This document shows positions 1-58,294 of a stretch of DNA of 58,294 nucleotides, in pieces. The position numbers and the translations under genes are program-made. The notes below the pieces were generated by a model. That model saw nothing but the letters and a program-made list of their open reading frames with translations. It was not told the origin of the DNA and ran no database searches. The DNA lies in assembly GCA_036498645.1 (NCBI GenBank), contig DASYFC010000201.1, positions 1-58,294 of the forward strand, given 5' to 3'. The first letter of the stretch is position 1. Every line of letters starts with the position of its first letter. The DNA is from Acidimicrobiia bacterium (lineage in GTDB: Bacteria; Actinomycetota; Acidimicrobiia; IMCC26256; JACDBD01).

Positions 1-905
1 GAAAGCAGCGGTGAGAACACAAGAAAGACCGTGATCGCCGCCATGGGGGCGAGCCCGTCGAGAACGGCTGTGCCGCGCGGCTTGGCGCGCGACGCGAGGA
101 CCCACGCCATCGCGACCCCCGCGAGGAGCGCGACCGCGAGCACGCCGTTCACAACGGCCGGGACTTCGCCGACGCGCCACGCTCCTCGTTCGATGTGCGG
201 GGTCGCGCCGCCGACGCTCCGCACGAGAGCGCCGACGGTGCTCTCGAACTCCCAGCCCTTGGCGCCACGGAATGTCAGCACCTGCTTCGGGCCGTCGATG
301 CCACCCCACGTGACCCACGCCGCGGTGCCGGCCGCGCCGACGACGACGAACGCGGCAAGCGCCCGCCAGGCGCGGCGCACGATCAGCACGGGCACGAGCA
401 CGACGGGCCAGAGCTTGGCGAAGCACGCGATGGCGAGCACCGCACCGCCCCCATATTGATGTCGACGGCGAACCAGCGCGATGCCCAAGACGGCGAGAAA
501 CACGGACAGCAGGTCCAGCCGGAGATAGATGAACGGGTACAACAGGAACGGAAGGCCGATCAGGAGATAGGCGATCCCGGCGCGCCGTCCCCACGCCCAG
601 GCGACGACGGCCGCGATCGCGAGATCGATGACGAGCTGCGACCACATGAGCCGCACGGTCGTCGATCGCACGGTTCCGCCGTCGATGGCCTCGATCGCCG
701 CCACCATCACGGGCGGGTACTCGACCTCGAAATCCCGGTACGGCCGCCCGTCCTGGCTGGCGATCTTGTAGAAGCGACGGGCGTCGCCGGGCAGGATGCG
801 GTACCGGCTGGGAGCGGTCGCGTCGGAGGCGAGCGCGATCGGGACGACGGCAATGCGCACGCCGGCAAGAAACACGAAGAGGAGCGCGAAGCGCCGGGCG
901 GACAC
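1..905 (-). CDS. Integral membrane glycosyltransferase-like protein (GT87/DUF2029-like); 3' end lies beyond the left edge of the window
   Basis: Absent from the ORF track because it runs off the edge. Manual minus-strand translation from GTG at 905 gives VSARRFALLFVFLAGV...YRDFEVEYPPV...CFAKLWPVVLVPVLIV...VLAVALLAGVAMAW. It has several hydrophobic helices and high GC3. Confidence 0.5.
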   Translation of the reverse strand, partial: MSARRFALLFVFLAGVRIAVVPIALASDATAPSRYRILPGDARRFYKIASQDGRPYRDFEVEYPPVMVAAIEAIDGGTVRSTTVRLMWSQLVIDLAIAAVVAWAWGRRAGIAYLLIGLPFLLYPFIYLRLDLLSVFLAVLGIALVRRRHQYGGGAVLAIACFAKLWPVVLVPVLIVRRAWRALAAFVVVGAAGTAAWVTWGGIDGPKQVLTFRGAKGWEFESTVGALVRSVGGATPHIERGAWRVGEVPAVVNGVLAVALLAGVAMAWVLASRAKPRGTAVLDGLAPMAAITVFLVFSPLL

Positions 906-1001
906 GGCTGCGACCTATCGGATGGCCGATGAGAGAGGGATGAGGCAGGGGTTACACTACGCGGAGGCCGGCCTGGCATTCCGGCCACATATCAGTCCCG
1001 G

Positions 1002-1077
1002 GGCCGACAACCCCGCGGTGGGCGACCAGGCTGTCCCCGCCGGCCACAACCGGGGCTTCCCGAAAGGGAACACACCC
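1002..1077 (+). promoter_or_regulatory. Candidate NAD+ class-I (nadA-motif-like) riboswitch / structured 5' leader of nadA
   Basis: Two GGCC-ACAACC repeats (1002-1014 and 1042-1053). The first folds as a bulged stem-loop: GGCCG(1002-1006)/CGGCC(1041-1045), a 5' bulge ACAACCCC(1007-1014), then GCGG(1015-1018)/CCGC(1037-1040). The second is followed by a TTCCC-GAAA-GGGAA hairpin (1057-1070), which buries the only SD-like purine run, about 8 nt before the nadA ATG. Confidence 0.4.
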
Positions 1078-2202
1078 ATGTTGCGACTCCAGGCCCTCCT
1101 GCCGGACAGATACACCCTCGCGTCGAGCGAGGAGATCGACGAATGGATCGCCGCCGCCAAGGCCACGCTCGGCTCGAAGCTGCTCATCCTCGGACATCAC
1201 TACCAGCGCCCCGAAGTCATCAAGTGGGCGGACGCCCGCGGCGACTCGTTCAAGCTCGCACGTTTCGCGGCCGACAACGACCACGCCACCGACATCGTCT
1301 TCTGCGGCGTGCACTTCATGGCCGAGTCCGCCGACATCCTCACGGGCGAGCACCAGCGAGTCATCCTCCCCGATCTGAACGCAGGGTGTTCGATGGCCGA
1401 CATGGCCGACCTGGACCAGGTCGAGGAGTGCTGGGAGTCGCTGGCGGGCGTCACCGACGTCGAGCGCATCGTGCCCATCACGTACATGAACTCGTCCGCG
1501 GCGCTGAAGGCCTTCGTCGGCGAGCACGGCGGCGCCGTATGCACGAGCTCGAACGCGCAGGCGATCCTCGATTGGGCGCTCGCTCGCGGCGACAAGGTCC
1601 TGTTCTTCCCCGACCAGCACCTCGGACGGAACACCGGCTACCAGATGGGCTTCGACGAGCCCGACATGCGCGTGTGGGATCCGCGTCACGATCTCGGCGG
1701 GCTCGAGGAGCGCGACGTTAAAGGCGCCACCTTCCTGCTCTGGAAGGGGCATTGCTCCGTGCACCAGCGGTTCCGGACCGAGCACGTCGACGCGTTCCGA
1801 GCCGAGCATCCCGACGGTCAGGTGATCGTCCACCCCGAGTGCGCGCACGAGGTCGTCGAGGTCGCCGACAAGGTTGGGTCGACCGAGCGCATCCTCGAAT
1901 GGGTCGAGGCGGCGCCGCCGGGATCGGTGGTCGCTGTCGGCACCGAGATCCACATGGTGCAGCGCATGGCCGAGGAGCATCCCGACAAGACGGTCGTCTC
2001 CCTCGACCCGCTGATCTGCCCGTGCTCGACCATGTTCCGCGTCGACGGCCCGCACCTGGCCTGGTGCCTCGAAGCCCTAGCGCGTGGTGAGCTCGTTAAC
2101 CAGATCGTCGTCGACGACCGCACGGCACAATGGGCGCGGGTCGCGCTCCAGCGAATGCTCGACCTCCCCGGCGCGCCGACCGCGGCGGCCAAGGTCGACT
2201 AG
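1078..2202 (+). CDS. nadA: Quinolinate synthase NadA
   Basis: ORF 796..2202. The internal ATG at 1078 (MLRLQALLPDRY) precedes the conserved blocks LILGHHYQRPEV, GVHFMAESADIL, YMNSSAALKAF, VHPECAHEV and CPCSTMFR. The upstream 94 codons look non-coding. Confidence 0.9.
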   Translation: MLRLQALLPDRYTLASSEEIDEWIAAAKATLGSKLLILGHHYQRPEVIKWADARGDSFKLARFAADNDHATDIVFCGVHFMAESADILTGEHQRVILPDLNAGCSMADMADLDQVEECWESLAGVTDVERIVPITYMNSSAALKAFVGEHGGAVCTSSNAQAILDWALARGDKVLFFPDQHLGRNTGYQMGFDEPDMRVWDPRHDLGGLEERDVKGATFLLWKGHCSVHQRFRTEHVDAFRAEHPDGQVIVHPECAHEVVEVADKVGSTERILEWVEAAPPGSVVAVGTEIHMVQRMAEEHPDKTVVSLDPLICPCSTMFRVDGPHLAWCLEALARGELVNQIVVDDRTAQWARVALQRMLDLPGAPTAAAKVD

Positions 2203-2918
2203 CGCTTTCGGGTCACCAGCAGCAGCAGCCGGGGAATCGTCGCGGCGTCCTTGTACTCGGGGACGCGCGCGAGGAGGCCCGCCGCGGGCGGCGGCTCGTC
2301 CACGTGCTCGATCAGCAACCCGTGCGCCGCGAGCTCGTTGACGTATCGAGAGAGCGGTCGGTGCATGAACGGCAGGTCGACACCCGGCGCGACCTCCTCC
2401 ATCGCCACGTCGTCGGGGAGGTACGGGCCGACGCGCCAGTACTCCTCCTCGAGGATGTGGTCGATCACCCAGCCACTGCCGGGCGCCTGGAGCAACGGGT
2501 GGTTCAGGAAGAGGACGAAGCGGCCGCCGGGCGCGAGCACGCGTGCCGTCTCGGCGATCGCGGGCTCGAACGGGTCGAGATGCTCGAACACCAGACACGA
2601 GACCGCGGCATCGAACGAAGCGTCGCGGAGTGGCATCGCCTCCGCGCCGGCGCGTGCGTATCGGGGGCCGCCGCCGCGTTCCCGTGCGACTGCGACCTGA
2701 GCCGCCGTCGGGTCGATGCCGACGACCTCGGCGCCCAGCTTGACGATGCGCCGGGCGGCCTGGCCTTCGCCGCACCCGACGTCGAGCACGCGAGTCGTGC
2801 CCGCCAGGTGCTCGTCGACGAGTGGGAGGAGCTGCTCCTCGTACTCGGGGTCGACCCCGTCGGTGAACTTCTGCTGCCACCAGCCGGCGTGCCGCTCCCA
2901 GGGGTCCGCGGTGCTCAT
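2199..2918 (-). CDS. Class I SAM-dependent methyltransferase
   Basis: ORF 2199..2942. SAM-binding motif VLDVGCGEGQAARR. The start is probably MSTADPW at 2918; 2942 is the alternative. Confidence 0.8.
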   Translation of the reverse strand: MSTADPWERHAGWWQQKFTDGVDPEYEEQLLPLVDEHLAGTTRVLDVGCGEGQAARRIVKLGAEVVGIDPTAAQVAVARERGGGPRYARAGAEAMPLRDASFDAAVSCLVFEHLDPFEPAIAETARVLAPGGRFVLFLNHPLLQAPGSGWVIDHILEEEYWRVGPYLPDDVAMEEVAPGVDLPFMHRPLSRYVNELAAHGLLIEHVDEPPPAAGLLARVPEYKDAATIPRLLLLVTRKR

Positions 2919-2956
2919 GCCGACCGCCGGAATACAGGGCAAAGCAGATCTGCCAT

Positions 2957-3340
2957 ATGGACTACCATATGCGCATGGCGAACGACCGACCGGGCCGACT
3001 CACGCTCAGCGCGCTGGGGAGCGGGCGACTCATCCGTGAGGCCCGCCGCCTAGGCGGGCTGACGCAAGCCGACCTCGCGCGACGGCTCGGGACGACCCAG
3101 TCCGCGGTCTCGAACTGGGAGCGCGGTCGCGACACTCCTCGGGTCGACACCCTGGCCCGGATCCTCGAGGCGTGCGGCTTCGAAGCCGACATGACGTTCC
3201 GGCGTCTCGACGACGTCGACCGCGCACAGATTCGCGAGAACCTCGCGATGACACCGGCGGAGCGTCTCCGATCCGTGCGCAACGTGTCCAAGCTCCGCGC
3301 CAAGGCGCGCCGGGTCGAACGCGAGCCCGCGCGTGCCTAA
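2957..3340 (+). CDS. XRE-family helix-turn-helix protein (antitoxin-like)
   Basis: HTH block LTQADLARRLGTTQSAVSNWERG. The start is possibly at 2975 (MANDRPG). The 3' end overlaps the next gene by 8 nt. Confidence 0.75.
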   Translation: MDYHMRMANDRPGRLTLSALGSGRLIREARRLGGLTQADLARRLGTTQSAVSNWERGRDTPRVDTLARILEACGFEADMTFRRLDDVDRAQIRENLAMTPAERLRSVRNVSKLRAKARRVEREPARA

Positions 3341-3839
3341 GCCGCTGCAACCCGAGAAGCTGTTCCAGGTGCTTGCTGACCATCGTGTCGACTACGTGCT
3401 CATCGGCGGGCTCGCGGCGACGCTGCACGGCTCCTCCGCGCTCACGAACGATGCCGACATCTGTCCGGAGCCCTCGCCCGAGAATCGTGAGCGGCTCGCG
3501 GCCGCGCTGCGGGACATTCGGGCTCGCGTCAGAACCGAGGCCGAGCCCGACGGCGTCCGCTTCTCCGTCGATGCCGACTTCTTGCGGCGCACGCAGCTCG
3601 TGAACCTCACGACGCAGTACGGCGACTTCGACATCGCGTTTCAGCCTGCCGGCAGCCGCGGATACGAGGATCTCATCGGCGATGCGATCGAACTGGAGAT
3701 CGACGGGACCGTCGTCCGTGTCGCGTCGCTCGCGGACATCATTCGGTCGAAGGAGATCGCGAACCGCCCGAAGGACCGCGCCACGCTGCCGATCCTCTAC
3801 GCCCTGCAGGACGAGATCGCGCGGCGCGCCGCGACGTAG
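3333..3839 (+). CDS. Minimal nucleotidyltransferase-fold protein (toxin-like partner of the XRE gene)
   Basis: GTG start. Pol-beta-type NTase signature IGGLAATLHGSSALTNDADI (G[GS]...DxD), plus a later acidic YGDFDIAF and a C-terminal SLADIIRSKEIANRPKDRATL block. Confidence 0.65.
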   Translation: MPKPLQPEKLFQVLADHRVDYVLIGGLAATLHGSSALTNDADICPEPSPENRERLAAALRDIRARVRTEAEPDGVRFSVDADFLRRTQLVNLTTQYGDFDIAFQPAGSRGYEDLIGDAIELEIDGTVVRVASLADIIRSKEIANRPKDRATLPILYALQDEIARRAAT

Positions 3840-3847
3840 CCGCCGCC

Positions 3848-6745
3848 TCACGCGACGGCGTGCTCGTCGAGCCCGAGGATCGGCGCGAGGAAGCTTCCCG
3901 TGTAGCTACCTTCGGTCTTTGCGACGTGCTCGGGCGAGCCCTCGGCCACGATCTGCCCCCCGGCGTCACCGCCCTCCGGCCCGAGGTCGATGATCCAGTC
4001 CGCCGACTTGATCACGTCGAGGTTGTGCTCGATCACCAACACGGTGTTCCCGCCCTCTACGAGGCGCGAGAGCACGCCGAGCAGCCGCTTCGTGTCCTCG
4101 AAATGCAACCCGGTCGTCGGCTCGTCGAGCATGTACACGGTGCGCCCGGTGGCCCGCTTCCCGAGCTCCGATGCCAGCTTCACCCGCTGCGCCTCGCCGC
4201 CCGACAGTGTGGGCGCGGGCTGCCCGAGCCGCACGTAGCCGAGCCCGACGTCGAACAGGGTCTGGAGCTGGCGGGCGATCGGCGGCTGGTGCTTGAAGAA
4301 CTCGAGCGCCTCCTCGATCGACATGTCGAGGACCTCGGCGATGTTCTTGTTCTTGAACGTGACGTCGAGCGTGTCCCGGTTGTAGCGGGCGCCCTTGCAC
4401 ACCTCGCACGGCACGTAGACATCGGGAAGGAAGTGCATCTCGATCTTGATCGTCCCGTCGCCGGCGCACGCCTCGCACCGGCCGCCCTTCACGTTGAACG
4501 AGAACCTTCCGGGCAGGTAGCCCCGCACCTTCGCCTCGAGGCTCGACGCGAACAGCGTGCGGATCTTGTCGAACACACCCGTGTACGTCGCGGGGTTGGA
4601 CCGTGGTGTCCGACCGATCGGCGACTGGTCGATGTTGATGACCTTGTCGACGAGCTCCGTACCCTCGATCGTCTTGTGGCGGCCGGGCACGGTCCGTGAC
4701 CGGTACACCTTCTGCATGAGCGCGTGGTAGAGGATGTCGTTCACCAACGTCGACTTGCCGCTGCCGCTCACGCCCGTGATCGCGACGAAGCACCCGAGCG
4801 GGAAGTCGACGTCGATGTTCTGCAGGTTGTGCTCGCGCGCGTCCCGTACCGTCAGCCACGCCTCGCCCGGCTGGCGGCGCATCTCCGGGACCGGAATGGA
4901 CCGCTCCCCCGCCAGGTACTGACCGGTGATCGACCGCGGCTCGGCGAGAACGTCGTCGAGCGTGCCGCGGGCGACGATCTCGCCACCGTGCTCCCCGGCA
5001 CCTGGCCCGATGTCGACGATGGTGTCGGCCGATCGGATCGTCTCTTCGTCGTGCTCGACGACGATCACCGTGTTCCCGAGGTCACGAAGCCGCAGGAGGG
5101 TGTCGAGGAGCCGGTGGTTGTCGCGCTGGTGCAACCCGATCGACGGCTCGTCGAGCACGTACAGCACCCCGACCAGTCCGCTGCCGATTTGCGACGCCAG
5201 CCGGATGCGCTGCGCTTCGCCGCCGGCGAGCGTCGCCGACGACCGGTTCAACGACAAGTAGTTGAGCCCCACGTCGAGCAGGAAGCGGAGCCGCTCGTTG
5301 ACTTCCTTCAACACTGCTTCGGCGATCATCAGGTCGCGCTCGGACAGCTCGAGCCCGCCGAGGAATTCCGCCGCCTTGGCGATCGACAACTGCCCGAGCT
5401 CGTAGATGTTCATCCCGCCGACCGTGACCGCCAGCGAGGCCGGCCGCAGCCGGGCGCCGTGACACACGGGGCACGGCACCTCACGCATGTAGCCCTCGAT
5501 CTGCTCGCGCACCCGGTCGCTCTCCGCTTCGGAGTGGCGGCGTTCGAGCCACGGCACCACGCCCTCGAACTCTGTCGTGTACGAGCGCTGCCGCCCGTAC
5601 CGGTTGCGGTACCGGACGTTGATCGCGCGCTTGCCCGAACCGTGGAGCACGGCTTGCTTGTCGCGCTTGCGGAGCTTGCGCCAAGGCGTGTCGACCGAAA
5701 AGCCGTACTCCTTCGCTACCGCGCCGAGCACCCGGTCGAAGTACTGGCTGCGGAACCCGGCCCACGGCGCGATTGCGCCCTCGGTGATGCTGAGGTCGTC
5801 GTCGGAGACGACCAGCTCCGGATCGACCTCGAAGCGGGTCCCGAGCCCGTCGCAACGCTCGCACGCGCCGTAGGGCGAATTGAACGAGAAGTTGCGCGGC
5901 GCGAGCTCCTCGAACGACAAGCCGCAACTGGCACAGGCCAGGTGCTCCGAGAAGGTGAGGACCTCGCGGTCCTCGTCGTGCTCTTCCTCGCCTTCCCGCG
6001 GGACGATCTCGACCTCGGCGACACCCTCGGCCAGGCGCAGCGCCGTCTCGAGCGAGTCGGTGAGCCGGCGTTCGATGCCCGCGCGCCGAACCAGCCGGTC
6101 GACGACCACCTCGATCGTGTGCTGCTCGTACCGGGCGAGTCGCTCCCGACTCGCCGCGTGACCGCCCGAGCCGCGCATGCTCGACAGCTCGTGCACCTCG
6201 CCGTCGATCCGCGCCCGGGTGAACCCCTGACCGGCGAGCTCGGTCAGCAGCCCCTCGTACTCGCCCTTCCGGCCCCGCACGACGGGCGCGAGCACCTGGA
6301 ACCGCGTGCCGTCCGGCAGCTGGAGCACCCGGTCGACGATCTGTTGGGGCGTCTGCCGGGTAATGACCCGACCGCAGTTGGGACAATGGGGCAGGCCGAT
6401 CCGGGCGTAGAGAAGCCGCAGATAGTCGTAGATCTCGGTGATCGTCCCGACGGTCGACCGCGGGTTCTTCGACGCCGACTTCTGGTCGATCGAGATCGCC
6501 GGCGACAGGCCCTCGATGAAGTCGACGTCGGGCTTGTCCATCTGGCCGAGGAACTGACGGGCGTACGCGGACAGCGACTCGACGTACCGGCGCTGCCCCT
6601 CGGCGTAGATCGTGTCGAACGCCAGCGAGGACTTCCCCGAGCCCGACAAGCCGGTGAAGACGATCAGGCGGTCCCGGGGCAGCTCGAGGTCGACGTTCTT
6701 GAGGTTGTGCTCTCGAGCCCCCCGGATCGTGATTGCATCCGCCAC
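3848..6745 (-). CDS. uvrA: Excinuclease ABC subunit A
   Basis: 965 aa. Two ABC ATPase modules ([23 protein letters not shown] and [10 protein letters not shown]), Zn-finger cysteines (CPVCHGARL) and LSGGEAQR signatures. GTG start at 6745. Confidence 0.97.
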
Positions 6746-6774
6746 GACGTCAGTTTACCGGGACGGCCGTCCGA

Positions 6775-6790
6775 GCGAACGGATGTTCGG
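6775..6790. promoter_or_regulatory. Candidate LexA SOS box (GAAC-N4-GTTC palindrome) upstream of uvrA
   Basis: GCGAACGGATGTTCGG lies 30 nt upstream of the uvrA GTG. On the uvrA strand it sits 17 nt upstream of a TAAACT hexamer that ends 6 nt before the GTG. Confidence 0.5.
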
Positions 6791-6799
6791 GGGCCCTTC

Positions 6800-7150
6800 C
6801 TATCGGCGCCGAAGCTCGTCCCGGATCTCGGTGAGCACCTCCACCTCGGTGGGCTTCTTCTCCCGGGTGAAGAGCCGGTCGGCCGCCCGGACGATGAAGA
6901 ACAGCACCGTTCCGATGATCACGAAGTTGACGACGGCGGTGATGAACCTGCCGTAGGCGACCACTCCGTCGCCGACCTTGAAGGTCAGATCGTTGAAGTT
7001 CGGCTTGCCGAACAGGGCGCCGATCACCGGCATGATCACGTTGTTCACGAGAGATAGGACGACCGCGCCGAACGCGATGCCGATGATCACCGCCACCGCG
7101 AGGTCGATGACATTGCCGCGGAGCAGGAACTTCCTCAGATCCTGGAGCAC
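6800..7150 (-). CDS. mscL: Large-conductance mechanosensitive channel
   Basis: 116 aa. The N-terminus [24 protein letters not shown] is typical of MscL. Two TM helices. Confidence 0.9.
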
Positions 7151-7203
7151 TGCGCCCTCCTCGGTCGGCCGATCGTCGGCGCAGGTCTACCCGGTTCGGC
7201 GCC

Positions 7204-9240
7204 TCAGCTCACCTCGCGCAGCTCCCGCTTGAGCTCACCGATCTCGTCGCGCAGGCGGGCGGCCTCCTCGAAGCGGAGATCCTTCGCCGCGTCGTGCATC
7301 TCGTCCTGGAGGGTCTGGATGAGCTTGCCGACGTCGTCCGGCGCGACCCCCTCGAGATCGAAGACCGCCGAACGCTTGGGACCGCGCCCACGTCCCCGGC
7401 CCCGGCCTCGACCGACGCGTACGTCGTCGTCTTCTCCCTCACGGGCGCGCACCATCTCGAGGATGTCGACGACCTTCTTGCGGATCGTCTGGGGGTCGAT
7501 CCCGTGCTCGGCGTTGAACTCGAGCTGCACCTTCCGCCGCCGGTTCGTCTCGGAGATGGCTCGGCGCATCGAGTCCGTCACCTGGTCGGCGTACATGACC
7601 ACCTGACCGTCGACGTTGCGGGCGGCGCGCCCCATCGTCTGGATCAGCGACGTGTCGGAGCGCAGGAAGCCCTCCTTGTCGGCGTCGAGGATCGCAACCA
7701 GCGACACCTCGGGAAGGTCGAGGCCCTCACGCAGCAGGTTGATGCCGACGAGCACGTCGAACTCGCCGAGGCGCAGCGCCCGGAGAATCTCGACCCGTTC
7801 GAGCGTGTCGATCTCGCTGTGCAGGTACCGGACCCGAATGCCCAGCTCGATCAGGTAGTCGGTCAGGTCCTCGGACATCTTCTTCGTGAGCGTCGTGACG
7901 AGCACGCGCTGCTCGGCCTCGGCGCGGGCGTTGATCTCGGCGACGAGGTCGTCGATCTGGCCTTTGGTCGGCTTCACGATCACCTCGGGGTCGACGAGCC
8001 CGGTGGGCCGCACGATCTGCTCGACGACCTGCTTGGACTTCTCGAGCTCGTACTCGCCGGGTGTCGCCGACATGAAGACCACCTGGTTCACGTGCTCGAT
8101 GAACTCGTTGAACCGCAGGGGCCGGTTGTCGAGCGCGGACGGGAGCCGGAAGCCGTGCTCGACGAGCGTCTCCTTGCGGGACCGGTCACCCTCGTACTGC
8201 CCGTGCAGCTGCGGGACCGTCACGTGCGACTCGTCGAGCACGCAGAGGAAGTCGTCGGGGAAGTAATCGAGCAGGGTGTACGGCATCTGGCCGGCCTCCC
8301 GGCCGTCGAGGAACCGCGAGTAGTTCTCGATCCCGGAGCAGGTGCCGATCTCGCGGAGCATCTCGAGGTCGTAGGTCGTACGCATCCGCAGGCGCTGCGC
8401 TTCCAGCAGCTTGCCCTTCGACTCGAACCACGCCAGCCGATCCTTGAGCTCGGCCTCGATGCCCTCGATCGCGCGCTCCATGTGGTCCTCGTCGGTGACG
8501 TAGTGCGACGCCGGGAACAGCACGAACCGATCGAGCTCCTCGACGATCTCGCCGGTGACGGCGTCGACGGAGTACATCCGCTCGATCTCGTCGCCGAAGA
8601 GCTGGATGCGCACGCCCCGTTCCTCGTAGGCGGGGAACACCTCGATCGAGTCCCCTCGCACCCGGAACTTGTTCCGGACGAAGCCCTCGTCGTTGCGCTC
8701 GTACTGGAGCTCGACGAGCCGGCGCAGGATCGCCCGCTGGTCGTGCTCCTCCCCCACGCCGAGCATGAGGCACTGCTGCTCGTACAGCTCGGGTGAGCCC
8801 AGGCCGTAGATCGCTGAGACCGACGCCACGATGATCACGTCCCTGCGGGACATGAGGGCGCTCGTGGCGGAGTGACGGAGCCGGTCGATCTCGTCGTTGA
8901 TCGACGAGTCCTTCTCTATATACGTGTCGGACGACGGGACGTAGGCCTCGGGCTGGTAGTAGTCGTAATAGGAGACGAAGTACTCCACCCGGTTCTTGGG
9001 GAAGAACTCGCGGAACTCGCTCGCCAGCTGGGCGGCCAAGCTCTTGTTGGGGGCGAGGATGAGCGTGGGACGCTGGGCCCGGGCGATCGCGCCGGCGATC
9101 GTGAACGACTTCCCGGACCCGGTGATGCCGAGCAGCGTCTGGTACCGGTCGCCCCGCTCGACGCCGGTCGCGAGCGCCTCGATCGCCTCCGGCTGGTCAC
9201 CGGCGGCCGTGAACGGGGAAACGAGCTCGAGGAGCGGCAT
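7204..9240 (-). CDS. uvrB: Excinuclease ABC subunit B
   Basis: 678 aa. Walker [15 protein letters not shown] box (DESHVTVPQ) and a C-terminal UVR domain ([11 protein letters not shown]). An unusual (RG)5 linker lies at about 7378-7413. Confidence 0.97.
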
Positions 9241-9435
9241 TCGTCCGATGGTACCGGCGGCGTGTGACGGCCTCGCCGATGTCGGGGATAGCGTTCGTCA
9301 CATTCTCGGCGTCGAGAAAGGGGGAGCCGCATGAGGCGTCGCTGAGCGCACGCCAGCCTCGCCCGGTCGGGCGAACGCAGCCGCTCCCTCTCGGGCGCGC
9401 GGCTGCCGTAACCACACGGAACCGCAGGAGGATCC

Positions 9436-10566
9436 ATGGACTACGAATCTGCGCTCGCGCGCGTCATCGATGACGTCGTCGAGCCCGGCGCCGTCGCCGT
9501 CGACCGCGACGGGACCTACCCCCGAGCTCAGCTCGAGGCGCTCGGCGAGGCCGGCATCCTCGGGCTCGCCAGCTCGCCGGACGTCGGGGGCGGCGGTGCG
9601 GACCTCGGCGCGGCGGCCTCCGTCGTGGAGCAGCTCGCCCGCCACTGCGGGTCGACGGCGATGGTCGTGATGATGCATTACTCGGCGACGGCCGTCATCG
9701 AGGCGCACGGCCCGCAGGAGATCCGCGAGGCGATCGCCGCCGGTCGCCACGTGACGACGCTCGCGTTTTCGGAGACCGGGAGCCGGAGCCACTTCTGGGC
9801 CCCGGTCGGCACCGCGACCCGGCAGAACGGCGCCGTCCGCCTCGACGCCCAGAAGAGCTGGGTCACGGCCGCGGGTGAGGCCGACAGCTATGTCTGGTCG
9901 AGCCGACCCATGGCGGCGGCGGGCCCGATGACGCTGTGGATCGTCCCGTCGGACGCCCCCGGCCTCAACGTGCCGGCGCCGTTCGACGGTCTCGGGCTGC
10001 GCGGGAACGCTTCGAGCCCGGTGACGGCGGACGCCGTCGAGGTGCCGGCGGCGGCGATGCTCGGCGGTGACGGTGCGGGGCTCGACATCGCGTTGACGGT
10101 CGTTCTCCCGTGGTTCCTCGTGCTGAACGCGGCTGCGAGCATCGGCTTGATGCAGGCGGTGACGGACGAGGCGACGGCACACCTCACGCGCACCCAGCTC
10201 GTTCACCTCGGCCAGACACTCGCGCAGCAACCAGTCGGCCGGGCCCGCCTCGCTCAGATGCGCGTCGAGACCGATCAAGCCGCGGCGTTGCTGTCGCACG
10301 CGCTCGCAGCGATCGGGGCGGGCCGCGAGGACGCGCAGCTGCGCGTGCTCGAGGTCAAGGCGGCCGCCGGCGAAGCCGCGATCGACGTGACCGATCTCGC
10401 GATGCAGGTGTGCGGGGGCGCCGCGTTCCGCAAAGAGCTCGGCGTCGAGCGGCGGTTCCGCGACGCACGCGCCGCCCGGGTCATGGCACCTACGACCGAC
10501 GCCCTGAACGACTTCATCGGCCGCGCGCTGTGCGGCCTGCCGTTGCTCGACGAGGCCCCGGCATGA
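9436..10566 (+). CDS. Acyl-CoA dehydrogenase-fold flavoprotein (type-2 / DszC-, SfnB- or nitrososynthase-like)
   Basis: 376 aa. ACAD-like blocks AFSETGSRSHFWAP, LGLRGNASSPV and C-terminal RRFRDARAARVMAPT. Strong SD (GCAGGAGGA) before the ATG. Confidence 0.8.
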   Translation: MDYESALARVIDDVVEPGAVAVDRDGTYPRAQLEALGEAGILGLASSPDVGGGGADLGAAASVVEQLARHCGSTAMVVMMHYSATAVIEAHGPQEIREAIAAGRHVTTLAFSETGSRSHFWAPVGTATRQNGAVRLDAQKSWVTAAGEADSYVWSSRPMAAAGPMTLWIVPSDAPGLNVPAPFDGLGLRGNASSPVTADAVEVPAAAMLGGDGAGLDIALTVVLPWFLVLNAAASIGLMQAVTDEATAHLTRTQLVHLGQTLAQQPVGRARLAQMRVETDQAAALLSHALAAIGAGREDAQLRVLEVKAAAGEAAIDVTDLAMQVCGGAAFRKELGVERRFRDARAARVMAPTTDALNDFIGRALCGLPLLDEAPA

Positions 10567-11423
10567 GCGGCGACGCGCTCGTCATGGGCGCGGTCGCGTA
10601 CGACCCCAAGGTGGTGACGATCTGGGATGGGTTCCGGTCCTGGCTCCGCGGCCGCGGGCTCGAATTCGACTACATCCTGTACTCGAACTACGAGCGCCAG
10701 GTCGAGGAGCTGCTCACCGGCCGCATCGTCGCGGCATGGAACTCGCCGCTGGCGTGGATCCGTGCTCAGCGCCTCGGCGCCGCTGCGGGGGTCCCGGTGC
10801 AGGCGTTGACGATGCGTGACAGCGACCGCGATCTCACGTCGGTCGTCGTCGTCCGAGCCGACTCGGGGATCGCCGGCGTCGCCGATCTCGCGGGCAAGGT
10901 TGTCGCGACCGGCGCGATCGACTCGCCGCAGTCGACGCTGATCCCGCTCTCGTACCTGAGAGCGGCGGGGCTCGAACCCGGCCGTGATGTCGACGTGCGG
11001 CGGTTCGACGTGGGCGTCGGGCTCCACGGTGATCACATCGGCGGCGAACGCGAGGCCGCCCGAGCCCTCGTCGCCGGCGAGGTCGACGCCGCGTGCATGA
11101 TCGACGGCAACCACCTCGCGTTCGGCGCGGAAGGAACGCTGCCGGCCGGCACCACCGCCGTCATCGGGCAGACGGATCGGTTCGACCACTGCAACATGAC
11201 CGTGCGCTCCGACAGCCCCCGAAACCCGATCGCCCGGTTCAACGAGTTGCTGCTCGGAATGTCGTACGGCGACGCCGAGGTCCGGCCGCTGCTCGACCTG
11301 GAAGGGTTGAAGGCGTGGGAAGAGGGACGAACGTCCGGCTACGCGCTACTCGACGCGGCGGTGTCGGAGACAGGCTTCTACGACCATGAAGGACACATTG
11401 GCGACGCCGACTATCGACCTTGA
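10563..11423 (+). CDS. PhnD/SsuA-like periplasmic-binding-protein-fold protein without a signal peptide
   Basis: The internal ATG at 10563 overlaps the upstream stop (ATGA). MSGDALVMGAVAYDPKVVTIWDGF... shows an alternating beta-alpha pattern typical of type-2 binding proteins. No hydrophobic leader or lipobox. Confidence 0.6.
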   Translation: MSGDALVMGAVAYDPKVVTIWDGFRSWLRGRGLEFDYILYSNYERQVEELLTGRIVAAWNSPLAWIRAQRLGAAAGVPVQALTMRDSDRDLTSVVVVRADSGIAGVADLAGKVVATGAIDSPQSTLIPLSYLRAAGLEPGRDVDVRRFDVGVGLHGDHIGGEREAARALVAGEVDAACMIDGNHLAFGAEGTLPAGTTAVIGQTDRFDHCNMTVRSDSPRNPIARFNELLLGMSYGDAEVRPLLDLEGLKAWEEGRTSGYALLDAAVSETGFYDHEGHIGDADYRP

Positions 11424-12573
11424 GGGGCTCGGATTCGATCGCGGCGCCGGTCTCCTGCTCGAGCGAGCCCTCGCGGGGCTCTCACCCGGGAACCGCCTCG
11501 AGGTCGTGGGTCGCGATCCGGCCCTGACCGTCGACCTCGCACCCTGGTGCCGGAGACGCGGCCACCGCCTCGAAGCCGGAAACGTCGTGGTGAAGGGCTC
11601 CGCCGCCGCCGACCGGTGGCTCGGTGCCACGCGAGCGGGCGCGCCCGGGCCCGGTGGCGTCGTCGAACGACCCGACCCCGCCTGGGGGCTGGCGGCCCGC
11701 GGCGCGCTCGTCGAGGCCGGAGCGAAGCCGTCCGGCTTCGACCTGGACGAGCGCGCCGTCGTGTGGGCCGACATCGCGCCGCGTCTCTACGCGCAAGCGG
11801 TGGCGAGCCAGTGGGATCCCGCGACCGAGATCGCCTGGGACGCCGCCGAGGAGCTGCCGCCCGAGATCGAGGCGGCGGTGGTCCAGGTCATGACCTATCT
11901 CGTCGAGAACGAGCAGGCGGCGCTGGTCGTGCCTGCTCGCTTCGTCGGCCGGGTTCACCCACATTTCCGTGAGGTCATGCAGCTCCTCGCCGTTCAGGTC
12001 GCCGACGAAGCGCGCCACGTCGAGGTCTTCGCACGGCGCGCCGCGCTCCGCGGCGGTCCGCTCGGCGTGTCGACGACGGGAGGTCGAGCGTCGCTGCAGA
12101 CGCTCCTCGACGAGCCCGACTTCTCGCTGGCGTCGTTCCTGCTCTCCGTGCTCGGTGAGGGCACGTTCCTCAACCTCTTGTCGTTCATCGAGACCTATGC
12201 CCCCGACACGGTGACCCGCCAGGTCGCGCATCTCGCGCTCCAGGACGAAGCCCGCCACGTCGCGTTCGGCCTCGCGCACCTCGAGCACCGCGTCGAGATC
12301 GACCCCGGTCTGCTCGGACGGCTGCGCCTCGCGATCGAGCGTCGCCACGACGCGCTGGCGTCGACGGCAGGATTGAACCAGGACGTGTTCGACGCGCTCG
12401 TCGTGCTCGCTGCGGGCTCGTGGACGCCCGACGCGATCGCGACCGGTTATGAGCGGGTGCAGGCACTCACGGTCGACATGGACGACGGCCGCCGGCGCCG
12501 GCTCGCACGCCTCGGCTTCCCCGCCGACGAGTCGGCCGAGTTGTCCGCGCTACATACGCGCAACTTCATGTAG
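11386..12573 (+). CDS. Fusion of a TusA/SirA-like domain (no Cys) with a ferritin-like di-iron carboxylate domain
   Basis: The N-terminus IDLEGLGFDRGAGLLLERALAGLSPGNRLEVVGRDPALTVDLAPWCRRRGHRL aligns with TusA, but the CP motif is replaced by FD. The C-terminal half carries two E-x30-32-DEARH motifs (E176...DEARH207-211 and E258...DEARH287-291). Confidence 0.65.
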   Translation: MKDTLATPTIDLEGLGFDRGAGLLLERALAGLSPGNRLEVVGRDPALTVDLAPWCRRRGHRLEAGNVVVKGSAAADRWLGATRAGAPGPGGVVERPDPAWGLAARGALVEAGAKPSGFDLDERAVVWADIAPRLYAQAVASQWDPATEIAWDAAEELPPEIEAAVVQVMTYLVENEQAALVVPARFVGRVHPHFREVMQLLAVQVADEARHVEVFARRAALRGGPLGVSTTGGRASLQTLLDEPDFSLASFLLSVLGEGTFLNLLSFIETYAPDTVTRQVAHLALQDEARHVAFGLAHLEHRVEIDPGLLGRLRLAIERRHDALASTAGLNQDVFDALVVLAAGSWTPDAIATGYERVQALTVDMDDGRRRRLARLGFPADESAELSALHTRNFM

Positions 12574-13192
12574 CGCCCGCCCGGTCCTGCTCCTCGCGGT
12601 GCCGGCGCTGGAGGTCGGCCCAGACCTCGTCGATCTGGCGCTCGAGGTCGGCGCGGTCTCGGGCGTTGTCGACGACGTGCGTGGCGATCTTGCGCCGCTC
12701 CTCGTCGCCGGCCTGCGCGGCCATGCGCGCTTCGGCGTCGGCGCGATCGACGCCCCGGGCCTCGAGCCGCTCCAGGCGGACGTCGCGAGGCGCCTCCACG
12801 ACGATCACGGTCTGATAGGGGCGCTTACGAGCTTGCTCCGACTCGGCGAGGAGAGGGACGTCGAGCACGACGATGGCGTCGGTCGGCGCTTCGACCACGC
12901 GGCGCGAGAACTCGTCGTTGATGGCGGGATGCGTGATCGCCTCGAGGTCACGGCGCGCCTCGTCGTCACCGAATACGAGCTTCGCCAAGGCGCCGCGGTC
13001 GAGTCGCCCGTCGGCATCGAGGATGCCCTCTCCGAACCGCTCGACGAGCTTGTCCAGCGCGGGTTGCCCGGGGTCGACGACGGCTCGCGCCACCTGGTCG
13101 GCGTCGATGATGACCGCGCCCCGAGCGGCAAGCAGTTCGGCAACGGTGGACTTGCCGGCTCCGATCCCGCCGGTGAGCCCGACGAGGAGCAA
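12566..13192 (-). CDS. coaE: Dephospho-CoA kinase
   Basis: A TTG start at 13192 follows the rpsA stop by 1 nt. Walker A VGLTGGIGAGKSTVA. The longer ORF-track form overlaps rpsA and is Arg/Pro noise. Confidence 0.85.
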   Translation of the reverse strand: MLLVGLTGGIGAGKSTVAELLAARGAVIIDADQVARAVVDPGQPALDKLVERFGEGILDADGRLDRGALAKLVFGDDEARRDLEAITHPAINDEFSRRVVEAPTDAIVVLDVPLLAESEQARKRPYQTVIVVEAPRDVRLERLEARGVDRADAEARMAAQAGDEERRKIATHVVDNARDRADLERQIDEVWADLQRRHREEQDRAGAT

Positions 13193-13193
13193 T

Positions 13194-14639
13194 TCAGCCG
13201 GTCTCGGCCGGCGGCACGTCGTCGCCGGTTGCCGTCGCCTCCGCCGGCGTCTCGGTCGAGGGCTCGCCTGCAGCCGGTGCGTCCGGTGAGGCCGCGGCTT
13301 CGCCTGCCGCGGCTTCGGCGCTCGCGGCCGCCTCGGTCTCCTCGGCCGTGGGACCGATGTACTGGCCCTGCTCGTCGAAGGCGTCTTCGCCGAAGTGCTC
13401 GCGGTACTCGGCCGCGACCTCGCCACCCTCGGCCGCTTGCTTGATCGACAGCGAGATGCGCCGCCGGTCGAGATCGATGTCGATGATCTTCACCCACAGC
13501 TCTTCGCCTGGGGTGACGACCTGCTCGGGCGCTTCGACGTGGTGCGCCGCCATCTCCGAGATGTGCACCAGTCCCTCGATGCCCTCGCCGACCTGCACGA
13601 ACGCACCGAACGGCACGAGCTTGGTGACCTTCCCGTACACGAGCTCGCCGACCTGGTGGCCGTTCGCGAACTCCTGCCACGGATCCTGCTGCGTGGCTTT
13701 CAGTGACAGCGAGATGCGTTCGCGGTCGAGATCGACGTCGAGCACCTGCACCTCGACCTCGTCGCCGACCTGCACCACCGAGCTCGGGTGGTCGACGTGC
13801 TTCCAGCTCAGCTCGGAGACGTGCACCAGGCCGTCCATGCCGCCGAGGTCGACGAAAGCGCCGAAGTTCACGACGGACGAGACCACGCCCTTCCGGATCT
13901 CACCTGGCTTCAGGTTGGCGAGGAACTCGTCGCGCTGCTCGCGCTGCGTCTCCTCGAGGTACGCGCGCCGTGAGAGCACGACGTTGTTGCGGTTCTTGTC
14001 GAGCTCGATGATCTTGGCGTCGAGGTTCCGGCCGACGAACGGATGCAGGTCGCGCACCCGGCGCAGGTCGACAAGTGACGCGGGCAGGAAACCGCGGAGC
14101 CCGATGTCGAGGATCAGACCACCCTTGACCACCTCGATGACCGGCCCGGAGACGATGCCGTCCTTCTCCTTGACCGCCTCGATCGTCCCCCACGCGCGCT
14201 CGTACTGCGCGCGCTTCTTCGACAGGATCAGCCGGCCGTCCTTGTCCTCCTTCTGGAGGACGAGCGCCTCGAGCTCCTCGCCCAGATCGACGACCTCGTG
14301 GGGGTCGATGTCGTTGCGGATCGAGAGCTCGCGGGACGGGATGACACCCTCGGACTTGTAGCCGATGTCGAGCAGGACCTCGTCGCTGTCGATCTTGACG
14401 ACCTTGCCGGACACGATGTCGCCGTCGTCGAACTCGACGATCGTGGCATCCACCGCATCCGAGAAGGATTGCGTCCCGAGGTCGTCGAGGACGACCGGAC
14501 CGCCGTCGGGCGGGGACTCGGCGGTTGCTACGGCGCCCGCAGCGCCGGATGGCTGCGAGGCCGCAGCCGACTCACTCTGACTCGTCTCGGGCACGGGAGC
14601 GTTGTCGGTCGCTCCTGTGGCCTCCTGCTCGGACAACAT
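13194..14639 (-). CDS. rpsA: 30S ribosomal protein S1
   Basis: ATG at 14639 is preceded by AAGGAG. Repeated S1 domains (GEIRKGVVSSVVNFGAFVDLGGMDGLVHVSELS and others). Acidic Ala/Glu-rich C-terminal tail. Confidence 0.95.
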   Translation of the reverse strand: MLSEQEATGATDNAPVPETSQSESAAASQPSGAAGAVATAESPPDGGPVVLDDLGTQSFSDAVDATIVEFDDGDIVSGKVVKIDSDEVLLDIGYKSEGVIPSRELSIRNDIDPHEVVDLGEELEALVLQKEDKDGRLILSKKRAQYERAWGTIEAVKEKDGIVSGPVIEVVKGGLILDIGLRGFLPASLVDLRRVRDLHPFVGRNLDAKIIELDKNRNNVVLSRRAYLEETQREQRDEFLANLKPGEIRKGVVSSVVNFGAFVDLGGMDGLVHVSELSWKHVDHPSSVVQVGDEVEVQVLDVDLDRERISLSLKATQQDPWQEFANGHQVGELVYGKVTKLVPFGAFVQVGEGIEGLVHISEMAAHHVEAPEQVVTPGEELWVKIIDIDLDRRRISLSIKQAAEGGEVAAEYREHFGEDAFDEQGQYIGPTAEETEAAASAEAAAGEAAASPDAPAAGEPSTETPAEATATGDDVPPAETG

Positions 14640-14747
14640 TGCTCCTTGGAAACAGTGATCGCTCCCCCTGCCTGCCGGCGCACCTCGGGTGACGACGCGA
14701 GCGCGGGAAACCGGCCCCGGAGGACCGTTCACCAGGCTAACCCACGG

Positions 14748-15536
14748 TCAGGTGTGCCGCCGAGCCAGGAGCAGCAATTCGGGGTCGTCGAGCGTCGGCG
14801 ACGCGGTTCCGTAGCGTCCCGGTGCGACGCCGTGCACGCCGACCGCATCGAGCCCGGCGCGCCCGGCAAGCAGCTGGAGCTCGCGCGCCGTGAAGCACGT
14901 CGTCCAGAGGTCGAACACCTCCTCCGCGCCGTCCTCGTTGCGGACGGTGGACCGCTCGTGGAGCACACCGGTGGCGGGGTCGAAGCTCTCCCCCTCCTCG
15001 AGGAAGCGGACGGCGAAGGCGGCGGAAAAAGCGGTGAGGGCGAGCCGGCCACCGGGACGGAGCGCGGCGGCGATGCGCTCGAAGGCCCGGGGCTCGTCGC
15101 GGCCACCGAGGAGCCCGAACCCTCCCTGGCAGAGGCAGACGACGGCGTCGAACTCGCCGTCGTACGCAAGGTCGCGGACGTCGCCGACCTCGAAGCGCGC
15201 CGGCAGCCCGTCCGCCTCGGCCGCGTCTCGGGCCAAGGTGATGAAGTCCTCCGACAGGTCGACGCCCACCACGTCGATCCCGCCTCGGGCGAGCGCGAGC
15301 GCATGGCGCCCCGGGCCGCACCCGACGTCGAGCACCCGTGCACCGCGCTCGAGCCCGAGCGCGTCGACGAGGAACGCGACGTCTTGCTCCGTTCCCTTCG
15401 TGAACGCGTTCCGCAGGTACGCCGGGCCCAGAAACCGAGCGATCCGGTTGAACCATGGACCCGTTGGCGTCAGGGGCGTCTCAGTCACGCAGCGAGGGTC
15501 CTTCCTCTCGCCTGTGCATGGACGAGTTGTCCGCAC
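14748..15536 (-). CDS. Class I SAM-dependent methyltransferase
   Basis: 262 aa. Motif VLDVGCGPGRHALALA. A GTG at 15488 is an alternative start. Confidence 0.8.
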   Translation of the reverse strand: MRTTRPCTGERKDPRCVTETPLTPTGPWFNRIARFLGPAYLRNAFTKGTEQDVAFLVDALGLERGARVLDVGCGPGRHALALARGGIDVVGVDLSEDFITLARDAAEADGLPARFEVGDVRDLAYDGEFDAVVCLCQGGFGLLGGRDEPRAFERIAAALRPGGRLALTAFSAAFAVRFLEEGESFDPATGVLHERSTVRNEDGAEEVFDLWTTCFTARELQLLAGRAGLDAVGVHGVAPGRYGTASPTLDDPELLLLARRHT

Positions 15537-15641
15537 TCGGGCGCGTTGGTCGATTTGTTCGATCGGTGTGCGCGTCGCGAGTACGTCGGTACGGAAGGTT
15601 CACCGTGGTCTGGTCGTCCGGCCGCGCATAGCGTCCCGCCG

Positions 15642-15932
15642 GTGGGTATCCGCTGGTCGCCGGAGACCCAACCACCGAAGCTCACGTTGGGCGAATGGCT
15701 CTGCATCGTCCGCGCCCGGGCCGGCATCAGCCGCAAAGAGCTTGGCGCCGACCTTGGCGTTTCCGGTGCGCTCGTGTCCCAATGGGAAGCCGACGACAGC
15801 CTGCCGAACGTCGAGCAGTTCCGTGACATCACAGAGCTCTGCGCGGCTCACTGGCTTTGGGAAGCGGTCAAAGACGGGGACGTATGCATGGGACCGGAGG
15901 CGAAGGAGGTACGGGCCCGGCAACACACCTGA
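15642..15932 (+). CDS. Small XRE-family HTH protein
   Basis: This is the tail of ORF 14298..15932: LGEWLCIVRARAGISRKELGADLGVSGALVSQWEADDSLPNVEQF. The GTG start at 15642 is a guess. GC3 is visibly lower than in neighbouring genes. Confidence 0.5.
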   Translation: MGIRWSPETQPPKLTLGEWLCIVRARAGISRKELGADLGVSGALVSQWEADDSLPNVEQFRDITELCAAHWLWEAVKDGDVCMGPEAKEVRARQHT

Positions 15933-16021
15933 AGAGCAACCCTCATGGCGCGGCGTCGCATTGCGGTGAACACGCAGCCGCGATTCCATTGTCGCGAAGC
16001 GGAAGAGCAAAGCAGGCCGAC

Positions 16022-16150
16022 ATGGACAAGCTCGTGAGGCTATTTCACCATCCGCTGCCCAGGGTGCTGTTCTGGTTGACGATCATCTTGATCTTCGAAG
16101 CCCTGGACATCCCGTGGCGTTTACGGAAGCTGCGCGCCCGGCTCTCCTGA
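16022..16150 (+). CDS. Possible 42-aa single-pass membrane peptide
   Basis: MDKLVRLFHHPLPRVLFWLTIILIFEALDIPWRLRKLRARLS. Hydrophobic core with a basic tail, rare codons (cta, ttt, tta, ttg) and a weak RBS. Confidence 0.2.
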   Translation: MDKLVRLFHHPLPRVLFWLTIILIFEALDIPWRLRKLRARLS

Positions 16151-16168
16151 CGCCGAACGCCGAGCGCG

Positions 16169-18826
16169 CTACTTGGCTTCGGCCCACGTGGGACCGAACC
16201 CGAGGTCGACGACGAGCGGGACCTTCAGGGTGCACACGGACTCCATGACCTCGCGCACGAGCGCCTCGACGCGTTCGCGTTCGTCGAGCGGCACCTCGAG
16301 CACCAGCTCGTCGTGGACGGTGAGGACCATGCGGGCGCGGAGACCGGCGTCGTCGAGCGCCTGATCGAGCTCGACCATCGCCAGTTTGAAGACGTCGGCG
16401 GCCGAGCCTTGCACCGGCGCGTTCTGCGCCATGCGCTCCCCCATCTGCCGGATGCGGAAGTTGTCGGACGACAGCTCGGTGATCTGACGGCGACGGCCGA
16501 AGATCGTCGTCGTGTAGCCGCGCTGTTTCGCCTCTCGCACCGTGCTGTCCATGAACTCCTTCACGTTCGGGAAGCTCGCGAAGTAGTTGTCGAGGATCTC
16601 GCGTGCTTCCTCGGTCGGGACGCCGAGGCGCTGGCCGAGCCCGTACGCCTCCATCCCGTACGCGAGGCCGAAGTTGACGACCTTCGCGAAGCGGCGCTGG
16701 AAGGGATCGACGTCTTTCTCGTCGACGCCGAAGACCATCGCCGCCGTCGTGGTGTGGATGTCGGCGCTGCGGGAGAACGCTTCGACCAGCCCGGGATCGT
16801 CCGTGAGATGCGCGAGCACCCGCAGTTCGATCTGCGAGTAGTCGGCCGTCAGCAGCCCGCAGCCTTCGTCGGCGATGAACGCACGCCGCATCTCCCGGCC
16901 GTCGGCTGTGCGCACGGGGACGTTCTGGAGGTTCGGGTTCTCGCTCGAGATGCGACCGGTCGTCGTGTCGGTCTGCTTGAAGGTGGCGTGGATGCGCCCG
17001 TCGTCGTGGATGAGCGGAGGCAATGCGTCGGCGTACGTGCTGCGGAGCTTCTCGACTTCGCGGTAGCGCAAGAGGTCTTCGATGATCGGGTGCTCGTCGA
17101 CCATCTTCTGGAGCGAGTCGGCGTCGGTCGACGGGCCGGTCTTCGTCTTCTTCACCGGCGCCAAGCCGAGCTTCTCGAAGAGGACCTCGCGCAGCTGGGG
17201 CGTGGAGTTCACATTGAACTCCATCCCGGCGTGAGCCTGGATCTTCCCCACGAGGTCCTCGCAGCTCTGCGCGAGCTCGGCGCGCAGGCCCTCGAGGAAC
17301 TGGCGGTCGACCTTGACGCCGGCGTCCTCCATCCGCGCCAGCACACGTACGAGCGGCCGCTCGACGCGCTCGTAGAGGTCGGTGAGCTCGCGTGCCTCCA
17401 GCGCCTCGGCGAGCGTTCCGGCGAGGCGGCGCACAGCCAGGGCGCGCCGTCCCGTCTCTTCGACGCGGGACTGGCCGTCGAGGTCGAGGTCGAGCGTGCC
17501 CTCCTCGGCGTCGGGTGAGCGCACCTCGAGCGACAGATACCGCAGCGCAAGGTCCTCGAGCAGGTACTTCCCCTCGGCGGGATCCAGCAGGTACGCCATC
17601 ACCGCCGTGTCGTACCGCAGCGAGCGCACGTCGACGGGAAGGCCGTGCATCAGCTCCTTGGCGCGGTGGACGACCAGAGGCGGGCCGCCTTCACCGACGA
17701 GCGCGCCGAGTGCGTCGCTCACCTTCGCGTCGCGCAGCACGTCGCCGTCGATGTAGTCGGCGCGCCCGTCCTCGTTGCTGGCGGCGATGCCGAGCAGCGG
17801 GCTGCGGCCGGCGTCAGCTTCCCACCGGCCCTCGAGCACGTACGCGTCATCGACCGCGCCGAGGTCGCGCAACCGCGTAGCGGCCGCCGCCGCGTCCGGG
17901 ACGATCGCGACGTCGGCGTCGAACGACTCTGCCTCGGGCTCGGAGGCCTCTTCGCCGACCGCCTCGAACAATCGGGGCAGGAGCGTTCGGAACTCGAGCT
18001 GGTCGAACAGCACTCGCACCTGCTCGCGATCCCACGAGCGCTGCCGGAGGTCGGCGGCCGAGAAGTCGACCTCCACGTCCGACCGCAGCCGCGACATCTC
18101 GCGGTTGAGGAACACGCGGTCGCGTGCCTCACCGAGGTTCTGCCGTTGCTTGGGCGGCAACTCGTCGACGTGCTCGTAGATGCCCTCGAGGTCGCCGTAC
18201 GTCGAGACGAGCTTCGCCGCCGTCTTCTCGCCGATGCCGGGAACCCCGGGAAGGTTGTCGCTGGTGTCGCCGCGGAGCGCGGCATAGTCGGGATACTGCG
18301 CGGCGGTGACGCCACCGGTGCGCTCGACGATGCCGGCCTCGTCGTAGAGGACGTAGTCCGAGACGCCCCGCCGGTTGTACAGGACCTTGACGTGCGGGTC
18401 GTGGACGAGCTGGTAGGTGTCGCGGTCGCCGGTGACGATCACGGTGTCGATCCCCTCCCCCGCCGCCTGCTCGGCGAGGGTGGCGATGACGTCGTCGGCT
18501 TCGACCCCCTCGACCTCGACCGTGGGGATCGCGAGCGCTTCGAGCACCTCGTGGATCAACGGCAGCTGCGAGGAGAACACGTCCGGCGTCTCCTTGCGCC
18601 CCGCCTTGTACTCGGCGTCCATCTCGTCCCGGAACGTCGGCGCCCCGGTGTCGAAGGCGACGGCGATGTAGTCGGGCTTCTCGTCCCCGAGCATCTTGAT
18701 CAGCATCGAGGTGAAGCCGTAGACGGCGTTCGTGATCGTCCCGGTGCGGGTCGCGAGGTCGGTGGGGAGGGCATAAAAGGCCCGGTACGCCAGCGAGTGA
18801 CCGTCAAGAAGAAGGAGCTTTTTCAT
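16169..18826 (-). CDS. polA: DNA polymerase I
   Basis: 885 aa. The 5'-nuclease N-terminus is LLLLDGHSLAYRAFYALP. Polymerase motif A is LLTADYSQIELRVLAH, motif B RRFAKVVNFGLAYGM and motif C LTVHDELVLE. Confidence 0.97.
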   Translation of the reverse strand: MKKLLLLDGHSLAYRAFYALPTDLATRTGTITNAVYGFTSMLIKMLGDEKPDYIAVAFDTGAPTFRDEMDAEYKAGRKETPDVFSSQLPLIHEVLEALAIPTVEVEGVEADDVIATLAEQAAGEGIDTVIVTGDRDTYQLVHDPHVKVLYNRRGVSDYVLYDEAGIVERTGGVTAAQYPDYAALRGDTSDNLPGVPGIGEKTAAKLVSTYGDLEGIYEHVDELPPKQRQNLGEARDRVFLNREMSRLRSDVEVDFSAADLRQRSWDREQVRVLFDQLEFRTLLPRLFEAVGEEASEPEAESFDADVAIVPDAAAAATRLRDLGAVDDAYVLEGRWEADAGRSPLLGIAASNEDGRADYIDGDVLRDAKVSDALGALVGEGGPPLVVHRAKELMHGLPVDVRSLRYDTAVMAYLLDPAEGKYLLEDLALRYLSLEVRSPDAEEGTLDLDLDGQSRVEETGRRALAVRRLAGTLAEALEARELTDLYERVERPLVRVLARMEDAGVKVDRQFLEGLRAELAQSCEDLVGKIQAHAGMEFNVNSTPQLREVLFEKLGLAPVKKTKTGPSTDADSLQKMVDEHPIIEDLLRYREVEKLRSTYADALPPLIHDDGRIHATFKQTDTTTGRISSENPNLQNVPVRTADGREMRRAFIADEGCGLLTADYSQIELRVLAHLTDDPGLVEAFSRSADIHTTTAAMVFGVDEKDVDPFQRRFAKVVNFGLAYGMEAYGLGQRLGVPTEEAREILDNYFASFPNVKEFMDSTVREAKQRGYTTTIFGRRRQITELSSDNFRIRQMGERMAQNAPVQGSAADVFKLAMVELDQALDDAGLRARMVLTVHDELVLEVPLDERERVEALVREVMESVCTLKVPLVVDLGFGPTWAEAK

Positions 18827-18852
18827 CTATCTCCTGTCGCCGTCGCAAGCTC

Positions 18853-18880
18853 CGGCTCTGCGGCTCGGTCGGCAGAGCCG
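18853..18880 (-). other. 9-bp GC-rich hairpin between the small membrane-protein gene and polA
   Basis: CGGCTCTGC (18853-18861) pairs with GCAGAGCCG (18872-18880) around a 10-nt loop. No U-tract follows. Confidence 0.25.
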
Positions 18881-18980
18881 CCGATGCCGCGTCTCGATCG
18901 TATGCCCGGGACTCCCCGCTCGACGCGGAGAGTCGCCGGCGCCGAGGCCGGGGACTCTCGTTCGTGGGCGCTTTGGCTGG

Positions 18981-19178
18981 TCAGAACGCAGCGTTGATCT
19001 GAGTCCACATGCTCGGAAACACGAAGAAGGCCAACCCGATGGCCACGAGCCCTACGGAGCCCCCGGCACGGCGGCCGGCGGTCGGCCCCGCGAAGGCGGC
19101 GACGACGAAGCAGGCAACGGCGATGATGTAGAAGATCGCTAGCTCTTTTGACGCGGGTTCGAACGCGGCGAGCAGCAT
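18981..19178 (-). CDS. Small two-helix membrane protein (65 aa)
   Basis: ATG at 19178 is preceded by GGAGGA. MLLAAFEPASKELAIFYIIAVACFVVAAFAG...VGLVAIGLAFFVFPSMW. Confidence 0.5.
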   Translation of the reverse strand: MLLAAFEPASKELAIFYIIAVACFVVAAFAGPTAGRRAGGSVGLVAIGLAFFVFPSMWTQINAAF

Positions 19179-19270
19179 TGAATCCTCCAGGTCCGGACGG
19201 CCGGGCTCGGCCGTCTCTGCTCGCTGGGTACCCGCGCCCTGCTGGCGGGAAACGGAATCGGGCGCGCGGT

Positions 19271-19852
19271 TCAGGGAGTGACTTCGCCGTCGACCACGCG
19301 ACGCGCGACGTCGTGCACCTTGATCCGGTTGTGCATGGCCTGCTGTTGGAGGAACCGCCACGCTTCTTGTTCGGTCTTCCCGTGCTGGTCCATGAGGACG
19401 CCCTTGGCGCGGTCGATCGTCTTGCGTTCCTCGAGTCGCTCGGCGAGGTTGCCGACATCCCGCTCGAGGGACGCGAGCTCTGCATAGCGACCGAGCGCCA
19501 TCTCGATGGCCGGGATGAGATCGCTCTTCTGGAACGGCTTGACCAGGTAGGCGAGGGCGCCGGCGTCGCGGGCTTGCTCGACCAGGTCACGCTGCGAGAA
19601 GGCGGTGAGCACGAGCACCGCGGCGAGACGCTCACTCGTGATGTGGCGCGCCGCGGTGAGCCCGTCCATGCCCGGCATCTTGATGTCGAGGATCACGAGG
19701 TCGGGCTGGTTCTGGCGCACGAGCTCGATGGCCTCGTCGCCACGCCCGGTCTCGCCCACGACCTCGTAGCCCTCCTCTTCGAGGAGCTCTTTCAGATCGA
19801 GACGGATGATCGCCTCGTCTTCCGCGATCACGACGCGTGTGGGATCCGGCAC
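19271..19852 (-). CDS. pdtaR: ANTAR-domain response regulator (PdtaR-like)
   Basis: GTG at 19852. Receiver domain RVVIAEDEAIIRLDLKELL and ILDIKMPGMDG. ANTAR domain IDRAKGVLMDQHGKTEQEAWRFLQQQAMHNRIKVHDVARRVV. Confidence 0.85.
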   Translation of the reverse strand: MPDPTRVVIAEDEAIIRLDLKELLEEEGYEVVGETGRGDEAIELVRQNQPDLVILDIKMPGMDGLTAARHITSERLAAVLVLTAFSQRDLVEQARDAGALAYLVKPFQKSDLIPAIEMALGRYAELASLERDVGNLAERLEERKTIDRAKGVLMDQHGKTEQEAWRFLQQQAMHNRIKVHDVARRVVDGEVTP

Positions 19853-19878
19853 GGGCGCGCTCCGTGGTTCGGGAGTGG

Positions 19879-20178
19879 TCAGTGGGCGGAGAGCTCGGCC
19901 GCCATACGGTCGAGCAGCGCATCCTGCTCGCGCTCGAGCTCGGCGATCGACCCGGCGAGCGAGTCCCGGTGATGCGCGAGAGCGTCCGCATGGCGGCGGG
20001 CGTCGCGAGCCTCGACGTCGCCGAGCGGCGTCTCCGCCACGAGGGCGCGCAGGCGAGCTTCGTCGGCCTCGTCCTCGAGGAACGAAACCTGCTCGTCGGT
20101 GACTGCCAGCTCGGTCCGCAGACGCTTGAGCCGCTCGCTCACGTCGACGAGCCGTCGCTGGAGGATCGACTGGGACAT
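19879..20178 (-). CDS. Hypothetical coiled-coil protein (99 aa)
   Basis: Heptad-like MSQSILQRRLVDVSERLKRLRTELAVTDEQVSFLEDEADEARLRAL. High GC3. Lies 26 nt upstream of pdtaR. Confidence 0.45.
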   Translation of the reverse strand: MSQSILQRRLVDVSERLKRLRTELAVTDEQVSFLEDEADEARLRALVAETPLGDVEARDARRHADALAHHRDSLAGSIAELEREQDALLDRMAAELSAH

Positions 20179-20240
20179 GGGACCGGCAGTCTACGGCCTC
20201 GGGCCGCCAATCCCATGGGAAACCGGGCCACAATGGGAGT

Positions 20241-21407
20241 GTGGACGTCCCCAGCGCGATCTTCACGCCCGAGCACGACGAGCTGCGCGCCGCCGTGCGA
20301 CGGTTCGTCGACAAGGAGTTGGCCCCGTCGGTCGACGAGTGGGAAGCAGCGGGATATTTCCCCGATTGGGTGTTCCGGCGTTGCGGCGAGCTCGGCTTCC
20401 TCGGGTTGCACTACCCCGAGCGCTGGGGCGGCGCCGGCGGCGACCTCGCCGCGGAGATCGTCTTCATCGAGGAGCTCTCGCACTGTGGGGCGGGCGCGAT
20501 CCCGATGGCGATCTCGGTGCAGACCGACATGGCGACGCCGGCGCTGGCGGAGTTCGGCACCGACGAGCAGCGTGAGCGTTACCTGCGCCCCGCGATCGCG
20601 GGCGAGAAGATCGGCGCGATCACTGTCTCCGAGCCCGACGCCGGCTCGGACGTCGCCAACATCTCGACGCGCGCGGTGCGAGACGGCGAGACGTGGATCG
20701 TCAACGGCCGCAAGATGTTCATCACCAACGGCGCCCGCGCCGACTTCTTGACGCTCGTGGTCCAGACCGAGCCGGGCTCGGGGTACCGCGGCATCTCGTT
20801 GTTCCTCGTCGACACGGATCTGCCGGGTGTGTCGGTGTCCCGGACGCTGAAGAAGCTCGGGATGTGCTCGAGCGACACCGCCGAGATCGCGCTCGACGAC
20901 GTGCCCGTTCCGCACGCGAACCTCATCGGCCTCGAGCCCGGCCAGGGGTTCTCGCAGCAGATGTGGCAGTTCCAGTACGAGCGGTTGGCGAGCGCCGCCG
21001 CGTGCGTCGGGCAAGCCGAGAAGATCCTCGGGGAGACCATCACCTACGCCCGGGAGCGGCGGGCATTCGGAAAGCCCATCGCCGACCATCAGGTGATCGC
21101 GCACATGCTCGCCGACGCCGCCACCGAGCTCGAAGCCGGGCGCGCGCTCCTCTACGCGACCGTGTGGCGGATCCAGCACGGTGAGTACCCGGTGGCGGAG
21201 ATCTCGATGGCAAAGAAGTACTGCGCCCAGATGCAGAACCGCCTCGCCGACACGTGCCTGCAGGTGTACGGCGGCTACGGGTACATGGACGAGACGCCGG
21301 TGAGCCGGGCCTGGCGCGATGCCCGCCTCCAGCGCATCGGTGCCGGCACCGACCAGATCATGAACAACGTGATCGCCAAACGGCTCGGCATCAGCGCCGG
21401 CGACTGA
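20241..21407 (+). CDS. Acyl-CoA dehydrogenase
   Basis: 388 aa. Motifs GAITVSEPDAGSDVANI, FITNG and YGGYGYMDETPVSRAWRDARLQRIGAGTDQIM. GGGAG lies before the GTG start. Confidence 0.9.
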   Translation: MDVPSAIFTPEHDELRAAVRRFVDKELAPSVDEWEAAGYFPDWVFRRCGELGFLGLHYPERWGGAGGDLAAEIVFIEELSHCGAGAIPMAISVQTDMATPALAEFGTDEQRERYLRPAIAGEKIGAITVSEPDAGSDVANISTRAVRDGETWIVNGRKMFITNGARADFLTLVVQTEPGSGYRGISLFLVDTDLPGVSVSRTLKKLGMCSSDTAEIALDDVPVPHANLIGLEPGQGFSQQMWQFQYERLASAAACVGQAEKILGETITYARERRAFGKPIADHQVIAHMLADAATELEAGRALLYATVWRIQHGEYPVAEISMAKKYCAQMQNRLADTCLQVYGGYGYMDETPVSRAWRDARLQRIGAGTDQIMNNVIAKRLGISAGD

Positions 21408-21457
21408 GTGACGGACCTCCCACGAGCCGTTCGGATGCGTCAGTAATCTGACCGCAG

Positions 21458-21541
21458 GCCCGGGTGGCGCAATTGGCTGACGCGATGGACTCAAAATCCA
21501 TTGTCCGAAAGGACGTGCGGGTTCGAGTCCCGCCCCGGGCA
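21458..21541 (+). tRNA. tRNA-Leu (anticodon CAA), class II with a long variable arm
   Basis: Acceptor stem GCCCGGG/CCCGGGC plus discriminator A. Anticodon stem ATGGA/TCCAT with loop CTCAAAA. Variable arm TGTCCGAAAGGACG. T-arm GCGGG-TTCGAGT-CCCGC. No encoded CCA. Confidence 0.85.
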
Positions 21542-21646
21542 CAGTTCACTCCGTCGGAAGCGGTTTGACCGTTCTGAAAAACGCGGTAGGTGGGTACCCC
21601 CTCGTTAGGATGCACGACTAGACGCGCGGAGCGGTGCGGAGTGGTG

Positions 21647-21910
21647 ATGTACCTCGCCCTGGAAACCAATCAGTGGGTGGCCATCCTTGTCGGGGTCGCC
21701 TGTCTCGGAGCACTTGTCGTCATCGTGGTGGCGCCGTGGCGCCGGATCCGGTCGGAACCCCGGATCCCCGACGACGTCGAGTCGAGGATCCTGCTCGGTG
21801 AAGATCCGAAGGAGATCGCCCAGGAGGAGGACAAGGAGGAGGCCGAGGGACCATCGGGCCCCCGCGCCGAGGTCTTCGACCTCGACCCCGAGCGCCGCTC
21901 CTCGGCGTAG
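21647..21910 (+). CDS. Small membrane protein with an acidic tail (87 aa)
   Basis: ATG at 21647 follows GGAG. MYLALETNQWVAILVGVACLGALVVIVVAPW, then a charged C-terminus. Confidence 0.5.
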   Translation: MYLALETNQWVAILVGVACLGALVVIVVAPWRRIRSEPRIPDDVESRILLGEDPKEIAQEEDKEEAEGPSGPRAEVFDLDPERRSSA

Positions 21911-21913
21911 CTG

Positions 21914-22354
21914 CTACTCAGCGTTCGCGTTCGCGAGCGCGAAGAACAGCCGTGCTTCGCACGCCACCTTCCCGTCGACCGTTGCCCGTCCCCGGCCCCA
22001 GCCGCCCCGGGCGCTGAGGCGCTCGAGCTCGACTTCTGTCACCAACTCGTCGCCGGGACGCACGAGGCGGCGGAATCGCACCTTCTCCACCCCACCGAAG
22101 AGCGGCAGCTTGCCGGCGTAGCGTTCGTCGGCCAGCACGGCGACGGCACCCGCCTGTGCCAGCGCCTCGAGCTGCAGGACGCCGGGAAACACCGGGTTTC
22201 CGGGGAAGTGACCGGCGAGGAACGCCTCGTCGCCGGTCACTCGGTAGCGGCCTCGCACGGAGACGCCGGGCTCGAGGGCGTCCACGACGTCGACGAACCG
22301 GAACGGCGGCCGGTGCGGGAGCAGGGCGATGAGCGCGTCCGAATCGATCCCCAC
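21914..22354 (-). CDS. fabZ: 3-hydroxyacyl-ACP dehydratase FabZ
   Basis: GTG at 22354. LLPHRPPFRFVD and the hotdog active-site block GHFPGNPVFPGVLQLEALAQ. Confidence 0.8.
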   Translation of the reverse strand: MGIDSDALIALLPHRPPFRFVDVVDALEPGVSVRGRYRVTGDEAFLAGHFPGNPVFPGVLQLEALAQAGAVAVLADERYAGKLPLFGGVEKVRFRRLVRPGDELVTEVELERLSARGGWGRGRATVDGKVACEARLFFALANANAE

Positions 22355-22492
22355 CGGCTCCGCGTCCTCAGGTCGCCTCCACGATCGACGAGACGTTACA
22401 TGCCGTTTTCCTGAGCGCAACCTGAGCGTGTAACCCTGCGCCGGCACCGTTGGTCGGAGCCAACAACCACACGTTCGGGCGGAAGCGAGCTC

Positions 22493-23407
22493 GTGGGCAT
22501 CGCCGTCATCTTCCCCGGTCAGGGGACTCAATCCGAAGGCATGGGCGCGCCGTGGCGCGACCACCCCGCGTGGGGCGTCGTCGACCGCGCCGAGGCCGCC
22601 CTGGGCGAGCCCCTCTCCTCTCTCGTCCTCGACGCCCCCACCGAGCAGCTGGCCCGAACCCGGGAGGCCCAGCTCGCCGTCCTGTTGACGTCGCTGGTGG
22701 CGTGGGAGGCCGTGCGCGAGCGCATCGAGGCGCCGATTGCGTTCGCCGGCCACTCCCTCGGGCAGGTCACGGCGCTCATCGCGTCGGGAGCGCTGCCGCT
22801 CGAGGAGGGTGTGCAGTTCGCAGCCCGGCGGGCGGAGCTCACGCAGGCGGCCGCCGACACCCATCCCGGCCGCATGGCTGCGCTGCTGGGCGCCTCGCTC
22901 GAACAGGCCGAAGAGGCGTGCCGGGCTGCGCCGGACGGGTGCTGGATCGCCAACGACAACGCCCCCGGCCAGGTCGTGATCGCCGGCACCCCGGACGGCG
23001 TCGATGAGGGGTCCGCCGCAGCCAAGGAGTTGGGGGTGAAGCGGGCCACGCCGTTGAACGTCGGCGGTGCTTTCCACACGCCGCTGATGCGTGACGCCGC
23101 CGAAGGCCTCGCGGCAGAGCTGCCGGCGGTCCCCCTGTCGCCGCCGGACGCTCCGGTCGTCTCGAACGGGGACGCCCAGCCGTACGACGACGCCGACGGC
23201 TGGCGCTCCCGCCTCGCCGTGCACGTCACGGATCCGGTCCGGTGGCGCACGTCGATGCAGACCATCGCCGGCATGGGGACGACACGGTGCCTCGAAGTTG
23301 GACACGGCTCGATGTTGGCGACCCTGGCGAAGCGGATCGTGCCCGATCTGCCCGTCCAGGGCGTGGCCACCCCCGCAGATCTACCCGCGCTCACGGAGGT
23401 TCGATGA
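22493..23407 (+). CDS. fabD: Malonyl-CoA:ACP transacylase
   Basis: GTG start. IFPGQGTQSEGMG and the active-site block FAGHSLGQVTAL. Confidence 0.92.
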   Translation: MGIAVIFPGQGTQSEGMGAPWRDHPAWGVVDRAEAALGEPLSSLVLDAPTEQLARTREAQLAVLLTSLVAWEAVRERIEAPIAFAGHSLGQVTALIASGALPLEEGVQFAARRAELTQAAADTHPGRMAALLGASLEQAEEACRAAPDGCWIANDNAPGQVVIAGTPDGVDEGSAAAKELGVKRATPLNVGGAFHTPLMRDAAEGLAAELPAVPLSPPDAPVVSNGDAQPYDDADGWRSRLAVHVTDPVRWRTSMQTIAGMGTTRCLEVGHGSMLATLAKRIVPDLPVQGVATPADLPALTEVR

Positions 23408-23679
23408 CCATGGAGTTGGCACTCGTGCACGGCGAGGGCCTGGCGGTGCCCGAACGGGTGATCGTGGCCCCCTCGGTCGGAGTGTTCCGTCCGCTGTTCG
23501 GCCACGACGTCGCGTGTGGTCAGAGTGTCGACGCCGGGCAGGCTGTAGGTGTGATCGAAGGGCCGGGAATCTCGACCCCCGTCCGCAGTCCCTTCCGGGG
23601 CATCCTCGCCGGTCTGCTCGCCGACGACGGCGAGCGTCTCCGTCAGGGCGAGCCCGTCGCCTGGCTGCGAGTCGCATAG
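23404..23679 (+). CDS. Biotinyl/lipoyl-domain-like protein lacking any lysine (91 aa)
   Basis: The ATG overlaps the fabD stop (ATGA). APSVGVFRP...GQSVDAGQAVGVIEGPGISTPVRSPFRGILAGLL aligns with the BCCP C-terminal domain, with the EAMKM motif replaced by EGPGI. The whole protein has no K. Confidence 0.55.
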   Translation: MTMELALVHGEGLAVPERVIVAPSVGVFRPLFGHDVACGQSVDAGQAVGVIEGPGISTPVRSPFRGILAGLLADDGERLRQGEPVAWLRVA

Positions 23680-23681
23680 CG

Positions 23682-24668
23682 GTGCGCGCCTGCGTCGGCG
23701 GCTGGGGAACGGCCGTTCCGGAAAAGCTCGTCACGAATGCCGAGATGGAGCAGCGCGTCGACACCACCGACGCGTGGATCGTCGAACGCACCGGCATTCG
23801 GGAGCGGCACGTCGCGGCGACGACGGACACGACCGCTTCGCTCGCCATCGACGCCGGCACGGCGGCCATCAAGAACGCCGGCATCCCACCCGACGCGGTC
23901 GACCTGCTCATCGTCGCCACCGCAAGCCCGGAGCAGCCGATCCCCCACACCGGTGCGTTCGTCGGCGAGGGACTCGGGCTTCGATGTGGCTCGTTCGACC
24001 TCGGCGCCGGGTGCGCCGGGTTCGTCTACATGCTTGTGGTCGGCTCGTCGCTTCTGACCACAGGCAACCTCGATCACGTGTTGATCGTCGGCGCCGAGAT
24101 CCTGAGCCGCATCATCGACCCCGACGACCGGTCGACGTCCATCCTCTTCGGCGACGGCGCAGCCGCCGCCGTCCTCAGCCGCTCCCCCGACGACGGGCCC
24201 GGCGTCCTGGCGTGGGACCTCGGATGCGACGGCTCTGCGGCCGGGCTGCTCGAGATCCGCGCCGGCGGCAGCCGCATGCCGGCGACGGCCGAGACCATCG
24301 CCGCCGGCGAGCAGTACCTGAAGATGCAGGGCCAGGAAGTCTTCCGGCGAGCAGTGCGGGTCGTCGTCGAGTCGGCGCGCACGACGCTCGATCGCGCCGG
24401 GGTGGCAGCCTCGGACGTGGCCTGGTTCGTCCCGCACCAGGCGAACATCCGCATCATCGAATCTGCTTCGAGCCGCTTGGGGATCCCGGCGGAGCGCACG
24501 ATCGTGAACATCGACCGCTACGGCAACACGTCGGCGGCGTCGATCCCGCTCGCGCTGGCGGAGGCCGCCGACGACGGGCGGCTCCGCGACGGCGACCTCG
24601 TGCTCATGTCGGGATTCGGCGCCGGCATGACTTGGGCCAGCGCTCTCCTGCAATGGGGCAAGCCGTGA
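23682..24668 (+). CDS. fabH: 3-oxoacyl-ACP synthase III
   Basis: GTG at 23682. Catalytic Cys block LGAGCAGFVY, VPHQANIRI and GNTSAASIPLAL. Confidence 0.92.
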   Translation: MRACVGGWGTAVPEKLVTNAEMEQRVDTTDAWIVERTGIRERHVAATTDTTASLAIDAGTAAIKNAGIPPDAVDLLIVATASPEQPIPHTGAFVGEGLGLRCGSFDLGAGCAGFVYMLVVGSSLLTTGNLDHVLIVGAEILSRIIDPDDRSTSILFGDGAAAAVLSRSPDDGPGVLAWDLGCDGSAAGLLEIRAGGSRMPATAETIAAGEQYLKMQGQEVFRRAVRVVVESARTTLDRAGVAASDVAWFVPHQANIRIIESASSRLGIPAERTIVNIDRYGNTSAASIPLALAEAADDGRLRDGDLVLMSGFGAGMTWASALLQWGKP

Positions 24669-25411
24669 CGGACGCTCGGACCGCGTTCGTGACCGGCGGG
24701 TCCCGCGGGATCGGCCGCGCGTGCGCGGTCGCGCTCGCCGAAGCCGGTCACCGCGTCGCGTTCTGCTACTCGAGCGACGACGACGGCGCCAAGGCCACGC
24801 GCGCGGCCGTCGAGAAAGCCGGCGCCGACACGCTTGCAGTGCGAACCGATATACGGGTTCCGGCCGCAGTGGACAGCGCGTTCGGCGAGATCGAACACGC
24901 GCTCGGACCTGTCGAGCTGCTCGTGAACAACGCCGGCACGACAGCCGATGGTCTCGTCGCCCGCATGTCGGACGAGCAATGGCAAAGCGTCATCGACACG
25001 AACCTCACCGGCGCGTTCCACACGATTCGGCGCGCCGCGCCCAAGATGATGCGCGCGCGGTGGGGCCGCATCGTGAACATTTCATCGGTCAGTGCACACC
25101 GCGGCGGGCCGGGCCAGGCGAACTACGCCGCGGCGAAGGCCGGGCTCTTGGGGCTGACGCGGTCGGTCGCCCGGGAGCTCGCGCCGCGCAACGTCACCTG
25201 CAACGTCGTCGCACCGGGGCCTATCGTGACTTCGATGACCGAAGGCCTCTCCGACGAGTGGCAGGTCAAGGCGGAGGAAGCGGTGCCACTGGGTAGGTTC
25301 GGCAGGCCGGACGAGGTGAGCGCCGTGGTGGCGTTTCTCTGTTCGGACCCGGCCGGGTACGTCACCGGAGCTCTGGTCCCCGTCGACGGGGGCCTGGGGA
25401 TGGGACACTGA
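24665..25411 (+). CDS. fabG: 3-oxoacyl-ACP reductase
   Basis: The GTG overlaps the fabH stop (GTGA). VTGGSRGIGRA, NNAG and the SDR catalytic motif YAAAKAG. Confidence 0.92.
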   Translation: MTDARTAFVTGGSRGIGRACAVALAEAGHRVAFCYSSDDDGAKATRAAVEKAGADTLAVRTDIRVPAAVDSAFGEIEHALGPVELLVNNAGTTADGLVARMSDEQWQSVIDTNLTGAFHTIRRAAPKMMRARWGRIVNISSVSAHRGGPGQANYAAAKAGLLGLTRSVARELAPRNVTCNVVAPGPIVTSMTEGLSDEWQVKAEEAVPLGRFGRPDEVSAVVAFLCSDPAGYVTGALVPVDGGLGMGH

Positions 25412-25447
25412 CCCCCCCCGACCATCCGTACACGACTGGAGGACTGG

Positions 25448-25699
25448 ATGGAACGTGACGAAGCACTCAGCGTGCTGCGCGAGGTCGCAGTCGAGGTCCT
25501 GAGCGTCGAGCCCGACAGCGTCACCGAAGGCGCGCGCTTCAAGGAGGATCTCGACGCCGACAGCCTCGACCTCGTCGAGATGGTGATGGGCCTCGAGGAA
25601 CGCTTCGACATCTCCGTGCCTGAGGAGGATCTCGAAGGCGTGACGACCGTCGGACAAGCCGTCGACCTCGTACTGAGCAAAGTCGGCGCCGAAGCATGA
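25448..25699 (+). CDS. acpP: Acyl carrier protein
   Basis: 83 aa. Phosphopantetheine-attachment motif LDADSLDLVEMVM. Confidence 0.92.
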   Translation: MERDEALSVLREVAVEVLSVEPDSVTEGARFKEDLDADSLDLVEMVMGLEERFDISVPEEDLEGVTTVGQAVDLVLSKVGAEA

Positions 25700-26943
25700 G
25701 CGACGTCGACCAGCGTGGTCGCCCGCGCGTCGTCGTGACCGGCGTCGGCGTCAAGACGCCGGCCGGCAACGACGTGGCATCGTTCTGGGAGCAGCTCTGC
25801 GCGGGTCGGGCGAGCGCGCGCAGGATCGAGAGCTTCGACCCGACCGACTTGTCGATCACGTTCGCGGGCGAGGTCCGCGACTTCGACGCGGTCGAGTACT
25901 TCGGTCCCAAGGAGGCGCGTCGCCAGGACCGGGTCACCCAACTCGGCTTCGGCGCCGCCGCCGACGCGCTCGGTAACGCCGGCGAGCTGGGCGCCGACCC
26001 GAGTCGCTGTGCCGTGATCATCGCTACCGGCGTCGGCGGACTGCACACCCTCGAGGAGAACGAGCGGCTCTACTTCGAGAAGGGCCCGTCACGCGTCAGC
26101 CCGTTCTTCGTTCCCATGATGATGCCTAACGCGACTGCAGGCGTCGTGGCGATGCAACTGGGGTGGACGGGACCCAACCTGTGCGTCGCGACCGCGTGCG
26201 CGGCCGGTGCACACGCCATCGGCGAGGGCGTGCGGCTGATCCGCGACGGCACCGCCGACGTTGTGATGGCCGGCGGAACTGAAGCAGCCGTGACGCCGCT
26301 CACGATCGCCGCGTTCGCACGCATGGGCGCGCTCAGTTCGCGCAACGACGCGCCCGAGCGCGCGTCGAGGCCGTTCGACGCCGACCGCGACGGCTTCGTC
26401 ATCGGCGAAGGCGCCGGCTGTGTCGTGCTGGAGCCGCTGCAGCGGGCACGGGCGCGTGGTGCCACCATCTACGGCGAGGTCGCGGGGTACGGACGCAACG
26501 CCGACGCCTACCACATCACTGCACCGTCTCCCGGGGGCGCCGGCGCCGCCGTCTGCATGCAGCTCGCGCTCGAGGACGCCGGCATGGAGCCATCGGCGAT
26601 CGGGCACGTGAACGCGCACGGCACCTCGACACCTCTGAACGACGCCGCCGAAGCCGAAGCCGTCCGCAAGGTCTTCGGCGACGCCCCACCCGTGGTCACC
26701 TCGACGAAGGGCGTGACCGGACACCTGATCGGTGCGGCGGGCGCAGTCGAGGCGGTCGCGGCGCTCCTCTCGGTGCGCGAGGGCATTGTCCCGCCGACCG
26801 CGAACCTCGAGCGCGTGGGTGACGACATCGAGCTCGACGTGGTGGCGGGTTCACCGCGCGAGATCGGCGTCAAGCCGGCGATCTCCAACTCGTTCGGGTT
26901 CGGCGGCCACAACGCGAGCCTCGTACTCACCGCCGCAGACTGA
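25696..26943 (+). CDS. fabF: 3-oxoacyl-ACP synthase II (KAS II)
   Basis: 415 aa. VATACAAGAHAIG (Cys), NAHGTSTPLND (His) and SNSFGFGGHNASL. Confidence 0.95.
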   Translation: MSDVDQRGRPRVVVTGVGVKTPAGNDVASFWEQLCAGRASARRIESFDPTDLSITFAGEVRDFDAVEYFGPKEARRQDRVTQLGFGAAADALGNAGELGADPSRCAVIIATGVGGLHTLEENERLYFEKGPSRVSPFFVPMMMPNATAGVVAMQLGWTGPNLCVATACAAGAHAIGEGVRLIRDGTADVVMAGGTEAAVTPLTIAAFARMGALSSRNDAPERASRPFDADRDGFVIGEGAGCVVLEPLQRARARGATIYGEVAGYGRNADAYHITAPSPGGAGAAVCMQLALEDAGMEPSAIGHVNAHGTSTPLNDAAEAEAVRKVFGDAPPVVTSTKGVTGHLIGAAGAVEAVAALLSVREGIVPPTANLERVGDDIELDVVAGSPREIGVKPAISNSFGFGGHNASLVLTAAD

Positions 26944-26953
26944 TCGCAGCCTC

Positions 26954-28345
26954 GTGACCCCGCTGTTCTCGCCGACGCCGGCGGCGCCGGTGATGGCGCA
27001 GCGCAGCGACGCCGTCACCACCGCGCTCTCGGATCTGCACGGCCGGACCGTCAGCTGGTTCCGCCTCGACGGCGGCAAGCACCGTGGCGCGATCGGCGTT
27101 GCCGAGGGCTACGCCCTCGAGCGGGCGGTACGCCTCGGCGTCGAGCTCGGTGTCCCGATTGTCGGGGCGATCGCGACCTCGGGCGCCGACGTGGGCGAAG
27201 GTGTTGCGTCACTCCACGCCTGGGGTCGCGTGGCCCGAGCCCTGACGGACGCCTCCGGCGTCGTTCCGACCCTGCTTTCTGTCGTCGGGCCGTGCGTGTC
27301 GGGGCCCGCCCTCATGCTGGGGCTCGTCGACCAGGTCGTGATGACCGGCGACGCGTTCGCCTACGTCTCCGGTCCCGACACGGTCAGCGCGTTCACGGGC
27401 GTCCCAGTGAGCCGCGCCACGCTCGGCGGCGCGTCCGTCCACGAGCTGCGCAGCGGCGTCGCCGCCCTGATCGTCGACGACGACGCCGACGCGTTGGCTG
27501 CGATGGCGACGATCCTCGACTACCTGCCCGACCACCATCTCGACGACCCGCCGCGGGACCTCGCCGACGACCCCGTCGACCGCGATTCCGCACGGGCAGC
27601 GGCGGTCGTGCCCGACCGCCCGACGGCCTCCTACGACGTGCGCGACATCGTCGCCGACGTCGTCGACGACGGCAGCTTCTTCGAGCTGCATGCCCGCCAC
27701 GCGCCGAATCTCGTCACCGGCCTCGCGCGTGTCGGCGGACGCCCCGTCGGAGTGGTCGCGAACCAGCCCAGTCAACGGGCGGGAACGCTCGACGTCACCG
27801 CCGCTCAGAAGGGCGCACGATTCGTGCAGTGGTGCGACGCGTTCAACGTGCCGCTGATGACCTTCGTCGACACGACCGGCTTCGAGCCCGGCACCGATCT
27901 CGAATGGCGGGGAATCATCCGTCACGGAGCGCAGCTCGTGCACGCCTACGCGGCCGCCACCGTGCCGCGGCTCTGCGTCGTGATCCGCAAGGCGTACGGG
28001 GGCGCATACATCGTGATGGACTCGAAGCCGCTCGGAAGCGACTGGTACTGCGCGTGGCCGGACACCGAGATCGCCGTCATGGGCGCGGCGCCGGCGGTGC
28101 AGATCCTGCACCGGAAGCGCCTCGCCGGCATCGCCGACGAACAGGCGCGCCGCGCCGAGCAACTCGCGCTCGAGCAGGAGTACAGCGAACGGTTCTCGAG
28201 CCCGCTGCCGGCGGCCGAGCGCGGGTACGTGGACGCGGTGATCGCGCCCGTCGATACGCGCCGGACGCTGGCGGCGGCGCTGGCGCGCCTCGCCACGAAG
28301 CAGGAGAGCCCCCCGTCCCGCCGGCACTCGAACTCGCCACTCTGA
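26954..28345 (+). CDS. accD: Acyl-CoA carboxylase carboxyltransferase beta subunit (AccD6-like, short N-terminus)
   Basis: Carboxyltransferase blocks GGRPVGVVANQP, FVDTTGFEPG, RKAYGGAYIVM and ERGYVDAVI. The start is GTG at 26954 or ATG at 26993. Its position after fabF mirrors the mycobacterial fabD-acpM-kasA-kasB-accD6 operon. Confidence 0.88.
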   Translation: MTPLFSPTPAAPVMAQRSDAVTTALSDLHGRTVSWFRLDGGKHRGAIGVAEGYALERAVRLGVELGVPIVGAIATSGADVGEGVASLHAWGRVARALTDASGVVPTLLSVVGPCVSGPALMLGLVDQVVMTGDAFAYVSGPDTVSAFTGVPVSRATLGGASVHELRSGVAALIVDDDADALAAMATILDYLPDHHLDDPPRDLADDPVDRDSARAAAVVPDRPTASYDVRDIVADVVDDGSFFELHARHAPNLVTGLARVGGRPVGVVANQPSQRAGTLDVTAAQKGARFVQWCDAFNVPLMTFVDTTGFEPGTDLEWRGIIRHGAQLVHAYAAATVPRLCVVIRKAYGGAYIVMDSKPLGSDWYCAWPDTEIAVMGAAPAVQILHRKRLAGIADEQARRAEQLALEQEYSERFSSPLPAAERGYVDAVIAPVDTRRTLAAALARLATKQESPPSRRHSNSPL

Positions 28346-28359
28346 GGCAGAATCGGCGG

Positions 28360-29115
28360 ATGCTCCTCGACGGACGGCGAATCCTCGTCACGGGCGTGCT
28401 CAACGACTCGTCGATCGCGTTCGGTGTCGCGAAGTTGGCCCAGGAAGAGGGCGCCGAGGTCGTGCTCACGTCGTTCGGACGGGTGATGAGCCTCACGCAA
28501 CGGGCGGCCAAACGGCTGCCCTCACCGCCCGAGATCGTCGAGCTCGATGTCAGCAACTCGGAGGACATCGACGCGCTCGCGGGCCGCGTCGGCGGCCGCC
28601 TCGACGGCGTGCTCCACGCCATCGGGTTCGCTCCCGAATCGTGCCTGGGCGGAGGGTTCCTCACCGCGCCGTGGGAAGACGTCGCCGTCGCGCTCCAGGT
28701 TTCGGCGTACTCCCTGAAGGCGCTGGCCGTCGGCGCCCTTCCCCTGATGGGCGACGGCGGGTCGATCGTCGGACTCGACTTCGACAACACGCAGGCATGG
28801 CCCGTTTACGACTGGATGGGTGTCGCCAAGAGCGCGTTCGAGTCGACCGCCCGGTACCTGGCGCGCGATCTCGGTCCCAAGGGCATTCGGGTGAACCTCG
28901 TGTGCGCGGGGCCGATCCGCACGATCGCGGCGCGGAGCATTCCGGGGTTCGAGCAGTTCGAGTCGGTATGGGACGAGCGCGCACCGCTCGGCTGGAACAT
29001 CAAGGACACAGAGCCGGTCGCCAAGGCCTGTGTCGCGTTACTCTCTGATCTCTTCCCGGCAACGACCGGCGAGATGCTGCACGTCGACGGAGGGTTTCAC
29101 GCCATCGGCGCGTAG
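28360..29115 (+). CDS. fabI: Enoyl-ACP reductase (FabI/InhA type)
   Basis: ATG at 28360. ILVTGVLNDSSIAFGVA and the Y-x6-K block VYDWMGVAKSAFES. Confidence 0.92.
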   Translation: MLLDGRRILVTGVLNDSSIAFGVAKLAQEEGAEVVLTSFGRVMSLTQRAAKRLPSPPEIVELDVSNSEDIDALAGRVGGRLDGVLHAIGFAPESCLGGGFLTAPWEDVAVALQVSAYSLKALAVGALPLMGDGGSIVGLDFDNTQAWPVYDWMGVAKSAFESTARYLARDLGPKGIRVNLVCAGPIRTIAARSIPGFEQFESVWDERAPLGWNIKDTEPVAKACVALLSDLFPATTGEMLHVDGGFHAIGA

Positions 29116-29136
29116 GGAGCGAGAAGGTAGGGCAGG

Positions 29137-30066
29137 ATGAGACGAGTCGTGGCGATCGCCCTTCTCGGCGCGGGATCCGTGGTCGCGACCGCGCTGCCGG
29201 CTCTGGCGGGGCCGGATCAGGGAACGCTCATCATCAACGCGCACGACAAGGCCGGCGTCCCGCGCCACTTCCGATCGACGTCCGATCCTTCGGGGCTCGA
29301 CGGCGACAAGAAGCTGGTGGTCGGGCTCGACAAGCTGCAAGCGTCCGGGAGCGGCCAGTTCTCCGCCAAGGGCTTCGATGCGGTCGTCAAGCGCGCCGGA
29401 GGTCGGCCGCTCGTGGTCCTCGATCTTCGGCAGGAGTCGCACGGCTTCGTCGGCGGTACACCGGTGAGCTGGTTCGGTGTCCGCAACGCGTCGAACAGCG
29501 GCAAGTCTGCGGACCAGATCAACCGCGACGAGTCCGAGTTGCTCGCCGGAGTCGCCGGTCAGACGACGGTGACGGTCAAGGAGGTCACCAGCAAGAGCAC
29601 GGACCGTGCGATCACCGACTCGAAGGACGTGCAGCTCCCGGTGGAGTCGGTTCGGAACGAGGAGGACTTCGTTCACGGAGCCGGCGCGGCCTACACGCGC
29701 GTGTACGCCCAGGATTACCAGCCGTTCACGAACGACGAGATCGATCAGCTCGTCGCGTTCTGGCAGAACCGGCCGCCCGGCAGCTGGTTGCACGTCCACT
29801 GCGCCGCCGGCGACGGGCGCACCACCCAGGCGCTCGCCTTGTTCGACATGCTCGAGAACGCGGGCACTGTCACGCTGAAAAACATTGCCGCCCGTCAGCA
29901 TCAGCTTGGCGGGAGCGACCTGTTTGCGGTCGACTCGAAGACCTCGTGGCGTCGGGATGCCGCCATCGCCCGAGCGACACTCCTCCGTCGCTTCTACGAG
30001 TACGCAAAGGAGCACCCGCGCGGCGAGGGTGAGACCTGGTCGAGCTGGGCGGCACGCACTTCGTAG
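29137..30066 (+). CDS. Secreted protein-tyrosine-phosphatase-like phytase (cysteine phosphatase)
   Basis: Signal peptide MRRVVAIALLGAGSVVATALPALAGP. P-loop HVHCAAGDGRTT (HCxxGxGRT). The size and the motif's position near the C-terminus fit PTP-like phytases. Confidence 0.65.
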   Translation: MRRVVAIALLGAGSVVATALPALAGPDQGTLIINAHDKAGVPRHFRSTSDPSGLDGDKKLVVGLDKLQASGSGQFSAKGFDAVVKRAGGRPLVVLDLRQESHGFVGGTPVSWFGVRNASNSGKSADQINRDESELLAGVAGQTTVTVKEVTSKSTDRAITDSKDVQLPVESVRNEEDFVHGAGAAYTRVYAQDYQPFTNDEIDQLVAFWQNRPPGSWLHVHCAAGDGRTTQALALFDMLENAGTVTLKNIAARQHQLGGSDLFAVDSKTSWRRDAAIARATLLRRFYEYAKEHPRGEGETWSSWAARTS

Positions 30067-30070
30067 CGCG

Positions 30071-30535
30071 TCAGGCTTCCAGCGCCTCGGTCACCTTGGG
30101 CACCGTGGCCTTCGGGCTGACCTTGTAGAAGACATCCGCGACTTTGCCCTTCTCGTCGACGACGAACGCGGAGCGGATGATTCCCATGAAGCTCCGCCCG
30201 TACAGAGTCTTCTTCCCCCAAGTCCCCCACGCCTGCGCCACCTTGTGGTTCTCGTCGGCGAGCAGCGGGAACCCGAGGTCGTACTTCTCGTCGAACTTCT
30301 TCTGCTTCTCCGGCGTGTCGGGGCTGATGCCCACCACCTTGGCCTTGAGCTTCTTCAGGTCGGGCTCGGCGTCACGGAGTGCGCACGATTGCGTGGTGCA
30401 CCCGGGTGTGTCGGCTTTCGGGTAGAAGTAGACGACGAGCTTCTTGCCCCGAAAGTCCTTCAGCTTCACGGTCTTCCCGCGCTGGTCGCTCAGCGCGAAG
30501 TCGGGTGCTGCGTCACCGGGCTTCAACTTGGGCAT
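30071..30535 (-). CDS. bcp: Thiol peroxidase / peroxiredoxin Bcp
   Basis: 154 aa. YFYPKADTPGCTTQSC. Confidence 0.92.
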   Translation of the reverse strand: MPKLKPGDAAPDFALSDQRGKTVKLKDFRGKKLVVYFYPKADTPGCTTQSCALRDAEPDLKKLKAKVVGISPDTPEKQKKFDEKYDLGFPLLADENHKVAQAWGTWGKKTLYGRSFMGIIRSAFVVDEKGKVADVFYKVSPKATVPKVTEALEA

Positions 30536-30552
30536 GAACGCTCCTTGGAACG

Positions 30553-32160
30553 GTGGCCGAAGACGAAAGCCCTAGCATGCCGCACGTGCCTCGGCCCGTG
30601 ATCGTCACCGTCGAGGCGTCACCGCCCGAGGTCGAGGAGGTCGCGCGCGAAACACTCGGGCTGCGACGCGATGACGACGGCACGCTCACCGGATCCTTGC
30701 CCGACTGGACCGATCCGAACGCCCGCGTCCGCGTCGAGATCGCATCGGAGGACACGGGACGGACAAGGGTCTCGATCGAGATCGAGGGCACGCCTCATGT
30801 GCCGTACTTCCAGTGGTTCTTCGGCCCGCTCCTGCGCCGGGGCGAGCGGCGCACGCTGCAGCACCGGGCCGAACTTCTCGCCGCAGAGATCGAGGGGCGG
30901 CCGAAGCCACCGCCGCCGAAGCGCTCGCCACTCCTCCCCCCGGTGCCGTTCCCCGCCCGGGCGACGGCGCTGCTGGCAACAGTGGCGGCCATCGCCGCGC
31001 TCGCGAACTTCGGCGGTGCGTTGTTCGGCCAGACCGCGGACTCGGTCACGAGGACGTTCGGCGAGTCGAACCGGGGGCTCGGGCTCGCGCTGGCGGTGTC
31101 GAGAGGAGGCGTGCTCGTCTCGCTCGTCGCGACCGCGCTCGCCGACCGGCACGGGCGACGGCGCCTGCTCCTGATCTGCTTCGCGGGTGTCGGCGTCACC
31201 AACGCGTTCTCGGCGATCGCGCCGACCTTCGTCGCGTTCACCGGCGCTCAGGTGCTGACCCGGGCGTTCGTGAACGCGACGTTGGTCGTCGCCGGAATCG
31301 CGGCGATCGAGGAGGCGCCCGACGGTGCACGTGCCTACGCGTTGTCGATGCTCGCGCTTGCGTACGGCGCCGGTTTCGCGATCGCCGTCGTGCTCCTGCC
31401 CATCTCGGACCTCGCACCTCAAGCCTGGCGCATCGTCTTCGCCATCAGCGCGTTGACGATCTTGTTGCTCCCGCGTCTCGCACGCAACCTCCACGAGACG
31501 AGTCGGTACGCGGATCTCGCGAACCGAACGAGGCGCCGTGGGCAGCTCCGCGAGGTGTTCGCGAGTGTCTACGGCTTCCGGTTCGTCCTGTTGGGCCTGG
31601 CCGCGTTCCTCACGAATTTCTTCAGCGCGCCGTCCGCACAGCTCACGAACCGGTTCCTCACCGACGAGCACGGCTACTCGAACACGCTGATCGCCGTGTT
31701 CCGCGGCGTGACCGCCGGACTGCCCGGGCTGATAGGAATCGTGATCGCGGCGCGCCTCGCAGAGACGCGGGGCCGCCGCCCCGTCGCGATCGTTGCCCTC
31801 GCCGCGGCCACCATCCTCCAGATGGCGTTCTTCCTCGGGGGTGGCCTCGTTCTCTGGGTCACGGCGACGTTCGCCATCATCGCCGCCAGCTGCGCCGCGA
31901 TCGTCCTCGTCGCGTTCGATACCGAGCTCTTCCCGACCGAGGTGCGCGGTACGTCGAACGCGCTACTGCTCGTGTGCGCGGTGGTCGGGTCGGCCGCCGG
32001 GCTCCTCGTGGCGACGAATATCGACGACGTCCTCGGCGGGTTGGGGCCCGCCATCGCCGTCTGCGGCATCGCGCCGCTGCTCGCGGCGGTCTTTGTGCTC
32101 CCGTGGCTTCCGGAGCCCGCCGCTCGGACGCTCGACGAAGTCAGCCCGTCGGAGGTATGA
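30553..32160 (+). CDS. MFS transporter with an approximately 150-aa soluble N-terminal extension
   Basis: About 12 predicted TM helices from residue 150 onward (ALLATVAAIAALANFGG...). The N-terminus is charged and beta-rich (VRVEIASEDTGRTRVSIEIEG). Confidence 0.75.
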   Translation: MAEDESPSMPHVPRPVIVTVEASPPEVEEVARETLGLRRDDDGTLTGSLPDWTDPNARVRVEIASEDTGRTRVSIEIEGTPHVPYFQWFFGPLLRRGERRTLQHRAELLAAEIEGRPKPPPPKRSPLLPPVPFPARATALLATVAAIAALANFGGALFGQTADSVTRTFGESNRGLGLALAVSRGGVLVSLVATALADRHGRRRLLLICFAGVGVTNAFSAIAPTFVAFTGAQVLTRAFVNATLVVAGIAAIEEAPDGARAYALSMLALAYGAGFAIAVVLLPISDLAPQAWRIVFAISALTILLLPRLARNLHETSRYADLANRTRRRGQLREVFASVYGFRFVLLGLAAFLTNFFSAPSAQLTNRFLTDEHGYSNTLIAVFRGVTAGLPGLIGIVIAARLAETRGRRPVAIVALAAATILQMAFFLGGGLVLWVTATFAIIAASCAAIVLVAFDTELFPTEVRGTSNALLLVCAVVGSAAGLLVATNIDDVLGGLGPAIAVCGIAPLLAAVFVLPWLPEPAARTLDEVSPSEV

Positions 32161-32166
32161 AGCCCG

Positions 32167-32964
32167 ATGCCCGAGGGCTCGCTTCCGGGATTCGAGACGT
32201 CGACCTTCACGCACGACGGCGTCAGCCGGCCGGTGTTCCGCGCCGGAACCGGACCGGCCGTGATCGTGATCCACGAAGTCCCCGGCCTGCATCCGGAGGC
32301 CATTGCGTTCGGCCGGCGAGTCATCGACGCCGGATTCACCGTCTATATGCCGTCGTTGTTCGGAACCCCCGGCAAGCCGTTCGGCTGGGCGTACACGATG
32401 CGGTCGCTCGCGGGCGCGTGTGTCGCACGCGAATTCGTCACGATGGCCACCGACCGGACGAGCCCGATCATCAGCTGGATGCGACGGCTGGCCGCCGACG
32501 CGCACGCCGATTGCGGTGGGCCCGGGGTCGGGGCCGTCGGCATGTGCTTCACCGGCGGGTTCGCGCTCGGGATGATGGTCGACGAAACGATGCTGGCGCC
32601 GGTCCTCAGTCAACCGTCGCTGCCGTTCTGCGTCGGGAAGCACCGCAAGGCGTCCGTGGGGATCAGTGATGCCGACTTCGAGCGGGTGAAGGACCGGGCC
32701 GCGCACGGCGCGTGCGTGCTCGGGGTCCGGTTCAGCGCCGACCCGGCGGTGCCTCCCGAGCGCTTCGAGACCCTGCGACGCGAGTTGGGGGACGCGTTCA
32801 TCGCGGTCGAGATCGACTCGTCACGCGGGAACCCGCACGGCATCAAGCGACGGGCGCACTCGGTGCTCACGCTCGACCTCGTCGACGAGCCCGGTCATCC
32901 GACCCGAGCCGCGCTCCAGCAGGTCCTCGCGTTCCTGCAGCAGCGCCTGCTGGTACCGAGGTAG
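32167..32964 (+). CDS. Dienelactone hydrolase family protein
   Basis: 265 aa. VIVIHEVPGL and a nucleophile-elbow-like GMCFTGGFAL. Confidence 0.75.
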   Translation: MPEGSLPGFETSTFTHDGVSRPVFRAGTGPAVIVIHEVPGLHPEAIAFGRRVIDAGFTVYMPSLFGTPGKPFGWAYTMRSLAGACVAREFVTMATDRTSPIISWMRRLAADAHADCGGPGVGAVGMCFTGGFALGMMVDETMLAPVLSQPSLPFCVGKHRKASVGISDADFERVKDRAAHGACVLGVRFSADPAVPPERFETLRRELGDAFIAVEIDSSRGNPHGIKRRAHSVLTLDLVDEPGHPTRAALQQVLAFLQQRLLVPR

Positions 32965-33017
32965 AAACCTCCCGCTGGTACCGGTGACCTCCGGTGGCGC
33001 GGGAGGTCGTATCAGGC

Positions 33018-33425
33018 ATGACGTCGCTCGAGAACGCTGAAGTGTCCACCCGCCTCCCGGCCCAGGACCTCGAGCGGGCCCGTGCCTTCTACTCCCAGAA
33101 GCTCGGCCTCGAACCGCTCGAAGAACGCGAAGGCGGCCTTCGCTACCGGTGCGGGAACGGGTACTTCGCCCTGTTCCAGTCGGCCGGCCGTGCGGCCGGC
33201 GACCACACGCAGATGGCGTTCGAGGTCGAGGATCTCGAGTCAGTCGTCGCCGAGTTGCGGCGGCGCGGTGTGGTGTTCGAGGAGGTCGACGTGCCCGGTC
33301 TCCGCACCGTTGACGGCATCGCCCACATCGAAGGCAACTACCCGTCCAAGGGTGTCGGCGAGCGGGCGGGGTGGTTCCGCGACAGCGAAGGGAACCTGCT
33401 CGGCGTCGGCCAGCCCGTTCGCTGA
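33018..33425 (+). CDS. VOC/glyoxalase-family protein
   Basis: ATG at 33018 follows GGGAGG. LPAQDLERARAFYSQKLGLEP...FEVEDLESVVAELRRRGV. Confidence 0.75.
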   Translation: MTSLENAEVSTRLPAQDLERARAFYSQKLGLEPLEEREGGLRYRCGNGYFALFQSAGRAAGDHTQMAFEVEDLESVVAELRRRGVVFEEVDVPGLRTVDGIAHIEGNYPSKGVGERAGWFRDSEGNLLGVGQPVR

Positions 33426-33434
33426 GGTTGCGGC

Positions 33435-34097
33435 TCAGGTCACGGGAGAAAGACGCGCCTCACACACGACCGTGCCGTCTGCGCTGACGAGCACGACGGA
33501 ACCGGTCGCATTGCCGGGCAGGACAGCAACGCCGCCCCACGAGCCGTGTGCGTCGCGGATGTTGACGTTGCCCAGTCGCTTCGCGGTCGACCCGGTGCGG
33601 AATTCGATTCCGTAGTGGCCCGACGGCACCCCGTAGTTGACGTTGACCACGACCGACGAGGGTCTGCCGTTCGAGACGAACACGTTCCCGACGTCGACTC
33701 CGTTGGCGCCCGTCATCCGTGCCGAACGCACGTCGCTCGCCGCGGCCACGATGCGGTTCGTGTCCTGGACGCTCTCGACGACGCGCACGCCGACGATGCT
33801 TACGATCGCGGCCGCGGCGGCGGCAGCCGCGACCATGACCGCAGCGCGACGACGCATTCGTCGCCTCGGCTCTCGCAGCGCCGCGAGCACACGTTGCTCG
33901 AATCCGGGCGGTGGCTCCGATTCGGGGGCGAGGAGCGTCAATGCGTCGGCGGCCTCGGCCAGTTCACCGACGAGTGAGCGGCACGGTCCGCACTCGCTGG
34001 CGTGCTGCAGCGCCTCGGCGCGTTCGGGACCGCCCACGATCCCCAACGCCAGCTCGGGTGCGAGCTCGCGGACGTCGGCGCAGATCGGCGCGCTCAT
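33435..34097 (-). CDS. Anti-sigma factor (zf-HC2 type) with one TM helix and an extracytoplasmic domain
   Basis: N-terminal C...H-x3-C-x2-C (CADVRE...HASECGPCRSLV). TM segment AAVMVAAAAAAAAIVSIVGV. Lies 10 nt downstream of the sigma gene. Confidence 0.7.
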   Translation of the reverse strand: MSAPICADVRELAPELALGIVGGPERAEALQHASECGPCRSLVGELAEAADALTLLAPESEPPPGFEQRVLAALREPRRRMRRRAAVMVAAAAAAAAIVSIVGVRVVESVQDTNRIVAAASDVRSARMTGANGVDVGNVFVSNGRPSSVVVNVNYGVPSGHYGIEFRTGSTAKRLGNVNIRDAHGSWGGVAVLPGNATGSVVLVSADGTVVCEARLSPVT

Positions 34098-34107
34098 CGA
34101 TGCCGCC

Positions 34108-34671
34108 TCATTCGGCGCGCTCCTCGGTGAGCGCCGACCGGAGGCGCAGGAGCGCGGTGCGGATGCGGGTCTTGGCCGTACCCAGAGGGATACCCTCGGC
34201 TTCGCTCACCTCGCGGGCGGTGTGCCCGAGCAATCCGGCCATCACCAACGCCCGTCGCTGCTCGACCGGGAGCTGCGCCATCGCCGCGCTCAGGCGATCG
34301 GCGTCGTCGCGCAGCGCCGCCAGCTCGTCGGGCAGCCGTCCACCCGAGCTCAGGTTCATGGCCAGGATCGAGTCGGGATCGATGACGACCGGCCGGCGCA
34401 CCCGCACCGCATCGATCGCGAGGTTGCGGGTGATCGTCAGGAGCCAGGTCGCCACCGTCCCCCGCCGGGGGTCGTAGGCGCCGGCGTGGCGCCAGGCCCG
34501 CACGAACGCCTCCTGGGAGATGTCCTCGGCGGCTCGCGGATCGCCCACGATCGTCACCGCCAGGCCGAACACACGACGCTGGAAGCGCTGGAGGAAGGCA
34601 GCGGCCGCGTCGGGGTCCCCCGTCGCCAGGCCCGCGAGCAGCGCGTCGTCGGAGACAGCCCACATAGTCAA
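34108..34671 (-). CDS. ECF-type RNA polymerase sigma-70 factor
   Basis: 187 aa. Region 2 is DISQEAFVRAWRH...TWLLTITRNLAID. Region 4 HTH is TAREVSEAEGIPLGTAKTRIRTAL. Confidence 0.88.
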   Translation of the reverse strand: MTMWAVSDDALLAGLATGDPDAAAAFLQRFQRRVFGLAVTIVGDPRAAEDISQEAFVRAWRHAGAYDPRRGTVATWLLTITRNLAIDAVRVRRPVVIDPDSILAMNLSSGGRLPDELAALRDDADRLSAAMAQLPVEQRRALVMAGLLGHTAREVSEAEGIPLGTAKTRIRTALLRLRSALTEERAE

Positions 34672-34744
34672 TACGCTCCGGCGTCCCGCCCGGATTGGGC
34701 GCCGCCGCTGCTCACGGTAGCCCTCGCCGACGCCGGCGTCCCGG

Positions 34745-35068
34745 CTAGGGCTTGCGGAACCCGTGCCCGAAGAACCCGCCCTTGGGCCGCGCGTGGGCGT
34801 GGAAGTGATCGGGGATGTTCCGCATGTTGTCGTCTACGTAGTGCTCGACGGTCAGCTGCTCGGCAGCGATGCGGCCGAGCTGATCGAGCATGTGCTCGAG
34901 GTCCGCCGTGGACGGCTCCCGCCCGTGCTCACGCCAGACCACCATCGGGACCGCGCAGATCTCGCACTCGGCGATCCAGCAGATGTCGTCCTCGTGGTAC
35001 CACGGCGTGATCCGCGCGGCCTCGCACAGGTCGCAGTCCGGAGTCGACGGGTCGTCCACGTCCTTCAC
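34745..35068 (-). CDS. Cys-rich HIT-like small protein
   Basis: The GTG at 35068 overlaps the upstream stop (GTGA). CDLCEAA...WYHEDDICWIAECEICAVPMVVWREH...IPDHFHAHARP, i.e. two CxxC pairs plus an HxHxH histidine-triad-like motif. Confidence 0.45.
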   Translation of the reverse strand: MKDVDDPSTPDCDLCEAARITPWYHEDDICWIAECEICAVPMVVWREHGREPSTADLEHMLDQLGRIAAEQLTVEHYVDDNMRNIPDHFHAHARPKGGFFGHGFRKP

Positions 35069-35787
35069 GGCGCGACCGCCATGTGCTCTTCGAACCACGC
35101 CAGCGTTCGGTTCCAGCCGTCCTTGGCGGCGGCCTCGTCGTGCGCGTCCCGCTGGTCGCAGTGAAAGCCGTGCTCGGCTTCTGGATACCGGACGATCTCC
35201 GTCGGGACAGGCGACGTCTTCAGTGCGTCGCGCAGCTGCTCGACGTCCTCGACCGGGATCGACTTGTCACGGTCGCCGAACAGCCCGAGCCAGGGAGTTT
35301 GGAGCTTCGAGACCTCGTCGACCAGAGGTGGGAACTGCGGGAACCGCTGCGTGACGATCCCGCCACCGTAGAAGCCGACGGCAGCTCCGAGGGGGCGGCG
35401 CAGTGCGATCAGGAAGGTGACGCGCCCGCCGAAGCAGAACCCGACCGTTCCGACCGACGCGTTCTCCCAACCGGAGGTCTGAAGGTGCTCGAGCGCGGCA
35501 TCCACGTCGACGAGGATGCCGTCGTCGTCGAGATGCTCGTACAGCGGGATCACCTTGGAGAAGTCGGTGTACGGCGCGGTGCCGCCGCCGGCGCGGTGGA
35601 AGAAGTGCGGCGCGACCGCGTGATAGCCGCTGTCGGCGAACCGGCGAGTGACGTCCTCGATGTACGAGTTCACGCCGAACGCCTCCTGGACGACGATGAC
35701 CGCACCGCGGGCGTCGCCGTCCGGTCGCGCTTCGTACAGCGGCATCGGTCCGTGCGCGGTGTCGAGCTCGATGGTTCGGGTGTCCAC
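35065..35787 (-). CDS. Dienelactone hydrolase (carboxymethylenebutenolidase-like)
   Basis: 240 aa. IVVQEAFGVNSYIEDV and VGFCFGG. Starts 9 nt after the trpA stop. Confidence 0.85.
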   Translation of the reverse strand: MDTRTIELDTAHGPMPLYEARPDGDARGAVIVVQEAFGVNSYIEDVTRRFADSGYHAVAPHFFHRAGGGTAPYTDFSKVIPLYEHLDDDGILVDVDAALEHLQTSGWENASVGTVGFCFGGRVTFLIALRRPLGAAVGFYGGGIVTQRFPQFPPLVDEVSKLQTPWLGLFGDRDKSIPVEDVEQLRDALKTSPVPTEIVRYPEAEHGFHCDQRDAHDEAAAKDGWNRTLAWFEEHMAVAP

Positions 35788-35796
35788 GGGTGCTCC

Positions 35797-36579
35797 TTAG
35801 TCTCGGGCGATGGCGTCGAGGGCGGCGCGCAGCTCGGCGACGAACCGGCCCGCCTCTTCCGGTCCCCCGCCGGTCAGCACCCGCCGCACGAGCGCGCTCC
35901 CGACTATGACACCGTCGGACGCCTTCGCTGCCGCCACGGCCTGCGCCGGCGACGAGATCCCGACACCGAGCAGGACGGGCACGTCGCCGGCCGCCTTACA
36001 GCGCCGGCCCATCTCGACCGCCTCACCGGCGAGGGTCGCTCGCTCACCGGTCACGCCCATCAGCGACACGCCGTATACGAAGCCGCGCGACCGGTCGCAG
36101 ATGGCACGGAGGCGATCGTCGGGGGTCGTCGGCGCCGCGAGCAGCACAGTTTCGATGCCGGCGGCGTCGGCGGCGTCCCCCCAACCATCGAGCTCGTCCA
36201 GCGGCAGGTCGGGAACGATCGCGCCGTCGATCCCGGCGTCGGCGAGCTGGGCCGCGAACCGCTCGCTCCCCGCGTGGGCGACGACGTTGTAATACGTCAT
36301 GACGACGAGCGGGATGCTCACGTCGAGCTGCGCGGCCTCGGCCACGATCTTCGCCGGAGTCGCGCCGAGGTCGAGCGCTCGTTGGGACGCCTCCTGGACC
36401 GTGCGCCCGTCCATCACCGGGTCGGAGAACGGGATCCCGATCTCGATGGCGTCCGCACCGGCGTCGGCGACCGCTCGCACGACGTCGAGCCAACCCGAGC
36501 CCAGACCGCCCGTGACGTACGGCGCAAGCAAAGCGCGTCCCGCGTCGCGTCGCTCGCGCAGGTGCGTCTCGAGCCTCAC
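35797..36579 (-). CDS. trpA: Tryptophan synthase alpha chain
   Basis: 260 aa. [14 protein letters not shown] and [13 protein letters not shown]. 4-nt overlap with trpB. Confidence 0.95.
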
Positions 36580-37820
36580 GCCAGCTGCTCGCCGGTGACG
36601 CGCTCGGCGACCTGAACCGCGTCCTTGTCGCCGCGGCCGGACATCGTCACGAGCACCGTCGCCCCCGCGGGGACGGACCGCCCGGCTTCACGCGCCAGCC
36701 ACGCGACGGCGTGGGCGGGCTCCAGCGCCGGCACGATCCCCTCCGTGACCGACAGCAGCTCGAAGGCGGCGACCGCTTCGTCGTCGGTCGCGTAGGGATA
36801 CTCGGCTCTGCCGGTCGCGGCCAGCTGCGCGTGCTCCGGTCCGACGCCCGGGTAGTCGAGCCCGGCGCTGATCGAGTGCGCCTCCCGGATCTGACCGTCT
36901 TCGTCCTGGAGGAACAGCGACCTCGCGCCGTGGAGGACGCCGGGAACGCCGCGGTTGACCGACGCGCCGTGCTTCCCGGTCTCGGGCCCGAGGCCTCCGG
37001 CTTCCACGCCGACCAGGCGCACGTGCGGGAGGTCGACGAACCCGGCGAATGTGCCGATGGCGTTGGACCCGCCACCGACGCACGCCGCGACGAAGTCGGG
37101 ATCGGCCCCGTCGAGGATCTGCCGGCACTGTTCGCGCGCCTCGTCGCCGACGACCCGCTGGAACTCACGCACCATCCACGGGAAGGGATGCGGGCCGACC
37201 ACCGAGCCGATGCAGTAGTGCGTCGTGTTGACGCTGGCGACCCAGTCGCGCAGCGTCTCGTTGATGGCGTCCTTGAGCGTCGAGCTCCCGGACTCGACCG
37301 GCACGACCTCGGCGCCGAGCAGCTTCATCCGAAAGACGTTCAGGGCTTGGCGCTCGATGTCGACCGCGCCCATGAACACCTTGCACTCGAGGCCGAAGAG
37401 GGCCGCGGCCGTCGCCGTGGCGACGCCGTGCTGCCCGGCACCCGTCTCTGCGATCACGCGCTTCTTCCCCATCCGCCGTGTGAGGAGCGCCTGTCCGAGC
37501 ACGTTGTTGATCTTGTGGGAGCCCGTGTGCGTGAGGTCCTCGCGCTTGAGCAGCACGCGCACGCCGAGGCGCTCCGAGAGCCGCCGGCATTCGGTGACGG
37601 GGGTCGGCCGGCCGGCGTACGTCGTGAGCAGGTCGGCGTACTCGGCGCGGAACCCGTCGTCCGCCCACGCGGCGCGGAAGTCGCGCTCGAGGTCCTCCAG
37701 CGCCGGGACCAGCGTCTCCGGCACGAATCGCCCGCCGAACTCGCCGTACCGGCCGAGCCCTACGGGCTCGGGGCCGGGAGGATCGAGGCGGACGGGCTCG
37801 CCGCGAACGGGCGCTGTCAT
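36576..37820 (-). CDS. trpB: Tryptophan synthase beta chain (TrpB1)
   Basis: ATG at 37820. [24 protein letters not shown] (PLP Lys) and GGGSNAIG. Confidence 0.95.
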
Positions 37821-37907
37821 GGGCGGATTGTACGGGCCTACCAGCGGTTTCCCGGCCCCGTGTTCTCGGGGAGGCTCAACCGAGAAAGCGGACAGAGGAG
37901 GGGCGCC

Positions 37908-38207
37908 ATGACGCGTTTCGACACCCCGCATCCTGCCGGCTTCACACAAGCCGAAGAGCTCGAGTTGACCGTGGCGGAGCGGATGCGCCGCCAGGAAGCC
38001 AGTGACCTACGCGATCTGGTTCGTATCGGCGACTTTCTCGCCCCCGAGACGCATCGTCAGGGAGGCGTCGACGAGGCAGCTTCGGCGGTCCGAGAATGGG
38101 CGGAGGACGACGTCGAGATGATCGCCGCGGCCGAGGACATGGCCCGGCATCAGCACCGGGACGACTCCGCCGAGATCTTTCACCGGGCGCGAGTCCTCGC
38201 TGCCTAG
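37908..38207 (+). CDS. Hypothetical acidic protein (99 aa)
   Basis: ATG at 37908 follows [46 protein letters not shown]... GC3 is lower than in neighbouring genes. No motif recognised. Confidence 0.4.
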
Positions 38208-38929
38208 CCCCTTGGGTTCCGGCGATCGAAAGCCCGGAACAGCTCGACCCACTGGGCGACGCCGGTCGTGTGCGCGTCGGGTCTCGATCTGAAAGCCCGA
38301 GCGACGAACGCCTCGTATCTCGGGTTCACGGCGATCGGCAGCAGCGGCGGGTCCCGTCGGGTCACGACGAGGATGGCGGCGTCCACCGACGGCCGTGGCC
38401 GGAAGCACGTCGCCGGGAGCCGTCGGCCACGGCGGAACTCCCACCACGGTCCCCAACGGGCGCCGAGAAGGTCCGTGGGCGGACCGTCGGCTGCGCGGGC
38501 GCGGGCGCGTGCCACCTGCCACTGGAGGATGAGGTCGGCCCGCTGCAGCCCGCTCACGGGCGGATCGAGGAGCCGACGAAGCACGGCGCCGGTGACGCCG
38601 AAGGGGAGATTGGCGAGCACGCGATAGGGATTGGCCGGGAGTGGCGCGTCCCGCGCGTCGGCGCGCAACACCGTGACGTTGCGGACGGACGCGTAGCGTC
38701 GCGCCAGGATAGAGACGAGCTCGGGATCGAGCTCGACTGCCAGCACCTGAGCCGCGCGGCCCGCGAGCGCATCCGTGAGCGCGCCGCGACCCGCGCCGAG
38801 CTCGACGACGCGATCGTCGCCAGCGACGCCGGCGTCGGCGACGAGTTGCGAAGCGAGGCGCGCGCTACCGAGGAAGTGCTGGCCGAGCCGACTCCGCCTG
38901 GCGCGTCCGGACGGTACGTGCCCGGACAC
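38204..38929 (-). CDS. rRNA adenine N6-methyltransferase family protein (Erm/KsgA-like)
   Basis: GTG at 38929. LGQHFL, SAM motif VVELGAGRGALT, catalytic-type ANLPFGVT, and a short C-terminal domain (241 aa in total). Confidence 0.7.
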   Translation of the reverse strand: MSGHVPSGRARRSRLGQHFLGSARLASQLVADAGVAGDDRVVELGAGRGALTDALAGRAAQVLAVELDPELVSILARRYASVRNVTVLRADARDAPLPANPYRVLANLPFGVTGAVLRRLLDPPVSGLQRADLILQWQVARARARAADGPPTDLLGARWGPWWEFRRGRRLPATCFRPRPSVDAAILVVTRRDPPLLPIAVNPRYEAFVARAFRSRPDAHTTGVAQWVELFRAFDRRNPRG

Positions 38930-39021
38930 GGATGACCACGCCCATGGGGATCCCTCCGAGGTGAGCGCGCATTGGAGCAGACGGCGAAAGTCCGCGCACT
39001 CGATTTTCGGCGTGGTCGACC

Positions 39022-39882
39022 TCAGGCGATGTTCGTCAGAGATCGCACTTCGTCCGCGCTCAGTTGCAGCGCGGCGGCGGCGATGTTCTCCTCGAGGTGC
39101 GCCACCGAGCCGGTGCCGGGGATGGGCAGCATCGACGGCGAGCGGGCGAGCAGCCAGGCGAGCAGAACCTGATGGACGGTCGCACCCTGGCGAGCGGCGA
39201 TGTCGCGCACCACGGAATGCGACTCGTGGTCCTGGATCGGTGCCCACGGTAGGAACGCCAGCTGCTCTTGCTCGCACGCCTCGAGCACCGGGTCCGAAGC
39301 GCGATCAGCGAGGTTGAAGCGGTTCTGCACCGACGCGATCGGCGTGAGGCGTTGCGCCTCGCGGAGCTGTTGGACCGTCACGTTGCTGAGCCCGATGTGC
39401 CGGATCTTTCCTTCCCGCTGGAGCTCGAGCAGCGCGCCGATCGACTCGCCGAACGGCACCGACGGGTCCGGCCGGTGGAACTGGTAGAGCGGGATCTGCT
39501 CGAGCCGCAGGCGCCGGAGGCTGCCGTCGCACGCCTCCTTCAGGTGATCGGGCCGGCCGTTGGCCGGCCACCGTCCGGGGCCGGGGCGCTCGAGACCTCC
39601 CTTCGTAGCGATGACCAGGTCCTCGGGATAGGGGGACAGCGCATCGGCGATGAGGTTCTCGCTCACCTCGGGACCGTACGAGTCGGCGGTGTCGATGAAG
39701 TTCACGTCGAGCTCGATGGCTCGGCGCAGCACCGCCTTGGCCTCGTCGACGTCGGGCGGCTGGCCCCAGATGCCGCGCCCGGTGATGCGCATCGCGCCGA
39801 ACCCGAGGCGATTCACGGTGAGGTCGCCACCGATCGTGATGGTGCCGGCGGCAGCTGCGGTGGGAGTGTTGGAAGCGGCCAT
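39022..39882 (-). CDS. Aldo/keto reductase
   Basis: ATG at 39882. FIDTADSYG, LYQFHRPD, IGLSNV and QNRFNL. Confidence 0.88.
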   Translation of the reverse strand: MAASNTPTAAAAGTITIGGDLTVNRLGFGAMRITGRGIWGQPPDVDEAKAVLRRAIELDVNFIDTADSYGPEVSENLIADALSPYPEDLVIATKGGLERPGPGRWPANGRPDHLKEACDGSLRRLRLEQIPLYQFHRPDPSVPFGESIGALLELQREGKIRHIGLSNVTVQQLREAQRLTPIASVQNRFNLADRASDPVLEACEQEQLAFLPWAPIQDHESHSVVRDIAARQGATVHQVLLAWLLARSPSMLPIPGTGSVAHLEENIAAAALQLSADEVRSLTNIA

Positions 39883-39926
39883 GGCCGCCACACTACGGCC
39901 GCCGCGCGAGCTCGCTCGACGCGTCG

Positions 39927-40616
39927 TCAGGCGCCTTCGGCTTGCCAGTCGTAGGGCTGGTGACCGATACCCCCGTTGGGGCTGCCGCGGTGCTCGAGCG
40001 CGGCGCTGGCCGCTCGCGCCGCCTGGATGAACCGCCGCAGCTTGCGCGGGTCCTTGCGGCCACTGCCGGGCGCGGTCTCGACGCCGGTCGAGACGTCGAC
40101 ACCCCAGGGCCGGACACGCCGGATCGCCTCGGCGACGTTGTCGGGCGTGAGCCCACCGGCGAGCAGGAGACGAACGCCGTCCAATGCGCCGCTGACTTCG
40201 CACCAGTCGAACACGCGGCCCGAGCCCGGGTTGGGCGCATCGAGGAGCACGACGTCCGCGGGACCCTCTGAAGCCATCGAGATCGCCGGGTCTCCGGCGG
40301 CGAAACCCTGGATGACGAGCGGAACGCGCTGGCGGACGTACACGACCTCGGCCGCCGACTCGCGACCGTGAAGCTGCGCGCCTTTGAGCCCCACCCTGTT
40401 GACGATCTCGGCCACGCGCTCGGGGCGCTCGTCGCGGAAGACGCCGAACGTGAGTACTTCGTCGTACGGCACGTGTTTCACGATGTCCGAGGCCTCGTCG
40501 ACCGTGACCATGCGGGGACTGCCGGGGGCGAAGACGAAGCCGAGCGCGTCGGCGCCGAGCGCGATCGCGAGGAGCGCGTCCTTCTCCGTCGTGATGCCGC
40601 AGATCTTGACGAACAT
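39927..40616 (-). CDS. trpF: Phosphoribosylanthranilate isomerase
   Basis: MFVKICGITTEKDALLAIALGADALGFVF...GAQLHG...GSGRVFDW...LLAGGLTPDNV...GVDVSTGVE. About 30 aa of extra C-terminal tail. Confidence 0.85.
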   Translation of the reverse strand: MFVKICGITTEKDALLAIALGADALGFVFAPGSPRMVTVDEASDIVKHVPYDEVLTFGVFRDERPERVAEIVNRVGLKGAQLHGRESAAEVVYVRQRVPLVIQGFAAGDPAISMASEGPADVVLLDAPNPGSGRVFDWCEVSGALDGVRLLLAGGLTPDNVAEAIRRVRPWGVDVSTGVETAPGSGRKDPRKLRRFIQAARAASAALEHRGSPNGGIGHQPYDWQAEGA

Positions 40617-40718
40617 CGCCGGCCACCGCTCCGTCGTCGCTTTCGATGCCCCTCTATAGGTACCGCACCGGACCCGGGAGTTGGTGGACGGTCGACGTCG
40701 GCGGGGCTGCGACGGCGC

Positions 40719-41972
40719 CTAGGAATCGATGAGGCGGCCGTGCAGGTAGTCGTCGTACGCCGAGAGGTCGAGGAGTCCGTGGCCGCTGAAGTTGAACAGG
40801 ATGACGCGCTCCTCGCCGGTCTCCTTGGCGGCGAGCGCTTCGTCGATGACGGCCCGGATGGCGTGGCCGGTTTCGGGAGCCGGGATCTTGCCCTCGGCGT
40901 TGGCGAACTGGATCGACGCTTCGAACGTCTTGCCCTGCGGGTAGGCGACCGCCTCCATGCGGCCGCTCCGCACGAGGCTCGACACGATCGGCGCGTCGCC
41001 GTGATAGCGAAGTCCGCCGGCATGGATGGGAGGCGGCACGAAATCGTGCCCGAGCGTGTACATCGCGAGCAGCGGCGTCATGCCCGCGGTGTCGCCGAAG
41101 TCGTAGTCGAAGGCGCCTTCGGTGAGCGTCGGGCACGACGACGGCTCGGCGGCGACGAGCCGCACGTCGTCGTCGGGGACGAACGGGAGCGCGATGCCGC
41201 TCAGGTTGGATCCGCCGCCGCAGCAGCCGATGACGACGTCGGGGCGCGCATCGCCCGCCAGTGCCAGCTGCTCCTTCGCTTCCAGCCCGATCACCGTCTG
41301 GTGCAGCAACACGTGGTTGAGCACCGATCCGAGTGAATAGTGCGAGTCGGCGCGACCCGCCGCATCGCGCACCGCGTCGCTGATCGCGAGCCCGAGCGAC
41401 CCCGGGTGGTCGGGCTGGTCGACCGGCGACGGGACCACTTCGCCTCCCCACGTCTCCATGAGGATCTTGCGGTAGGGCTTCTGGTCGTACGACGCGCGGA
41501 CCATGTACACCTTGCAGTCGATTCCGAACTGGGCGCACGCGTACGCCAGCGCGCTCCCCCACTGCCCGGCGCCCGTCTCGGTCGTGAGGCGGTGCACGCC
41601 CTCGGCCTTGTTGTAGAAGGCCTGGGCGACGGCAGTGTTGGGCTTGTGCGATCCCGCGGGCGAGATCGACTCGTCCTTGTAGTAGATGCGCGCCGGCGTG
41701 CCGAGCGCGGCCTCGAGCCGCTCGGCACGCACGAGCGGCGTCGGACGCCAGAGGCGGAGAATGTCGAGGACCTCGCCGGGGATGTCGATCCACTGGTCGG
41801 TCGACACCTCTTGGGCGATGAGCCCCATCGGGAAGAGCGGCGCGAGATCGTCGGGACCGACCGGCTCGCGAGTCGCAGGATGCAGGGGCGGCTGGAGTGG
41901 CTCCGGCATGACCGGCAGCACGTTGAACCACGCGGTCGGGATCTGCTCTTCCGACAGGACGATTCGAGTCAC
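40719..41972 (-). CDS. TrpB-like PLP enzyme, TrpB2 subfamily
   Basis: 417 aa. The N-terminal extension [20 protein letters not shown] is typical of TrpB2. PLP Lys block [12 protein letters not shown] and [11 protein letters not shown]. Confidence 0.85.
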
Positions 41973-41975
41973 CGA

Positions 41976-42779
41976 CTACCTCCTTGTCCGCACTGAATGC
42001 CGGCTCATTGCGTCGACGAGCTGGGTCGGGTCGTCGCTGCGCACGAGCGCCTCACCCACGAGGACTGCGTCGTACCCGGCTTCGGCCATGCGCTCAGCGT
42101 CCGCGGGTGCGCGGATCGCGCTCTCGGCAACGGCGGTGACCTCGCCGGGGATGCGACCGGCCAGCCGCTCGCTCAGACCCAGGTCCTCGCCGAACGTCCC
42201 GAGGTCACGGGCGTTCACGCCGACGATCGGAGCGCCGGCGGCGAGCGCACGGTCGAGCTCGGCATCGTCGTGCGCCTCGACCAGCGCCACGATGCCGACC
42301 TCCTCGGCAAGCTCGCGCAGGCCCGTCAGCAGACCGTCGTCGGTGAGTGCGGCCACGATGAGAAGGACGGCGTCGGCTCCGATCGCTACCGACTCGTACA
42401 CCTGGGTCTCGTCGATGATGAAGTCCTTGCGGAGAGCCGGGATCTCGACCGCGGCGCGCGCCCCTTGCAGGTCGTCGACGGACCCGCCGAAGAACGGCCG
42501 GTCGGTCAGCACGGAGAGCGCGGCGGCGCCCCCCGTCTCGTACGCCTTCGCGACGACGGCCGGGTCGAGGCCGGACGCCAGGTCGCCTTTCGAGGGCGAC
42601 CGTCGCTTGATCTCGGCGACCACGGCGAGGCGACCGTCGCCGCGGCGGAGCGCGCTCGCGAAGTCGCGCGCCGGCGGAGCATCGAGAGCGGCGCGCCGCA
42701 GCGTTCCGCGCGCCTCGGACTCCTGGAGCAGTGCGAGCTCGGCCCGTTTGGCGGCGAGGATCTCCTCCAGCACGCTCAT
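41976..42779 (-). CDS. trpC: Indole-3-glycerol-phosphate synthase
   Basis: ATG at 42779. VVAEIKRRSPSKG, LRKDFIID and VGVNARDL. Confidence 0.93.
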   Translation of the reverse strand: MSVLEEILAAKRAELALLQESEARGTLRRAALDAPPARDFASALRRGDGRLAVVAEIKRRSPSKGDLASGLDPAVVAKAYETGGAAALSVLTDRPFFGGSVDDLQGARAAVEIPALRKDFIIDETQVYESVAIGADAVLLIVAALTDDGLLTGLRELAEEVGIVALVEAHDDAELDRALAAGAPIVGVNARDLGTFGEDLGLSERLAGRIPGEVTAVAESAIRAPADAERMAEAGYDAVLVGEALVRSDDPTQLVDAMSRHSVRTRR

Positions 42780-42816
42780 GCGTTGGTGAGTGTACGGGGG
42801 CTTAGGATGCCGACCC

Positions 42817-43989
42817 ATGGCGATCTTGTTTCCCGACGGCTTCCTATGGGGCACGGCGACGGCCGCGCACCAGGTCGAGGGCGGCAATTGGAACAACGAC
42901 TGGTGGGCGTGGGAGCACACGCCGGGATCGGGTTGCGCCGAGCCCTCCGGCGACGCATGCGACCACTTCTGGCGGTACCCGCAGGACATCGCGCTGCTTG
43001 CCGACCTCGGCTTCGGCGCGTACCGGTTTTCGATCGAATGGTCGCGCATCGAGCCCGAGGACGGTGAGTTCTCGCGGAACGCGCTCGACCACTACCGCCG
43101 CATGATCGATTCGTGCCGTGACAACGGCGTCGAACCCGTCGTGACGTACCACCACTTCACGACCCCCCGGTGGGCCGCGTCGGACGGTGGGTGGGAGAAC
43201 CCGAAGACCGCGGAACGGTTCGCGCGCTTCTGCGAGCGCGCGAGCGCCCACCTCGGTGACGGCGTCGGGATCCACTGCACGCTGAACGAGCCGAACGTCG
43301 TCGCCCTGATGGGCTTCTACCTCGGCGTCTTCCCGCCCGGCACGAGGGACGAAGCGGCGATGGGCAAGGCGACCGACAACCTGATCCAAGCGCACCGCCT
43401 CGCGTCCGACGCGATCAAGGCAGGGCCCGGCGACGCGCCCGTCGGCATGACGCTGTCGATGCACGAGTTCGCTGCCGAGCCCGGAGGGGATGCGCAGATG
43501 GCGCGGGCTCGGGATCGGATGGAAGACGTCTGGCTCGACGCGTGCCGCGGCGACGACTACGTCGGCGTCCAGACCTACACGCGTCTTCGGTTCGGTCCCG
43601 ATGGGCTGCTCGGGCCGGCGGACGGCGTCCCCGCGCTCCAGATGGGCTACGAGTTCTGGCCCCGGGCGCTCGAGACCACGATCCGACGGGCGATCGAGGT
43701 CGCGGGGACGCCCGTCTACGTGACCGAAAACGGGATCGGCACGGCCGACGACGAGCAGCGCGTCCAGTACGTCACCGACGCGCTCGGTCGTGTCGGACGT
43801 TGCCTCGACGACGGTCTCGACGTGCGCGGCTACTTCTACTGGTCGCTGCTCGACAACTTCGAGTGGTCGCTCGGCTACCGGCCGACGTTCGGCCTCGTCG
43901 CGGTCGACCGTGAGACCCAGGCGCGCACCGTGAAGCCGAGCGCCCGCTGGCTGGGCGAGATCGCGCGGGCGAACCGCCTCGACTCCTGA
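42817..43989 (+). CDS. GH1 beta-glucosidase
   Basis: ATG at 42817 (MAILFPDGFLWGTATAAHQVEGG). Acid/base TLNEPN and nucleophile YVTENGIG. Confidence 0.9.
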   Translation: MAILFPDGFLWGTATAAHQVEGGNWNNDWWAWEHTPGSGCAEPSGDACDHFWRYPQDIALLADLGFGAYRFSIEWSRIEPEDGEFSRNALDHYRRMIDSCRDNGVEPVVTYHHFTTPRWAASDGGWENPKTAERFARFCERASAHLGDGVGIHCTLNEPNVVALMGFYLGVFPPGTRDEAAMGKATDNLIQAHRLASDAIKAGPGDAPVGMTLSMHEFAAEPGGDAQMARARDRMEDVWLDACRGDDYVGVQTYTRLRFGPDGLLGPADGVPALQMGYEFWPRALETTIRRAIEVAGTPVYVTENGIGTADDEQRVQYVTDALGRVGRCLDDGLDVRGYFYWSLLDNFEWSLGYRPTFGLVAVDRETQARTVKPSARWLGEIARANRLDS

Positions 43990-44077
43990 CGTTCCCATGA
44001 TGCGTCTTTGAAGTGCGCATAGCGTGCGTCGGATACGCCTGTGTCCCGACGCGCCTACGGGTGAGAGAAATGGGACG

Positions 44078-44761
44078 ATGGGTGCCGTGCAGGACCAGAA
44101 GGGGACCATCGTCGTCGTCGACGACGAGCCCAACATCGCCGACCTCGTCGACCTGTACCTCGCCCGCGAGGGCTTCCGCGTGCTCAAGATGGGTACCGGC
44201 GAGGCCGGGCTGCAGGCGGTCAAGGAACACCGGCCGCGCCTGGTCGTCCTCGACGTCGGCCTGCCCGACGTCGACGGGCTCGAGGTGTGCAAGCGCCTGC
44301 GCGCCACCTCGCAGATCCCGGTGATCTTCCTCACCGCCCGCGACAGCGAGGTCGATCGGGTGCTCGGCCTCGAGCTCGGCGGCGACGACTACCTCACGAA
44401 GCCGTTCTCCCCCGCCGAGCTGGTCGCCCGGGTGAAGGCCGTGCTGCGGCGCGTCGACGGAGGTCCCGCCGCCGAGGTCATGCAGTGCGGTGAAGTCGCC
44501 ATCGACGCCGGCCGGCGCGAGGTGCGCGTCGCCGGCGACGCCGTCGAGTTCACCACGAAGGAGTTCGACCTGCTCCGGTACCTCGCCGAGCGTCCGGGGC
44601 TCGCGCTGTCCCGCCAGCAGATCCTGGACGGTGTGTGGGGCTACGACTGGTACGGCGACGCGCGCACCGTGGACGTGCACATCGCACAGGTGCGCAAGAA
44701 GCTCGGCGACGCCGTCGAGATCACGACCGTGCGCGGGGTCGGGTACCGGCTGGAGTCGTGA
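44078..44761 (+). CDS. OmpR/PhoB-family response regulator
   Basis: ATG at 44078. VVVDDEPNIADL, LDVGLPDVDG and the winged helix TVRGVGYRL. Confidence 0.9.
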   Translation: MGAVQDQKGTIVVVDDEPNIADLVDLYLAREGFRVLKMGTGEAGLQAVKEHRPRLVVLDVGLPDVDGLEVCKRLRATSQIPVIFLTARDSEVDRVLGLELGGDDYLTKPFSPAELVARVKAVLRRVDGGPAAEVMQCGEVAIDAGRREVRVAGDAVEFTTKEFDLLRYLAERPGLALSRQQILDGVWGYDWYGDARTVDVHIAQVRKKLGDAVEITTVRGVGYRLES

Positions 44762-46245
44762 CACCGAGCTCGGGGCAGCCGGCGCTCAAGCCTCCCGCGC
44801 GCCGTCTCGGCACTCGTCTCTTCGTCGCGATGCTCGCGATCGCCTTCGGCGTGCTCGTCCTCAGCGCTGCCGGCACGGCTGCGCTCTTCCGCCAGACCGC
44901 CACCGACTCCGCCCTGCACGACCTGCGAGACAAGGCGCCGACGGTGAGCGACGCCGTCCAGCGCCTCTCGGCGTTCCGTTCGCTCAACCCGACCGCCGGC
45001 CAGTCGGCCGCCCAACGCCGGCTCGGCCGGAATCTGCGGTCGATCGTCGCCAACACCCTGCGCGCCGGGGACGTGAGCGTCGTGCAGGTGACCCCGACGG
45101 GCGAGATCCAGGAGGGCATCGCCCCGCTCCTCGGGAACCAGGCCGCGCAGGCCGGCGTCACCGACCTGCCCGCGGGCCTCAGGCCCGGGGACCTCGATGC
45201 CCGGTCGCTCCTCGCCGGGAACGAGCAGAGCGGTCGGGTGGGACCGACCGCGTTCGTCGCCGCTCCGCTCGGCGTGGTGAACGGGAACACGCCGGTCGTC
45301 ATCCTCACCCAACAAGTGGAGACGCAACCCCTCGGGCGGGCCGGCCCGTTCTTCCTCCTCGCCGGGGCGTTGGCGCTCGCCGTCGCCGGGATCGTCGCGT
45401 TCTTTCTCGCGCGGCGGCTGACGCGACCGCTCACGGCGATGGGGCAGACAGCAGACCGGATCGCGGCCGGCGACCTCTCGGCGCGCGTCGACCTCGGCAA
45501 GCACCCCGACGACGAGCTGGCGGGATTGGCGCGCGCCCTCGACGGCATGGCGGCGCAGCTCGAGGCGGCGCGGGGGCTCGAGCGCGGCTTCCTGCTCAGC
45601 GTCTCGCACGATCTGCGGACGCCGCTCACGTCGATCGGCGGGTACGCCGAGGCCATCGCCGATGGGGCGGTCGAGGGGCGCGACGCGCAGAAGCGCGCCG
45701 CCGAGGTCATCGGCGCCGAGGCCCGGCGGCTCGAGCGGCTGGTGGCCGACCTGCTCGACCTGGCCCGGCTCGACGCGCACGAGTTCTCGCTCACGCCGCG
45801 CCCGGTCGACGCCGCCGAAGTCGTCGGGGAGGCGGTCGAAGCGTTCCACCCTTCGGCCCGGGAGTTGGGTGTCACGCTCGCGGTCGACGGCCCGGCGACG
45901 GCTCCGGTCGACGCCGATCCCGAACGGCTTGGGCAGATCGTCGCCAACCTGGTCGAGAACGCCCTGAAGTACGCGGACGCACGCGTCACGGTCGGCGTGT
46001 CCGCGCAGAACGGGATGCTCGAGGTGCGGGTGGACGACGACGGGCCCGGCATCGACCCCGGCGACCTGCCCCACGTCTTCGAGCGGCTGTACACGTCGCG
46101 GACCGCTCCCGGACGCAAGGTCGGCACCGGCCTCGGCCTCGCCATCGTGCACGAGCTCTCGGCTGCGATGGGCGGCACTACCGACGTGCGCGCCCTCGAC
46201 GGTCAGGGCACACGCTTCGTCGTGAGGATCCCCGCCGTCTCCTGA
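44758..46245 (+). CDS. Sensor histidine kinase (2 TM, HAMP, HisKA, HATPase)
   Basis: The GTG overlaps the response-regulator stop (GTGA). H-box SVSHDLRTPLTSI and G2-box GTGLGLAIVHEL. Confidence 0.88.
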   Translation: MTPSSGQPALKPPARRLGTRLFVAMLAIAFGVLVLSAAGTAALFRQTATDSALHDLRDKAPTVSDAVQRLSAFRSLNPTAGQSAAQRRLGRNLRSIVANTLRAGDVSVVQVTPTGEIQEGIAPLLGNQAAQAGVTDLPAGLRPGDLDARSLLAGNEQSGRVGPTAFVAAPLGVVNGNTPVVILTQQVETQPLGRAGPFFLLAGALALAVAGIVAFFLARRLTRPLTAMGQTADRIAAGDLSARVDLGKHPDDELAGLARALDGMAAQLEAARGLERGFLLSVSHDLRTPLTSIGGYAEAIADGAVEGRDAQKRAAEVIGAEARRLERLVADLLDLARLDAHEFSLTPRPVDAAEVVGEAVEAFHPSARELGVTLAVDGPATAPVDADPERLGQIVANLVENALKYADARVTVGVSAQNGMLEVRVDDDGPGIDPGDLPHVFERLYTSRTAPGRKVGTGLGLAIVHELSAAMGGTTDVRALDGQGTRFVVRIPAVS

Positions 46246-46282
46246 TGCCCGCGTCGCGTTCGCGATGGGCTTCAGGAAAGCA

Positions 46283-46537
46283 TCAGGCGCGGGCTCGGCG
46301 GCGGCCGGCGAGCGCGTACCAGACGTTGGCGGCGACGAACCAGGATGCGTTGATCGCGACTGCGCGGCGGTCGCCCTTGAGCGTCCAGCCGGCCACGATC
46401 GCCGCGACCGCGAGATCGTGCGCGACGAGCCATTTCAGGCGGCGCTCGCGCACGACGGGTACGAAGCGCAGGATCACCGCGATCGACACCGGATAGCCGA
46501 ACACGAACAGCGCCGTCGCGGTCGCGTCTGTGCTCAC
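46283..46537 (-). CDS. Small membrane protein (84 aa)
   Basis: The GTG at 46537 overlaps the upstream stop (GTGA). ALFVFGYPVSIAVILRFVPVV...LAVAAIVAGW...WFVAANVWYAL. Confidence 0.45.
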   Translation of the reverse strand: MSTDATATALFVFGYPVSIAVILRFVPVVRERRLKWLVAHDLAVAAIVAGWTLKGDRRAVAINASWFVAANVWYALAGRRRARA

Positions 46538-47493
46538 GCGGTGACGGTCAGCTCCTCGACGACCGCCCGGCCCGTGCCTCCGTCCCAGCGCAGCTGGACC
46601 TCGGCGGGCGGATCGACTTCGTGGCGCACGTAGCCGAGAGCAGCGGCGGTCAGATCGGCGGGGCCGACGCTGCTCGTCACCGTCCCGACGACCTTGTCGC
46701 CGGACACGATCTCCGCGCCCCGCGGCGGACGGCCGTCCTCGATCGCCGTGAGCCGTCGGAGGTACTTGTTCACGCGGCCACGCGTGTCGATGCGGCACAC
46801 GAGCTCCTGGCCGAGGAAGCAGCCCTTCGTGAACGAGACCGCGTCGCGCTCCAGGAAGGCCTCCTGCGGGATCGTCTTCTCGTCGAGGTCGTATCCCTGC
46901 CGAGGGACGCCCACCTCGATCCGCAGCGCCTCGTACGCGTCCGAGTTGCACGACGCCACGCCCGCGGTGGTCAACCGGTCAGCGGCGCTCGCCACGGTCG
47001 AAGGTGGACCGACGACGTCGAATCCGTCGTCGCCGGGCCATGGAGCGCGCACGACGGCCGCGTCGTCGAAGGGAACGTGCGCACGAGGCGCGGCCGGCAG
47101 CTCGACGCCGAGCGCGGAGGCGACGTCGACTGCGCCCGGGCCGCGCACCGCGAGCGAACCCCAGCTCCCCGTGCGGTCGGTCACGTCGCATTTCACGCGA
47201 ATGCGGAACCGGTTCAGCGATGCCGCCAGCTGCTCCCCGAATCCGGGATCACAGTCCAACCACGCCTCGTCGCCCACCCGGAGCAGACGGAAGTCGACGT
47301 CGAGCTTGCCTTGCGGGGTGAGCAGCAGCGAGTGCACGCCGGCACCGTCGCCGACCGTGTCGAGGTCGGCCGACACCAGGCTCTGGAGATATGACCAGGC
47401 GTCCGGGCCGGTCACCAGCACGGCGCCGCGTTCGGAGGTGTCGACCACGCCCGCGGTCGTCCGGAGGGCTTCGAGCTCGTCCCGCAGGCTCAT
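46534..47493 (-). CDS. Folate-binding YgfZ/GcvT-like protein
   Basis: The ATG at 47493 overlaps the trpE stop (ATGA). GcvT-like N-terminal fold and the YgfZ signature KGCFLGQELVCRI. Confidence 0.8.
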   Translation of the reverse strand: MSLRDELEALRTTAGVVDTSERGAVLVTGPDAWSYLQSLVSADLDTVGDGAGVHSLLLTPQGKLDVDFRLLRVGDEAWLDCDPGFGEQLAASLNRFRIRVKCDVTDRTGSWGSLAVRGPGAVDVASALGVELPAAPRAHVPFDDAAVVRAPWPGDDGFDVVGPPSTVASAADRLTTAGVASCNSDAYEALRIEVGVPRQGYDLDEKTIPQEAFLERDAVSFTKGCFLGQELVCRIDTRGRVNKYLRRLTAIEDGRPPRGAEIVSGDKVVGTVTSSVGPADLTAAALGYVRHEVDPPAEVQLRWDGGTGRAVVEELTVTA

Positions 47494-49022
47494 GGCATCC
47501 CGCTTTCGGTCTCCAGCGTGTCGAGCGACGCGAGACGTTGCGCCGCGGCCGCCGCAGTCAACAACGCCTTGGCCTTGTTGTGGCATTCCAGGTTCTCGTC
47601 GTCGGGATCCGAGTCGGCCACCACACCGGCCCCGGCCGCGACGCTCGCACGCCCGTCACGCCAGAGCATCGTGCGGATGGTGATGGCGGTGTCGAGGTTG
47701 CCGGAGAAGTCGAAGTAACCGACCACCCCGGCGTACGGACCGCGCTTCCTCGGCTCGAGCTCGTCGATGATCTCCATGGCACGCACCTTGGGCGCGCCGC
47801 TCACGGTCCCGGCCGGGAACGTCGCACGGAGCACGTCGACCGCGGTCTTCCCGTCGGCGAGGTCACCCGAGACCTGGCTCGTCATGTGCATCACGTGGGA
47901 GTAGCGCTCGAGGGTCATGAGCTCGTCGACGCGCTCGCTGCCGTACCGAACCACCCGTCCGACGTCGTTGCGGGCCAGGTCGACCAGCATGATGTGCTCG
48001 GCTCGCTCCTTCGGATCCTCGATCAGCTCGGCGGCCATGCGACGGTCGTGCTCGTCGGTCTTTCCCCGCCACCGCGTGCCCGCGATCGGACGGCTGATCA
48101 CTCGACCGTCGACGAGCTTCACGAGCGCCTCGGGCGACGACCCGACGACAGTCGCCTCGGCGTGTGCAAGGAAGTACATGTACGGCGACGGGTTGATCTG
48201 CCGGAGCACGCGATACACCTCGAACGGATCGAAGTCGCCGTCCAGATCGAAGCGCTGCGCAAGAATGATCTCGAAGATGTCGCCCGCGAAGATGTACTCG
48301 CGCGCTGCTTCGACCGCGGCCTGGAACAGACCACCCGGCATCGTCGACGTGAACGACGGCAGCTCGTCCATCTGCTCCGGCGGCGGCGCCGACGGCACGT
48401 ACGGGAGCGGCCGCGCGAGCTCGTCGACGCTCGCATCGAGTCGGGCTTGCGCCAGGTCGTACGCCACGCCGGCGTCCTCCGCGCTCGCGCCCGGTACGAC
48501 GAACACGTTCTCGATGAGGAAGAGACGCTGCCGGAAGTGATCGAACGCGGTGACGTGACCGGTCAGCGAGAGGACGGCGTCGGGGTACCCGAGGTCGTCC
48601 GACGGGACGTCGGGCAAGCGCTCGATCTCACGCACGACGTCGTAGCCGAGGTAGCCGACCAGGCCGCCGTGGAAGGGCGGCAGGTCCGGCAGGGTCGGCG
48701 CCCGGTACCAGGCCAGGAGTGCTTCCAGGGTGGCGAGGATTCCCTCGTCGCGGGGCAAGCCGGGCGTGGCGGCATTCCCGGTGATCTCCACGTGTTGCCC
48801 ACGCGCGACGAGCGTGAGAGCGGGGTCCCGCCCTATGAACGAGAACCGGCCCCAGTGCTCGCCGTGCTCGACCGACTCGAGCAGGAAGCCCTCGCGATCG
48901 CCGACGAGCTTGGCGAATGCCGACACTGGGGTCTCGAGGTCGGCCAGCACCTCGCGCCAGACGGGCACCACCGTGTAGTCGCGCGCCAGCGCGACGAACT
49001 CATCGCGTGTCGGCCCGCTCAC
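47490..49022 (-). CDS. trpE: Anthranilate synthase component I
   Basis: The GTG at 49022 overlaps the hisI stop (GTGA). [32 protein letters not shown] and [10 protein letters not shown]. Confidence 0.93.
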
Positions 49023-49396
49023 AACTTGCCGGGCGCTGCCCCGCTCCCGAACGCGCGAAAGAAGCAGGTGCGCTCGCCGGTATGGCAGGCCCCGCGGCCC
49101 TCCTGCTCGACCACGAACAAGAGGGTGTCCATGTCGCAGTCGTAATACGCGGCGCGCACCCACTGCCGGTCGCCGGAGGTATCGCCCTTGCGCCAGTGCT
49201 CCTTGCGGCTCCGGCTCCAGAACCATGTGCGCCCCTCGTCGAGCGTGCGGCGAAGGGCTTCGGCGTCCATCCACGCGAGCATGAGCACGCGGCCCGTCCC
49301 CTCTTCCTGGACGATGGCGGGGACGAGCCCGTCGGCGTCGAAGGCGACGGCGGCGAGCTCCTCCTCGGCGGCCACGATCGGCGTTGCAGTCGGCAT
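49019..49396 (-). CDS. hisI: Phosphoribosyl-AMP cyclohydrolase
   Basis: ATG at 49396. [16 protein letters not shown] and CHTGERTCF. Confidence 0.9.
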
Positions 49397-49600
49397 CGTT
49401 GAGCGAGCGTAGCCGTGGGCTTTGGCCGTTCCGGTCGCCTTTAGGATGACGCCAATGACACCGGAGGACATGAAGCTGGTCTGGACGTCGCACTGCACGT
49501 ACGAGTTCGAGCTCCGTGACGTCCAAGGCGCGCTCAGTCCCCCTCACCGTCCCGCCTTCGCCGTGGACACCGCCACTCGCCTGCGGGACCTACCACCGTC

Positions 49601-51697
49601 GTGAGCGACACTCCCCCCGTCGCCCCGCGCCGCCCGGTCGTGCTGCGCGCGCACGGCGACGAGCGGGTCGACGACTGGTACTGGCTCCGCGACCGCGACG
49701 ACCCCCAGGTGCGGGAGTACCTGGAGGCCGAGAACGCGTACACGCACGACGTGATGGCGCGAACCGAACCCCTGCAGCAGCAGTTGTTCGAGGAGATCAA
49801 GAGCCGGGTGCAGGAGACCGACGCGAGCGCGCCGGTCCGCAAGGGACCGTACGAGTACTTCAGCCGCACGATCGAAAGCCGGCAGTACGGGATCCAGTGC
49901 CGACGCCCCGCGGGCACACCGGGTCTGCCCGATCCGTTCGCCGCGCCGGGCACGCCTGCCGGCGAACAGGTGCTGCTCGACCAGAACGAGCTCGCCGCCG
50001 GGCACGACTACTTCGCGCTCGGGGGGTTCGCGATCAGTCCCGACCACACGCGCCTCGCGTACTCCGTTGACCTCACGGGGGGCGAGCGCTACGAGCTCCG
50101 CTTCCGCGACCTCACGACCGGCGACGACCTGCCCGACGTCGTCCCCGACGTGTACTACGGCTTGGCCTGGGCGAACGACGACCGCACGTGCTTCTACGTG
50201 CGACCCGACGACGCCATGCGCCCGTGGCAGGTCTGGCGTCACCGGCTCGGGACGCCCGCCGACGAGGACGAGCTCGTGTACCAGGAGGACGACGAGCGTT
50301 TCTATACGTCGGTCGGACGGACGCGCACGGGTCGCTACGTCATCGTCTCCCTCGGGTCGAAGATCACCAGCGAGGCGTGGTTCGTCGACGCCGACGATCC
50401 CGGGGGTGCGCCGCAGGTGGTGGCGCCGCGTCGCGACGGCGTCGAGTACGACGTCGAGCACCATCACTCCGCCGACCACGGAGACCGCTTCTTCGTCGTC
50501 ACGAACGACGACGCCGCCGAGAACTTCAAGCTCATGGTCACCCCGGTCGACGAGCCGGGCCGCGAACACTGGCGGGAAGTCGTCCCGCACCGCGCCGACG
50601 TCCGACTCGAGGACGTGGACGCGTTCGCGGAGCACCTTGTGCTGTCGGAGCGGGCCGAGGGGCTCGAACGGATCGTCGTCCGACGCCTCGCCGACGACGA
50701 CACCCACGTCGTCGCCATGCCCGACCCCGTGTACTCGGCCGGAGTCGGCGCCAACCCGGAGTTCGAGACCCGCGCCGTTCGGTTCGAATACACGTCGCTC
50801 GTCGCCCCGGTCTCCAGCTACGACTACGACCTCGAGGCCCGCGAGCGCACGCTCGTCAAGCGCCAGCCCGTCCCCGGCTACGACCCCGACGCCTACGAGT
50901 CGCACCGCCTCTGGGCCACGGCACCCGACGGCGTCCGCGTGCCCGTTTCGGTGGTCCATCGTCGCGGCCTCGCGCACGACGGCACCGCCCCGGCGGTCCT
51001 GTACGGCTACGGCTCGTACGAGATCTCGATCGACCCGTCGTTCTCGGCGGCGCGGGTGAGCCTCCTCGAGCGCGGTGTCGTGTTCGCGATCGCGCACATC
51101 CGCGGCGGCGGTGAGCTCGGCCGCCGTTGGTACGAGGACGGCAAGCTCGAGCACAAGCCCAACACCTTCACCGACTTCATCGCCTGCGCCGAGCACCTCA
51201 TCGGCGAGGGATACGCCGCGCCCGACCGACTCGCGGCTCGGGGCGGCAGCGCGGGCGGGCTGCTGATGGGCGCGGTCGTGAACCTGAGGCCCGACCTGTT
51301 CCGCGCCGTGGTCGCCGAGGTGCCGTTCGTCGACTCCCTCACCACCATCCTCGACGAGACGCTTCCCCTGACCGTGACCGAGTGGGAGGAGTGGGGGAAC
51401 CCGGTCGCCGACCCCGAGATCTACAAGGTCATGAAGTCGTACGCCCCGTACGACAACGTGGAGGCGAAGAATTACCCGGCGATGCTCGTCACGGGCGGGC
51501 TGAACGACCCGCGCGTCTCGTACTGGGAGCCGGCCAAGTGGGTGGCGAAGTTGCGGACGATGAAGACGGACGACCGCCCGCTGCTGCTCAAGACCGAGAT
51601 GGGCGCGGGCCACGGCGGTCCGTCGGGCCGGTACGACGCCTGGCGTGACGAGGCCCTGGTCCTCGCCTTCCTCCTCGACCAGCTGGGCGTCGCCTAG
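49601..51697 (+). CDS. ptrB: Oligopeptidase B / S9A prolyl oligopeptidase family protease
   Basis: 698 aa, GTG start. Beta-propeller N-terminal half. Catalytic Ser GGSAGGLLMG, DPRVSYWEPAKW and GAGHGG. Confidence 0.92.
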   Translation: MSDTPPVAPRRPVVLRAHGDERVDDWYWLRDRDDPQVREYLEAENAYTHDVMARTEPLQQQLFEEIKSRVQETDASAPVRKGPYEYFSRTIESRQYGIQCRRPAGTPGLPDPFAAPGTPAGEQVLLDQNELAAGHDYFALGGFAISPDHTRLAYSVDLTGGERYELRFRDLTTGDDLPDVVPDVYYGLAWANDDRTCFYVRPDDAMRPWQVWRHRLGTPADEDELVYQEDDERFYTSVGRTRTGRYVIVSLGSKITSEAWFVDADDPGGAPQVVAPRRDGVEYDVEHHHSADHGDRFFVVTNDDAAENFKLMVTPVDEPGREHWREVVPHRADVRLEDVDAFAEHLVLSERAEGLERIVVRRLADDDTHVVAMPDPVYSAGVGANPEFETRAVRFEYTSLVAPVSSYDYDLEARERTLVKRQPVPGYDPDAYESHRLWATAPDGVRVPVSVVHRRGLAHDGTAPAVLYGYGSYEISIDPSFSAARVSLLERGVVFAIAHIRGGGELGRRWYEDGKLEHKPNTFTDFIACAEHLIGEGYAAPDRLAARGGSAGGLLMGAVVNLRPDLFRAVVAEVPFVDSLTTILDETLPLTVTEWEEWGNPVADPEIYKVMKSYAPYDNVEAKNYPAMLVTGGLNDPRVSYWEPAKWVAKLRTMKTDDRPLLLKTEMGAGHGGPSGRYDAWRDEALVLAFLLDQLGVA

Positions 51698-52518
51698 CCG
51701 GGCATCGGCAGGATCGCGGCAAGCTGGCGGCTCTGCGCGAGCAGCACGCCGTCGCGGCTCCAGATCTCGCCGTCCTCCTCGAGGAAGCCCTCGGCGGCGA
51801 CATTGGTGCGGAAGTCGGCGAGCACGTAGTCGTCGGGCTTCGCGTCCGGGAGCGGCAGCGACGAGCGGAAATGGATCGTGAGGTCGACGGTCGGGACGAT
51901 GATCTGCGCCTCGACGCGACCGAAGACGGCGGGGATGACCGCGTCGGTGACGGCGGCGGCCACGAGCCCGTCCACCACCCTGCCTTCGGGGAGCCGGATC
52001 CACCGCGTGATCACCGCCTCTCCGGTGGCCTCGAGCGGAAACCCGCCGCGCACCATCCGGTTCTCCCACCGGAACGCGATGTCGGGCATGAAAGCGTCGT
52101 CCGGCGGCACGTCGATCTCCGGGCTTTCCTCGACCGGAGGCGCGGCGGGCGGCCGCAGATCGGAGAACTCGGGGCCCGGTCGAGCCTTCGAGAAGGCGCC
52201 CAACGCCAAGCCGATCAGCTTGCCGTCCTGGGTGAGCCGCGCCGAGCAGGACGTGAGCGACCGGCCGGCGCGCTCGACCGTCGTGGCAACCTCGAGGGCG
52301 CCTTCGGCCGGCGGCGCCACGTAGTGCACCGTGAGCGACCGCGGCGACCGCTCGGCATCGTCGACGGCCTCGGTGAGCGCCCGCAACACGATCGCGGCCA
52401 GGTATCCGCCGTTCGGGCCTCGGTGGACCCACCACGCGCGGTCGAGCCGGCTCTCGTAGCGCCCGTCACCGAGCGGCCTCACCGCGGTCTCGCGATCGAA
52501 GTCGAATGTCCGGGCCAC
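51694..52518 (-). CDS. Acyl-CoA thioesterase II-like double-hotdog protein
   Basis: 274 aa. HRGPNGGYLAAIVLRAL and a second hotdog half ending in TVDLTIHF. Confidence 0.7.
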   Translation of the reverse strand: MARTFDFDRETAVRPLGDGRYESRLDRAWWVHRGPNGGYLAAIVLRALTEAVDDAERSPRSLTVHYVAPPAEGALEVATTVERAGRSLTSCSARLTQDGKLIGLALGAFSKARPGPEFSDLRPPAAPPVEESPEIDVPPDDAFMPDIAFRWENRMVRGGFPLEATGEAVITRWIRLPEGRVVDGLVAAAVTDAVIPAVFGRVEAQIIVPTVDLTIHFRSSLPLPDAKPDDYVLADFRTNVAAEGFLEEDGEIWSRDGVLLAQSRQLAAILPMPG

Positions 52519-52543
52519 GAAGGCGGCAGCCTACGCTGCGCGC

Positions 52544-53182
52544 ATGCCCGAGCCGATGCGCTTGACGACCGCGGACGGCGTCACGCTCGAAGCTGAGCTC
52601 GCGCTGCCCGATGGTGCACCGCGCTGCGGCATGGCGCTCTGTCACCCGCATCCGCAGTACGGCGGCACGATGCGCTCGATCGTGATCAGTGCGCTGTTCG
52701 ACGCCCTCCCGCCGCGCGGAGTCGCGTGCCTGCGCTTCAACTTCCGCGGCGTCGAAGGCAGCGAGGGCGAACATGACTTCGGCAACCTCGAGCGCGTCGA
52801 CGCCGAGACCGCGGTGAGCGCTCTACGCGAACGTCTCTCGCCCGGAACGCCACTGATCCTGACCGGATGGTCGTTCGGCGCCGACATGGCCCTCTCGGTG
52901 CGAGACCCTCACGTCGACGCCTGGATGGCGATCGCGCCTCCCGTCGTGGTGGTGCACGACATCGACGGGCTCACCGGCGATCCCCGGCCCAAGCTGCTCG
53001 TGCTGGCCCAGCACGACGAGTACCGCGACCCCGCGGAGGTCACGGAGCTCGCCGAGCCCTGGGCCAACACCGACGTCCACGTCGTCGGAGGCGCGTCGCA
53101 TTTCTTCGTCGGGCGCACCGACCGCCTCGTCGAGCTCGCGGCCGGCTACGTGGACGAGCTCGCGCCCGCGTCGACCGTCTGA
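52544..53182 (+). CDS. Alpha/beta hydrolase
   Basis: 212 aa. LCHPHPQYGGTM and nucleophile elbow LTGWSFGADMAL. Confidence 0.7.
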   Translation: MPEPMRLTTADGVTLEAELALPDGAPRCGMALCHPHPQYGGTMRSIVISALFDALPPRGVACLRFNFRGVEGSEGEHDFGNLERVDAETAVSALRERLSPGTPLILTGWSFGADMALSVRDPHVDAWMAIAPPVVVVHDIDGLTGDPRPKLLVLAQHDEYRDPAEVTELAEPWANTDVHVVGGASHFFVGRTDRLVELAAGYVDELAPASTV

Positions 53183-53183
53183 G

Positions 53184-53537
53184 CTACATCTTCGCCAGGC
53201 CGATCACGTTCCCGTCGCGGTCGGCGAACATCGCGATCTCCGGGCCGTCGGGGACCTGCATAGGTGGCATGACGACCTTGGCGCCGAGCTTCTCCGCCTG
53301 GTCGAGCTTGGCCTGCACGTCGTCGACGTTCACGTAGAACGCGGTGTACGGCCCGCTGCCGTCGGGCGGCTTCGAAATGCCGCCGCCGATGCCCTCGCCC
53401 GCGCTGTCGGTGTCGACGATTCCGTAGTTCATCGGGTTCGAGGCGTCGATCTTCCAACCGAACAGGTCGGCGTAGAACTTGTTCGCGGCATCGGAGTCGT
53501 TCACGCCGATCTCGAAGTGGACCACCGGGTTACCCAT
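53184..53537 (-). CDS. VOC/glyoxalase-family protein
   Basis: ATG at 53537. MGNPVVHFEIGVNDSDAANKFYADLFGW...MFADRDGNVIGL. Confidence 0.8.
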   Translation of the reverse strand: MGNPVVHFEIGVNDSDAANKFYADLFGWKIDASNPMNYGIVDTDSAGEGIGGGISKPPDGSGPYTAFYVNVDDVQAKLDQAEKLGAKVVMPPMQVPDGPEIAMFADRDGNVIGLAKM

Positions 53538-53770
53538 GGATGCGCTCCTGTCTGTGGGGGGCTTCATTCTCTACATCGTTTCCCCGCTCCGCGGATTGCA
53601 TCCAGGGGCCCGGTCCGGCGTCGTCGCTGCCGGTGGCCCGGACCTGCTCGGCGGGCACACGAGCCCCCCATCCCCTTACGGCGCCTAGCAAGGCGAGAAA
53701 CCTGATAGCCCCTCTCAGATCCCCTAGCATGTGGGCGCCGCGGCGGAGGTTTCGCCCATCTTGGGGGGAT

Positions 53771-55795
53771 GTGAGCGAAAACAAGCGGTTCACCTATCAG
53801 CCCGCCCTCGATGGGCTCCGCGCGTTCGCGGTTCTTTCCGTGTTCGCGTATCACCTCGACGCGGGATGGGCGCGCGGCGGATTCCTCGGCGTCGACACGT
53901 TCTTCGTCCTCTCCGGTTTCCTGATCACGTCGCTGCTCGTCGGCGAATGGGCGCGACACGGCGGCATCAGCTTCGCCGGGTTCTGGGCGCGGCGGGCGCG
54001 GCGCTTGCTCCCCGCGCTGCTGCTCGTGCTCCTCGCCGTCGCTGCTTTCGCAATCCTCTACGCGCCGGCCGAGCAGCTCGACCGCCTGCGCGGCGACGGC
54101 CTGGCCACGCTCTTCTACGGCGCGAACTGGCGGTTCATCTCGTCCGGTCAGTCGTACTTCGACCTGTTCACGGAAGCGTCGCCACTGCGACACATGTGGT
54201 CGCTCGCGATCGAAGAGCAGTTCTATCTCGTGTGGCCGCTCATCACGTTCGCGTGCCTGCGCGTCGCGCGTGGACGGCACTGGCTCCTGGGCCTCGTCTG
54301 CGGGGCCGGCGCGGGAGCCTCGATCGCGACGATGGCCGTGCTCTACGACCGGAGCGACCCGTCACGCGCGTACTACGGCACCGACAGCCGAGCGCACCTG
54401 CTGCTCATCGGGGCCGGCCTCGCCATCATCCTCGCCCGGTGGGCTCCTTCGCGCGGGGCACCGCGCGCGACCGTGAACGCACTCGGTTTGGCGGGCGCCG
54501 TCGCGTGCCTCGCGTTCTGGGCATTCGTCCCCGACACGGCGCCGTGGATGTACCGCGGCGGGTACGCGGTGTTCGGCGTCTGTGTCGCCGCCGTCATCAC
54601 GTCGGCGGTGCAGCCCGGCCGGTTCGCGTTGCGATCGTTCCTCTCACTCCCCCCACTCGTGTGGATCGGGCGTATCTCGTACGGCCTGTACCTGTGGCAC
54701 TGGCCCGTGATCGTCATTGCCTCGCCGGCGCGGACGGGTCTCGACGGGGCGCAGCTCACGGTCGTGCGCGTCGGAGTGACGTTCGCGCTCGCCACCGCCT
54801 CCTTCTACCTCGTCGAGCAGCCGATTCGGCGGGGGGTGCTGCGCGGACGGTGGGCGATGGCCGTGTCGCCGTCGGCGTTCGTCGCGACGGGGGTCGTTGT
54901 CCTGGTCGCCACCGCCGGCGCCGCGCCGCTGCCGAAGTACCTCCAGGGCGGCCCCAACCAGCTCACCTCGCGCGCCCAGCAGCTCCCGTCGCCCCAGAAC
55001 CAACCGGCGCCGCCCCCCCAGGCTGTCGCCGCTCCCGCCGGTGCCCCGGCCACTCCGCCGCCGCGGCGCATCATGCTCGTCGGCGACTCGCTGGCCGAGA
55101 GCCTGCTCGACGCGCTCAAGGCCGCTGCCGCCGAGCAGGGTGCGGAGCTGTACCCGGCGTCCGTGCCGGGCTGCGGCATTCTCGGCGGCCAGCCCGTCGA
55201 CCTCAGCGGCGCGCCGTTCAAGTGGTCGGCCACGTGCGAACGAGAGATCCCGAAGTACCAGACCACGCGCCTGGCGCAGATCCATCCGGACGTCGTGATC
55301 TGGCTGAGCGGTTGGGACCGCGACGACCGCCTCGTCGACGGCCAACGCGTCAGCATCAGCACGTTGTCGGGACGCGCGATGTTCTCCCAGCTCATCGACG
55401 AGTCGGCCACGCGCCTCACCTCGACCGGCGCCCGGTTGGTGATGATGACCGTCGCCCCGAGTGCTCCGAGCGACCTGGCGCCCGACCCGCCGCCTGACCC
55501 GACCTTCGAGCTCATGAACCGCCTGCTGCGCGAGTACGCACGCACACACACCGATCGGGTCTCGGTGGTCGACCTGGCCGGGATGCTGTGCCCGTCGGGC
55601 CGTCAACCGTGCCCGGAGCAAGTCTCCGGTGTGCAACCGCGGCACCGGGACGGGAACCACTTCGAGCCCGACGGCGCCGACTGGGTCGCTCACCAGCTCA
55701 TGCCGCAGGTGATGGCGGCCACACCGGGGTCCGGGGTCGACGCGGCCACGGACGCGCAGACGACCGCGAACGCGTCAGTGGGCAAACACGCTTGA
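53771..55795 (+). CDS. Acyltransferase-3 family membrane protein fused to an SGNH domain (OafA-like)
   Basis: GTG at 53771 follows GGGGGGA; ATG at 53729 is the alternative. ALDGLRAFAVLSVFAYH, about 10 TM helices, a Pro-rich linker, and the SGNH block IMLVGDSLAES. Confidence 0.85.
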   Translation: MSENKRFTYQPALDGLRAFAVLSVFAYHLDAGWARGGFLGVDTFFVLSGFLITSLLVGEWARHGGISFAGFWARRARRLLPALLLVLLAVAAFAILYAPAEQLDRLRGDGLATLFYGANWRFISSGQSYFDLFTEASPLRHMWSLAIEEQFYLVWPLITFACLRVARGRHWLLGLVCGAGAGASIATMAVLYDRSDPSRAYYGTDSRAHLLLIGAGLAIILARWAPSRGAPRATVNALGLAGAVACLAFWAFVPDTAPWMYRGGYAVFGVCVAAVITSAVQPGRFALRSFLSLPPLVWIGRISYGLYLWHWPVIVIASPARTGLDGAQLTVVRVGVTFALATASFYLVEQPIRRGVLRGRWAMAVSPSAFVATGVVVLVATAGAAPLPKYLQGGPNQLTSRAQQLPSPQNQPAPPPQAVAAPAGAPATPPPRRIMLVGDSLAESLLDALKAAAAEQGAELYPASVPGCGILGGQPVDLSGAPFKWSATCEREIPKYQTTRLAQIHPDVVIWLSGWDRDDRLVDGQRVSISTLSGRAMFSQLIDESATRLTSTGARLVMMTVAPSAPSDLAPDPPPDPTFELMNRLLREYARTHTDRVSVVDLAGMLCPSGRQPCPEQVSGVQPRHRDGNHFEPDGADWVAHQLMPQVMAATPGSGVDAATDAQTTANASVGKHA

Positions 55796-55818
55796 CCTGC
55801 CGGGCCCGCGTGGTGCCG

Positions 55819-56049
55819 TCAGGCCTGTGCGCGCACCACGGCCTGCATCGGCGCGAGGCCGTGACGCTCGAGGAGTGACTGCCGGCGCTCGACGATCGCC
55901 TGCCATTCGGCGAACTCGTGGTCGTAGTGAGCTCGATCGCCGTCCTCGTAGGCGTGTTCGAGCTCGTCGAAGGCGGTGTCCTCGGCATCCAGGAGCTGCC
56001 GGTACCGCTGCAGGAACCCTTCGTCGACCACCCCGTTCGCCTCGGTCAT
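55819..56049 (-). CDS. Hypothetical acidic protein (76 aa)
   Basis: MTEANGVVDEGFLQRYRQLLDAEDTAFDELEHAYEDGD... High GC3. Lies immediately downstream of hisA. Confidence 0.4.
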   Translation of the reverse strand: MTEANGVVDEGFLQRYRQLLDAEDTAFDELEHAYEDGDRAHYDHEFAEWQAIVERRQSLLERHGLAPMQAVVRAQA

Positions 56050-56121
56050 GCGACCCCCTTCGCGCCATGCGGCGCCGGCCGACGCCGTCCTGGCCGACCG
56101 TACCCCGCCTCGGCCGCCGGG

Positions 56122-56856
56122 TCAGCTGACGGCGGCGAGTGCCTCGTCGACCCCGAACCGGCCCTCGTAGATCGCCCGGCCGACGATCGCGCCGGCCAGC
56201 GACCGGTCCCCCGCGCGCAGGCCGCGCAGCGCGACGAGGTCCTCGAGCGAGCCGACGCCACCGCTGGCGATCACCGGCAGGGTGGTCGTCTCCAGCACGG
56301 CGCCGAGCTGGCCGAGGTCGGGGCCGGTCATGGTGCCGTCGCGGCCGATCTCGGTGACGACGAGCGCCGATGCCCCGCTCGTCTCGAGGTGGCCGGCGAC
56401 GTCGAGGAGGTCCTCGCCGGTCGAGTCGATCCAACCGCGCACGGCGACCTCGCGGCCCCGGGCGTCGAGCCCGACGGCAACCTTTCCGGGGTGCAGCGTC
56501 GCGAGCTCTCCCACGAGCTCCGGCCGCTCGATCGCACCCGTACCCACCACCACCCGCGCCGCGCCTGCCGCGAGGAGGTCGCCGCCGGCTGCGAGGCTCC
56601 GGACGCCTCCGCTGGCCTGCACCCGGCACGGGACCGCGGCACAGATCGCCTCGACGACGCCGAGGTTGACGCGCTCGCCGGTGCGGGCAGCGTCGAGGTC
56701 GACGACGTGGATCCACTGCGCGCCCGCGTCGGCGAAGACGTGCGCCACGCGCACCGCGTCGTCGCCGTAGACCGTCTCGGCGGCGAAATCGCCTCGATGC
56801 AGCCGCACGACCTGCCCGGCGCGCAGATCGATCGAGGGATACAGGTCGAAGGGCAC
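56122..56856 (-). CDS. hisA: ProFAR isomerase HisA (HisA-like rather than clearly PriA-like)
   Basis: 244 aa. LYPSIDLRAGQVVRLHRGDF, HVVDLDAA and VIASGGVGSLEDL. Confidence 0.92.
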   Translation of the reverse strand: MPFDLYPSIDLRAGQVVRLHRGDFAAETVYGDDAVRVAHVFADAGAQWIHVVDLDAARTGERVNLGVVEAICAAVPCRVQASGGVRSLAAGGDLLAAGAARVVVGTGAIERPELVGELATLHPGKVAVGLDARGREVAVRGWIDSTGEDLLDVAGHLETSGASALVVTEIGRDGTMTGPDLGQLGAVLETTTLPVIASGGVGSLEDLVALRGLRAGDRSLAGAIVGRAIYEGRFGVDEALAAVS

Positions 56857-56860
56857 CCGC

Positions 56861-57442
56861 CTACAGCGCGCCCTTCGTCGACGGGACGCCGGTGCCTTCG
56901 ATCTTCACCGCGTCCCGCAGGCTGCGGGCTACGCCCTTGAACGACGCCTCGATGATGTGGTGGCCGTTCTTGCCCGAGAGCGAGCGCATGTGCAACGTGA
57001 TCCCGGCCGCGAACGCGAAGGCGCGCCAGAACTCCTCCGCGAGCTGCGGATCGAATGTCCCGATCCACTCGGATCTCGGGTCGACCTCGTAGACGAGGAA
57101 CGGCCGCCCGGACAGGTCCAGCGCGACCTGGACGAGCGCCTCGTCGAGTGGCACGACCGCGCTGGCGAATCGGCGCACGCCCGCTTTGTCGCCGAGCGCC
57201 TCCTTGAACGCCGTGCCGAGCACGATGCCGACGTCCTCGATCGTGTGGTGCGTGTCGATCTCCAGGTCGCCCTCTGCCTCGATGCGCAGGTCCCAGCCGC
57301 CGTGCTTCCCCAGCTGCTCGAGCATGTGGTCGAAGAACGGGATCCCCGTCGACGCGCTCGCGTGCCCCGCGCCGTCGACGTCGAGCGCGAGCTCGATCTT
57401 GGTCTCCTTCGTCTCGCGGTGCTGCTGCGACGACCGGCTCAT
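56861..57442 (-). CDS. hisB: Imidazoleglycerol-phosphate dehydratase
   Basis: The ATG at 57442 overlaps the hisC stop (ATGA). TKETKIELALDVDG, DTHHTIEDVGI and GKNGHHIIEASFK. Confidence 0.95.
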   Translation of the reverse strand: MSRSSQQHRETKETKIELALDVDGAGHASASTGIPFFDHMLEQLGKHGGWDLRIEAEGDLEIDTHHTIEDVGIVLGTAFKEALGDKAGVRRFASAVVPLDEALVQVALDLSGRPFLVYEVDPRSEWIGTFDPQLAEEFWRAFAFAAGITLHMRSLSGKNGHHIIEASFKGVARSLRDAVKIEGTGVPSTKGAL

Positions 57443-58294
57443 GCGACCCTCACCTCTTCGACAGCCTCGCGCAGCGCGGCGAGGAAGGCGTCGTTCTCCT
57501 CGGGTGTGCCGACGGTGACCCGCAGACTCCCGGCCAATCGGGGCCAACCCGAGAAGTCACGCACGAGGACACCGCGGTCGACGAGCCGCTGCCAGAGCGC
57601 GTGCCCGTCGCCGTGGACGCGGAGCAGCACGAAGTTGGCTCCCGACGGGAACACGGTGATCCCGTCGACCTTCTCCAGCTCGGCTTGGAGCCGCTCGCGC
57701 TCGCGGATCAGGAGCGCGACGCGCTCGTCCATCTCGCCGCCGTACCGCAGAGCGAGCACACCGGCGAGCTGGGTCGGCGCCGCCAGGTGATAGGGCAGCA
57801 CGACCTTCTCGAGCTCCTCGACCACCCACGGCGGCGCGACGCAGAAGCCGAGGCGGAGCGCCGCCATCGACCAGACCTTCGAGTACGTGCGCGCGACGAC
57901 CAGCGGGCGCTCGTCGGCGACGAGCCAGATCGCGCTGCGCTCGGCGAACTCGCCGTACGCCTCGTCGACGACCACCAGTCCATCGGTCGAGTCGAGCAGC
58001 GCCTCGACGGTGTCCACCGGCTCGACGGTGCCGGTGGGGTTGTTGGGGCTGCACAGGAACACGAGCGCGGGCCGGTGCTCGGCGAGGAGCGCACGAGCGG
58101 CCCCGGGGTCGACGGTGAAGTCGGTGGTGCGCTCGCCCACGACCACCGTGGTACCGGTGATGCGGGCGATGTGCGAATGCAGCGCGTACGTCGGCTCGAA
58201 CACCGCGGCCGTCCGCCCCGCCCCGCCGAACGTGAGGAGCAGCGTCTGGAGTACCTCGTTCGAGCCGTTGGCGCAGAACAGGCGGTCGACCGGT
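57439..58294 (-). CDS. hisC: Histidinol-phosphate aminotransferase (5' end beyond the window)
   Basis: The reading frame stays open to the right edge. CSPNNPTGTV and the PLP-Lys block RTYSKVWSMAALRLG. Confidence 0.9.
   Translation of the reverse strand, partial: PVDRLFCANGSNEVLQTLLLTFGGAGRTAAVFEPTYALHSHIARITGTTVVVGERTTDFTVDPGAARALLAEHRPALVFLCSPNNPTGTVEPVDTVEALLDSTDGLVVVDEAYGEFAERSAIWLVADERPLVVARTYSKVWSMAALRLGFCVAPPWVVEELEKVVLPYHLAAPTQLAGVLALRYGGEMDERVALLIRERERLQAELEKVDGITVFPSGANFVLLRVHGDGHALWQRLVDRGVLVRDFSGWPRLAGSLRVTVGTPEENDAFLAALREAVEEVRVA

Follow-up and report, generated by a model that had tools for sequence, protein, structure and literature searches.

We report the pocket signature of the class-I NAD+ riboswitch (NAD+-I) in a single-domain, pseudoknotted leader RNA of nadA, in a genome of the Acidimicrobiia. 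The leader covers positions ~963-1080 on the forward strand of the window, by which we mean the whole 58,294-nucleotide stretch of DNA that was analysed, and on our best reading of the sequence it constitutes the complete 5' UTR of nadA, folded around one aptamer. It combines several hallmarks of riboswitches in general, namely an aptamer with helices supported by covariation, unpaired positions that are conserved, and a consistent link to a gene of metabolism. Building on this structure, its pseudoknot, its exclusive linkage to nadA and the placement of both the Shine-Dalgarno (SD) sequence and the promoter, we consider it probable that the RNA is a single-aptamer relative of domain 1 of NAD+-I and acts to repress translation of nadA, with the ligand, the direction of control and the transduction step being putative.

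Class-I NAD+ riboswitches have been described as confined to Acidobacteria and as obligatorily tandem. A full-text search of the openly accessible literature yielded no description of this nadA-leader RNA, and the occurrence of an NAD+-I pocket signature within a single-domain pseudoknotted architecture appears to be new. It places the J1 pocket signature of NAD+-I in a second phylum and on a different tertiary scaffold, in which a single domain with a kissing loop replaces the J1-J2 pairs. It provides a natural experiment on which parts of the pocket are essential, on pre-organisation versus affinity, and on the need for a second domain. It also shows that a large group of related RNAs escapes the Rfam model in its current form.

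Conservation and genomic setting of the leader

Related Acidimicrobiia loci, 79 in total, were gathered by NadA homology alone and scored with our own covariance model of the leader element (R1). In 77 of these loci, the element directly precedes nadA and lies on its coding strand, with scores of 47-92 bits and one R1 match per leader, while the next-best match of the model anywhere reached 21 bits. The first-pass annotation of this DNA had suggested a structured RNA immediately upstream of nadA outside the Acidobacteria, and its conservation with covariation at 77 of 79 loci bears this out. Moreover, nadA lies downstream of all 60 metagenomic copies that could be evaluated, so that the linkage is exclusive across the 137 evaluable loci (77 genomic and 60 metagenomic, each with readable downstream sequence). 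This exclusive association argues for a signal from the NAD pathway, and against a general sensor of ADP or ATP. Thirteen metagenomic pattern matches that lack a downstream nadA were set aside as chance occurrences: none of them is a covariance-model match, and with a single exception they fall within open frames of at least 1.2 kb.

Within the window, nadA forms a transcription unit of one gene: downstream of it, a methyltransferase gene runs convergently, and upstream of its leader there is a divergent, GT87-like ORF. The -10-like box listed in Table 1 is locked in position with respect to the RNA. Over 134 distinct upstream regions, 124 occurrences of TANNNT fall at offsets of -44 to -37 relative to the first position of P0, against 8 in the remainder of the 60 nt considered. 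A search of the nadA upstream region for an E. coli-type -35/-10 pair did not find one. Judging from the position of the -10 box, transcription is predicted to start at ~963-965, just 5' of hairpin H1, which would let the RNA occupy the entire 5' UTR. No intrinsic terminator was found in the leader. CCGG palindromes abound in this region, and a direct repeat of 9 nt, CCGGCCACA, is present at 981-989 and 1040-1048.

Covarying helices and a loop-loop pseudoknot

Table 1. Features of the nadA leader and their positions in the window.
Feature	Position	Strand	Remarks
-10-like promoter box TACACT (TANNNT)	952..957	+	position-locked across upstream regions
Hairpin H1: GGCCGG 966-971, loop CCUGGCAUU 972-980, CCGGCC 981-986	966..986	+	covariation
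Kissing strand 1, CCUGG in H1 loop	972..976	+	pairs with CCAGG 1026-1030, 5 bp
Single-stranded linker ACAUAUC, H1 to P0	987..993	+	sequence and length conserved in most members
P0 5' arm AGUCCCGG	994..1001	+	pairs with 1050-1057; both-side changes in 7/8 pairs
P1 5' arm GGCCG	1002..1006	+	pairs with 1041-1045; 99.7% paired, 4/5 pairs compensatory
J1, 8-nt 5'-side bulge ACAACCCC, consensus ACANCCCC	1007..1014	+	between covarying P1 and P1a
P1a/P1b 5' strand: GCGG 1015-1018, bulged U1019, GGGC 1020-1023	1015..1023	+	pairs with 1033-1040
Terminal loop GACCAGGCU	1024..1032	+	contains kissing strand 2, CCAGG 1026-1030
P1b/P1a 3' strand GUCC-CCGC	1033..1040	+	covariation with 1015-1023
P1 3' arm CGGCC	1041..1045	+	covariation with 1002-1006
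3'-side bulge ACAA between P1 and P0	1046..1049	+	3-5 nt in relatives, mostly ending in A
P0 3' arm CCGGGGCU	1050..1057	+	covariation with 994-1001
SD-sequestering hairpin UCCC-GAAA-GGGA	1058..1069	+	local MFE structure; starts directly after P0
nadA (quinolinate synthase A), candidate regulated gene	1078..2202	+	Pfam PF02445, E 8.5e-98

Changes on both sides of a pair were found for 15 of the 21 aptamer pairs, and 96.8% of the cells are paired, compared to 31-54% when the partners are slid along each other; none of 500 shuffles matched these pairing and covariation values. A structure-naive MAFFT alignment (A4) gave a similar picture, with both-side changes in 21 of 31 pairs, 95.3% of the cells paired against 23-50% after sliding, and pairing as high in none of 500 shuffles. 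Furthermore, RNAalifold and MI/APC each independently recover the same helices, and the top MI/APC pairs include six of P0 (1001-1050, 994-1057, 996-1055, 995-1056, 998-1053 and 997-1054). The first-pass annotation had proposed the middle bulged hairpin, built from GGCCG (1002-1006), ACAACCCC (1007-1014), GCGG (1015-1018), CCGC (1037-1040) and CGGCC (1041-1045). All of these are found at those positions, and the hairpin recurs in 77 of the 79 genomes and in every one of the 60 metagenomic copies that could be evaluated, compensatory changes being abundant. An alignment of related nadA leaders, which had been put forward as a check, indeed displays a conserved bulge and compensatory changes in the P1 and P1a stems. 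Single-sequence folding, applied to the leader and to 1000-1047, did no better than shuffles (z ~ -0.5), and the MFE structure is without the aptamer in about half of the members; in this GC-rich context, such folding is uninformative.

The exact J1 consensus is located 69-114 nt upstream of the ATG in 67 related loci, the remainder being one-mismatch variants. Positions 1-3 and 6-8 of J1 are nearly invariant, whichever base is found at position 4 is tolerated, and 7 sequences have an A at position 5. The pairs on either side, i.e. the penultimate pair of P1 (C1005:G1042) and the first pair of P1a (G1015:C1040), are each invariant in all 73 sequences. An MI/APC search for covarying partners of J1, its cytidines included, or of the linker returned none. 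The helix beyond J1, made up of P1a and P1b, has 4 + 4 bp, carries a 5' bulge of 1-3 nt and ends in the loop GACCNGGCU. P1a covaries from GCGG/CCGC to GUGG/CCAC in 18-19 sequences, and pair 1020-1036 from G-C to A-U or U-A. The 3' strand of P1b/P1a measures 8 nt (9 in one subgroup), which implies a constant helix length, and the conserved G.U pair 1022-1034 fixes the RNA strand. The terminal loop is conserved as GACC[A/G/C]GGCU, of which a CCAAG variant also occurs, and a structural parse of 76 leaders gave modal lengths of 4, 3 and 5 nt for the 3' bulge. The upstream CCGGCG, a block that is part of the H1 3' arm, was considered as an anti-aptamer strand that would pair with CGCCGG of the P1a/P1 3' strand; this candidate was dropped for want of covariation, as members of the GUGG/CCAC type keep CCGGCG.

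H1 was predicted independently by RNAalifold. Its stem is 91.9% paired in alignment A4, with both-side changes in four of six pairs and compensatory examples such as GCCAC/GUGGC and AUCGGC/GCCGAU. Covariation between sites ~50 nt apart establishes a kissing pseudoknot of the H1 loop with the terminal loop, and pair 974-1028 ranks third among all MI/APC pairs. Each of the 72 sequences has all five kissing pairs, where the middle pair is U-A in 58, C-G in 10 and G-C in 4, and the second pair is C-G in 70 and U-A in 2. The 60 independent metagenomic copies replicate the pseudoknot, with 45 CCUGG/CCAGG, 7 CCCGG/CCGGG, one CCAGG/CCUGG and one with a U.G wobble. Taken together, the two sets thus have U-A, C-G, G-C and A-U at the middle pair, the last of these contributed by the metagenomic set. 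We had also considered that GG 1029-1030 of the terminal loop might pair with the J1 cytidines in place of the canonical J2 guanines, which was rejected since the loop pairs with the H1 loop instead.

As for the linker between H1 and P0, we can only infer that it makes a tertiary or ligand contact. Pairing of this linker with the start-codon region amounts to a trivial CAU/AUG that is not conserved beyond 3 nt, and was discarded. P0, H1 (966-986), the pseudoknot between the H1 loop and the terminal loop, and the -10 box (952-957) are all absent from the first-pass annotation, which lists a first GGCC-ACA repeat; this stretch turns out to be the 3' arm of H1 followed by the start of ACAUAUC.

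Relation to known NAD+ riboswitches

RF03013, the nadA motif or class-I NAD+ riboswitch, is the best of 4227 Rfam families in all three leaders tested (best E = 0.022), with one match per leader. It scored 13.0 bits in this leader, 16.0 in L047 and 19.5 in L040, where the gathering score is 37.5; at the gathering threshold, this leader has no Rfam match. A permissive cmscan of 880-1130 returned RF03013 and one unrelated weak match only, and the alignment to RF03013 deletes the A-G of AGYG. A search with the Rfam nadA-motif model, proposed earlier as a check, thus put the anticipated family on top, with 13.0 bits falling below gathering. The related proposal, of either a divergent member of the nadA motif or an independent nadA attenuator, came close to the truth.

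Like NAD+-I domain 1, the Acidimicrobiia RNA lies upstream of nadA and contains P1, an 8-nt 5'-side ACANCCCC J1 and P1a. Also shared are the conserved penultimate C:G of P1 (C1005:G1042 being the equivalent of canonical C6:G47), the conserved first G:C of P1a, a fixed helix length beyond J1, and a downstream structure that holds the RBS, which implies a translational switch of the OFF type. Its J1 is identical to that of the crystallised domain 1 of Ca. Koribacter versatilis (PMC7297122). Crystal structures of NAD+-I show the ADP moiety in contact with J1 and with the two pairs that frame it, of which the penultimate C:G of P1 recognises the adenine and the other is the G:C that opens P1a (PMC7297122).

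NAD+-I itself is tandem, with a second ACANCCCC domain always present, and belongs to Acidobacteria, whereas the RNA described here is single-domain and belongs to Acidimicrobiia (Actinomycetota). Canonical domain 1 has a P1a of exactly 7 bp and an AGYG internal loop, with the two G residues of which C13 and C14 of J1 pair. Both are missing from the Acidimicrobiia RNA, which consequently has no canonical J1-J2 C:G pairs. Instead, P1b is cut to 4 bp and its conserved loop kisses the separate H1, and the outer helix P0 with its 3' bulge, the ACAUAUC linker, H1 and the loop-loop pseudoknot are found in the Acidimicrobiia RNA and not in the canonical class. The last pair of P1 is G:C in most Acidimicrobiia members, compared to A:U in NAD+-I domain 1. 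While the canonical RBS is located in the 3' arm of P1' of domain 2, here it is part of a plain 4-5-bp hairpin beside P0, and the two are functionally analogous only.

Domain 2 of NAD+-I likewise has a P1/J1 pocket without long-range J1-J2 pairs that is directly coupled to RBS sequestration. It differs in that it never occurs alone, holds the RBS in the 3' arm of its own P1', and is without a kissing-loop scaffold. Its pocket works without J1-J2 pairs, though at lower affinity, and binds ligand only at millimolar concentrations (PMC7708056). Any ADP-bearing compound is bound by the canonical domain, via the ADP moiety with Mg2+. Since domain 1 recognises this moiety only and fails to exclude ATP (PMC10702441), there is doubt about the ligand in the cell for canonical NAD+-I as well. 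Regarding class-I selectivity, no part of the ligand other than the ADP moiety has been seen bound, opinions differ on what domain 2 does, and ATP is not rejected by the full-length RNAs (PMC6859854, PMC7708056, PMC10702441).

The ubiB motif, a variant of nadA domain 1 with nine representatives in Nocardia (Malkowski et al. 2019; PMC6859854, PMC7297122), resembles the present RNA in being actinobacterial and in having a single domain-1-like aptamer followed by an uninterrupted RBS hairpin. By its published description, it differs in keeping the 7-bp P1a and internal loop and in lying upstream of ubiB/aarF in Nocardia, and no H1, kissing loop or P0 has been reported for it. The NAD+-II riboswitch (pnuC motif) shares an NAD-related ligand class and the presence of a pseudoknot, but has an unrelated sequence, fold and pocket, binds the nicotinamide moiety and is associated with pnuC in Streptococcus; cmscan of 880-1130 at E <= 10 gave no match to this family. 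In other aptamers, distal contacts separate from the pocket hold the shape of the pocket, and the kissing contact described here would be expected to do likewise. The likeness to such loop-loop scaffolded aptamers is one of principle only, namely a distal contact separate from the pocket: they pair the arms of one three-way junction, whereas here a separate 5' hairpin on a conserved 7-nt strand is involved.

Candidate mechanism and competing explanations

The SD-like GGGA(A) is located at 1066-1070, in the 3' arm of the downstream hairpin in the local MFE structure, as the first-pass annotation had it. From the end of P0 to the AUG, the median distance is 23 nt. In this leader the SD has an unpaired probability of 0.03, compared to 0.28 with shuffled flanks; across 123 leaders these values are 0.27 and 0.35 (Wilcoxon p = 1.3e-7), and sequestration exceeds the composition control only modestly. 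In thermodynamic modelling, the state of the aptamer made no difference to how accessible the SD is (0.27 when left free, 0.28 when the aptamer is enforced and 0.24 when its 5' arms are blocked), and no conserved alternative pairing was found for the SD hairpin region. An anti-sequestor pairing of the GGAG-like P0 3' arm with the C-rich arm of the SD hairpin was rejected, its 2-nt loop being too tight and the pairing not conserved. Moreover, the very high stability of P0 and P1 makes a classic strand-exchange switch unlikely.

How, then, could such an RNA control nadA? In this RNA, the long basal helix of P0 and P1, with its 3-5-nt 3' bulge, leads to J1 (ACANCCCC), framed by the invariant C:G and G:C. 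Beyond J1, the 8-bp P1a/P1b carries the terminal loop, the CCAGG of which kisses CCUGG of the H1 loop. Under the NAD+-I-related reading that we favour, we infer from their identity with the crystallised pocket elements that J1 and the top of P1 would form a Mg2+-dependent pocket for the ADP moiety as in the class-I NAD+ riboswitch. The H1 kissing complex would pre-organise this pocket, as the J1-J2 pairs do in canonical domain 1. High NAD+, or a close ADP-containing derivative of it, would then stabilise a compact fold with its end ~23 nt upstream of the AUG, stacked directly against the short SD hairpin. This stabilised fold would reduce initiation of nadA translation, amounting to an OFF switch. 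The RNA being short (~115 nt), this hypothesis can be tested directly.

A bolder proposal, which strikes us as rather doubtful, is that the RNA represents a third NAD+-sensing architecture. The J1 ADP pocket would be clamped by the H1 kissing loop, and the ACAUAUC linker, running along P1/P0, together with the A-rich 3' bulge would supply contacts on the nicotinamide side, such that NAD+ is recognised as a whole and ADP and ATP are rejected. Nicotinamide-side contacts have never been seen in class-I NAD+ riboswitches.

Another ligand may also be considered. The leader would then be a riboswitch-like cis-regulatory RNA for NaAD, NaMN, NADH/NADP, ADP/ATP or quinolinate, or would respond to a composite signal, with the ACANCCCC pocket either re-tuned or convergent. 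This would agree with the lack of the canonical J1-J2 tertiary contact, and with the conserved unpaired ACAUAUC and 3' bulge, which are without canonical counterpart. Furthermore, the Nocardia ubiB variant ties a domain-1-like aptamer to a non-NAD gene, and the canonical domain accepts any compound that bears ADP. We nonetheless hold it to be fairly unlikely in view of the association with nadA alone at 137 of 137 evaluable loci, and of NAD+ being by far the most abundant compound of the pathway (PMC6859854).

The leader might also be structured and yet bind no small-molecule ligand, as a site for a regulatory or RNA-chaperone protein, an element for mRNA stability or RNase protection, or a damper that acts constitutively on translation. 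From a protein site or a stabiliser, however, one would hardly expect the 8-nt J1 of NAD+-I together with its exact C:G and G:C frame in front of the same gene. Invariant unpaired nucleotides, a fixed 8-bp spacing and a pseudoknot are, moreover, typical of ligand-binding aptamers. We consider such a leader improbable, even though no secondary-structure switch is predicted and the very stable fold fills the 5' UTR from +1, much like 5'-terminal stabilising structures do.

The first-pass annotation had favoured tandem bulged stem-loops, i.e. a canonical tandem class-I NAD+ riboswitch in which 1046-1053 would be the second ACANCC bulge and domain 2 would hold the RBS. Its building blocks do exist: ACAACCGG (1046-1053), UUCCC-GAAA-GGGAA (1057-1070) and the ATG at 1078 are present where it placed them, and in this leader, ACAACCGG following CGGCC superficially repeats GGCCG-ACAACCCC. 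However, ACAACCGG already differs in the closest relatives, which have GCAACC, UGACC or AGAACC, and is really the 3' bulge plus the P0 3' arm, 1050-1057 pairing with 994-1001 under strong covariation. There is one bulged domain only, with a single RF03013 or R1 match per leader and an RF03013 score far below the gathering threshold, and the comparative data already refute the tandem reading. The caveat that the two repeats might compete, due to overlap of the P1 3' arm with the second one, thereby becomes moot, and the suggested pairing of GGG 1053-1055 with CCC 1075-1077 conflicts with P0, in which 1052-1054 covary with 997-999.

Finally, chance GC-rich palindromes, or a DNA operator for an NrtR- or NiaR-type repressor, would fit the single-sequence folding that equals shuffles, the plentiful CCGG palindromes and the 9-nt direct repeat, but are effectively refuted by covariation, as the compensatory changes keep RNA pairing rather than sequence, the opposite strand would have C.A in place of the conserved G.U pairs, and the loop-loop covariation connects sites ~50 nt apart.

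Aquihabitans daechungensis DSM 27986 (L068) is the sole cultured isolate with a complete chromosome among the loci, the Iamia sp. and Rhabdothermincola sp. loci being MAGs, and Acidimicrobiia are present in many environmental metagenomes.

A conserved structured leader upstream of nadA

The window by itself could not decide whether the nadA leader is a structured RNA, since over its whole length the Rfam gathering thresholds passed only a tRNA and no nadA-leader family, and single-sequence folding placed the leader no better than its shuffles (z -0.53 and -0.47). Scanning the window NadA against one genome per GTDB species gave 80 loci chosen on protein similarity alone (68-95% identity), by record title essentially all from Acidimicrobiia or Actinomycetota MAGs, and including the cultured isolate Aquihabitans daechungensis DSM 27986 and MAGs of Iamia sp. 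and Rhabdothermincola sp. In 67 of these loci ACANCCCC is present without mismatch, 69-114 nt 5' of the nadA ATG, and the remaining loci carry one-mismatch variants in the same place. The core covariance model, R1, was built on a seed (A1) of 25 leaders aligned with plain MAFFT, in which 12 of 21 pairs had changed on both sides and 97.5% of cells were paired. This model found exactly one match per locus, at 47-92 bits, in 77 of the 79 loci having upstream sequence, always on the coding strand and just 5' of nadA; the best score outside genuine elements was 21 bits (566 kb searched). The window match spans 994-1057 at 91.1 bits.

The R1 search showed no second copy of the element in the window. 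Weak matches at 36739-36797 (+; 20.1 bits, E 0.25) and at 6633-6691 (+; 18.1 bits, E 0.74), the latter inside the uvrA ORF range, are treated as noise, as genuine elements score 47-92 bits. The sole two of the 79 loci without an upstream element, L025 and L028, could be natural controls, with an operonic or a differently regulated nadA; in L025, the NadA match begins at residue 2, with TTG. Three MAG contigs labelled 'Bifidobacteriaceae' or 'Burkholderiales' (L011, L012 and L026) carry an Acidimicrobiia-type NadA (77-81% identity) together with the same leader RNA, and these bins are probably mislabelled or contaminated.

The linkage to nadA is exclusive. A metagenome-wide scan with a pattern of J1 (the bulge between P1 and P1a) and the terminal loop, blind to H1, P0, P1 and gene context, gave a separate set of 80 loci, 66 with strong R1 matches, and nadA followed in 60/60 of those with enough downstream sequence. 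Here the pattern lies 72-176 nt from nadA, mostly under 110 nt, and NadA identity to the window protein is mostly about 59-94%. Thirteen pattern matches without a following nadA were rejected as chance: they are not covariance-model matches, lack P1/P0 flanks and, with one exception, fall within open frames of at least 1.2 kb. In the genomic and metagenomic sets combined, nadA lies 3' of all 137 genuine elements having a readable downstream gene.

In the window, the ORF downstream of the leader encodes quinolinate synthase NadA (Pfam E 8.5e-98), and the divergent ORF with its end at 905 is GT87-like, both identities being those of the first-pass annotation. nadA is monocistronic, without other NAD genes in the window, and its neighbours are ordinary chromosomal housekeeping genes (3848-55795). 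Several long ORFs have no Pfam match at E <= 1e-5 (11386-12573, 14298-15932, 30813-32669, 33637-35010, 35083-36615, 44490-46496 and 49544-52435), some of which may be wrong frames in high-GC DNA.

Features of the nadA leader and of its surroundings in the window
Feature	Position	Strand	Remark
TANNNT box, TACACT	952-957		locked at offsets -44 to -37 from P0
Hairpin H1	GGCCGG 966-971 / CCGGCC 981-986		conserved; 3' of TANNNT box; loop CCUGGCAUU
Linker ACAUAUC	987-993		single strand, invariant-looking
P0, outer 8-bp helix	994-1001 / 1050-1057		stacks under P1
P1	GGCCG 1002-1006 / CGGCC 1041-1045
J1, 8-nt 5'-side bulge	ACAACCCC 1007-1014		between P1 and P1a
P1a GCGG/CCGC and P1b GGGC/GUCC	P1a 1015-1018 / 1037-1040		constant 8-bp helix, 1-3-nt 5' bulge
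Terminal loop			conserved 9 nt, GACC[A/G/C]GGCU; caps P1b
3'-side bulge between P1 and P0	ACAA 1046-1049		3-5 nt in members
Hairpin UUCCC-GAAA-GGGAA	1057-1070
nadA	1078-2202		ATG at 1078
uvrA	3848-6745	-
uvrB	7204-9240	-
acyl-CoA dehydrogenase	9436-10566	+
rpsA	13194-14732	-
polA	16169-18826	-
tRNA-Leu (anticodon CAA)	21458-21542	+	long variable arm; sole Rfam gathering-level and sole ARAGORN match in window
FabA-like, SDR, ketoacyl-synthase genes	21.9-29 kb
PALP enzyme	36576-37949	-
trpE-like	47490-49547	-
AT3-SGNH acyltransferase	53540-55795	+

Core fold, promoter box and kissing loop

Among 73 distinct members, both sides have changed in 15 of 21 pairs, and the paired fraction of cells is 96.8%, compared to 31-54% when partners are slid, and none of 500 shuffles reached the observed covariation values. 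RNAalifold independently gives H1, P0, P1 and P1a, with compensatory changes at 16 of 19 pairs, and an unbiased MI/APC ranking of 129 distinct sequences is headed by pairs from P0, P1, P1a and H1. A conserved G.U pair (1022-1034) and U.G pairs in P0 show the RNA to be on the nadA sense strand.

The P1 and P1a strands, the bulge, the tetraloop hairpin and the start codon all lie where the first-pass annotation had placed them, while its tandem arrangement gives way to a single aptamer fold. Its "first repeat" is the 3' arm of H1 plus the linker. Its "third repeat", ACAACCGG (1046-1053), is not a second bulge, since P0 pairs 994-1001 with 1050-1057 and leaves 1046-1049 bulged between P0 and P1, so that this repeat consists of the 3' bulge and the 3' arm of P0; it varies even in the closest relatives (GCAACC, UGACC or AGAACC). 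The pairing suggested between GGG 1053-1055 and CCC 1075-1077 clashes with P0.

Upstream of the core, across the 60 nt examined in 134 distinct upstream regions, TANNNT occurs 124 times at its locked offsets and only 8 times at other positions, which places the promoter directly before H1. The H1 loop CCUGG (972-976) is Watson-Crick complementary to CCAGG (1026-1030) in the terminal loop, forming a loop-loop pseudoknot. In A4, a MAFFT alignment made without structural information from 72 distinct full-length elements, every one of the five loop-loop pairs forms in 72/72 sequences, the middle pair being U-A in 58, C-G in 10 and G-C in 4, and the second C-G in 70 and U-A in 2; 974-1028 ranks third overall by MI/APC. 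The metagenomic elements add 45 CCUGG/CCAGG, 7 CCCGG/CCGGG, one CCAGG/CCUGG (a fourth pair type) and one U.G wobble, and six more have a loop complement in the expected region, outside the strict hairpin parse.

A 9-nt direct repeat, CCGGCCACA, covers the H1 3' arm and linker start (981-989) and the P1a/P1 3' strand and 3'-bulge start (1040-1048). The H1 5' arm could in principle pair with either copy, as a misfold or an alternative conformer. However, relatives with an altered H1 stem (e.g. GCCAC/GUGGC) do not keep this complementarity, and the repeat is therefore probably a by-product of CCGG-rich helices. Two loci, L059 and L014, have a rearranged 5' region and an intact core aptamer: the former carries CCUGG 5' of a different hairpin (GCCACC/GGUGGC), the latter a ~20-nt insertion between H1 and a shortened P0.

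Relation to the class-I NAD+ riboswitch

Canonical class-I NAD+ (NAD+-I) RNAs occur in Acidobacteria only, always 5' of nadA and always in tandem, both domains having the form P1 / ACANCCCC / P1a (PMC6859854, PMC7297122). In domain 1, P1a is strictly 7 bp long and there is an AGYG internal loop, whose G36 and G38 pair with J1 C14 and C13; the ligand adenine lies on the penultimate P1 pair C6:G47, stacked on A8, Mg2+ ions link the diphosphate to the J1 neck, and the RBS sits in domain 2 (PMC6859854, PMC7297122). Domain 2 has the same pocket without the J1-J2 pairs and binds ~35-fold more weakly, the J1-J2 pairing being said to "tune" affinity (PMC7708056).

As to the proposed membership of this class, in a permissive cmscan of 880-1130 the Rfam nadA model RF03013 matched 1002-1045 from end to end, its J1 bulge falling on ACAACCCC, but at 13.0 bits versus a gathering threshold of 37.5 (E = 3.3, 4227 families). 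RF03013 is the best of 4227 Rfam families in all three leaders tested (13.0, 16.0 and 19.5 bits; E down to 0.022). The top score (19.5 bits, E 0.022) belongs to a subgroup (L040, L060, L023) with a distal helix GUGGGA/UCCCAC plus CGG/CCG, a bulged C, and CCAGG as nearly the whole loop, which therefore may be the form nearest the canonical class.

The Acidimicrobiia RNA shares with NAD+-I its gene, J1 as a 5'-side bulge (identical in sequence to the Koribacter J1), the penultimate P1 C:G and P1a-opening G:C pairs, both invariant here, and a fixed helix length beyond J1. Its J1 varies at positions 4 and 5 and not at 6-8, which fits the crystal structure, as positions 4 and 5 are not base-paired there. 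In contrast, it scores below gathering and lacks the 7-bp P1a with AGYG loop, the second domain and the RBS-in-P1' arrangement, whereas P0 with its 3' bulge, H1, the ACAUAUC linker and the kissing loop have no canonical counterpart. For these reasons it is not assigned to RF03013. It most likely works like NAD+-I all the same, with a pocket of that kind held ready by another scaffold; the ligand would be NAD+ or another ADP-bearing relative, and the likeness may reflect common descent or convergence. The ubiB motif, a published domain-1 variant from Nocardia, resembles it in overall layout, with one domain-1-like aptamer and then a plain RBS hairpin, but keeps the canonical internal loop and precedes another gene. 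In the published full-text literature that is openly accessible, we found neither an NAD+ riboswitch nor a leader RNA of nadA described for Acidimicrobiia or Actinobacteria, and no third NAD+ riboswitch class; Rfam 15 has no family at threshold on the nadA leader.

Expression platform

No intrinsic terminator was found in the leader. The spacing between the P0 end and the AUG is kept within narrow limits (median 23 nt). At 3-14 nt 5' of the AUG there is an SD-like tract, which reads GGGGG, GGAGG or GGGAG and, in the window, a weak GGGAA; in most leaders it forms the 3' arm of a hairpin of 4-5 bp, and the C-rich 5' arm of that hairpin starts directly after P0. SD accessibility is 0.27 versus 0.35 with a shuffled 5' flank (Wilcoxon p = 1.3e-7; lower in 87/123 leaders), and 0.03 versus 0.28 in the window. 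In partition-function modelling it did not change with aptamer state (0.27; 0.28 with the aptamer enforced; 0.24 with the 5' arms blocked), and no conserved anti-sequestor was found in the leaders, so that no pairing switch is predicted to carry a ligand signal. Our best guess is that the element would act as an OFF switch, in which stabilisation of a compact fold, reaching from +1 to ~23 nt short of the AUG, would impede binding of the 30S subunit and reinforce the marginal SD hairpin through coaxial stacking.

One locus, L046 (JBCKKA010000059.1, about 2300-2470), has a core aptamer of 88.7 bits without H1, tandem ACUACGAAUCCAGC copies upstream, and an unusually long expression platform (63 nt) that includes a long hairpin; this could represent a naturally H1-less variant or an artefact of assembly.

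Follow-up and report, generated by a model that had tools for sequence, protein, structure and literature searches.

Three overlapping genes in the window, the whole 58,294-nt stretch of DNA analysed here, encode a widespread, highly conserved and unstudied trio of cytoplasmic enzymes. The first encodes a flavoprotein of the acyl-CoA dehydrogenase (ACAD) fold, the second a leaderless protein of the PhnD/PtxB binding-protein fold, and the third a fusion of a TusA-like domain to a ferritin-like di-iron domain. Our preferred reading, to which we give a probability of about 0.45, is that they constitute a self-contained redox system of three proteins whose substrate is a small sulfur or selenium compound. 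On this view the trio would take part in neither transport nor beta-oxidation. The original prediction, made from the sequence of the window, matched the genes to no named pathway; this still holds, and our literature search found no paper that describes them.

Arrangement and distribution of the three genes

All three genes are on the + strand. Gene 1 (9436–10566, 376 aa) starts 6 nt downstream of AGGAGG (9424–9429, + strand), read from the sequence as Shine-Dalgarno-like, and its stop overlaps the start of gene 2 (10563–11423, 286 aa) by 4 nt in an ATGA (10563–10566). Gene 3 (11386–12573) begins at an ATG at 11386, within gene 2, the stop codon of which is at 11421–11423, giving an overlap of 38 nt (11386–11423). 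No alternative start codon retains the conserved gene 3 N-terminus. Overlaps of ~35–38 nt between genes 2 and 3 also occur at loci L002, L006, L008 and L024, and in other lineages the overlap is 4 nt. The coordinates of this coupling are exactly those originally predicted.

A scan anchored on gene 2 identified relatives in at least 543 species genomes, and 80 sampled loci were used for neighbour counts. Gene 2 is adjoined by the di-iron gene in 78 of the 80 and by the ACAD gene in 72. Recurrence in 72–78 of 80 independent loci confirms that the three-gene arrangement is real rather than due to chance; the genes are conserved together, a point on which the original prediction had made itself depend. 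All three are present in a Helicobacter, in the different order g3-g1-g2 and at 36% identity. In five sampled loci there is no ACAD gene inside 6 kb, which suggests that gene 1 may be dispensable or shared with other systems. No recurrent fourth gene was found at the loci. Identity of the proteins is ~65–72% across actinobacterial orders and still 55–68% in Pseudomonadota, consistent with strong constraint and a housekeeping-like level of conservation.

The three proteins

Gene 2 matches the Pfam family Phosphonate-bd (PF12974) at 97 bits. Its AlphaFold model (pLDDT 91) is closest in the PDB to the periplasmic oxyanion binders PtxB, PhnD, HtxB and AioX (E ~1e-19, TM-score 0.7–0.8), with PtxB the top match (E 8e-20). 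Unlike these, gene 2 lacks a signal peptide and is not accompanied by transporter genes: the first strand of the model begins at residue 6, all homologues are ~286 aa, and no permease or ATPase gene is among the neighbours. The cytoplasmic location and missing transport partners proposed for it earlier are therefore supported, and gene 2 is not a transporter component. The PhnD/PtxB architecture of the cleft is retained and its lining has changed. The STS anion motif of PtxB aligns to S-P-Q, and GAHD aligns to GLH155GDHIGGER, which has a 7-residue insertion after His155, the residue homologous to ligand-site H157 of PhnD. The aromatic PQYPW aligns to DH209C210NM, which includes an invariant Cys. 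H155, D157, H209 and C210 are invariant in 91/91 copies and are common to gene 2 and the Rv1680-type proteins described below; judging from the model, the anion pocket has been remodelled around these four residues. Gene 2 may descend from a periplasmic oxyanion binder and serve today in the cytoplasm as a substrate-holding or catalytic subunit.

Could gene 2 instead be the substrate? In the model, which is otherwise confident, only the invariant loop 152–156 has low confidence. If the flexible HGDH loop or the His209-Cys210 pair underwent modification by the di-iron or radical-SAM enzyme and subsequent processing by the flavoprotein, gene 2 would be the substrate or scaffold of a protein-derived cofactor or post-translational modification, as in THI5-type suicide enzymes or mycofactocin/PQQ maturation. 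The NMT1/THI5 Pfam model does match gene 2 above its cut-off (23.3 versus 20.5), but the match spans generic fold elements only. Peptide-modifying radical-SAM maturases are the next-best models for the Rv1681 family, and genes for a GT2 protein and a CofC-like DUF2064 protein lie beside the radical-SAM version in two lineages; yet neither a SPASM nor an RRE domain occurs in the Rv1681 family. Since this explanation also leaves the selenium-gene context unaccounted for, we consider it improbable.

Gene 1 matches the Pfam families Acyl-CoA_dh_N, _M and _1 as well as human SCAD (E 3e-32), and the ACAD FAD-site motifs are kept. The predicted fold was correct, but by sequence gene 1 lies nearer to classical ACADs than to the DszC/SfnB group that it was said to resemble, scoring 73 bits with Acyl-CoA_dh_1 versus 34 with Acyl-CoA_dh_2, and 129 with AcrC versus 76 with SfnB and 60 with DszC. 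The IYEGT motif of SCAD aligns to VMAPT, placing Ala351 at the catalytic position, and a Phe occupies the IVD-type catalytic position. VMAPT and His81 are invariant across gene 1 orthologues and Rv1679-type proteins. Because the catalytic glutamate is missing, gene 1 is probably not an ordinary acyl-CoA dehydrogenase. The original prediction overlooked this loss, a feature that gene 1 does have in common with the DszC/SfnB group.

The AcdDPN7 desulfinase and DszC/SfnB combine the ACAD fold and FAD with sulfur-oxyanion chemistry, and they too are without the catalytic glutamate. The model for 3-sulfinopropionyl-CoA desulfinase (AcdDPN7) gives 96 bits with gene 1 and 95–109 bits with Rv1679-type proteins; the gene 1 scores with AcdDPN7, DszC and SfnB are far under the cut-offs, and the residues in place of the base differ. 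Gene 1 would donate electrons to the metal centre of gene 3 or accept them from it or, alternatively, carry out a desulfinase-like step other than dehydrogenation. We consider acyl-CoA desaturation unlikely.

Gene 3 begins with a TusA-fold domain (~residues 1–70, 11386–11600), which is borderline for PF01206 (24.7–28.2 bits, cut-off 28.6) and is modelled as an alpha/beta fold with pLDDT 94–96. Opposite Cys19 of E. coli TusA the alignment places Arg19, a residue that varies among copies (R, Q, S and others), and by this alignment the domain lacks the sulfur-carrying cysteine. A linker of low model confidence with an invariant WGLAARGALVE (~residues 72–125, 11601–11760) leads to the ferritin-like di-iron carboxylate domain (11761–12573), a helical bundle with two DEARH motifs. 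Two E-x30-DEARH motifs had been predicted; the first has that spacing (E176-x30-DEARH), whereas the second is E258-x28-DEARH. The six predicted ligands (E174/E176, E208, H211, E258, E288 and H291) are invariant in 80–81 of 81 copies, as is the C-terminal LHTRNFM in the family. The fold matches are weak, with a best E of 8e-4, and all are to ferritin-like di-iron enzymes (ADO, R2lox, VlmB, PaaA/C and sMMO), in agreement with the class originally assigned. Gene 3 shares the helical bundle and the E...ExxH...E...ExxH ligands with ADO, R2lox, AurF/VlmB and PaaA, but it is only 13–21% identical to them, meets no family cut-off, and differs in its TusA-fold fusion, conserved linker and invariant C-terminal tail. 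Four Glu and two His would hold a reactive metal centre, a putative O2-activating di-iron site, and the cysteine-less TusA-fold domain tethered to it may be a docking adaptor. We infer that the three proteins form a complex.

Soluble acyl-ACP desaturases have D/E-E-x-R-H motifs, which the DEARH motifs of gene 3 resemble. Its best folds, the aldehyde-deformylating oxygenases and PaaA/C, act on acyl or acyl-CoA substrates. Together with the FAD site of gene 1, and with an acyl-CoA synthetase gene near the trio in three genera, this would fit lipid or acyl-thioester modification, in which a desaturase- or ADO-like di-iron enzyme and its ACAD-fold partner desaturate, hydroxylate or cleave the chain of an acyl-CoA or acyl-carrier substrate. 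We regard this as rather unlikely: gene 1 has no catalytic base, the gene 3 fold matches are at E ~1e-3, the oxyanion-binding fold and its His/Cys pocket are left without a role, and lipid-metabolism genes do not recur near the trio.

A sister system in Mycobacteriales

The Rv1678–Rv1681 system of Mycobacteriales is represented by four NCBIfam families: NF049986 (membrane protein), NF049984 (FadE16-type ACAD), NF049985 (SBP-like) and NF049973 ('MoeX' radical SAM). Gene 1 scores 385 bits against NF049984 (cut-off 600) and gene 2 scores 216 bits against NF049985 (cut-off 400); identity to the Rv1679- and Rv1680-type proteins is 45–48% and 35–37%, respectively. The trio is a sub-threshold sister of this system (M. 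tuberculosis Rv1679–Rv1681), a kinship that the original prediction overlooked. On a Mycolicibacterium plasmid and an Arthrobacter chromosome the genes for the Rv1679 ACAD (631 and 637 bits), the Rv1680 SBP-like protein (495 and 485 bits) and the Rv1681 radical-SAM enzyme (536 bits, scored on the plasmid copy) lie in that order. This is the order of the trio, ACAD, SBP-like protein, then metal or radical enzyme, but the third slot holds a radical-SAM enzyme in place of the ferritin-like di-iron protein. The trio also differs in having neither the DoxX/Rv1678 membrane partner nor GT2/DUF2064 neighbours.

The third-slot proteins may nevertheless have an adaptor in common. The one other Pfam match to TusA is that of the radical-SAM protein's N-terminus (E 0.017), which is also the sole region that hhalign pairs with gene 3, with the N-terminus of its family. 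These statistics are weak (E 0.0025, probability 12%), and direct BLAST gave no match. The trio would be an oxygen-dependent sister of the system of FadE16, Rv1680 and MoeX, in which homologous ACAD and SBP-like proteins pair with a radical-SAM enzyme from the same gene slot.

C–P bond cleavage likewise has two routes, by the radical-SAM enzyme PhnJ or the di-iron oxygenase PhnZ, and PhnD serves each of them. The likeness is one of analogy only, that of a PhnD-fold binder of an R-XO3-type anion serving one task with either enzyme; the trio is not homologous to PhnJ or PhnZ, and phn genes are linked to it in one clade only.

The sister system bears on the suggestion that the genes are a two-oxygenase natural-product tailoring module, for example for N-oxygenation by an ACAD-fold N-hydroxylase and an AurF/VlmB-like di-iron enzyme. 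ACAD-fold N-hydroxylases are known, the AurF Pfam family matches gene 3 under its cut-off, and the VlmB found among the fold matches is an azoxy synthase. However, the third slot of the sister system is filled by a radical-SAM enzyme rather than an oxygenase, the genes around the module are unrelated to it, change in almost every lineage and include no biosynthetic core genes, and the module, present in at least 543 species, has a housekeeping-like conservation of ~70% identity across orders. We consider tailoring very improbable.

Gene neighbourhoods and candidate substrates

The trio adjoins selD, selA/selB or senABC in seven lineages. The gene order is selA-selB-selD-g1-g2-g3 in Streptomyces polygonati and g1-g2-g3-selD, adjoining senB and senA, in Amycolatopsis suaedae. 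At L032 and L052 senA/senB/selD are beside the trio, at L055 selD alone, at L015 selA, and at L095 selD-selA-selB are 4.3 kb away. At least seven such adjacencies in 50–70 lineages would arise by chance with a probability of 2e-10 to 7e-6. In addition, egtB adjoins the trio in two proteobacterial lineages (loci L024, L039 and L065), and an ArsR-rhodanese gene is among the neighbours. The link to selenium genes was overlooked in the original prediction.

These neighbourhoods suggest a small sulfur or selenium substrate. Candidates would be an inorganic oxyanion of the selenite, sulfite or thiosulfate type, selenophosphate, or an organo-chalcogen, oxidised or conjugated, related to ergothioneine and selenoneine. 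In selenium-using bacteria the system might feed or service SelD-dependent pathways; against a role in selenium supply, that task is reductive, and a di-iron 'oxygenase' would be an unusual enzyme for it. The second-best NCBIfam model for the Rv1680-type proteins is a putative selenate-binding protein family (82–84 bits). At most loci, and in this window, sel, sen and egt genes are absent inside 6–10 kb, and M. tuberculosis, which carries the sister system, is not known to use selenium. The system must therefore have some substrate other than selenium.

Is the trio then an organosulfur or sulfonate scavenging system, as had been suggested, in which an SfnB/DszC-like flavin monooxygenase, an SsuA-like binder and a TusA sulfur carrier free sulfite from an organosulfur compound under sulfur limitation? 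The chalcogen neighbours are in keeping with this proposal, as is an SsuD-like monooxygenase gene upstream of the trio at L079, but its components fared less well. The matches to SfnB (76 bits), DszC (60), the SsuA family (34) and the desulfinase compare with cut-offs of 431, 850, 163 and 600, respectively, gene 1 is nearer to classical ACADs, and the TusA cysteine has been replaced. No flavin reductase, ssu/tau transporter or sulfur-starvation regulator recurs near the trio, and the di-iron or radical-SAM partner is left unexplained. Scavenging of this kind is unlikely.

A TusA-fold protein associated with selenium genes has a precedent, since SirA/TusA-domain proteins have been linked to SelD by comparative genomics (PMC5322559). 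YedF, a SirA/TusA-domain protein linked to SelD with YedE, resembles gene 3 in that a TusA-fold domain is encoded beside selD/selA/selB (PMC5322559). In YedF the cysteine of the CPxP motif is retained and a DsrE-like domain is present, whereas gene 3 is without the cysteine and carries a di-iron domain.

The locus and its three overlapping genes

Three open reading frames follow one another on the + strand of the window, which has a G+C content of about 70% and whose nearest relatives are soil Actinomycetota/Acidimicrobiia metagenome-assembled genomes (MAGs): gene 1 (9436–10566, 376 aa), gene 2 (10563–11423, 286 aa) and gene 3 (11386–12573, 395 aa), here called the triad. An AGGAGG lies 6 nt 5' of the gene 1 ATG. 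The ATGA at 10563–10566 is common to the end of gene 1 and the start of gene 2, and the gene 3 ATG at 11386 is 38 nt ahead of the gene 2 stop (11421–11423); all later starts would lose the conserved N-terminus of gene 3. This confirms the three overlapping genes of the original prediction, with their coordinates and their 4-nt and 38-nt overlaps.

The triad is flanked by the divergent uvrB (7204–9240, - strand) and the convergent coaE (12566–13426, - strand), with uvrA, mscL, rpsA and polA also surrounding it. No permease or ATPase gene is present near it in the window and no transporter recurs among the loci of relatives, which agrees with the absence of transporter genes noted previously. 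There is no Rfam riboswitch match in the window region or upstream of the triad in 10 loci. A scan for promoters and terminators found nothing, and at 70% GC such a scan is uninformative. RNA data were looked for, and the sequence was found in soil DNA metagenomes only.

The region from 3848 to 18826 is a conserved actinobacterial polA-rpsA-coaE...uvrB...uvrA neighbourhood into which the triad is inserted, with mscL between uvrA and uvrB. The tails of gene 3 and coaE overlap by 8 nt (12566–12573), and no terminator-like site was found between them. The uvrB/uvrA flanking is repeated in three sampled loci from other genomes (L006–L008) and in a MAG labelled Chloroflexi (L002), which may be mis-binned or may carry a transferred region. 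A functional link of uvrA and uvrB to the triad was dropped, the flanking being confined to the window's close relatives and this one 'Chloroflexi' MAG.

Architecture of the three proteins

Gene 1 has the three-domain fold of the acyl-CoA dehydrogenases (ACAD), as its matches to their Pfam N, M and C domains show. Its closest PDB relatives are true acyl-CoA dehydrogenases, such as human SCAD (E 3e-32). The catalytic IYEGT of SCAD aligns to VMAPT in gene 1, which places Ala351 at the Glu position, and the alternative IVD-type catalytic position (IVD/LCAD) is Phe. VMAPT is invariant in 50 orthologues and is also found in the Rv1679-type proteins; of 87 aligned copies, 86 have Ala351, and the one that does not is probably a paralogous ACAD. 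The FAD-site motifs KSWVT, CGGxAF and ERxFRDA are retained. Because the catalytic Glu is missing, with VMAPT in its place, gene 1 is very unlikely, as judged from sequence, to be an ordinary alpha,beta-dehydrogenase. Modification of a lipid or acyl-thioester would explain some features of the triad, and it fails on these missing catalytic residues. The ACAD fold proposed in the original prediction was correct, and the likeness to the DszC/SfnB group needs a small correction: gene 1 scores 76 bits for SfnB (cut-off 431) and 60 for DszC (cut-off 850), both flavin monooxygenases, and is nearer in sequence to classical ACADs. In addition, no flavin reductase gene recurs near the triad among the loci examined.

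The second protein is a cytoplasmic version of an oxyanion-binding fold. Gene 2 matches the Pfam Phosphonate-bd family (PF12974) at 97 bits, and its confident predicted model (pLDDT 91) has PtxB, PhnD, HtxB, AioX and ArrX as best structural neighbours (E 1e-19 to 1e-14 overall; Foldseek E 8e-20 for PtxB), which places it in the PhnD cluster of the type II periplasmic-binding-protein fold. These neighbours bind phosphite, phosphonate, hypophosphite, arsenite and arsenate. Gene 2 has no signal peptide or lipobox, and only 5 residues precede strand 1, which begins at residue 6; the leaderless binding protein described from the DNA therefore holds. Homologues are all about 286 aa. Unlike the PhnD/PtxB binding proteins of ABC transporters, with which it shares the fold, gene 2 lacks a leader, the STS motif and an adjoining permease or ATPase, and it falls below the curated PhnD-type cut-offs (TIGR01098, 49 versus 112; TIGR03431, 36 versus 261). 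In the profile alignment the STS anion motif of PtxB becomes S-P-Q and PQYPW becomes DHCNM. The ligand His of PtxB is retained as His155, and a 7-residue insertion (GLHGDHIGGER) comes after it; model confidence is low in the HGDH loop alone. His155, Asp157, His209 and Cys210 of the pocket are invariant in 91 of 91 copies, including the distant Rv1680-type and Helicobacter proteins. Gene 2 is a case of a transporter binding protein recruited to the cytoplasm, with a putative His/Cys active site.

Gene 3 is a fusion. Residues 1–70 form a confident alpha/beta domain in the predicted model, and their likeness to TusA (PF01206, cut-off 28.6 bits) is just below threshold, at 24.7 bits for the whole protein and 28.2 for the isolated domain. 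Cys19 of E. coli TusA, in its CPxP motif, aligns to Arg19, and in the family this position is R, Q, S, H, T, D, A or E. Since the cysteine is absent and its position variable, the domain is predicted to be no persulfide carrier. Sulfonate scavenging, akin to the organosulfur module that was one of the two readings first offered, would explain some features of the triad; it founders on the missing sulfur-carrying residue. A low-confidence linker that bears an invariant WGLAARGALVE leads to a helical domain in which the predicted di-iron ligands (E174/E176, E208, H211, E258, E288 and H291) are invariant in 80–81 of 81 copies. Two E and two ExxH ligands in a helical bundle, as predicted here, are also the pattern of ferritin-like di-iron carboxylate oxygenases. 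The two E-x30-DEARH motifs reported earlier were rightly assigned to this superfamily, as the invariant ligands and fold matches indicate, with one correction, the spacing of the second being E-x28-DEARH. No selenocysteine was found at the invariant cysteines.

Which di-iron enzyme is it? Foldseek gave weak matches (best E 8e-4, 13–21% identity), all of them ferritin-like di-iron enzymes: aldehyde-deformylating oxygenase (ADO), R2lox, VlmB, PaaA/C and sMMO. A sequence search of the PDB found no significant match (MiaE, E 0.15), and the AurF-type N-oxygenase family PF11583 scored 22.1–23.4 bits against a gathering score of 29.6. Because the matches are weak and all fall within the one superfamily, gene 3 is best read as a family of its own inside it, with an intact predicted di-iron site carried on a cysteine-less TusA-fold domain.

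Conserved extreme C-termini were seen in several of these families: gene 3 ends in an invariant LHTRNFM, gene 2 in a conserved YRP, and the Rv1681 radical-SAM family, described below, in an almost invariant LFPCA (A5). This suggests that they may be docking tails.

Conservation of the triad and its radical-SAM sister system

There are more than 5,866 relatives of gene 3, which include about 175 clusters passing E 1e-30 at 50% clustering, and more than 8,000 of gene 2; identity is typically 65–72% between actinobacterial orders. A scan anchored on gene 2, with one genome per species, confirmed relatives in at least 543 species genomes. These are mostly Actinomycetota, with Pseudomonadota/Burkholderiales, Chloroflexia and Dormibacterota MAGs as well. 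Taken together, the three families comprise thousands of sequences.

Neighbourhoods were counted in 80 loci, again anchored on gene 2. In 78 of these, gene 2 is followed immediately by gene 3 (72 complete copies, 6 cut by a contig end); of the other two loci, one has no room for it and one retains just a remnant. Gene 1 immediately precedes gene 2 in 72 loci; it is found on the opposite strand, within 4 kb, in 3, and in 5 no copy is present within 6 kb. The three proteins are tightly coupled and co-inherited: with adjacency in 72–78 of 80 loci, the co-conservation on which the original prediction had staked its case is clear. Clustering of all flanking ORFs yielded no fourth gene in more than 5 lineages. 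In a Helicobacter species the order is g3-g1-g2, amid housekeeping genes, and gene 3 is just 36% identical. Natural-product tailoring by N-oxygenation, the other reading first offered, explains some features of the triad and does not fit this stand-alone conserved context.

The remnant is in L034, a locus of an actinobacterial MAG, where intact genes 1 and 2 are followed by just the last 30 codons of gene 3 (6991–7080), so that the di-iron gene seems to be decaying there. In four loci from Actinosynnema, Saccharothrix and Labedaea (L012, L022, L040 and L071; about 500–4000 or 8000–11500) the triad has, a few kb away, a genuine PhnD with a leader (201 bits) and a permease of the PhnE type, and in the last three of these gene 1 has moved to the opposite strand, where it follows an MFS gene. 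A general phosphonate link was dropped, such a real phnD/phnE transporter being nearby in this one Pseudonocardiaceae clade only.

The best NCBIfam models are 'Rv1679 family acyl-CoA dehydrogenase' for gene 1 and 'Rv1680 family SBP-like protein' for gene 2, both below cut-off. The first (NF049984, the FadE16 family) gives gene 1 385.5 bits against a cut-off of 600, true members scoring 631–637. The second (NF049985) gives gene 2 216.5 bits against 400; gene 2 nonetheless shares the H155/D157/H209/C210 signature with this family. True members were located by tblastn of gene 2 against plasmids. On a Mycolicibacterium vanbaalenii plasmid the order is an Rv1678-family membrane protein, Rv1679 ACAD (631 bits), Rv1680 SBP-like (495) and Rv1681-family radical SAM (536). 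On an Arthrobacter chromosome it is ACAD, SBP-like, radical SAM, then DoxD, an Rv1678 C-domain protein, GT2 and DUF2064. Taken with the triad, these loci show a common ACAD/SBP-like core followed by either a radical-SAM enzyme or a di-iron protein. The sister system has a radical-SAM gene in the same position and an Rv1678/DoxX membrane gene, whereas the triad has a di-iron third gene, in the window and 78 of 80 relatives, and no recurring membrane partner. A further rival, formation of a protein-derived cofactor on gene 2, again explains some features; each of the four rivals fails on the missing residues, on the stand-alone conserved context or on the radical-SAM sister.

The sole non-radical-SAM Pfam match of the Rv1681-type protein comes from its first 60 residues and is again TusA (E 0.017). 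Between the two third-slot families, profile-profile comparison paired the N-terminal domains and nothing else (E 0.0025, probability 12%); BLAST and profile-versus-single-sequence comparisons of these domains were not significant. This suggests that the two families may have a docking domain in common and differ by exchange of the catalytic one. Miltoncostaea has a mixed arrangement, in which ACAD and a gene 2 relative (62% identity) are followed by DUF2515 and a radical SAM/SPASM gene; upstream are an Rv1681-like radical SAM, DoxX, a carboxymuconolactone-decarboxylase (CMD) family gene, GT2 and DUF2064. The 295-aa gene after gene 2 was tried as a gene 3 relative and rejected, being the DUF2515 gene.

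The folds of all three proteins are known, and the sister families carry locus-tag names given by NCBI curators. There is no NCBIfam or Pfam model for the di-iron version, and searches on the TusA/ferritin-like/ACAD/phosphonate combination and on ergothioneine with di-iron found no paper on it. The triad is best filed as a variant of a recognised, functionally uncharacterised kind of system, the literature searched having no function for Rv1679, Rv1680, Rv1681, fadE16 or moeX. Its current labels ('acyl-CoA dehydrogenase', 'phosphonate ABC transporter substrate-binding protein', 'hypothetical/ferritin-like protein') are misleading. Seen as one system, it is a clean natural case of di-iron and radical-SAM enzymes being exchanged in one slot. 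It also offers a testable route to the function of Rv1679–Rv1681 of M. tuberculosis, the last of which, MoeX, is a reported urinary TB antigen.

Selenium and ergothioneine neighbours and a possible function

The recurring minority neighbours of the triad are selenium and ergothioneine genes, found in 7 (selenium) plus 2 (egtB) lineages other than the window's. In Streptomyces polygonati (L091) the order on one strand is selA-selB-selD-g1-g2-g3, followed by convergent NrfD and Fe-S genes. Adjoining its NrfD and 4Fe-4S genes is a 1,096-codon ORF with exactly one in-frame stop (13294–16584, - strand), probably encoding a selenocysteine formate-dehydrogenase-type subunit. In Amycolatopsis suaedae g1-g2-g3-selD is followed by senB (323 bits, cut-off 300) and senA (477, cut-off 420). 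Actinomadura litoris and a Pseudonocardiales MAG have senA, senB and selD adjoining the triad, two further MAGs have selD or selA immediately after gene 3, and another Actinomadura has selD-selA-selB 4.3 kb downstream. In three proteobacterial loci, representing two lineages, egtB adjoins the triad (566–579 bits, cut-off 360); egtD is not beside it there, and a DUF547 gene often follows. Other single neighbours on the chalcogen theme are an ArsR-rhodanese gene and TerC.

This placement beside selD, sel, sen and egtB genes is non-random: at least 7 selenium-gene adjacencies in 50–70 lineages have P of 2e-10 to 7e-6 under random placement. It is a lead on selenium or sulfur supply or recycling for selenophosphate, selenoneine and ergothioneine. 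The window has no sel, sen or egt gene in its 58 kb, most triad loci likewise lack such a neighbour, and M. tuberculosis has the sister system, yet is not known to use selenium. These points count against a purely selenium role. Around the radical-SAM version are deiodinase-like, glutaredoxin, CcdA, disulfide-oxidoreductase, AhpD-like, TrsS-like radical-SAM and arsenite-methyltransferase-like genes, and Rv1680-type proteins have as their second-best model 'putative selenate ABC transporter substrate-binding protein' (82–84 bits). SirA/TusA-domain proteins (YedF) have been tied to SelD by comparative genomics (PMC5322559). Selenium comparative-genomics papers name no candidate of the ACAD, phosphonate-binding or ferritin-like type.

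What might the triad do? The three proteins would form a complex in which gene 2 holds a small sulfur or selenium oxyanion or organo-chalcogen. A difficult redox or radical step would fall to the di-iron centre (in the sister system, to the radical-SAM cluster), the FAD protein would pass electrons or perform a desulfinase-like step, and the TusA-fold domain would act as adaptor. Selenite and sulfite, which are pyramidal like phosphite and arsenite, are candidate ligands, as are thiosulfate, selenophosphate (an analogue of R-PO3) and the sulfinate/seleninate forms of ergothioneine and selenoneine. We put the architectural reading at a probability of about 0.8. The chalcogen assignment is tentative, and we hold it at somewhat less than even odds; any single reaction is decidedly improbable.

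A bolder proposal is that the triad and Rv1679–Rv1681 are versions of one machine for mobilising chalcogens that has so far gone unrecognised. The oxyanion or organo-chalcogen would be captured in the His/Cys pocket of a former transporter binding protein now in the cytoplasm, the base-less ACAD flavoprotein would convert it together with either a di-iron or a radical-SAM subunit, these two being interchangeable, and the product would be handed to selenophosphate synthetase and the ergothioneine/selenoneine enzymes. This is unlikely as it stands. If it is true, SelD would gain its missing dedicated selenium-delivery step, and three M. tuberculosis genes a function; reviews know of no dedicated selenium uptake or delivery system (PMC9312934). 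The size and conservation of the families, the di-iron/radical-SAM exchange, the M. tuberculosis link and the selenium/ergothioneine context make the triad a good target for experiment.

Several further neighbours were seen in single groups of loci. On a Mycolicibacterium plasmid, 1.7 kb separates the Rv1678–81 genes from a TrsS/Tes-like radical-SAM gene (335 bits, cut-off 490) and a DVU_1556/arsenite-methyltransferase-like gene (L086, 9482–11850), with CcdA and a disulfide oxidoreductase in between. On two metagenomic contigs (L092, 11242–12075, and that of P0073) gene 3 is followed directly by a convergent gene for a LigB-type extradiol dioxygenase, with MetE and a DsbA/Rv2466c-like gene nearby. 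The DUF547 protein (253 aa, 90–92% identity between loci) follows the triad in proteobacterial MAGs at L024 (4419–5180), L029 (2693–3454), L043 (9247–10008) and L065 (6267–7028), and in L043 an ArsR-HTH/rhodanese fusion gene lies between gene 3 and the DUF547 gene.
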